Source: Nostoc sp. PCC 7120 = FACHB-418
Lineage (GTDB): Bacteria > Cyanobacteriota > Cyanobacteriia > Cyanobacteriales > Nostocaceae
Direction of reading: 5' to 3'
Assembly (NCBI RefSeq): GCF_000009705.1
Contig: NC_003272.1
Coordinates: 300,001-332,000, forward strand
DNA: 32,000 nt
The notes under the pieces were generated by a model, which was not told where the DNA came from, did not search any database, and saw nothing but the letters and a program-made list of their open reading frames with translations. Below, in pieces: positions 1 to 32,000 of this stretch. Within the stretch, counting starts at the first letter, position 1. Each line of letters opens with the position of its first letter. A program made the position numbers and the translations under genes.

Positions 1-3000
1 CACCCAACACCAATGTCAATGTCCAAATCACCGAGTATATGTACACTGGTGCTAATGGCGAATTTGTAGAGTTTACCAACCTTGGTACTACCCCAGTAGA
101 CTTTACTGGCTGGAGTTTTGATGACAATACTCGCATTGCTGGTTCCTTCAATCTCAGTGCATTTGGTATCGTCCAGCCTGGGGAGTCGGTAATTTTAACG
201 GAAACTGCGGCGGAGACATTCCGTACTGCGTGGAACCTACCCACCTCGGTAAAAATTATCGGTAACTCTAACCAAGGTTTGGGACGCGCTGATGAAATTA
301 ACCTGTATGACAGCACCGGCCAGCTAATAGACCGCCTCGCCTACAACGATGAAGTATTCACCGGGACTATTCGCACCCAAAACGCTAGTGGTTGGACGAC
401 AGCAGCGAATCTTGATGCTTTCGAGATTACTACCAACTGGCAGCTTTCTGCCATCAATGATGGTCAGAATTCCCGCTTGTCTACAGGTAATGATGTGGGT
501 AACCCAGGGACTTACATTCCTAACCCCGTATCCACTGTGGGCGCGCCGAAAATTACAGTTAATCCCAGTACAACGGACTTCCTGGATGGGCAAAACCTAC
601 CTGTTCCCTTACCCCAAATTGGTGCTGGTGCTATTAGTGGTGTCATTAATGATCCTACCGACCCAGCAAGGACATTGGGTATTAACTTCACCTTGAGTGA
701 TACTGACACCCCAGTTGAAAACCTGACAATCACAGTCACCAGCAGCAATCAGGCGGTTGTCCCTGATGCCAACCTGACCTTAACTGGTACTGGTGCAGAA
801 CGTAATCTAAAAATTAATCCTGCTGGTGTTGGTTTAGCAAATATTACTCTTACCGTGAGTGACGGTACACTCAGCAGTTCCTACATCATTAACTACGCCG
901 CCTCAGCCGGATCCGTTAGTCCCGATACCCGTTTCCTGACAGGGACAAGTGACGCTTCTAGTGCGATCGCTATTGATGCTAATTATATGTTCGTTGCCGA
1001 CGACGAAGACCAAACAATTCGGCTGTACGATCGCCGTAATTCTGGTTTACCACTAGCCAGCTTTGACTTTACCTCATTACTGGGCTTATCCGGTTCCAGT
1101 GAAGTAGATATCGAAGCCTCTACCCGCATTGGTAACACAATTTACTGGTCAGGTTCCCACAGCAACAACAGTAATGGTAACGATTCACCCAACCGGGAAC
1201 GGATTTTTGCCACCCAGATTTCTGGTACAGGGGCAAGTGCTACCCTGACATTCCAAGGTTACTATCAATTCCTCGAAGATGATTTAATTGCTTGGGATAA
1301 TAACAACGGTCACGGTTTGGGTGCTGGCTTTTTAGGGCTGGCTGAGAGTGCTGCAAATGGTGTATCGCCTGAAATTCGCAACGGTTTCAACATTGAAGGC
1401 TTGACAGTTGCACCCGATGGCAATACTGCTTATGTTTCCTTTCGTGCGCCCAATCAACCAACAAGCGATCGCACTAATGCCCTAATTATTCCTGTCACTA
1501 ATTTTACCAATATCCTGAATACCACAGGCGGCACATCTGGTGCTGCTAGCTTTGGTGCGCCCATCTTCTTAGACTTAGGTGGTCGTGGTGTCCGCAGTAT
1601 TGAGCGTAACTCTAGTAATCAATACTTAATTATTGCTGGCCCCCCTGGTGGTTCTACAGGAATAGCCCCCAATGATTTCCGTCTCTACACTTGGACTGGT
1701 AATGCTACTGATGCGCCTGTATTACGTATTTCTGATTTAACAGCATTGAATACTAACGGCAGTTTTGAATCCATTGTGGAAGTGCCAGATTCCCTCACCA
1801 ACAATACCCAGATTCAATTGCTGGTAGATAACGGTGATACCGTTTGGTACAACAACGGCACAATTTCCAAAGACTTAGCTCAAGATAACTTGCAAAAATT
1901 CCGTAGTGAAGTCATAACCCTTGGTTCTCCAATCCTCACTCTACCAGCCGGGGCAATTTCCCTCAATACTCCCTACTCTCAAGAGTTTAATAGTCTGATT
2001 AGTTCGGGTTCAGAAACCTGGACTGATAGCTCTACAATCGCTGGTTGGTATACTGCTAGAACCGGAACCGGCACAACCATTGTCGCCTCAACAGGAAGCA
2101 ACACCGCAGGTAATCTCTACAGCTTCGGTTTGGATAGTTCAGACCGTGCTTTAGGTTCTATCGGTTCAGGTAACGCAGCCGCAGGTACATTTTATTGGGG
2201 TAGCAGGTTTTTTAACGACACAGGTAATGTAGTTAATCAGCTGTATGTTAACTATTACGGTGAACAATGGCGTAGTGGTGGTACTACTTCTAATCCTCAA
2301 ACCGTTGATTTCCAATATCAAACCGGTGCAACAAGCTTAACTGGTGGTACTTGGGTAGATGTCAACAATCTAGATTTTACTAGTCTGATCAACAATACGA
2401 CTGCTGGCGCACTCAATGGTAATGCAAGTGCCAACCGCAATCTAATCTCCGGCACAATTAGCGGTTTATCTCTCAATCCTGGTGAAGAAATTTGGTTACG
2501 TTGGGTCGATATTGACCATCCAGGTACTGATCATGGTTTGAGTATTGATGATGTAAAAGTTTCCACTGCCCCATTACCTAGCATCACCTTAATTGAGTCT
2601 GGTAGTAGCACCAACGTTACTGAAGGTGGGGCAACGGATACCTACACCATCGTCCTAAATACCCAGCCCACAGCCAACGTTACTGTCACCATTAACCCTG
2701 ATTCTCAAACTACTACTAGTGTCAATACTCTCACCTTTACCCCTGCTAACTGGAATACGCCCCAAACTGTAACGATAACCGCAGTTAATGATGACCTAGT
2801 AGAAGGCACACACACTAGTATTATTAACCACAGTGTTACCAGCACTGATAGCAACTACAACGGTATTAACATTGGCTCAGTCACTGCCACAATTACCGAT
2901 AATGATGTTGCCCTCACCATTACCAAAATTCACCAAATTCAAGGTAGTGGTACAGCCTTTAACTCTGCTTTTGGTGGCATTCGCACAATTGAAGGTGTTG

Positions 3001-5573
3001 TGGTTGCTGCATTCCCTGGTGGTTCAGGTTTGAATGGCTTTTTCGTCCAAGAAGAAGATGCAGATACCGATAATGACTCTACAACTTCTGAAGGTATCTT
3101 TGTTTTCGACCCCACCGGCCAGTTCTCTGGTAGCGTCGGTGATAAAGTCCGGGTGACTGGCAGTGTGAGCGAATTTAGCACTAACAACGGTGTCAGCAGC
3201 CTTACCCAACTTTCTAGCGTCAGCAGCATCATCAACTTGGGTGCAGACATACTACCGAAAATGAGTAATATCCAGTTACCTGTGACGACTGTCGCAGATT
3301 TGGAACGCTACGAAGGGATGCGGGTAAATATCAGTGCTGGTAATGGGGATTTAACTGTTACCGAACATTTTCAACTCGGTCGCTTCGGTCAGGTAGTTCT
3401 CTCCGCAACTGGTACTAGTAACCAACCAGGTACGGATGGCAGGCTGGAACAATACACCCAATTTAATGACCCCAGTGTTGCTGGCTACGCTGCTTATTTA
3501 GATGAGATTGCCAAACGACGGATTATCTTAGATGACGGTAGCAGCACACAAAACCCTGCAACCATTATCTTTGGTCGTGGTGGTGAACCCTTAAGTGCTA
3601 CCAACACCTTACGGGGTGGTGATACCGTTGCTAGTATCACCGGCGTTTTAGACCAACGCTTTGAAGGATACCGCGTTCAAACCTCAACTGGCGTAGACTT
3701 TACACCAGCCAATCCTCGTCCAGCAACCACACCAGATGTAGGCGGTACACTCAAGGTTGCCAGCTTTAACGTTCTGAATTACTTCAACGGTGATGGTACT
3801 GGTAGCGGCTTCACCAGTCCTGAACAAAGGGGTGCAGAAAACCTGACTGAGTTCAACCGCCAGCGTGAAAAGACAATTGCGGCTATTCTGGGGTTAAATG
3901 CCGATGTTGTAGGTCTGATTGAAATCGAAAATGATGGTTACGGTGCTAATAGTGCCATTCAAGATTTAATTAATGGACTCAATGCTGTTGCCGGTGCGGG
4001 TACTTATGCGTTTATTAATCCAGGACTGTCTCAACTCGGTACGGATGCGATCGCCGTTGGTTTTATCTATAAACCTAATAGTGTCACTCCTGTGGGTGTA
4101 GCCGCCACGGTCGCCGATGGCTTTGGTCAAGGTGCGTTTGATAACAATAACCGTAAACCCCTAGCCCAAACTTTCCGACAAAACTCCACAGGTGAACAGT
4201 TCACAGCCGTCATCAATCACTTTAAATCTAAGGGTTCAAGTTCTGGAAATCCTGGTGATGCTGACGCTGGTGATGGTCAAGGTTTATCTAATGGGACTCG
4301 GACTCGCGCATCCCAAGATTTGGCAGCATGGTTAGCGACAAATCCCACAGGGACTACTGACACAGATTACCTCATTCTCGGCGACCTCAACGCCTACGCC
4401 CAGGAAGACCCAATCAGGGCTTTGGAAAATGCCGGATATAACAACCTGTTGCCAAATACCACCTATTCCTATGTTTTTGATGGTCAATGGGGTGCTTTAG
4501 ACCATGCTTTAGCTAATGCCTCACTGGCTTCACAAGTAAGTACTGCTGTCAAGTGGCATATTAATGCTGATGAACCCAATGTTCTCGACTACAACACCAA
4601 CTTCAAGTCAGTAGGACAACAAACCAGCTTATACAGTCCTGATGCTTTCCGTTCCTCAGACCATGACCCAGTGATTGTAGGGCTGAATTTAAACACTGCA
4701 CCCATAGCTGTGAATGATATAGCCACGACCAATGAAAACACTGCTGTCAACATTAACGTCCTAACTAATGACAGTGATGTGAATGGTGATTCTTTACAAC
4801 TGAGTTTGGTATCTAACCCTGTCAACGGTGTTGCTGTTGTCAATGACAATGGTACACCAGGTAACTTTGCTGATGACTTTATTACCTACACTCCCAATAC
4901 TGGCTACCTTGGCAATGACAGTTTCACTTATAGTATCAGTGATGGTAAAGGTGGCACAGCAACAGCAACTGTGAGTCTGACTATCAATGCTAGTGGCGGC
5001 ATTATTGGTACTCCAGATAACGATATTCTCACAGGTACTAATAGGAATGATCTCATCCGGGGTTTGGGTGGTAACGATTTATTAATAGGTGGTAACGGTA
5101 ACGATACCCTATATGGTGACAGAGGCAAAGATATCTTACTAGGTGGTAACGGTAACGACACCCTGTATGGTGGTGACGACAATGATACCTTAATCGGTGG
5201 TAATGGAGATGATCTGTTAGTTGGTGGTAAGGGAAATGACTTATTAATTGGCGGTAACGGCCGCGATCGCTTCTATTTAAGTGATACTAGAACTGGAGAG
5301 TTTGATATAATCACTGATTTTAAAGTCGGGCAAGACACAATCTTGATTCCCAGGGCAGAATTTGGACTCAGCCAAGCTTTAGGTACACTTGATCCTGCAC
5401 TCTTCCGCCTCGGTAGTCATGCGACAACAGCAAGCGATCGCTTCATTTACAACAATATTACAGGTCAACTGTTTTTTGATGAAGATGGCATTGGCAGCAC
5501 AGCCAAAATTCAAATAGGTTTTTTGTCTAATAAACCGACAATCATTAGTAGCAGTATTACTATAGCTGCATGA
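1..5573 (+). CDS. Giant secreted multidomain extracellular nuclease, ExeM/NucH-like (lamin-tail domain, Ig/Calx-beta-like modules, endonuclease/exonuclease/phosphatase core, cadherin-like domain, RTX Ca-binding repeats); 5'-partial
   Basis: The ORF track gives 39..5573, but the same frame is open back to nt 3 ([12 protein letters not shown] precedes the listed Met). That upstream stretch supplies the first strand of the lamin-tail-domain motif [33 protein letters not shown], so the true start lies left of the window. The EEP nuclease core is at about 3745..4695 ([47 protein letters not shown]). A Calx-beta/Ig-like module is at about 2580..2900 ([17 protein letters not shown]...[12 protein letters not shown]). 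A cadherin-like module is at about 4700..4990 ([30 protein letters not shown]). RTX nonapeptides span 5007..5273. The stop is TGA at 5571..5573. Confidence 0.85.
5007..5273 (+). repeat. RTX (hemolysin-type) Ca-binding nonapeptide repeat array, coding
   Basis: Consecutive GGxGxDxL/I units: [80 protein letters not shown]. The C-terminal position is typical of type I secretion substrates. Confidence 0.85.
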
Positions 5574-5707
5574 ATCAATTCAAAATACCCTACGGGAAGC
5601 GCAAGCGCTACAAAATTAAAGACAGCCACCCACAAGGGGCGTTAGCCTAACGGGATGCAAGTCCGGTTTTTTAACCTAACTTTTTCTCGTAAACTTTCCG
5701 TTTAAAC

Positions 5708-5740
5708 AACCCCAGTTTTTTTTAACAAACTGGGGTTTTA
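5708..5740 (+). terminator. Rho-independent terminator-like hairpin downstream of the nuclease gene
   Basis: A perfect 10-bp stem, aaccccagtt (5708..5717) pairing with aactggggtt (5728..5737), encloses a 10-nt loop and is followed by a T-rich tail (ttta gttt). Confidence 0.6.
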
Positions 5741-6020
5741 GTTTATGTATGTATTTCCCAGCAGAAATAACTGAGTTTGTTATCAGGAATAAATATTATA
5801 CAGAGAATATTTTTCATTGAATAAATAAAAATACTTATAACAGAGATAACTTATAAATCATGCGTACAAACACTGAACGGCAGAGTCAGCCCCCTGGTAA
5901 GTTCAGTGAAACGACGATGGTTTATTCAGGCGCTACTAAGGAAAATAATGACAGCTTTGAAGAACATATTACGCAACTCCAATTTGGTGAAAAAAGGAGT
6001 TACCACAAGGGAATTTTTAT

Positions 6021-6806
6021 ATGGCAGCAAGTGAGTCCTCTATGCAAACTGATGGTATGGAGTTATTGCGCTCATACCACCATAATCCTTCTATTAAACT
6101 TCGTAACAGACTGGTTCAATTACACACCGGCTTAGTAAGAAAAATGGCTCATAAATTTAGCCATCAATGTAATGAACCTTATGAAGATTTGGAACAAATT
6201 GGTTATTTTGGTTTAATCAGAGCTATAGAACGTTTTGATCCCAGTCAAGGGTATGCTTTTAGTTCCTTTGCTGTGCCATATATTAGAGGTGAAATGCTGC
6301 ATTTTCTCCGCGATCGCAGTACGCTATTAAAAATTCCTCGTCGTTGGCAAGAATTATATAACGAAGGACAAAAAGTCCGTAAAGAATTATCAATATCTCT
6401 AGGTCGTCCGCCCAAGGATGCTGAAATTGCCAAGTACCTCAAGGTATCTGTGCAAGAATGGCAAGAAACTAAGTTGGCTGCCCAAAATCGGATGCCTTTA
6501 AGTTTAGATGCTACGGCAGTACACTATGTAGATTGCCAAATTACCTTAGGTGAAGCCCTTCCTTGTCCTCGAACAATTGCCCAACAACAACAGGATGAAG
6601 AACGGCAACAACTGCAAGGGGCAATTAGTATGCTAGAGGAAAAGCCCCGCCAAGCCGTGGAAATGGTCTTCTTGAAAGAACTTTCTCGCAAAGATGCTGC
6701 TAAAAACATCGGTACTAGTCCTATGACGGTAACGAGGTATTTGCAAAAGGGTATTCAAGATTTAATTTGTTATTTACAACCACAAGTAATGCCTACTGGT
6801 TCATAG
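6021..6806 (+). CDS. Group-3 (SigF/SigJ-type) sigma-70 family RNA polymerase sigma factor
   Basis: 261 aa. Region 2 is YEDLEQIGYFGLIRAIERFDPSQGYAFSSFAVPYIRGEMLHFLRDRS. The region 4.2 HTH is LSRKDAAKNIGTSPMTVTRYLQKGIQDL. The short N-terminus lacks region 1.1, as in cyanobacterial group-3 sigmas. An alternative ATG exists at 6045. Confidence 0.85.
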   Translation: MAASESSMQTDGMELLRSYHHNPSIKLRNRLVQLHTGLVRKMAHKFSHQCNEPYEDLEQIGYFGLIRAIERFDPSQGYAFSSFAVPYIRGEMLHFLRDRSTLLKIPRRWQELYNEGQKVRKELSISLGRPPKDAEIAKYLKVSVQEWQETKLAAQNRMPLSLDATAVHYVDCQITLGEALPCPRTIAQQQQDEERQQLQGAISMLEEKPRQAVEMVFLKELSRKDAAKNIGTSPMTVTRYLQKGIQDLICYLQPQVMPTGS

Positions 6807-6832
6807 TCAAAAGCCCATAGTCCAGAGTTTAT

Positions 6833-6867
6833 TGACTCACGACTAATGACTATTGACCAGTCACTAT
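6833..6867. repeat. STRR-like heptanucleotide tandem repeat in the convergent sigma/chlD spacer
   Basis: Five consecutive 7-mers: tgactca cgactaa tgactat tgaccag tcactat. They resemble the complement of the STRR2 unit TTGGTCA known from heterocystous cyanobacteria. Confidence 0.6.
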
Positions 6868-8904
6868 CTACCGAGATTTTAAATCAGCGATCGCCCCTTT
6901 AGTCATAGCAGCAATGGCTTTATCGGTGGCTTTAGGTAGATGATAATATTTGCCTCCTGAGGTTTTCGCTAATTCTTTAGCAAAGCCGGTAGAGACAAAT
7001 TTACTTTCGGTATCGATAACTAGTAACTGCATCCCCAAAGCCCGGATTCTGGCGGCGATGTCTAATAGTTCCGCTTTGATATCTGGTTTTTCTCCGGATT
7101 CTTGTGGTTCACCCAAAGAACGTGATAGAGGAATATTACCCCGGCCGTCGGTGATAGCTACAATGACAACTTGCCCAATATCTCCACCCATTTGGGCATT
7201 GACACCGACGCGTACAGCTTGGGTTAAGCCATGAGCTAGGGGCGAACCACCACCACAGGGTAATCTTTCCAGTCGGTTCCGTGCTAAGGCAATAGAACGA
7301 GTTGGTGGTAGTAATACCTCTGCTTGTTCTCCCCGGAAGGGAATCAAAGCTACTTGGTCACGGTTTTGATAAGCTTCGGTGAGTAGTTGCATCACCGCAC
7401 CTTTCGCGGACTGCATCCGATTTAAGGCCATTGAGCCAGAAGCATCTACCACAAAAACAACCAACGCCCCGGCTTTGCGTACCAAGCGTTTTGAGCGAAT
7501 GTCACCTTGCTCAACAATAACTTTTTTATCAGGCTGTCTTTCTCGTCGTGCTTTTTGATAGGGTGCAGCTGCCCTGAGGGTGGCATCTACAGCAATGCGT
7601 CGCACTTTCCCCTTAGGCAACATAGGCTTAATATAGCGCCCCCGGTCGTCGGAAAAGATGATACTCCGACTACCAGATTTACCTTGGCGTTGTGCCATCT
7701 GAGCAAAATACAGGACGCTGTTATCCAGAATTACCCCTTCTGGGTCGAAGATAAATTCTTCGGGAATATCAGGGGGTTCTTGCTGTTCTTGTTCCTCTGG
7801 TTTATCTTCGTTGTTTTCCTGTTCTTCTTCTTGTTCTTCCTCTGACTCGTCCTGACTTTGTGGTGGTGGTGGCGGGGGTGGTGGCGGTGGCTGGTCTGGT
7901 GGTGGTGTCTGGATAACTGTTGCTCGTGGTACAATTACCAACTCCACCGCTCGCCGCAAATCTTCAGCGTTGACGGTTGTCCGCCCTTCTAAAGCCGCCG
8001 CCGCTTTGGCAACCCGCACAGCAAATAACTCAGCACGATGACCTTGGACAACGCCGCGAATGGCTTCGTCTACTAAGTAGGTTATTTGTTCTTGAGTGAT
8101 GGTGACTTCCTTCAACCATTCCCGCGCCAAGATAATTTGGGTTTTGAGTGAGTCTAAATCTTCGTTGTATTGCTGGAGAAAATCTTGGGGGGATTTGGAA
8201 TAGGCGATCGCTTGTTCTACTGCTTCTACTCTTTGGTCTAGTCCGAGAACACCGTCAGCCGAAAGAGCGATCGCAATTCTATCTAATAAGTGTTCCCGTA
8301 ATGCGCCTTCTTCGGGGTTGTAGGTGGCGATAAATAGCGATTTGCAAGGATGCTGAAAACTAATCCCCTCGCGCTCAATTTGGTTACGACCTTCCGAGAG
8401 GACTGTTAATAGTTGGTTGGATATTTGGTCATCTAATAAATTGATTTCATCCACATACAGCACACCCCGGTTAGCTGTGGCGAGTAAACCTGGCTGAAAT
8501 ATGGTGTCTCCTTGCTTGACCGACTGTTCCACATCCACAGAACCCAGGAGTCGGTCTTCTGTCACACCAAGGGGAATCTGCACAAAAGGCGAGGGGATAA
8601 TTTCCGTGGGGACATCTTGAATATTCTTGTCAGCGTACTCCGCCAATAGATAATCATCCCATTCTTCTGGGTGGTTGGGGTCGCAATTGCTCAATGAGCC
8701 TTTAACAACTTCGATGGGTGGGAGTAGGGCGTGGATAGCACGAGCCATTACAGATTTTGCCGTACCACGACGACCTGCGATCGCTACTCCCCCCAAACCA
8801 GGATCGACTGCTGCTAACAGCAACGCTAGTTTGATGGCTTCTTGACCGACTACGGCTGTCAAGGGAAAAGCAGTAATTGTGGGATTAATAGTAGGCGCAG
8901 GCAT
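6868..8904 (-). CDS. chlD: Magnesium chelatase subunit D
   Basis: 678 aa with the diagnostic tripartite layout. The N-terminal AAA+ module carries [10 protein letters not shown] and [13 protein letters not shown] central Pro-rich/acidic linker reads [34 protein letters not shown]. The C-terminal von Willebrand A domain has a MIDAS-type motif ([11 protein letters not shown]). Confidence 0.95.
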
Positions 8905-9011
8905 TGGTTTGCAAAATAGCTAGTCTCGGCTTTTAGCATATCAATTTCTGGCACATTTAGAATAAGGGTGATGAGGATAAAGGCTTTGTATTACCCTTGG
9001 GAGAAAAATCT

Positions 9012-9596
9012 ATGAGTATCGCTCAAGCTAAACGCTTCACCCTCGATGAGTACCAAAAACTCACGGAATTGGGCTTTTTCCACGAAGATGACCACATTGA
9101 GTTAATTAACGGGGAGCTGATACAAATGGTATCCAAGGGTAAAGCCCATGAGACTTGCTTACGCAAGTTATTACGAGAACTACCTAAGTTAGTCGGTGAT
9201 AGGGCTACTTTACAGTCCCAAGCCCCGATTACTTTACCGCCTAACAGCGAACCAGAACCGGATTTTGCCATTGTTAAAAACCGAGATGACAATTATCTAT
9301 CTGCTCACCCTAGCCCTGATGATGTGTTGCTAGTGATAGAAGTTGCTGATTCTTCTTTGAGTTATGACCAAGATATTAAAATATCTCTCTATGCTAAAGC
9401 AGGTATTGCGGATTATTGGATATTCAATTTATTTGATAATTATTTGGAATCTTACAGCCAACCTTATCAAGACAGCCAAGGAAAACACGGATATCTTAAT
9501 AAGAGAATTGTCTTACCTAATCAGGTGATATCCCTACCATGTTTCCCCGATTTGTCTCTGGATTTAAATAAAATATTTCCACCTTCTCGGCAATAA
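9012..9596 (+). CDS. Uma2 (DUF820) family putative endonuclease
   Basis: FTLDEYQKLTELGFF...IELINGELIQM...EPEPDFAIV...LLVIEVADSSLSYDQDIKISLYAKAGIADYWIFN matches the PD-(D/E)xK-like Uma2 pattern that is abundant in cyanobacteria. The ORF-track start at 8997 is a TTG. The ATG at 9012 has a GGAGA about 7 nt upstream, so I prefer it. Confidence 0.8.
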   Translation: MSIAQAKRFTLDEYQKLTELGFFHEDDHIELINGELIQMVSKGKAHETCLRKLLRELPKLVGDRATLQSQAPITLPPNSEPEPDFAIVKNRDDNYLSAHPSPDDVLLVIEVADSSLSYDQDIKISLYAKAGIADYWIFNLFDNYLESYSQPYQDSQGKHGYLNKRIVLPNQVISLPCFPDLSLDLNKIFPPSRQ

Positions 9597-9609
9597 TATA
9601 AAGATAAAG

Positions 9610-10296
9610 ATGTACAAACTTTTAATGTTTCGTGATGATAAACTTTTACGCCGCGCCCTTACCCATCGTTCTTATGTAAATGAAAATCCAGAAGAAGGCG
9701 AACATAATGAACGCTTAGAATTTCTTGGTGATGCGATATTGAATTTTTTAAGTGGTGAGTATCTCTATCGCAGTCACCCTGACAGGGGAGAAGATGAATT
9801 AACGCGACGGCGTTCGGCGTTGGTAGACGAAAAGCAACTAGCAAAATTTGCTATTGAGGTAGGTTTAGATTTTAAAATGCGCCTGGGGAAAGGTGCTATT
9901 CGAGATGGCGGTTATCAAAATCCTAATTTACTTAGCAGCACCTTTGAAGCGGTGATTGGTGCTTATTATCTAGATAATAATTCCAATATTGAAGCTGTAC
10001 GCGCAATTATAGAACCTTTATTTGAATCTGTACCCGAACAAATTGTAGTTGTTCGCTCTAATGTAGACTCAAAAAATCGGTTTCAGGAATGGGTACAACG
10101 AAACATCGGCCCAACTCCTCCCAAATACTTAACAGAACAAATAGGTGGTTTTTCTCATGCCCCAGAGTTTAAGGCTACGGTTTTAGTAGGAGAAAAAGAA
10201 TATGGTGAAGGTATAGGTAAAAATAAAAAAGATGCTGAGAAAGCAGCAGCCGAAAATGCTTTAGCTAATTTGAATAAGCAAGAATTATTACCATGA
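9610..10296 (+). CDS. rnc: Ribonuclease III
   Basis: 228 aa. The RNase III signature is NERLEFLGDAILNFLSGEY, and the second catalytic segment is STFEAVIGAYYLD. A C-terminal dsRNA-binding domain is present (KNRFQEWVQR...GIGKNKKDAEKAAAENALANL). Confidence 0.9.
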   Translation: MYKLLMFRDDKLLRRALTHRSYVNENPEEGEHNERLEFLGDAILNFLSGEYLYRSHPDRGEDELTRRRSALVDEKQLAKFAIEVGLDFKMRLGKGAIRDGGYQNPNLLSSTFEAVIGAYYLDNNSNIEAVRAIIEPLFESVPEQIVVVRSNVDSKNRFQEWVQRNIGPTPPKYLTEQIGGFSHAPEFKATVLVGEKEYGEGIGKNKKDAEKAAAENALANLNKQELLP

Positions 10297-10378
10297 ATAT
10301 ACTCGAACATACCTACAAGATATATTTATCATGATGCTGTCAAGAATACCTTAATCCGTATTTCGTTACTCTTGATAG

Positions 10379-10407
10379 CGGGTTTTGGAGGGCAATGCCC
10401 ACCCTAC
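10379..10407. repeat. Short dispersed palindromic repeat (GGGCAATGCCCACCCTAC family), possibly also the rnc terminator hairpin
   Basis: cgggttttggagggcaatgcccaccctac is followed by a T-rich run (atttttgatattttttta). The same core recurs at 22465..22510 and, diverged and inverted, at 21942..21994. Confidence 0.45.
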
Positions 10408-10524
10408 ATTTTTGATATTTTTTTATCTGGAAGTCACTAAATAAACTCAATTAACGTCCAGAGAAGATTTCCAGTCGCTCGTTTAGCGGTATGCCAACAA
10501 TGTACGGATTATCAATTAGATGAC

Positions 10525-10635
10525 TTATGGTTCTAAGATAATGATTTCTACGGCTTCGCCTGCCTGAAATGGTAAATTTGTCAGCACTAAGATTCCGTCT
10601 TCGGTTAATGTTGTTTCAACTCGATGCGCTTTCAT
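10525..10635 (-). CDS. 36-aa micro-ORF overlapping the stop of the upstream 162-aa ORF by ATGA (hypothetical; sequence style reminiscent of small cyanobacterial antitoxin-like proteins)
   Basis: My own translation of the minus strand is MKAHRVETTLTEDGILVLTNLPFQAGEAVEIIILEP, followed by stop. Its ATG (10635..10633) overlaps the TGA (10634..10632) of the 162-aa ORF. It falls below the ORF-track length cutoff. Confidence 0.3.
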   Translation of the reverse strand: MKAHRVETTLTEDGILVLTNLPFQAGEAVEIIILEP

Positions 10636-11120
10636 AGTGAGTCTATTTTTTCTAATCTAATAAATAAATCAGCAAACGGTTTCATCTGTCGTAAACTTTC
10701 CTCACACCAGTTATCATCATTTTCGCCTTCTTCTAGAGTAAATAATCTTTCTCGACACAGAATTTGTAATATTAGTGGTTGGCATTTGAGTAGGTTAAAC
10801 AGGCGTTTTAATTCTTTCTCCCGTCCGAAAAAGTAACGCGGTTGGGTAATGGGTGCGCCAGTGATGAAGGGTGACGCTTCTCCTGTTGGCTGAGTTTCTA
10901 GTTCTTTATATGCTATTTCTTGCCAGTCTAAAACCAATTTAGTGCAGAGTTCTAGAAAATTCAGATAGTCAATTGGTCTACCACTCAGAAAGCTTTTGAC
11001 TGTGAATAAGCCAAGTCCTGAGTCAGTAGCTAATGACTGCTGGCGGGGATAGCCATGACGCTGAAGTGCTGACTTTACTTTATTAATATACTCTGGTGCT
11101 ACTCGAAGCGATCGCGCCAT
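10632..11120 (-). CDS. Hypothetical protein with an HTH-like N-terminus plus a pre-Walker-A-like FFGRE segment but no P-loop (stand-alone adaptor or truncated STAND/AAA ATPase remnant)
   Basis: 162 aa, starting 36 nt downstream of the stop of the 1747-aa gene on the same strand. Residues 1-70 (LRVAPEYINKVKSALQRHGYPRQQSLATDSGLGLFTVKSFLSGRPIDYLNFLELCTKLVLDWQEI) resemble the HTH module at the N-terminus of many cyanobacterial ATPases. PRYFFGREKELKRLFNLL is the segment that normally precedes a GxxxxGK[ST] motif, and none follows. Confidence 0.55.
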   Translation of the reverse strand: MARSLRVAPEYINKVKSALQRHGYPRQQSLATDSGLGLFTVKSFLSGRPIDYLNFLELCTKLVLDWQEIAYKELETQPTGEASPFITGAPITQPRYFFGREKELKRLFNLLKCQPLILQILCRERLFTLEEGENDDNWCEESLRQMKPFADLFIRLEKIDSL

Positions 11121-11156
11121 TACTCACCATCAAAAAATTGTTGACATGATTCCAAA

Positions 11157-14100
11157 TTAATTCTGACATATAGGGTGATCGCCTGCACTCACATTGCTAT
11201 TATGCTGGAGATAATCGGTGATGCGATCGCATCCTTGCTGCATTAAGTCATCTAAATCTAGATTCCACACCATTACCCCTGCGTCTTCACCGCCACTTAG
11301 CAACGTTTTACCGTCGGGACTGAAAGCAAGGGTGTTGATTTTACCGGGATGTCCTAAGAGGGTTTTGAGTAATGTGGCGTTGGGAAGATTCCACAGTTTG
11401 ATGGTGTTGTCTGCACTACCGGAGGCTAAAATTTCACCGTCGGGACTGAAGCTGAGGCTAGTTACGCCGTCGATGTGTCCGTTTAGGTTATTGATGAGTT
11501 TTCCGTCTGTTACTTGCCACAGTTTGATGGTATTATCCCAACTGGCAGAGGCGAGGGTGTGGCTATCTGGGCTAAATTTTACTGAGGCGATCGCTAAACC
11601 GTGACCTGTGATATTTTTGATTAATCTGCCGTCTGTCTGCCAAATTTTCACTGTATTATCAGTGCTACCTGATGCGAGGAATTGACCATCAGGACTAAAA
11701 TTGACGCTTGTCACTTCGTCATTATGTCCTGTGAGGGTGCGTAATAATTGACCGTCATTTACTCGCCATATTTTAATAGTTTTATCAGCACTTCCAGAGG
11801 CAATTGTTTGATTATCGGGATGGAAACTAAGGGTTGTAATTCTATCTTTGTGACCAGTTAATGTTTTAATTAACTGCTGAGTTTGACTATCCCAAAGTTT
11901 AATAGTGTTATCAGCGCTAGCTGTGGCTATAGTTTTACCATCAGGACTATAACTAACGGTAGTAATAATATTTTGATTTTTTTGAATTGTAGACAGTGAT
12001 GAATGAGCTAATGTTTCTCTCTGCCAAATTGTTATATTGCCATCCCAACCCGCCGAGGCGAATGTTTTCCCATCAGGATTAAAGCTAACACTATTAACAT
12101 TAGATTTTTGTGATTTCTGATAATTCAATTGCCGGATTCTCACGGTTTTATCACTACTAGCTGAGGCTATAACTTTATTATCAGGGCTAAATGTCACATC
12201 TCTGATTTGTTCGCCACGTCCGGAAATTGTTTTAATTAGTGTACCGTCTATTTTCCAAACTTTCATAGTGCTATCAGCACCAGCCGAAACTAGAGTTTTA
12301 CTATCAGAACTAAAGTTTATGCTGTTAACTTGTTGATTGTGTGCTGCTATCGTTTTTAAAAACTTACCGTCTGTGTTCCAGAATTTGATAGTTTTATCGC
12401 CACTGGCTGAAGCAAGAATTTTACCATCAGGACTAAATTTAACACTGGTAATACGTTCTTTATGTCCTGTCAGAGTTTTAATTAAATGACCGTTTGTTGC
12501 TTGCCAAAGTTTAACTAAATTATCTTCGCCACCGGAGGCTATCATTTTACCATCAGGGCTAAAGCTGATAGAGTTTACCCAGCCATTATGAGCATTCCAT
12601 GTATTGATGATGCTGCCATCAATACGCCATAATTTTATAGTTTTGTCTAAGCTACTAGAAACTATGGTCTTACTATCTGGACTGAAGACTACATCGGTAA
12701 CAATATCTGTGTGTCCGGGGAAAGTTTTGATTAATTGTATACATTTTTGTAGGTTATTTACAATTAAACATGAAGTATCAAGGGCATAAAGTTTAATGGT
12801 ATAATCGGCGTTAGCAGTAGCAAGATATTTTCCGTTATGGCTAAAGGCGATCGCTGTTACTCTTTTCTGAGATGCTGTGATAGTCGTGATTAATTGACCA
12901 TGTATATCCCAGAGTTTTACTGTCCTGTCGTCACTAGCGGATGCTAAAACTTTGCCGTCTGGACTAAAACTCACGGCGTTGACTTGTTGAGCGTGACCTT
13001 GCAAGCGGTTAATTTCTTGAGTGTTAGCAATAGCTTGTTGAAAAGTGGCAACTGTTGCTATTTGTATATCTCTTTCTGGCGCAAAAACTTGTTTTAGTTC
13101 TTTTCCCGCTTTCACGCTAGCGATGATAGCTTCTAGCTGCTGATTGGATAATAGCAGCGCCTCTGATGAAGCATTTAAAGCGGTTATTTCGCGCAACTGG
13201 GCGGAGCGTTTTTGAAAATAGGCGAAACCACCGAAACCAGTAGCGGCGATGGCTAAAACACTGATGATGACTACAGCCCTTTGGGCTTGGCGGAGTCGCT
13301 TTTTTTGTTCTCGCTGTTGTTGTTGTCTGGCGGCTAAACAAGCGGCGATGAAGTTTTGGACATCTTGAGATAATTCATCGGTGTATTTGATGTAAATTTC
13401 TTCGGCTTCCGCTAGGCGAATACCTTGTAATAAAAAATCAGGTTGGGCTTGATGGTGTTTCCACAGTGCGGCAGCTTGTTCAATTTGACGCTGCGATCGC
13501 AGTCTACTACGATTTTCCTCCAACCACCAGCGCAAGGTTGACCAGTGGCGGATAAGGATTTCGTGGGCGACTTCTATTGTGATTGGGGAAGGTGGGGTTC
13601 CCTCTAGGGATAAGGGGTAATGGGGAGTGGGGAGAGACGGGGAAGTTCTACTTTGTCCTGCGTCTACCTTGCTTTCTTCTTCTGAATTTATTACTACCAA
13701 CTTCGCAGCCGTTAACGCTAAGAGGGTTCTGTCAATTAAGTCATCAGCATATTTTTTCACTACTAACTCAGATTTCAATACTCTACGTCTGGTGTCTTCT
13801 GTTCCTTCACCTAACTGTGTGAGTGAGAGAAAAATCCATCGGGCGCATTCTTGGGCTTGTGAGTCTAAGCTTTCATAAACTTCCTGGGCTTTGCGTTCTA
13901 AAGCGCCTTTGATACCACCGATTTGCTGTTGATAGGCTGTCAGCGTTAACTCACCAGCTTGGCGGTGTTCCCACAATTGTTCTAAGACAAACTCTAACAG
14001 GGGTAAATCGCCGGCAGAGTGGTTTAACTCCTGTAAAAGAACTTCTACTAATCCCGGTTCTACTTTTAAACCCACTTGTTCGGCTGGGTTGACGATGACA

Positions 14101-16400
14101 CGGCGGTAGTCGTCATCACTCAAGTTGGGGGGAACTAATATACTGGATTGCTGCAATAAGCTAGCTAGTGCTGGTACTTCCAAGCAAGGGCTAATAAAAT
14201 CGGCTCGCACAGTTATCACTACTTTAAACTTATCAGAGGCATATTCCACTGCCCCCAGTAGCAGTTCTAAAAATCGCTGTCTATCTTCACTGGGTGCAAG
14301 GGTGAATAATTCTTCAAATTGGTCAACCACCAACACCACCATCGGTTCTGGTCGGCTACGCAGCCAGTAGACAAAGCCTTCTACACCTTGGTAGAGCATG
14401 GCTTCTAGGTGGAGGTGAGGAGTTGGGTCAATTTTTTCTCCCGGCGAGTGCTGCTCCCCTGCTCCCCACTCTTTTTTTTGAATTTTGAATTTTGAATTTT
14501 GAATTGTTTGCTCCCCCACTTCCCCCACTCCCAAGCTTCGTGCCAAAGCTTCTAGGGGACGTGCGCCTGGGCGGATGCTTTTAATTAGCCAGGAATCACT
14601 ACCAGGTAGTTGTTTACCGGGACGGAGTTGAGCAATTAACCCTGCTTGGACGACGGAAGATTTACCGCTACCGGATGCACCGACGACAGCTAAGAATGAT
14701 TTGTGGGCTAGTTGGGAAATTAACTGTTGAGTTAAGGATTCTCTACCGTAGAAATATTGCGTATCTTCTTCGCTAAAGGCTTTTAAACCGCGATAGGGGC
14801 AAATTTTTAAATCTAAGGCTGGTGATTTTTCATGGTTGTTTGCGTTAGCGCTTGGTGGGATGATTTCTATTACGCCTTGTGTACCTGATAGCCATATATG
14901 CAGTGGGGGAGATGGGGTAATTGGTGTTTGTGCTGCTAGATGGATTTGTAATTGGGTTATCCAGGCGGCTATTGATAAACCAACAGGGGGAGACGCAGCT
15001 TTTAAGGTGGTGATGAGTGCTTGGGCAAAAATTTCTGGGTTGTTTTTGGGACAAGTCGCAGCAATGATACATTGTCCTGTGTCTGAGCTAAGTTGTAAAT
15101 CTTCTACCCAGTCTTGCAGAGATAGACTGTGGGTTCCGGCTGGACAATCTAAAATGATAATTTGTTGGGTGACACAAGAACGGCGTAATTGTTGCCTTAA
15201 CCAAGAACGGCTTAACCAAATATCATCGAATAAAACTAATGATGGTTCTCCTGCGGGGGTTTCTTCCAGTCGTCCACGCAGATATAACAAGACGGTGATT
15301 GGTGCTTCAGTTGTGTATGGCTGTAGTTGATTTTGAGAACGCAGGCAATCTTTAATAGTTTCACGGATATTTTGAGCAGTTGTTGTTGCGTAATGCGTTA
15401 GATATTCTAAGTCAAATGCTCCGGCTTTACCCAAAACCTTACTAAAATCTAATGCTGTTTGTGAGCCAATAACACCCTCAATTGCTAAGGCTTTTCTTGC
15501 AGGAAGTGATTCGAGACTTCCCTGGATTCTGCCAATAATTAATTCCCCAACTCCTTCGACAATTCGCTTTGGTGTCTGTAGGGGATATTCGCTATAAAGT
15601 TCGGTATCTCCTTTACCTCTTTTCTGTTGGTTAATTAACCTTAATTGTTGATTGGTTTTATCTATATATTGTAATGTTTGGTGATAAACATAACGGTACA
15701 ATCCATCAGCCGAAATTATCCCTTGATTATCAGCCGCATCACCACGTAAACCCCGCATTAAATAATATGTAAATACTCCATGTCCTAGTTCGGGAAACTC
15801 CCATGATTGCTGGTCTGTATCGCAAGATAATAAAGCATAAAATCCCTGACTTTTAGCAGCCCGTTGTTGTAGAACTGCGACTAGTTGGGGCGTAGGATTC
15901 AAGCCGCGCAGTGTCATTCCGCCACTATGACAAGCATCAAGCCAAACTAACTGATTTTGAACGCCACTATGACTGAAAAATTGTAATAATTCTTGAACAG
16001 CTAAACCTGTATTTTCTAAGTCATCTTTTTGCGTATCTGCCAAACATAAGTATGCTTGCTGCGTGTTTGGTTGCAGCATTCCATGACCTGAAAAGTAGAA
16101 TAAGATAGTGTCTGTAGGTTGAGCAGATGCAGTAATTTGTTTTAAACTGGCGCGCACATGATTTAACAACGGTAATTCCGCAGCAAAATCATGGTAAATG
16201 TTAATTTCTTTTTGAGAAAATTGCTCTTTAGTTGCACTAGTTAAAGCTTCTGCCAATACCTGACAATCAACTGCTGAATAACGTAAGGATGGTAGTTGCT
16301 TATCCTGGTATTCATTAACTCCCACCAACAGTAACCATAATTTCGGAGCAACTGTTTGTCTGCTTTGGTTTAAACTACTAGTAGCAACAGCACGAGGCAT
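11157..16400 (-). CDS. Caspase-like (peptidase C14, orthocaspase) - pseudo-caspase - STAND P-loop NTPase - single hydrophobic span - 14x WD40 protein (paralog 1)
   Basis: 1747 aa. Caspase dyad: FYFSGHG (H106, codon 16085..16083) and VWLDACHSG (C157, codon 15932..15930). Pre-Walker segment: [22 protein letters not shown]. Walker A is [11 protein letters not shown] (K580) and Walker B is [10 protein letters not shown]. Hydrophobic span [21 protein letters not shown] at 13215..13277. There are 14 units of the (F/Y)SPDGxxxAS...D.T(I/V)K(L/I)W type. The tail is [22 protein letters not shown]. Confidence 0.9.
11259..13010 (-). repeat. WD40 repeat array, 14 blades (two predicted 7-bladed propellers), coding
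   Basis: I counted 14 SPDG-type cores: [168 protein letters not shown]. Confidence 0.9.
14476..14503. repeat. Exact intragenic heptanucleotide tandem repeat (TTTTGAA)x4 inside paralog 1
   Basis: ttttgaa occurs 4 times at 14476..14503. It is flanked by CCCCACT-like units (ctcccctgctccccactc on one side, ctcccccacttcccccactccc on the other). On the minus strand it encodes [11 protein letters not shown]. Confidence 0.9.
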
Positions 16401-16408
16401 ATTTTTAA

Positions 16409-16491
16409 TTGGTCATTAGTCATTGGTCAACAGTCCATAGTTATTCTTCTTTGCTTCCCCAGTTCCCCCTGCTCCCAGCTCCCTAATCCCC
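16409..16491. repeat. STRR-type heptanucleotide repeats filling the spacer between the two paralogs
   Basis: ttggtca ttagtca ttggtca acagtcc atagtta (16409..16443, STRR2-like TTGGTCA) is followed by ccccagt tccccct gctccca gctccct aatcccc (16457..16491, STRR1-like CCCCAGT). The last units run into the stop codon of paralog 2. Confidence 0.8.
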
Positions 16492-19400
16492 AAAACAAAG
16501 CTGATACTCTTCTGTAGTTATATTAGGGTTGGTTGTGAGATAATTATGCAGGCGATCGCAAGCACGGTTGAGTAACTCATCTAGATTGAGGGTTTGTAGT
16601 TCTATCCCCTCCAGGTTCCAGACTTTGACTGTAGTATCATGTCCACCGGAAGCCAAAATTTTACCGTCGGGACTAAAACTCACGCTTCTGACACCGCCGC
16701 GATGTCCTTGGAAGGTTTTTAGTAATGTGCCATTAGGGACATTCCATAGCTTAATTGTGCCGTCATCACTAGCTGAGGCTATTGTTTTACCATCAGGTGA
16801 AAAACTTAAATTGTAAACTACATCACTATGACCCCGGAGGGTGTAGATTAATTCCCCATTTAAATTCCAGAGTTTGATAGTTTCATCTTGACTAGTTGAG
16901 GCTAGAGTTTGACCGTCGGGTGAAAGGTTGACACTCCACACACTAGCACTATGACCTTGTAAAGTCCTGATTAGCCTACCATCTAAGCTCCAAATTTTGA
17001 TAGTTTTGTCAGCACTAGCGGAGACAATGTTTTTGCCATCAGCGCTAAATTTGATATCTGTCACCCAACCATTATGTCCTAACAGAGTCTTCAACAAGCG
17101 ACCGTTTACACTCCAAAGTTTGATGGTTTTGTCAGCACTACCAGAAGCTAATATTTGCTTGTTGGGACTGAAACTTAAGCTCGTTATCCAATGGTTGTGA
17201 CCTGGTAAGCTACGCAGCAAACCGCCTTGCCGGTTGTAAAGGTGGATAGTATGGTCAGGACTAGCTAAGGCGACGATTTTATTGTCTGGTGTGAAACTGA
17301 TACTGGTGACATCAGGTAGAGGAGACGACAAGGTTTGCAATAATTTCCCATCCAGACTCCAGGTTTTCATTGTGCTGTCGGTGCTGAGTGAGGTAATTTT
17401 CTTACCATCATTGCTAAATCTGACGTAACTGACGCTACCTTTATGTCCATAAAAGGTTTTGGGTAGTGTTCTGTTCACAGTCCACAGTCTGACAGTATTA
17501 TCATCGCTACCGGAAGCTAATATATTGCCATCGGGACTAAAACTGAGACTATTGACTTCATGGTTATGTCCAGCAAAAGTTCCTAAGATATTGCCATCAC
17601 GCGACCAAAGGGTAATAGTTTTATCAGCGCTGGCGGTAGCAATTAACCGTCCATCGGGGGAGAAAATTACTTGCCAAACAGCTTCATTATGTCCCTCTAG
17701 AGTTGTCAGCAAAGTACCGTTACGACTCCAGAGTTTGACGGTATTGTCTGCACCAGCCGAAACAATGGTTTGCCCATCGGGGCTAAATGTGACAGCCAAC
17801 ACTTGTTTTGTGTGGGAGGGGATGGTGATTAAAGGGCGACCGTCTAAACTCCACAGTCTAATTGTCCCATCGTCACTGGCAGAGGCAATGGTATCACCTT
17901 CTGGGGAGAATTTGATGCTATTGACACCTTGGCTATGTCCATTGAGACTAAGTAGTAATTTACCTGCACGACTCCAAAGATTAATGGTATGGTCACTACT
18001 ACCAGAGGCGATAATTTCACCATTGGGGGAAAAACTAACACTCTTGACACCTTGGTCATGTCCTTTGAGTGTGGTAATTAGTTGACCATTGCGTTGCCAA
18101 AGTTTGATGGTACTGTCTGCACTGGCAGAAGCCAAAATCTCACCATCGGGGGAAAAACTGACGCTATTTACCCCATCATTATGACCAGTGAGAGTGGTAA
18201 GCAATTTGCCATCTCTACGCCAAAGATGGATGGTGTTATCTACACTACCAGAAGCAATGACTTCACCATCTGGTGAGTAACTGACGCTAGTTACCCAAGC
18301 ATTATGCAGTAAACGGTTGCGTTCCTGAGTGTTGTAGACTGCTTGTTGTAAAATTGTTGCCGTTTGCGTGCGGGTATCTGGGGGGATTCCCAAACTAATG
18401 TTTTGTACTTCCTTCCCAGCTTGCACACTAGTCATGAGTGCTTCTAATTGTTTGTGGGAGAGAAGAAAGTTTTCCGACAGAGAATTTAAAGCTTGAATTT
18501 CTTTGAGTTGGGCGTTTTGGGTTTGTTGATAAGCAAAAACCGCTAAACCAAACGCCGTTAAACCCAAAGTACTGATAATACTGACGGCCCTTTGTGCTTG
18601 TCTGAGTCGGCTTTGTTCTTGGTTTTGTTTACGTCGCCTTTCATGGAGACAAGCTTCAATGAAATGCTGGACATCCCAAGATAATTCATCAGTGTAATTA
18701 AGATAAATTTCCTCAGCTTCTGCTAGTCGGACACCTTGTAATAAAAAATCAGGCTGTTGGTTGTTTTGCTGCCATAAAGCCGCCGATTGTTCAATTTGTC
18801 GATGCGATCGCAATCTACTACGATTTTCCTCTAACCACCACCGTAGAGTTGACCAGTAACGAATTATCACCTCATGGGCTACTTCTATCGTCACGGAGGG
18901 AGTTGTGAGCAAGATATTTTCCCCCTGCCCCCTGCCCCCTGCCCCCTGCCTCTTCCCTCTTCCCTCTTCCCACTCCCCATTCACTACCACTAACTTAGCC
19001 ACAGTCAAAACTTGTAATGTTCTTTCTACTAAAGCAACAGGGTATTTTTTGACAATTAACTCAGACTTGAGTACCCGCCGTCTGGTATCCTCTGTTCCTT
19101 CACCTAACTGTGTCAGTGATAAGAAAATCCACCGGGTGCATTCTTGGGCTTCTGAATCTAAAGTATCGTAAACGCCTTGGGCTTTCTTCTCCAATGCGCC
19201 TTTAATTCCGCCCAAGTATTGCTGGTAAGCTTGTAAGGTAATTACACCTTTGTCTCGATATTCCCACAATTGTTCGAGAACAAATTCTAGTAATGGTAAA
19301 TCTCCAGGGGAGTTATGTAACTCTTGTAACAGCACCTCGACTAATTCCGGGTCTACTGTTAATCCTACTTTTTCGGCGGGGTGAATAATAATTCGGCGGT

Positions 19401-21618
19401 ACTCTTCTTGAGTTAAGCAAGGCGGTAGCAAAATACTTGACTGCTGTAAAAGCTTCGCTAAAGTAGGTATTTCTAAACAAGGAGCAATAAAATCTGCCCG
19501 GAGAGTAACAATTAATTTAAACTTGTCTGGTGATAACTCCAACGCACCCAAAACAGTGTCTAGAAATCTCTGCCTATCTTCACTAGCCGCCAGGGTAAAT
19601 AATTCTTCAAACTGGTCTAATACCAACACTACCATTGGTTCGCGGCGATGATGTAGCCAATGGACAAATCCTTGCGCCCCTTGATATAACATCCCCTCTA
19701 GCTGCATTTGTTGATACGCTTTTTCTTTTTCAGTACCACTATCCACTAAGCAATGGGATAAGCTGACTAGAGGATATTCCCCAGGACGAAAGCTTTTCAT
19801 CCACCATTCTTGACTCCCTGGTAATTGCTGACCCCGGCGGAGTTGGGCAATTAAACCCGCCTGGACGACGGAAGATTTACCGCTTCCCGATGCACCAACC
19901 ACAGCCATAAATGACTTATTTGCTAAGTCTGCTATAAGTTGTTGGGTGAGGGTTTCTCTACCGTAAAAATATTGGACATCTTCTTCTTGGAAAGCTTGTA
20001 ACCCTCTGTAGGGACAAATACCTAAATCAACGATGGCGTTTGGCCGCTTACCTTTAGCATCTGTACTTGCAGGGATAATTTCAATTACCCCTTTTGCGCC
20101 TGATAGCCAAATGTGTAAAGGTAATGGGGAGGATAGTTGCAATTGATTAATCCAAGCGGCGGCTGATAGGTTTGGTTGTTCCTGATGCGCCTGTAAAGTA
20201 GAGTGTAGCGTTTGCAAGAATTGTTGAGGATTTTCTGGTGATGAAGCAGCCGCTATGATACATTGTCCTTGCTCGAACCCCAATTGTAAGTCTTCTACCC
20301 AATCTTGTAAGGATATGTAACTATGTTTGTCTAAAGGACAATCGAAGATGATAATTTGTTGAGAGTATAGCGATCGCCTCAATTGTTGCCTTAACCAAGA
20401 ACGATTCAACTGGATATTTTCTCCCAGCACTAACACAGGTTCACCAGTTGGGCTTTCTGCCAATTTTCCCCGCAAATATAATAGTGTTGTGGCAAGATTA
20501 TTTTGCTGGTTTTCTGTCTCCAGTTCTCTACTTTGTAAACAATTGCCAATCGTAGACTGTAAATCTTGATTGGTACGAGCCAGAGGCCAATACTCAATCT
20601 CAAAGCCCCCTACAGTCCCTAAAAGTTGACTAAAAGCCAGAGTTGTTTGATTAGTTGCTAACCCTTCCACAATCAAGGCCTTTCGAGAGTCGGGAGACAC
20701 AACTAATGCAGGTTTTACTCCCAAAATCACTTCCCCCACACCTTCGACAATACGCTTTGGTGTTTGCAATGGATATTCTGAATAAACCTGAGTATTTCCC
20801 CGACTGCGATTTTGTTGATTAATTAGTCGTAATTGCTGGTTGGTTTGTTCAATATATTGGCGTGTCTGGTGATAAACGTAGCGGTAAAGTCCATCAGCAT
20901 CAATCAAACCTTGTCTATCTGCTGCTTCACCCCGCAACCCCCGCATTAGATAATAAGTAAATACACCATGTCCTAATTCGGGAAATTCCCAAGATTGTTG
21001 ATTGGTATCACAGGAAAGTAAAGCGTAGAATCCTTTACTTTGTTTTGCCCGTTGGCGTAATAATTCCACTATTTGGGGCGTAGGATTGGGCAAAGATGCT
21101 AGTGTGTGGTTATTCCTTGCACCTCTAAATGTGAGACTACCACTATGACAAGCATCTAGCCAAACTAGCTGGGTTTGTGCTTGGCTATTTTCTAAACCTT
21201 GCAAAAGTTCTGGTAAACCTAAACCTGTATTCAATAAATCATCTGTTTGAGTATCTGCTAAACACAAAATTGCCTGTTGAGAACTAGGTTCTAAGATTCC
21301 GTGACCAGAAAAGTAAAATAAAATCGTGTCTTCTGGTTGAGCCTGGTGAGTAACTTTGTTGAAGCTATCCCTGACAATGGCAAGTGTGGGTAGTTGGGTA
21401 GCAAAATCATGATGTACCCACTCTGATTTATCGGGAAACCTCCAAGTTGCATCGGCTAAAGCTGTTGCTAAACCTTGACAGTCAACAGCCGAATAACGCA
21501 ATGTTGGTAGTCTTTCATCTTGGTATTGGTTAACTCCCACTAACAACAGCCAAAGTTTTGCTTTCCCTGTCGCTAGGGTATGAGTTGAATGACTGGTAGC
21601 AACACCGAGTGGAGACAT
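16483..21618 (-). CDS. Caspase-like (peptidase C14, orthocaspase) - pseudo-caspase - STAND P-loop NTPase - single hydrophobic span - 14x WD40 protein (paralog 2)
   Basis: 1711 aa with the same architecture as 11157..16400. Caspase dyad: FYFSGHG (H106, codon 21303..21301) and VWLDACHSG (C157, codon 21150..21148). Pre-Walker segment ICPYRGLQAFQEEDVQYFYGRE, Walker [12 protein letters not shown] (K581), Walker B VVLVLDQFEE. Hydrophobic span AVSIISTLGLTAFGLAVFAY at 18529..18588. 14 WD40 units. The tail is CDRLHNYLTTNPNITTEEYQLC. Confidence 0.9.
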   Translation of the reverse strand: MSPLGVATSHSTHTLATGKAKLWLLLVGVNQYQDERLPTLRYSAVDCQGLATALADATWRFPDKSEWVHHDFATQLPTLAIVRDSFNKVTHQAQPEDTILFYFSGHGILEPSSQQAILCLADTQTDDLLNTGLGLPELLQGLENSQAQTQLVWLDACHSGSLTFRGARNNHTLASLPNPTPQIVELLRQRAKQSKGFYALLSCDTNQQSWEFPELGHGVFTYYLMRGLRGEAADRQGLIDADGLYRYVYHQTRQYIEQTNQQLRLINQQNRSRGNTQVYSEYPLQTPKRIVEGVGEVILGVKPALVVSPDSRKALIVEGLATNQTTLAFSQLLGTVGGFEIEYWPLARTNQDLQSTIGNCLQSRELETENQQNNLATTLLYLRGKLAESPTGEPVLVLGENIQLNRSWLRQQLRRSLYSQQIIIFDCPLDKHSYISLQDWVEDLQLGFEQGQCIIAAASSPENPQQFLQTLHSTLQAHQEQPNLSAAAWINQLQLSSPLPLHIWLSGAKGVIEIIPASTDAKGKRPNAIVDLGICPYRGLQAFQEEDVQYFYGRETLTQQLIADLANKSFMAVVGASGSGKSSVVQAGLIAQLRRGQQLPGSQEWWMKSFRPGEYPLVSLSHCLVDSGTEKEKAYQQMQLEGMLYQGAQGFVHWLHHRREPMVVLVLDQFEELFTLAASEDRQRFLDTVLGALELSPDKFKLIVTLRADFIAPCLEIPTLAKLLQQSSILLPPCLTQEEYRRIIIHPAEKVGLTVDPELVEVLLQELHNSPGDLPLLEFVLEQLWEYRDKGVITLQAYQQYLGGIKGALEKKAQGVYDTLDSEAQECTRWIFLSLTQLGEGTEDTRRRVLKSELIVKKYPVALVERTLQVLTVAKLVVVNGEWEEGRGKRQGAGGRGQGENILLTTPSVTIEVAHEVIIRYWSTLRWWLEENRSRLRSHRQIEQSAALWQQNNQQPDFLLQGVRLAEAEEIYLNYTDELSWDVQHFIEACLHERRRKQNQEQSRLRQAQRAVSIISTLGLTAFGLAVFAYQQTQNAQLKEIQALNSLSENFLLSHKQLEALMTSVQAGKEVQNISLGIPPDTRTQTATILQQAVYNTQERNRLLHNAWVTSVSYSPDGEVIASGSVDNTIHLWRRDGKLLTTLTGHNDGVNSVSFSPDGEILASASADSTIKLWQRNGQLITTLKGHDQGVKSVSFSPNGEIIASGSSDHTINLWSRAGKLLLSLNGHSQGVNSIKFSPEGDTIASASDDGTIRLWSLDGRPLITIPSHTKQVLAVTFSPDGQTIVSAGADNTVKLWSRNGTLLTTLEGHNEAVWQVIFSPDGRLIATASADKTITLWSRDGNILGTFAGHNHEVNSLSFSPDGNILASGSDDNTVRLWTVNRTLPKTFYGHKGSVSYVRFSNDGKKITSLSTDSTMKTWSLDGKLLQTLSSPLPDVTSISFTPDNKIVALASPDHTIHLYNRQGGLLRSLPGHNHWITSLSFSPNKQILASGSADKTIKLWSVNGRLLKTLLGHNGWVTDIKFSADGKNIVSASADKTIKIWSLDGRLIRTLQGHSASVWSVNLSPDGQTLASTSQDETIKLWNLNGELIYTLRGHSDVVYNLSFSPDGKTIASASDDGTIKLWNVPNGTLLKTFQGHRGGVRSVSFSPDGKILASGGHDTTVKVWNLEGIELQTLNLDELLNRACDRLHNYLTTNPNITTEEYQLCFGD
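16612..18318 (-). repeat. WD40 repeat array, 14 blades, coding
   Basis: 14 cores: [168 protein letters not shown]. Confidence 0.9.
18921..18983. repeat. Exact intragenic heptanucleotide tandem repeats (CCCCCTG)x4 + (CCTCTTC)x3 + 2 degenerate units inside paralog 2
   Basis: ccccctg occurs 4 times (18921..18948) and cctcttc 3 times (18949..18969), followed by ccactcc ccattca. The 63 nt equal 21 codons. On the minus strand they encode NGEWEEGRGKRQGAGGRGQGE. Confidence 0.9.
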
Positions 21619-21941
21619 TTTTTTAATTCAAAATTTCCTACGGAAAACTAAATATAAGAATCCGATATTAATATATTTGTACTATTTTGCTTGGACACGA
21701 TAACTCGTGCCGTAGGTATGGGGGGTGAACAGACTCGATATCTTATATAACCGTGATTTTCTCCCGGATACTATATTGACATAAGCTAGAGTTCAATTGA
21801 TTAATTTCGGCTATAAGTTAGGTTTAATGTTGTTTTATACAAGTATGTACCCATAAATTCTTCAAAATGTTAACAATAAAATACATTTCTGAATAATCAT
21901 CAGTAATATAGGAGTCATACTTAATTTCTTAAATACACCTA

Positions 21942-21994
21942 GTGTTGGACATTGCCCAGCGTATCATGATTTTGGTGGGCATCTCCTACCCTAC
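21942..21994. repeat. Diverged, inverted partial copy of the 22465..22564 repeat element
   Basis: gtgttggacattgcccagcgtatcatgattttggtgggcatctcctaccctac aligns by eye to the reverse complement of 22465..22517 (gcgttgggcattgcacaccaaaacccggatattgtgggcaatgcccaccctac). Confidence 0.4.
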
Positions 21995-22398
21995 AGATGC
22001 TGAGATTTTTATGTGCAAGTGCAGGCTATGCCAAAAATAATCAAATCTGATTCTTATATAAGAGTTTGGCGAAGTTATTATGTAACTTTTATCTTGAATA
22101 AAGACAGTAAAAATTAGCCAAACTGGCTACAAAAAACCACTCGCTTTTGATAGAGTATGCACAGTAAAGGAACTACGGGCTTACTCGTTCTATCTTTACT
22201 ATTTTCAAGAGCATTTCAAGCAGACTGATGTTGATTAGTCTGCTACTTTTTCTAACAATATTGTTAGATTGACGATAGCGATCGCCTATGGTGGGCGTTG
22301 ACGCTATCAACTGAGTTGGTAATACTTTACCACAACACATTCTCCTAGTTTGACAAAGCAAAATTACATTATCATCCTTTGTTGATTTCCTCTGTTTT

Positions 22399-22433
22399 TA
22401 CCTCATACAAATTATGTATGAGGTATTTTTATT
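22399..22433 (+). terminator. Strong plus-strand intrinsic-terminator-like hairpin with no annotated plus-strand gene upstream
   Basis: An 11-bp perfect stem, tacctcataca (22399..22409) pairing with tgtatgaggta (22415..22425), encloses a 5-nt loop (aatta) and is followed by tttttatt. On the minus strand the hairpin would be followed by aaaaacag, so it is not a minus-strand terminator for the SMR gene. Confidence 0.5.
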
Positions 22434-22464
22434 GCACTGCGTGTGTCAGTTATCAAAAGTATCT

Positions 22465-22564
22465 GTAGGGTGGGCATTGCCCACAATATCCGGGTTTTGG
22501 TGTGCAATGCCCAACGCCACTTGCTTCAAGCCGGGAAACCCGTCCAACGCAGTGGCTTCCCTAC
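22465..22564. mobile_element. About 100-bp MITE-like dispersed repeat element bounded by GTAGGG...CCCTAC
   Basis: gtagggtgggcattgcccac...cgggttttggtgtgcaatgcccaacgccacttgcttcaagccgggaaacccgtccaacgcagtggcttccctac. It has short terminal inverted ends (GTAGGG/CCCTAC) and no coding capacity. Related fragments lie at 10379..10407 and 21942..21994. Confidence 0.45.
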
Positions 22565-22616
22565 ATATGATTCACAAATCAAATAGTAATCCTATAGTCC
22601 AATTACCAATTACCTA

Positions 22617-22937
22617 TTATTTCCCTGAATTTATCCCAACTACTCCCACAATAATTAAAGTCATAGAGATAAACTTAACCATTGTCATGGATTCACGAAA
22701 CCAAATCAGACCAACACCAGCAATCAAAGCAGTTCCTAAACCTGCCCAAACAGAGTAAGCAATACTAATGTCAATATTTTTGAGTGACAGTGTCTGGAAA
22801 GTAAAACAGAGTCCATAAAATACAAATATCAAAATAGAAGGTGTCAATTTATTAAAACCATCTGACAATTTCATGCAGGTTGTGCCAGAAACTTCAAATA
22901 TGATTGCAATCAGCAGGTAAACTAAACTTGTAGACAT
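22617..22937 (-). CDS. Small multidrug resistance (SMR/EmrE-QacE-like) family efflux transporter
   Basis: 106 aa with four hydrophobic helices. The conserved membrane-embedded Glu is in helix 1 (LIAIIFEVSGTTCMKLS), and the YSVWAGLGTALIAGVG motif is in helix 3. Confidence 0.85.
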   Translation of the reverse strand: MSTSLVYLLIAIIFEVSGTTCMKLSDGFNKLTPSILIFVFYGLCFTFQTLSLKNIDISIAYSVWAGLGTALIAGVGLIWFRESMTMVKFISMTLIIVGVVGINSGK

Positions 22938-23295
22938 ATTGTGATGTATTTTTTGACAAAAACAAAATGTATTATCAGCAGAAATAAATCATTCTGCTGC
23001 CTAAATATTTTATAAATTTAAGCTTCACACTTCTGCTATCTGGAGAACAGCTATTTTGAAAATCTTATATTTCAGACTTATTGAATCAATTTAATATCTA
23101 AAGTAGAGTTTACCGAACTAAGCAAATGTGTATTTTCCGTACCTAATGATACTAAGTTTTTTAGTTCGGTCATCATCATCTATTAAGTGATAAAAACCGA
23201 ATTTACACTCACCTGTTTTCTAAATATGATGAGAACAAATGAAAGATTAAAGCCTGGAAGCAATCCCCAGGGAAAACCTTAGAGGAGTCAAAACT

Positions 23296-23748
23296 ATGAC
23301 ACTTATCCGTTGGAACCCTTGGCAAGATTTAAACACTTTACAACGTCAATTAAATCATTTGTTTGAAGAAGATATGCTACCCTCCACACTATTAGAAAGA
23401 ACCCTAACGAGAGTTCCGGCTGCTGAACTACATGAAACAGCAGAGGTAATTTATCTAAAACTAGAACTTCCTGGGATTGATGCTAAAGATGTAGATTTAC
23501 AAGTCACTGACAAAGCAGTTTATATTAGTGGCGAACGTAAATCTGAAACTAAGACGGAAGATAAAGGTGTTTTTAAAAGCGAATTCCAATATGGCAAATT
23601 TCAACGAGTAATTCCTTTACCTGCTCGTATTCAAAATACCAACGTCACGGCAGAATATAAAGATGGTATCTTGAATTTGACATTACCTAAAGCCGAAGTA
23701 GAAAAGAATAAAGTCGTGAAGATTAACATTGAATCTGCTGCTGGCTAA
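23296..23748 (+). CDS. hspA: Hsp20/alpha-crystallin family small heat-shock protein
   Basis: 150 aa. The N-terminal LIRWNPWQDLNTLQRQLNHLF is typical of cyanobacterial HspA/Hsp16.6-17. The alpha-crystallin domain reads AELHETAEVIYLKLELPGIDAKDVDLQVTDKAVYISGERK...AEYKDGILNLTLPK. An AGAGGAG Shine-Dalgarno lies 9-10 nt upstream of the ATG. Confidence 0.9.
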   Translation: MTLIRWNPWQDLNTLQRQLNHLFEEDMLPSTLLERTLTRVPAAELHETAEVIYLKLELPGIDAKDVDLQVTDKAVYISGERKSETKTEDKGVFKSEFQYGKFQRVIPLPARIQNTNVTAEYKDGILNLTLPKAEVEKNKVVKINIESAAG

Positions 23749-23754
23749 TTAACT

Positions 23755-23784
23755 TATAGGATGGGCATATTTGCTCATCCTATA
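23755..23784 (+). terminator. Hairpin downstream of hspA (terminator-like)
   Basis: A 12-bp stem, tataggatgggc (23755..23766) pairing with gctcatcctata (23773..23784), has one G-T wobble and a 6-nt loop. An A/T-rich tail follows. The U-tract is not immediately adjacent, so confidence is moderate. Confidence 0.5.
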
Positions 23785-23834
23785 AAATATTTTATGAACT
23801 GCGATCGCTTACAATATTACGTAGGCGATCGCAT

Positions 23835-24665
23835 TTACTTTGGACTGTCAATATAAAATTTTACTATTGCTTCTACGAAACCTTCAAAAGAACTAAAGTC
23901 TGTTGACACAATAGAAACATTTAGACCTAACTGTTCGGCGTTTGCGGCTGTGTAAGGGCCAAAACAAGCAACAACACAATGCTGAAACTCACTCTTGGAG
24001 TTAAACATTGCGAGAAAACTTTCTATTTCTGCCGTACTACTAAAGGCGATAATATCAATTAAGCCTTGCTGGATTAAATTTATCTCTACAGAGTAAATAT
24101 CTTTGTCTAAAGATTGAGTGATATATGCAGGTACACGAATCACCTGCATACCCAATTCTTCTAAATCCTTGATAAAATTAGGCACAATATTAGGCTCAGG
24201 TATGCCTATAACTTCTGGCACAGGCACTAGTATTTTTTGTTCCCTAATTCCACATATTTGCGAAAATTCAGCTACAATCCCCGCCGGGCTAGATTCATCA
24301 GGAATCAAATCAACCTTACCAAACAAAGATAATAAAATATCTATATCTTTTCCTAACGCACATAATTGACAATTTTGCAATTTAGTTATAGAAATATCTA
24401 AATTATGTAGACGCTCAAAAAATGCTATAATGCCGTTTCTGCTAGTAAATGCAATCCAATCAAATTCATTTATACTGCTGATAACAGCATCTAATTTAGA
24501 AAAGTTAGATAAATAGCAGGTTTCTATCGTGGGCATAAGAATCGGTAAACCACCCTTGCAGATAATTTGTGCAGACAACCTAGAAGCGTAGTTTCTTGGT
24601 GCTGTCACTAAAATCCGTTTTCCGTATAAAGGCAATTGGTGAGATGCAGTTAGTAAGTTAGACAT
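23835..24665 (-). CDS. hemD: Uroporphyrinogen-III synthase (HemD) family protein
   Basis: GKRILVTAPRNYASRLSAQIICKGGLPILMPTIE...FDWIAFTSRNGIIAFFERL...IDIIAFSSTAEIESF fits the two-lobed HemD pattern. The ORF-track start at 24713 is a TTG, and I prefer the ATG at 24665 (MSNLLTASHQ...). Confidence 0.6.
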   Translation of the reverse strand: MSNLLTASHQLPLYGKRILVTAPRNYASRLSAQIICKGGLPILMPTIETCYLSNFSKLDAVISSINEFDWIAFTSRNGIIAFFERLHNLDISITKLQNCQLCALGKDIDILLSLFGKVDLIPDESSPAGIVAEFSQICGIREQKILVPVPEVIGIPEPNIVPNFIKDLEELGMQVIRVPAYITQSLDKDIYSVEINLIQQGLIDIIAFSSTAEIESFLAMFNSKSEFQHCVVACFGPYTAANAEQLGLNVSIVSTDFSSFEGFVEAIVKFYIDSPK

Positions 24666-24734
24666 TGGCAAATATCGAATCAGCAGCGTAATTGTATAGT
24701 GTGTTGTTGTCAAGCTTAAAATAAGGGATTAAGT

Positions 24735-25403
24735 GTGTTAGCAGATATCCGCGCCGCAATCTTTGATATGGATGGGTTGCTTTTTGATACAGAAAGCATT
24801 GCTCGCTGGGCATGGCAGCAGGCCCTAGCCAGTCATGGATATATAATGAGTGATAATTTTTATAGTGAATTTGTCGGGCGTGATTTGTCATGGCGAGAAA
24901 AAATTCTCAAACAAAGGTATGGCAATGATTTTCCTTTTGATGCCATAAAAAGACACCGAATTGAAATTGGCGATCGCCGAGAACTGCAAGAAGGTTTGCC
25001 AATGAAAGTCGGTGCGTTAAACTTATTGTGTCAACTAAATAGTTTAGGAATAATCATTGCTTTAGGAACAGGCACATCCCGCAGCCGCACTATCCGCCGT
25101 TTAAGCAATGCTGGCATCTTGCCTTACTTTACAACAATTGTCACCAGCGAAGATGTACCACAAGGTAAACCCGCACCAGATATATATTTAGAAGTTAGTC
25201 GCAGAATTCATGTTGCACCTGTGCAGTGCGTAGTTTTTGAAGACTCATGCGTAGGGGTAGAAGCAGCCTTTAGCGCTGGTATGTATCCGATTATGGTTCC
25301 CGACATAGAACAACCATCACCGGAAATTAGATGCTTGACTTACAAAATTTTAGACTCTTTAGAACAAGCCAGTGAATTTTTAGAACAGAGGCTAGAGGCT
25401 TGA
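24735..25403 (+). CDS. HAD-IA family hydrolase (beta-phosphoglucomutase/phosphatase-like)
   Basis: 222 aa with a GTG start. HAD motif I is AAIFDMDGLLFDTE, motif III is the Lys in PQGKPAPDIY, and motif IV is VVFEDSCVGVEAAFSAGM. Confidence 0.8.
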   Translation: MLADIRAAIFDMDGLLFDTESIARWAWQQALASHGYIMSDNFYSEFVGRDLSWREKILKQRYGNDFPFDAIKRHRIEIGDRRELQEGLPMKVGALNLLCQLNSLGIIIALGTGTSRSRTIRRLSNAGILPYFTTIVTSEDVPQGKPAPDIYLEVSRRIHVAPVQCVVFEDSCVGVEAAFSAGMYPIMVPDIEQPSPEIRCLTYKILDSLEQASEFLEQRLEA

Positions 25404-25648
25404 AAAACTTATTTAAAAACTAGCTGTCTCCACTCGCACCGAAGCCGTTATCGTTGGTGTCCGACTAGGCTTAATTCTCTTGTAATTTTTGCAACTCTAT
25501 TAACAGTCATTAAAGAAAATATTAAGTAATGAATTAGTATAATTAACGTTATTTTAATTATGTAATTTACGCAGCAATTAAGGTATCATTCTCTAAATAG
25601 CTAGATATCAGCCACTTCCTGAATTAAAAGGCTAGGAACGATATTCTT

Positions 25649-26836
25649 ATGCTCAAAATTCCTAATGTGCAGAAGTTATTTTCTGCTGCTACATTTTTAG
25701 TATCGATCACAACGATTTTTTGTAGCCAACCTGCACTTGCAGCCTCTTTTAAGCCAACACCCCTAATTATTGACGACGATGGCAGCCAAGACGGCATGAC
25801 TGCATTGGCTTATATGCTAGCCAATCCCAAATTTGACATTCAGGCAATTACCATCGCCCAAGGTATTGCCCGCCCACAAAGTTTTGCGAACAACCTGGAA
25901 CGAATGCTAGGCAGACTAGATATCTCTGGTATCCCTATTGGCATTGGCAGATCAACTCCCCTGGCAGGAAACAATACTTTTCCAGAACCTATTCGTGCTG
26001 GTGCAGACACTTTTTGGTCTCCCTTCGTCCAACTACCTAATACAGCACCACTGGTGATAACTCGACCAGCCGCAGAACTGATTGTGGAAAAAGTGAAGCG
26101 GTCATTAACACCTGTGGCAATCTTGGCAACTGGCCCCCTAACCAATATTGCTGAAGCATTACGCCTTGACCCCACAATTATCAACAACATTGCCGTCATC
26201 GAAATCATGGGAGGTGCAGTTTTCGTACCCGGAAATCTCCCAGTCCTGCCATATCCCCCATTTTCCACCAACACTACAGCTGAATTTAACATCTGGGCTG
26301 ACCCCTTAGCAGCACAAGAAGTATTTGCAGCCGGAGGGCAAGGATTAAAAATTCAGTTGACCCCCCTTGATGCTACAAACCAGATTGCCTTCTCTCGTGC
26401 CGATCAACAAGCATGGCTAGCTACTGCAACACCAGAAAGTAAGTTAGCAGCAGAATTTTTAGACTTTGCCTTGACAGTAATTCAAAGTAACAATGACCCC
26501 AACCCAGCTTGGGATCTAGTTGCAGCCATTAACCTGAGTGAACCAGATTTCTCAGTAGAAACTTCCTTATACCTGGAAGTTGATACGACCTCAGATCCTG
26601 GAAATACTCAAGGGCAAACTCGTGCTATTCCTAATTTGCCTCCCAATGTTCTAGTTTCCCTCAACCCCAGTTTTAATAATTTGCCCTTCCAACCTGGCCA
26701 AGTCTTCTCTTACCTACAAATCCAGTCGGTTCCGGAACCAACATTAATCCCAGGAATCTTAGTTCTAGCTACAGTCAGTGCTGGTATGATGACGCGACGT
26801 TCTCAAAAAAAAGTTAATAACAAATTGCGGGCATAA
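25649..26836 (+). CDS. Inosine-uridine-preferring-type nucleoside hydrolase with N-terminal signal peptide and C-terminal PEP-CTERM sorting signal
   Basis: The signal peptide is MLKIPNVQKLFSAATFLVSITTIFCSQPALA|AS. The IUNH Asp cluster is PLIIDDDGSQDGMTALAYML, with LATGPLTNIAEAL and FNIWADPLAAQEVF further on. The C-terminal VPEP + hydrophobic helix + basic tail (VPEPTLIPGILVLATVSAGMMTRRSQKK, 26729..26833) is the PEP-CTERM layout. Confidence 0.8.
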   Translation: MLKIPNVQKLFSAATFLVSITTIFCSQPALAASFKPTPLIIDDDGSQDGMTALAYMLANPKFDIQAITIAQGIARPQSFANNLERMLGRLDISGIPIGIGRSTPLAGNNTFPEPIRAGADTFWSPFVQLPNTAPLVITRPAAELIVEKVKRSLTPVAILATGPLTNIAEALRLDPTIINNIAVIEIMGGAVFVPGNLPVLPYPPFSTNTTAEFNIWADPLAAQEVFAAGGQGLKIQLTPLDATNQIAFSRADQQAWLATATPESKLAAEFLDFALTVIQSNNDPNPAWDLVAAINLSEPDFSVETSLYLEVDTTSDPGNTQGQTRAIPNLPPNVLVSLNPSFNNLPFQPGQVFSYLQIQSVPEPTLIPGILVLATVSAGMMTRRSQKKVNNKLRA

Positions 26837-27538
26837 AGCATAGAAAATTAATTGCTTTTCCATGTCCTATGCTAGCCAAAAATTCAGAATTATCCCTCTG
26901 CTATCACTTTGTTTCTTTCGCCCTTCCCATAAGTGCATCTTTGTTGGAGACTCACGTTAAATTATTTCCATTAATTCCACTCTGGTATGAAGTATGCCAC
27001 CGATGTCACGCACGCACACACAAGGTGTTTAAAGAATTAATGAAATGAGGCAAGAATTCGGTAGGTTTAGCTGCTTATAACTATTTACATCAAAAATCAT
27101 CACTCGAAGTTTACCTCAAAGACTTACCCGTTCTACCTGACGCTATTTTTACTTTGGTTCAGCTTACATTGAATAACATCACTTGAAGGATTTAGATGCC
27201 ATTCGAGAAGTTATTCCAAAAAAAGTTTAATCCCATCTATAAGACAATGCCAAATTTGTAAAAATTCAGCGTTTTTATCACGAAAATTATGCCTGAAACC
27301 GTTGCTGCTGGTATTTCTGATAGCTTTGAAATTCCACCAGGGTTAAATAAATTTGAGGCATAACTCAAGCATTATGAATATATCTTGACGAAAATTTACT
27401 CATCAAAAAGTAGATATCTTTTTAAAGATTACATCAAATTATTTACATGAACACGTAAGCAAATATCATGAGTTTTATTGATAACTAGTAGTAAGTACAT
27501 TTGACGTTGTTTCAAGTTTTAAAAACTGCAAGTATTGA

Positions 27539-29509
27539 ATGGTAATTCATATTACTTTTATAAAAATGCAGCCTACTAACCCAAATTTTTCAAATGTCCA
27601 GATTATCAAAAATAAAATTTACGACCTTAATGGACAAGCATTTATTACTGAAGTAATCCATCCTTTTGCATGGGATGACATTTATGATATTTATTTAAAT
27701 ATTTGGGGATTAGACCATATTAGATATGCTGATTTTTTATTAGAAAATAATCATCAAGCTTACTCTGGGTATGACAATCATGAAATAGACAAAAAGACTG
27801 TAGATATCTATACTATTCAAGATGCGGTGGTCATGTTTGAAATTCATGACGGCATTGGTGCATACAAGAATATTAGTAATCCCAGAAATCAATTTTATAC
27901 TCATGGTATTAACATTAGTTTTGGGGATTACGGCTCTGAGGATATAGGACTAGATGTTACATCGGCAGCCTCAAAATTCTCAAATTTTAAGATAATTGGC
28001 GATAAGATTTATGACCCCAATGGGCAAGAATTTATTGCCAAAGGCATCAATACGTTCACATGGGATAAGGACTACAATATTTATTTAGATAATTGGGGAT
28101 TTAACACTATTAGAGTTCCTAATTATTTATTAGGAAGTTATAATCAACCTCACCCTGCACAGGACAATTATCAAACAAACAAAAATATTGTCAATGTTTA
28201 CACAAGTCAAAACGCAGTAGTTATTTTTGATGCTCACGATCGCATTGGTGGATATTACCAAGGAGATCAATGGGAAATCCTCAAAGACTATTGGCGCGAA
28301 ATGGCGAAGCAGTTTAAAGATAATCCTTATGTTTGGTTTAACTTACATAATGAACCTGGCAACAGTCAAGCACAACCTGAAAAATGGGTAAATTATCACC
28401 GTCAATTAATTGACATAATCCGAGCCGAAGGTGCTAACAATGTCATCGTGGTTGATGGAGAAGCGTGGGGACAAGACTATCTCACTCAGACAATTGCTAG
28501 TCATGCTCACAATATTATGGCAGGTAACGAAAATATATTATTTTCGCTCCATGTTTACGACCAGTGGCTTAACAAGGATATTGGGGCTTATTTTGATCGC
28601 CTCCAAGCTCAGGATATTCCCATCATCGTCGGAGAATACGGCTCTGAAAATATAGGACTAGATGTTACGCAAGCGAGCGTCAATATGATGTTGGCAGCGC
28701 AGCCACGAGAGATTGGACGAATTGCTTGGGTGGGAAAAGCTAACGATAACAATGATTTAACTTATGGAAAAGGAGGACACGCTTATTATTTCGATGGTAA
28801 TAACACAGAGATTTTGACTGATTTGGGTCGTCTGACATGGCAAGATTTGCAGCGAAGCGAGAATTTAGGTTATGCAGATCACAATTTTTGGACACGCTTT
28901 ACTAGCCCTGATAAAGCTTCTGAAGCATCTGAGCAAGGAGTTTATGACATCGTAATTAGGGACATTTCTGGTAATAAAAACTTCCCCAATAAACTTCAAT
29001 CTAGCATCTTCATCTCAGGTGATAATGGCAACAATAAATTTGACGGTGGAGATCAAGATGATGTACTGATTGGTGGAGATGGTTCTGACAAACTATCAGG
29101 TCAGAATGGTAACGATTTACTAGTGGGCGGTAAAGGCAATGATGAACTAACAGGTGGTTCAGGTAATGATATTTTTTATATCGACGGCAGAGATGTCGGT
29201 AAGGATATAATCACAGACTTTAACCCACAAAATGATGCACTTTACATAAACAATATTATGGAAATTGCCCAAGCTTGGACTGATACCGGGCTTGATAAGG
29301 CTAATCGTTATGGTCATCTAGGTGCGCTTCGAGTTACCAATCTAAAAGAGCTAGCTGATTTAACCGGAGTTCTTAACAATTTGGGAGGTAGTTTTGGAGC
29401 ATACACTATTAAGAATCAAAATCAGCTAATTCTTGATCTTGGTGATACAGTCATTCACCTCAATGGTTTGTCTAATTATGTTCAACCCATCCAAGCACCA
29501 TTAATCTGA
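27539..29509 (+). CDS. Glycoside hydrolase family 5 (cellulase/mannanase-like) with a degenerate N-terminal partial duplicate of the catalytic domain and C-terminal RTX repeats
   Basis: 656 aa. The GH5 acid/base motif is WFNLHNEPGN (Glu codon 28352..28354) and the nucleophile motif is IIVGEYGSE (Glu codon 28634..28636). RTX repeats span 29018..29179. There is no N-terminal signal peptide. An alternative ATG exists at 27566. Confidence 0.8.
   Translation: MVIHITFIKMQPTNPNFSNVQIIKNKIYDLNGQAFITEVIHPFAWDDIYDIYLNIWGLDHIRYADFLLENNHQAYSGYDNHEIDKKTVDIYTIQDAVVMFEIHDGIGAYKNISNPRNQFYTHGINISFGDYGSEDIGLDVTSAASKFSNFKIIGDKIYDPNGQEFIAKGINTFTWDKDYNIYLDNWGFNTIRVPNYLLGSYNQPHPAQDNYQTNKNIVNVYTSQNAVVIFDAHDRIGGYYQGDQWEILKDYWREMAKQFKDNPYVWFNLHNEPGNSQAQPEKWVNYHRQLIDIIRAEGANNVIVVDGEAWGQDYLTQTIASHAHNIMAGNENILFSLHVYDQWLNKDIGAYFDRLQAQDIPIIVGEYGSENIGLDVTQASVNMMLAAQPREIGRIAWVGKANDNNDLTYGKGGHAYYFDGNNTEILTDLGRLTWQDLQRSENLGYADHNFWTRFTSPDKASEASEQGVYDIVIRDISGNKNFPNKLQSSIFISGDNGNNKFDGGDQDDVLIGGDGSDKLSGQNGNDLLVGGKGNDELTGGSGNDIFYIDGRDVGKDIITDFNPQNDALYINNIMEIAQAWTDTGLDKANRYGHLGALRVTNLKELADLTGVLNNLGGSFGAYTIKNQNQLILDLGDTVIHLNGLSNYVQPIQAPLI
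29018..29179 (+). repeat. RTX Ca-binding nonapeptide repeat array, coding
   Basis: [54 protein letters not shown]. Confidence 0.8.
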
Positions 29510-29521
29510 TAGGAAGTATGG

Positions 29522-29549
29522 CTGTTGACTGTTGACGGTTGACAGACTT
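29522..29549. repeat. STRR3-like heptanucleotide tandem repeat just downstream of the GH5-RTX stop
   Basis: The units are ctgttga ctgttga cggttga cagactt. ACTGTTG is the complement of the STRR3 unit CAACAGT. Confidence 0.6.
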
Positions 29550-29714
29550 GAAAGCCTTGTTTGTTTGGGGTTTGGTCTCAGCTTGATATCCTAACGGGAC
29601 ATCAACATTTTTGAGGCAGAAATAAGCCTCAAACCCATACAGGGTGAGGAAAATACATCACAGGCTCAAAAATGCTGGAAACCCAGATATAGCAAGAAAC
29701 TAGTCAAAACGAAA

Positions 29715-30179
29715 TTATGCAGCAGCGAACATTTGCTGCAAATTTTCTGGCTTTGTTACTTGTAAATATTGGTTTGCCATTTCTGGTGTTAACAGCTCTA
29801 TCATGATTTTGTTTTCTAACCAGAACTCAATAACATCAAAGAAGGAATCACGGTTACAGCGTACTGTTCTCCAACCTTCCCGTTTGCCAATTTCTGCAAT
29901 TTTTTCTTCTGTAGCAGAAACTGAAATAGCTGCATGAGTGGCGGTAAAGCCGGAAACATTAGCAGCTTCTGCAAAAATGCCTCCTTGCTCACCTTCACCC
30001 GGTTTTATATATGTTTCTAAAGGATAAACTTCAATTCCTGTACCGTATTCATCCAAAGGAAAAACCATGTAGCTACCTGGATGGGGGAAAAAGGGAACGG
30101 CTTCTCCATTCATAACTTCTGCTAGCACTTGAGCAACGTGATGGGGATTTTCAACAGAAATAGATATGTGGTGAATCAT
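29715..30179 (-). CDS. VOC (glyoxalase/bleomycin-resistance/dioxygenase) family protein
   Basis: 154 aa. MIHHISISVENPHHVAQVLAEVMNG and the second-half THAAISVSATEEKIAEIGKREGW fit the paired beta-alpha-beta-beta-beta module pattern. A GAGAGG Shine-Dalgarno lies upstream of the ATG. Confidence 0.5.
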   Translation of the reverse strand: MIHHISISVENPHHVAQVLAEVMNGEAVPFFPHPGSYMVFPLDEYGTGIEVYPLETYIKPGEGEQGGIFAEAANVSGFTATHAAISVSATEEKIAEIGKREGWRTVRCNRDSFFDVIEFWLENKIMIELLTPEMANQYLQVTKPENLQQMFAAA

Positions 30180-30325
30180 AATATTACCTCTCGCCCTGTC
30201 GTTATAGGGCTAATAAACTTCATTTTTATTGCAGTTGGATATTTACACAATTGCCTTAATTACTTCTCATGGCTGACGCAGTAATTTATGCAATGGTGAG
30301 CAAAAAAATGAGTGAGTGGCTTTCT

Positions 30326-30925
30326 CTATAAAGTTGCTACAAGTTCTTTGAGGCGATCGCGTCCATCCCGAAACACAGACCAACCATCTCCTACTAACAC
30401 AGCTTCCACCTTCTCCAATGCGGCTAATCTGCGAACTGAAGCTACAACTTTTTGCTTATTCACCAGCTTTTCATCAGGTAATACCTCCAAACCCCCGGCT
30501 CGATATGCCCGGACTAAATCCCCTGTAATTAAGGTGGTTTCTTCCAACAGCAATGCTAACTCTCCGGGAGTTTTAGAACCTTCGAGTTCCAGTACCTTTA
30601 GCCCCGGTACAAGTTCATCACCATCAGATAGCCAGCGATCGCAATATATAGGAAAATGCTCTTTCTCTGCGACTGGCCCGGCTATTTTGGCATAGGTTTG
30701 GTCGGCAATTTCCTTCGCTGACCTTACATGATCGGAGTTTGTCAGGACAATCCAAGTCACTCCACCAAGAGACTCCAAGTGCTTCCAATCATGATTTGAT
30801 AAAGCTACTGGATCAATCAAGATATTGCCTTCAGGGCGAATCCAGGCAAACCCATTGAAATCAATATTTCTTGCGGGGTTGAAAGTAGACCAGCTATATA
30901 GATCAGGACGGTGCAGGGATTTCAT
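30326..30925 (-). CDS. MBL-fold metallo-hydrolase superfamily protein (degenerate HxHxDH motif)
   Basis: 199 aa. FNGFAWIRPEGNILIDP...WIVLTNSDHVRSA...ELEGSKTPGELALL...LITGDLV follows the beta-lactamase-fold motif order. The first motif reads TNSDH rather than HxHxDH, so metal-dependent catalysis is uncertain. Confidence 0.5.
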   Translation of the reverse strand: MKSLHRPDLYSWSTFNPARNIDFNGFAWIRPEGNILIDPVALSNHDWKHLESLGGVTWIVLTNSDHVRSAKEIADQTYAKIAGPVAEKEHFPIYCDRWLSDGDELVPGLKVLELEGSKTPGELALLLEETTLITGDLVRAYRAGGLEVLPDEKLVNKQKVVASVRRLAALEKVEAVLVGDGWSVFRDGRDRLKELVATL

Positions 30926-31022
30926 AATAATTCTGGTTCTATACCTTCAATAGCTTTCAGTTGATCAATCTGCATCCTTAATTTATCAATAATTCCGTCT
31001 TTAGTTCAAAAATGAAAATATA

Positions 31023-31087
31023 GGGGCAGGAGTTAGAGAGCAGAGGGGAGAAATTACTCAAAGGTTGTCTCCCTTTCCCTCTGCCCC
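31023..31087 (-). terminator. Imperfect long hairpin built from G/C-rich heptamer-like units, downstream of the Hsp70-like gene
   Basis: On the minus strand, ggggcagagggaaagggaga...tctcccctctgctctctaactcctgcccc is followed by tatattttcattttt. The stem is imperfect. Confidence 0.35.
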
Positions 31088-31109
31088 AATTCCTAACTTT
31101 TCCCACTCC

Positions 31110-32000
31110 TCAGACATAAGCAAAATCGACGGTATAAGGTTCCTCTAGTGATTGTTGAGTGCTGGCTTTTATCGTATCAAGATAACGGTGGAGCGCCTGC
31201 AATTGTTGGAAATTGGGGCGGTAGGTGAGATTGCCTTGTTTTTCAAACAGTTGTGTGTTGGCGTTGGCGTAGCCCGTCGTAGACATCGCTTGATAGTCAA
31301 TATTGCTGAGAGAATGTTTGGTAAGCCATGTAGATTCTGGGGAGGCGGGTATTAAGCCGGCTGGTAGTTCTCCTTCGAGGAATGCTAATAGTCGTTGCTG
31401 ACAAATATTAGTATTGATTCCACGTCCTTCAAATAACTGGAGAACTTCATTAAAAGATAAAGTCCGATTGGGCAAAAGTCGCAGTAATTCTGTAAATAGG
31501 AAGTAGTCTGTGTATTGATGTCTAGATTCTTCCAAGACTTGGGAATGTAGGGGTAGTAAAGCTAAACCACAAGCAACACGACTACAATTAGGTGCGCCAT
31601 TTTCTCCCAGGTATGAGTCTTGAATAATCTTGGCATTGGGGAGTTTTTGCCGCAACCACAGGTTGACAACCCCTAAATTAGCTACCCCACCGGTGAGAAT
31701 TGCTTGATTAATTGCTTCTGTGGGGATACCACGGGCTACTAATAATTTGTTGAGTTCACGATTTAGGCGACGGGCAAAGGGAACAAAAACCTGACTTTCT
31801 AATTCTCGACGCTGTAAAACCCATCGTTGGTCGGCTAATTCTAGGGTAAAAGATTCTTGATGTTGCAAAATTAGCTTTAATGCTAGGGCTGCATCTAAAA
31901 CTGCTTGTCCTAACAGAGAACTTTCCAAATGTTGCTGGAGGCGAATTCGTGCTGGAACATCAGGTTCTCCCAAGCGGGGCAATTCTAATGCTTCCAATCC
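31110..32000 (-). CDS. Hsp70-like (actin-fold ATPase) family protein, C-terminal portion; 5'-partial at the right window edge
   Basis: AILTGGVANLGVVNLWLRQKLPNAKIIQD...SRVACGLALLPL follows the Hsp70 subdomain IIA pattern (xxxGGxxxxPxxxxxLxxxF...vAxGaAxxa). The listed start at 31997 is a TTG and the frame stays open to nt 32000. The long C-terminal extension has no motif I recognise. Confidence 0.45.
   Translation of the reverse strand, partial: GLEALELPRLGEPDVPARIRLQQHLESSLLGQAVLDAALALKLILQHQESFTLELADQRWVLQRRELESQVFVPFARRLNRELNKLLVARGIPTEAINQAILTGGVANLGVVNLWLRQKLPNAKIIQDSYLGENGAPNCSRVACGLALLPLHSQVLEESRHQYTDYFLFTELLRLLPNRTLSFNEVLQLFEGRGINTNICQQRLLAFLEGELPAGLIPASPESTWLTKHSLSNIDYQAMSTTGYANANTQLFEKQGNLTYRPNFQQLQALHRYLDTIKASTQQSLEEPYTVDFAYV

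What the first reader, a model, noticed from the sequence alone, without database searches (positions are those of the whole stretch)
10525..21618. Tandem caspase-STAND-NTPase-TM-WD40 giants plus two coupled small ORFs: candidate NTP-dependent sensing and protease (suicide or defence) module
Seen in sequence: two same-strand paralogs of 1711 and 1747 aa are separated by only 82 bp. Each carries (i) a peptidase-C14 caspase-like domain with an intact dyad (FYFSGHG with H106, VWLDACHSG with C157, at identical positions in both). Each carries (ii) a second caspase-like module lacking the His. Each carries (iii) a P-loop NTPase with the pre-Walker segment CPYRGLxAFxEEDxQYFYGRE, Walker [12 protein letters not shown], Walker B VVLVxDQFEE and a long helical region, which is the STAND layout. 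By recollection it resembles the nSTAND1 clade of the comparative-genomics literature. Each also has (iv) one hydrophobic span, (v) 14 WD40 blades and (vi) a Cys-x20-Cys tail. A 162-aa ORF begins 36 nt after the second giant, and a 36-aa ORF overlaps that by ATGA. Established knowledge: STAND NTPases (Apaf-1, NLRs, bacterial Avs) couple ligand recognition by repeat domains to oligomerisation-driven effector activation, and caspase-fold proteases are classic death effectors. Inference: this four-gene block is one unit in which WD40 sensing triggers NTPase assembly and caspase-like proteolysis. To my knowledge, no member of this membrane-spanning tandem arrangement with these small partners has been functionally characterised.
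Basis: partly seen in the sequence, partly recalled or inferred. Interest (0 to 1): 0.8.

Follow-up and report, generated by a model that had tools for sequence, protein, structure and literature searches.

The report
Two caspase–STAND–WD40 giants, decayed neighbours
Two large Anabaena PCC 7120 genes each encode a membrane-spanning caspase-like protease fused to an NTPase switch and a WD40 sensor, a protein type already catalogued but never tested, and the two small ORFs beside them are wreckage of other genes, not partners.

Summary
Two same-strand ORFs (1711 and 1747 aa, 82 bp apart) each carry:
- an intact Peptidase_C14 domain with His106/Cys157;
- a second caspase-fold module that lacks the His;
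- an nSTAND1 NTPase;
- one hydrophobic span;
- 14 WD40 blades;
- a Cys-x20-Cys tail.

The four-gene-module interpretation fails. In the syntenic relative Nostoc parmelioides:
- the 162-aa ORF is an intact 359-aa HTH–P-loop ATPase; the window copy lost 203 codons, the whole ATPase core, between two 13-nt repeats;
- the 36-aa ORF is the first half of a 73-aa VapB-like gene; its PIN partner and a 777-aa ATPase gene are missing from the window;
- giant B is absent.

Of 25 other loci from the species-representative genome scan, none has these small ORFs and only one has a same-strand tandem pair. No neighbouring gene is conserved, including EACC1. A and B are old paralogs (65.5% identity in the N-terminal and NTPase part).

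Each giant is best read as a self-contained, single-chain receptor-protease. Cysteine distribution and flanking charge across 25 homologs suggest the propellers lie outside the cytoplasm.

The architecture, and even this topology, are already in the literature. Function is untested. Interest is low to moderate.

The parts
16483..21618 (-). Giant A gene (1711 aa): caspase, pseudo-caspase, nSTAND1, TM, 14 WD40 blades and a Cys-pair tail
   Evidence: ORF. Domains. A 93.8%-identical ortholog sits at the syntenic site in N. parmelioides. dN/dS is 0.14.
20734..21561 (-). A: active Peptidase_C14 module (about aa 20-295; His106, Cys157)
   Evidence: Pfam PF00656 E 1e-15. H106 and C157 are invariant in a 52-sequence alignment.
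20026..20712 (-). A: second caspase-fold module without the catalytic His (about aa 303-531; LLYLRGK and IIIFDCP)
   Evidence: hhalign module 1 against module 2, 84%, E 7e-6. Motif positions. Structural evidence comes from the B paralog.
18751..20013 (-). A: nSTAND1 NTPase (aa 536-956; Walker A Lys581, Walker B DQFEE at 668)
   Evidence: PF20703 at 408-414 bits.
18532..18588 (-). A: predicted transmembrane helix (aa 1011-1029)
   Evidence: Kyte-Doolittle 1.99. The N-side flank has 7 K/R and the C-side flank 1.
16486..18312 (-). A: 14 WD40 blades plus the C-x20-C tail (aa 1103-1711), predicted to lie outside the cytoplasm
   Evidence: Pfam WD40. 14 blades. The only Cys residues are 1687 and 1708.
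16401..16482 (-). A-B spacer containing heptamer (STRR-like) repeats; no terminator-like hairpin on the coding strand
11157..16400 (-). Giant B gene (1747 aa), same architecture; an old paralog of A that is absent from the syntenic N. parmelioides locus
15525..16346 (-). B: active Peptidase_C14 module (about aa 19-292)
   Evidence: PF00656 E 3e-15. The model's best PDB matches are MALT1, metacaspases and caspase-9.
14811..15515 (-). B: second, His-less caspase-fold module (aa 296-530; LLYLRGR at 371, IIILDCP at 414)
   Evidence: Model pLDDT 88.5. The top 44 PDB hits are all caspase family.
13440..14798 (-). B: nSTAND1 NTPase (aa 535-987; Walker A Lys580)
   Evidence: PF20703 at 426-430 bits. 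NB-ARC gives no hit and NACHT is below threshold.
13221..13277 (-). B: predicted transmembrane helix (aa 1042-1060)
   Evidence: Kyte-Doolittle 2.20. The N-side flank has 7 K/R.
11160..13001 (-). B: 14 WD40 blades plus the C-x20-C tail (aa 1134-1747)
   Evidence: The best PDB match is the 14-bladed cyanobacterial WD40 protein 2YMU, E 8e-236.
10632..11120 (-). 162-aa ORF: in-frame deletion remnant of an HTH-AAA_16 (STAND-like) ATPase gene. The junction lies at 10774-10786, and Walker A and B are gone.
   Evidence: Alignment to intact relatives. The intact 359-aa ortholog is in L033. A 609-bp deletion lies between 13-nt repeats. dN/dS is 0.37.
10525..10635 (-). 36-aa ORF: 5' half of a 73-aa VapB-like antitoxin gene. 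Its PIN partner is missing from the window.
   Evidence: Full-length 73-aa homologs in L010 and L033. A PIN gene overlaps it in L033. Homology ends at 10531.
10455..10530 (-). 76-bp orphan encoding NPYIVGIPLNERLEIFSGR*, which resembles the pre-Walker segment of the 777-aa TM-ATPase present in L033
   Evidence: The resemblance was judged by eye (10 of 19 residues) and is an inference.

Best explanation
The block is not a four-gene module. It holds two independently evolving paralogous genes of Anabaena sp. PCC 7120, each encoding a complete single-chain receptor-protease. Beside them lies the decayed remnant of an unrelated neighbouring cluster.

**Shown**
- Each giant has an N-terminal tandem of one catalytically intact caspase-fold domain (His106/Cys157) and one His-less caspase-fold domain.
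- This ~530-aa cassette is conserved, and in other cyanobacterial proteins it is fused to GUN4, PF26309 or nSTAND1 instead.
- It is followed by an nSTAND1 P-loop NTPase with intact Walker motifs, one hydrophobic helix, two sets of seven WD40 blades and a short tail with two conserved cysteines.
- Giant A is under purifying selection in every domain.
- No partner gene is conserved next to the giant.

**Inferred, topology**
The helix spans the membrane with the N terminus inside and the C terminus outside. The protease and NTPase would be cytoplasmic. The propellers and the probably disulfide-stapled tail would face the periplasm or thylakoid lumen.

**Inferred, mechanism**
1. A ligand binds the external propellers and clusters the receptors.
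2. Clustering lets the cytoplasmic nSTAND1 modules oligomerise in an NTP-dependent way.
3. This brings the caspase heads together and activates them by induced proximity. The pseudo-caspase module may act as a built-in dimer partner or regulator.
4. The active protease cleaves unlinked substrates, probably after basic residues as in the orthocaspase MaOC1. The outcome would be cell death or growth arrest that protects the filament.

**The small ORFs**
The 162-aa ORF is an HTH-ATPase gene that lost its ATPase core. The 36-aa ORF is half of a VapB-like antitoxin gene whose PIN toxin gene is gone.
For: - **Domains:** (C14, nSTAND1, WD40). The H106/C157 dyad is invariant in 52 homologs.
- **Second caspase fold:**
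- **Conserved cassette with swappable C-terminal parts:**. The caspase-nSTAND1 chassis carries WD40, pentapeptide, FGE-sulfatase or TPR sensors, with 4,556 hits.
- **Full architecture conserved:** nearly all 26 loci from diverse cyanobacteria, apart from contig-truncated ones.
- **Stand-alone gene:** no conserved neighbour and no EACC1.
- **Topology:** in 25 homologs the 19-residue span scores Kyte-Doolittle 1.7-2.3. The N-side flank carries 5-9 K/R against 0-4 on the C-side. There are 10-19 Cys on the N side, but only the two tail Cys on the C side in 22 of 25 homologs.
- **Selection:** dN/dS is 0.14 overall and 0.03 for TM plus linker.
- **Remnant status of the small ORFs:**
- **B absent at the syntenic site, and A/B old paralogs:**
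- **Literature:** the same architecture and external-WD40 proposal (PMC7475262). STAND-caspase logic (PMC7159879, PMC8195603, PMC13581612). A caspase-STAND fusion (KrAvs12) shown to act by ligand-triggered proteolysis (PMC12642450). Orthocaspases cleave after positively charged residues (PMC6426788), and MaOC1 probably cuts at basic sections of its antitoxin substrate (PMC7935541).
Against: - No experiment exists on any member with this architecture. Ligand, substrates, localisation and phenotype are all unknown.
- The lack of cysteine in the WD40 region could simply reflect the cysteine-poor repeat consensus.
- The hydrophobic helix was scored only by hydropathy and flanking charge, not by a dedicated TM predictor.
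- No linked effector or substrate gene was found, so the output step is the weakest part.
- Between A and its ortholog the WD40 region shows no sign of diversifying selection (dN/dS 0.10-0.21), which is not what a fast-evolving phage sensor would predict.
- Co-transcription of A and B cannot be excluded. There is no terminator in the 82-bp gap.
- PADLOC recognises only the caspase domain, not a defence system.
Confidence: 0.6

Rival explanations
1. All four ORFs form one co-transcribed sensing and suicide module, in which the 162-aa and 36-aa products are dedicated partners of the tandem giants.
For: The ORFs are tightly spaced on the same strand (82 bp, 36 nt, ATGA overlap), with no terminator-like site between them. 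One orthocaspase, MaOC1, is followed by a TA module whose antitoxin it cleaves (PMC7935541). An ancestral protease-TA link is therefore conceivable.
Against: - The 162-aa ORF lacks 203 codons, including Walker A and B, relative to its intact ortholog.
- The 36-aa ORF is half of a 73-aa gene and its PIN toxin gene is deleted.
- Homologs of the small ORFs are absent from 25 of 26 related loci.
- B is absent from the syntenic relative.
- Even there, the TA pair is separated from the giant by the HTH-ATPase gene.
- The 162-aa ORF shows relaxed constraint (dN/dS 0.37 against 0.03-0.21 for the giant's domains).
Confidence: 0.04
2. A cytoplasmic Apaf-1/Avs-like sensor. The hydrophobic helix is a peripheral anchor or a buried element. 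The WD40 propellers stay in the cytoplasm, bind a phage protein, release autoinhibition of the NTPase and assemble an apoptosome-like ring that activates the fused caspase.
For: The WD40 region matches Apaf-1 propellers (E 2e-70). A 2026 survey describes cyanobacterial caspase-STAND-propeller proteins as the closest bacterial Apaf-1 homologues (PMC13581612). Characterised Avs proteins sense phage proteins inside the cell (PMC12642450, PMC13581612).
Against: - The hydrophobic 19-mer and its basic N-side flank are conserved in all 25 homologs.
- The two-cysteine pattern on the C side fits an oxidising compartment.
- TM plus linker is the most constrained segment (dN/dS 0.03).
- The NTPase is nSTAND1, with no NB-ARC match and no PDB STAND detectable by sequence.
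- No PADLOC Avs model matches.
Confidence: 0.2
3. A non-lethal signalling or housekeeping protease. The giants are membrane receptors that process specific substrates during stress acclimation, envelope surveillance or filament and heterocyst development. They would not be suicide or anti-phage devices.
For: - The neighbourhood is housekeeping (sigJ, RNase III, ChlD-like, HSP20, HemD), not a defence island.
- There is no linked toxin or effector.
- Purifying selection acts on the sensor.
- Sister proteins fuse the same caspase cassette to GUN4, a tetrapyrrole-sensing domain (PMC7159879).
- A pseudo-orthocaspase is linked to oxidative-stress tolerance in Synechocystis (PMC7889975).
Against: The family is consistently read as part of conflict systems enriched in multicellular bacteria (PMC7159879, PMC8195603). 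A related caspase-STAND fusion is an experimentally shown death trigger (PMC12642450). Relatives of the neighbouring remnant genes sit in conflict-system contexts (CyanoTRADDas_TM).
Confidence: 0.16

Closest known systems
Cyanobacterial orthocaspases with p20-AAA_16-TM-WD40 architecture (for example Ava_0039 and Ava_3079 of Anabaena variabilis; review PMC7475262, survey PMC8283722)
   Same: Same order of domains. An intact His-Cys p20-like domain lies at the N terminus, followed by a P-loop NTPase, a single TM helix and then WD40 repeats. The review proposes the same topology, with WD40 outside and protease inside. These are probably orthologs or close paralogs in the sister strain, though this was not verified here.
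   Different: Those descriptions are domain catalogues. They do not report the second, His-less caspase-fold module. They call the NTPase AAA_16 rather than nSTAND1, and they give no gene-neighbourhood analysis.
EACC1-caspase two-gene conflict system (PMC7159879). An EACC1-caspase-Avs12 example has been characterised experimentally (PMC12642450).
   Same: The caspase head is of the same subtype: NCBIfam 'caspase, EACC1-associated type' scores 139.6 and 124.6 bits against a cutoff of 140. In that system too, the constant caspase is fused to STAND NTPases, repeat sensors and often TM helices. nSTAND1 is said to occur in EACC1 systems (PMC8195603).
   Different: The defining upstream EACC1 pore-former gene is missing here and in all 26 related loci. 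The substrate or effector is therefore unknown or encoded elsewhere.
Apaf-1 apoptosome and bacterial Apaf-1-like caspase-STAND-propeller proteins (PMC13581612)
   Same: A STAND NTPase followed by two seven-bladed WD40 propellers. The protease is activated by oligomerisation. The caspase is fused directly in place of a CARD adaptor.
   Different: The NTPase is nSTAND1, not NB-ARC. There is no NB-ARC hit and no sequence match to Apaf-1's NOD. A predicted TM helix separates the NTPase from the propellers, so the WD40-on-NOD autoinhibition seen in Apaf-1 is unlikely. There is also a tandem active and inactive caspase head.
Avs (antiviral STAND) defence proteins
   Same: A single-chain tripartite layout of effector, STAND NTPase and repeat sensor. 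Activation is by ligand-driven oligomerisation.
   Different: No PADLOC Avs model matches. Avs sensors are mostly TPR-like and cytoplasmic. Here the sensor is a WD40 predicted to lie outside the cytoplasm. No phage trigger is known.
MALT1 paracaspase and metacaspases (the closest solved folds)
   Same: Both caspase-fold modules find MALT1, Yca1, metacaspase-9 and caspases as best structural matches. Cleavage after basic residues is expected, as in orthocaspases and metacaspases.
   Different: Sequence identity is only 11-17%. There is no death domain or Ig domain. The tandem active and pseudo-active arrangement in one chain recalls pseudo-protease plus protease pairs, but has no solved counterpart in this family.
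VapBC-type toxin-antitoxin pair and HTH-AAA_16 ATPase (identity of the small ORFs)
   Same: The first 36 residues of the 73-aa antitoxin-like protein are retained. The HTH and pre-Walker N terminus and the C-terminal helix of the ATPase are retained.
   Different: The PIN toxin gene, the C-terminal half of the antitoxin and the whole ATPase core are deleted in the window. The 73-aa protein itself has no Pfam or NCBIfam match. 'VapB-like' rests on its position overlapping a PIN gene.

Membership tests
Peptidase C14 (caspase, metacaspase, orthocaspase) | Profile match to the caspase domain above threshold | tested here: met
   PF00656 at 58.6 and 56.9 bits against a cutoff of 21.4. The PADLOC caspase model gives E 4e-19 and 9e-18.
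Peptidase C14 (caspase, metacaspase, orthocaspase) | Caspase-hemoglobinase fold | tested here: met
   Model pLDDT 80.5. The best PDB matches are MALT1, metacaspases and caspase-9, with E down to 7e-9.
Peptidase C14 (caspase, metacaspase, orthocaspase) | Catalytic His-Cys dyad | tested here: met
   H106 and C157 are present in both giants and invariant in a 52-sequence alignment. Module 2 lacks the His (Arg or Lys in its place) and keeps a Cys.
Peptidase C14 (caspase, metacaspase, orthocaspase) | Proteolytic activity and P1 specificity | not testable with these tools
   Needs a recombinant enzyme assay.
nSTAND1 clade of STAND NTPases (PF20703) | Full-length profile match above threshold | tested here: met
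   414-430 bits against 27.1, covering profile positions 1-378 of 379. NACHT is below threshold (19-22 bits against 26.7). NB-ARC gives no hit.
nSTAND1 clade of STAND NTPases (PF20703) | Intact Walker A and Walker B motifs | tested here: met
   GASGSGKSS and hhhhDQFEE are present in both giants.
nSTAND1 clade of STAND NTPases (PF20703) | NTP-dependent oligomerisation switch | not testable with these tools
   Needs biochemistry. No solved structure of this clade is detectable by sequence.
EACC1-caspase two-gene system | Caspase of the EACC1-associated subtype | tested here: inconclusive
   NF047832 scores 139.6 bits (B) and 124.6 bits (A) against a cutoff of 140.
EACC1-caspase two-gene system | Adjacent gene, usually upstream, encoding the small single-TM EACC1 protein | tested here: not met
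   No conserved neighbour gene in 26 loci. No small TM ORF is conserved upstream. Upstream ORFs have no relevant Pfam or NCBIfam match. An unlinked EACC1 elsewhere in the genome could not be searched.
Apaf-1 / AP-ATPase (NB-ARC) orthologues | NB-ARC type nucleotide-binding domain | tested here: not met
   No NB-ARC hit at E <= 1 on the NTPase module. A profile search of the PDB finds no Apaf-1 or NLR.
Apaf-1 / AP-ATPase (NB-ARC) orthologues | C-terminal double WD40 propeller | tested here: met
   14 blades. Apaf-1 WD40 matches at E 2e-70 and 2YMU at E 8e-236.
Avs antiviral STAND systems (PADLOC) | Match to an Avs or other defence-system model | tested here: not met
   PADLOC returns only the caspase model, HEAT-ARM_XIII (through the WD40 region) and a weak P-loop hit to mad3.
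Type II toxin-antitoxin (VapBC-like), for the 36-aa ORF | Complete antitoxin gene with an adjacent PIN toxin gene | tested here: not met
   The window keeps 36 of 73 codons and no PIN gene. The intact pair exists in L033, with PIN PF01850 at E 1e-10.
P-loop ATPase (AAA_16 / STAND-like), for the 162-aa ORF | Walker A and Walker B core | tested here: not met
   No Pfam hit for the 162-aa product. The alignment shows the core deleted. The intact L033 ortholog hits AAA_16 at E 3e-9.

The most novel reading that the evidence does not exclude
The giants are outside-in 'death receptors' built on a STAND switch. Periplasmic double propellers, capped by a disulfide-stapled tail, would detect an extracellular cue such as a phage particle, a peptide signal or debris from a lysed neighbour in the filament. 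Clustering across a single TM helix would then drive NTP-dependent assembly of cytoplasmic nSTAND1 modules. That assembly would fire a caspase whose built-in pseudo-caspase domain serves as its dimer partner. This would be a transmembrane mode of STAND signalling, with sensor and switch in different compartments, and no STAND protein has been shown experimentally to work this way.
Probability: 0.25. Interest if true: 0.65.

Novelty: already known. Interest (0 to 1): 0.27.

Why it matters
Whether caspase homologues execute regulated cell death or immunity in multicellular cyanobacteria is still open. Anabaena PCC 7120 is genetically tractable, so these two genes are reasonable knockout targets.

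This analysis adds three things:
- It removes a false lead. The small ORFs are gene wreckage.
- It shows that the orthocaspase 'body' shared with GUN4-type and other orthocaspases is a tandem of an active and an inactive caspase fold.
- It gives comparative support for an external sensor, which would make these proteins transmembrane STAND receptors.

None of this changes the classification. The family, its domain order and its proposed role are already in the literature.

Tried and rejected
- **PADLOC** on all four products found only a caspase-domain model and no defence system.
- **EACC1 partner search.** All-against-all clustering of flanking ORFs in 27 loci, inspection of the upstream 2 kb, and Pfam and NCBIfam scans found nothing.
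- **Recent repeat homogenisation or hypervariability in the WD40 DNA.** Tandem Repeats Finder found no roughly 123-bp array. dN/dS in the WD40 halves is 0.10-0.21. There is no sign of diversifying selection at this depth.
- **Promoter and terminator scan.** Counts do not exceed shuffles, so it says nothing on co-transcription.
- **Mobile-element insertion of B.** There are no flanking direct repeats, and the 486 bp that occupy the site in L033 have no match in the window. The direction of the change (insertion or loss) is therefore inferred only from other syntenic loci that lack a second copy.
- **Neighbour-joining tree.** Four sequences were badly trimmed by my script and form artefactual long branches. 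Only the placement of A, B and the well-aligned taxa is used.
- **Literature search** for all0283 and all0284 returned nothing, so the locus tags of the giants are left unassigned.
- **The search for homologous proteins** never returns proteins longer than about 1050 aa, so full-length relatives had to come from the genome scan.
- **Profile search of the PDB with the NTPase module** gave only generic P-loop noise.

Full report
**Source and setting**

The window comes from the chromosome of Anabaena (Nostoc) sp. PCC 7120.
- The exact 162-aa protein occurs on a 6,413,771-bp contig and is named from 'Anabaena sp. FACHB-709'.
- The published qPCR primers for sigJ (alr0277; PMC2779892) match exactly inside the window's sigma-factor gene at 6467-6486 and 6683-6702.
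- The RNase III gene at 9610-10296 is therefore alr0280 (PMC10989914).
- The surroundings are ordinary chromosomal genes: a giant RTX/cadherin protein, sigJ, a ChlD-like AAA+/VWA protein, Uma2, RNase III, an SMR transporter, HSP20, HemD, a HAD hydrolase, a nucleoside hydrolase and a cellulase.

**Check of the observation**

- The four minus-strand ORFs lie at the stated coordinates, with an 82-bp gap, a 36-nt gap and an ATGA overlap.
- Both giants carry FYFSGHG (His106), VWLDACHSG (Cys157), [27 protein letters not shown] (Lys581 in A, Lys580 in B) and VVLV.DQFEE.
- Pfam gives Peptidase_C14 (E 1e-15 and 3e-15), nSTAND1 over the whole 379-position profile (414-430 bits against a cutoff of 27.1) and 13-14 WD40 stretches.
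- I count 14 blades in each at a 41-42-residue period. The regex finds 14 in A and 12 in B. B's other two read FNPDGK and FHPDNQ.
- The tail is C-x20-C in both.
NB-ARC gives no hit and NACHT stays below threshold.

**The second caspase-like module**

Residues about 300-530 have no Pfam match.
- Profiles of module 1 and module 2, built from 114 homologs, align at 84% probability (E 7e-6). FYFSGHG aligns with LLYLRG(R/K), and VWLDACHSG with IIILD-CP.
- An AlphaFold model of residues 1-535 of B (pLDDT 80.5, pTM 0.75) shows the same strand-helix order twice.
- A model of module 2 alone (pLDDT 88.5) finds only caspase-family structures among its top 44 PDB matches: MALT1, Yca1, metacaspase-9 and caspases 1, 3, 4, 6, 7, 8 and 9 (E about 2e-6, TM about 0.6).

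So the head is a tandem of an active and a His-less caspase fold.

This ~530-aa cassette is a conserved unit. It recurs at 52-60% identity over 97-100% of its length in cyanobacterial proteins whose C-terminal parts are GUN4, PF26309 (not named in the Pfam copy available) or nSTAND1.

**The small ORFs are remnants**

Homologs of the 162-aa ORF mostly cover only its first 72% and include proteins annotated as ATP-binding, AAA_16 or nSTAND1.

Intact relatives read ...FFGREKELKRLFNLLKRxPL-QNAAIIGxxRSGKTSLL...(Walker B)...WPxL-LQILCRERLFxLEEGE... The window ORF jumps straight from ...LLKCQPL to ILQILCRERLFTLEEGEND.

The decisive comparison is locus L033 from Nostoc parmelioides FACHB-3921. It is syntenic with the window at 92-96% nucleotide identity on both sides. 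Downstream of the giant it carries:
- an intact 359-aa HTH-AAA_16 ATPase;
- a 73-aa protein beginning MKAHRIETKLTEDG...;
- an overlapping PIN-domain gene;
- a 777-aa multi-TM ATPase;
- then RNase III.

In the window:
- The ATPase has lost 609 bp (203 codons, in frame) between two imperfect 13-nt direct repeats, AACGCCATCCCCT and AATGTCATCCACT.
- The 73-aa gene is cut after codon 35, and a stop follows one codon later.
- A 76-bp orphan follows. It encodes NPYIVGIPLNERLEIFSGR*, which resembles the pre-Walker segment of the lost 777-aa ATPase by eye.
- Homology with L033 resumes just after the 777-aa gene's stop, upstream of RNase III.
- The retained parts of the 162-aa ORF show relaxed constraint (dN/dS 0.37), compared with 0.03-0.10 for the neighbouring genes.

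A second Nostoc (CHAB 5784, L010) has the same gene pair with a different internal deletion in the ATPase. This gene family decays repeatedly.

**The tandem pair is not a conserved unit**

A scan of one genome per species with the nSTAND1-TM region returned 26 loci. They come from Nostocales, Coleofasciculus, Aphanothece, Chroococcidiopsidaceae, Oscillatoria and Acaryochloris.
- Apart from a few loci cut by contig ends, all show the full order: caspase, module 2, nSTAND1, TM-linker and WD40, usually with the Cys tail.
- Only one (Scytonematopsis) has a same-strand tandem pair, and those two copies are each other's closest relatives.
- One (Amazonocrinis) has a convergent pair.
- Homologs of the small ORFs occur only in L033.
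- Clustering all flanking ORFs found no conserved neighbour. The exceptions are shadow ORFs inside the giant itself and an SMR gene shared by six close relatives.
- Inspecting the 2 kb upstream of each giant showed no conserved small TM protein.

L033 has the ortholog of A (93.8% amino-acid identity, same length) but no B. A 5.3-kb segment holding B replaces 486 unrelated bp.

In the N-terminal and NTPase part, B is 65.5% identical to A. It is about 68% identical to the Coleofasciculus and Aphanothece proteins. A sits in a Nostocales clade at 74-94%. A and B are therefore old paralogs brought together in this lineage.

**Membrane topology**

Across 25 homologs:
- The hydrophobic 19-mer scores Kyte-Doolittle 1.7-2.3.
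- Its N-side 20 residues carry 5-9 Lys/Arg, against 0-4 on the C-side.
- The roughly 1000 residues before it hold 10-19 cysteines.
- The roughly 700 residues after it hold only the two tail cysteines in 22 of 25 homologs. B has one extra C-x8-C pair in a loop insertion.
- The TM-plus-linker segment is the most constrained part of A (dN/dS 0.03).

This fits an N-in, C-out protein with external propellers and a tail disulfide. The review PMC7475262 already proposed this from TM prediction for Ava_0039 and Ava_3079.

There are two caveats. Cyanobacterial WD40 consensus repeats are cysteine-poor anyway. I also had no dedicated TM predictor.

**Function and mechanism**

Giant A is maintained by purifying selection in all domains (dN/dS 0.14 overall). 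Both giants keep every catalytic motif.

The best-supported reading is a single-chain receptor-protease. The external WD40 propellers bind a ligand. Clustering permits NTP-dependent oligomerisation of nSTAND1. The caspase heads are then activated by proximity. All of these steps are inferred.

Supporting precedent:
- The general STAND logic (PMC7159879).
- A caspase fused to a STAND (KrAvs12) that, once triggered by a phage protein, cleaves its linked EACC1 pore-former (PMC12642450).
- The orthocaspase MaOC1, which cleaves a neighbouring antitoxin (PMC7935541).

Here no linked substrate exists, so the output is unknown. The housekeeping neighbourhood and the lack of diversifying selection in the sensor keep a non-lethal signalling role open.

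**Comparison with what is known**
- The caspase-nSTAND1 chassis is a large, named family: 4,556 hits at E <= 1e-10. NCBI names include 'nSTAND1 domain-containing NTPase' and 'caspase family protein'. The sensors are interchangeable: WD40, pentapeptide repeats, FGE-sulfatase or TPR.
- nSTAND1 was defined in PMC8195603, and the EACC1-caspase system in PMC7159879.
- The caspase head scores just under the NCBIfam 'EACC1-associated caspase' cutoff, but the defining EACC1 gene is absent. These are not members of that two-gene system as defined.
- They are not NB-ARC/Apaf-1 orthologues by sequence, although the propellers resemble Apaf-1's.
- No PADLOC defence system is recognised.

**Verdict**

The domain interpretation is right. 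The four-gene-module idea is wrong.

The giants belong to an architecture already described in silico, including in the sister strain, and never tested experimentally. The modest additions here are the pseudo-caspase module, comparative support for the external sensor, and the reconstruction of how the two small ORFs arose by deletion.

Noticed in passing
window 14476-14505 and 18921-18950; also 16401-16482: Perfect heptanucleotide tandem repeats lie in frame inside the giants' coding sequence. TTTTGAA x4.3 sits in a B-specific loop insert, and CCCCCTG x4.3 encodes '...QGAGGRGQG...' in an A-specific insert. The A-B spacer holds TGACCAA/TGACTAA heptamers. These look like cyanobacterial STRR-type repeats that have expanded within surface loops of the NTPase.
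   Followed up: partly
P0005 (L010), P0009 (L007), P0017, P0022; window 10632-11120: The HTH-AAA_16 ATPase family of the 162-aa ORF carries different internal deletions, fusions or frameshifts in several unrelated genomes. This suggests recurrent decay or recombination among paralogous ATPase genes.
   Followed up: partly
L033 14070-18158: N. parmelioides has an intact four-gene cluster at this site: an HTH-AAA_16 ATPase, a 73-aa VapB-like gene, a PIN gene and a 777-aa multi-TM ATPase with a weak nSTAND1 match. In another genome a relative of the HTH-ATPase sits next to a CyanoTRADDas_TM gene (L007). The cluster may itself be a conflict system.
   Followed up: partly
window 21619-22430: About 800 bp upstream of giant A has no credible ORF. 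It is nevertheless as conserved with N. parmelioides (92.6%) as the coding sequence. It contains two strong plus-strand hairpins with T tails at 22219-22244 and 22399-22425. It could hold a long 5' leader, an sRNA or terminators for the convergent side.
   Followed up: no
window 23243-23301 (+): Rfam match to the Avashort RNA thermometer (91 bits against a gathering score of 88), overlapping the start of the HSP20 gene at 23296-23748. This is a known element and ordinary.
   Followed up: yes
window 6021-6806, 9610-10296: The sigma-factor gene is sigJ (alr0277), confirmed by exact matches to published primers. The RNase III gene is alr0280, which has been studied experimentally.
   Followed up: yes
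window 39-5573 (+): This is part of a very large secreted-type protein with lamin-tail, DUF3616, cadherin-like/Big_9 and RTX repeats. It is 2348 aa in the full record and is cut by the window start.
   Followed up: no
B residues 1211-1220 (window about 12741-12770): B has a blade insertion with an extra C-x8-C pair ([16 protein letters not shown]). Together with the tail pair, these are the only cysteines beyond the TM helix. The even number fits a second disulfide in an oxidising compartment.
   Followed up: partly
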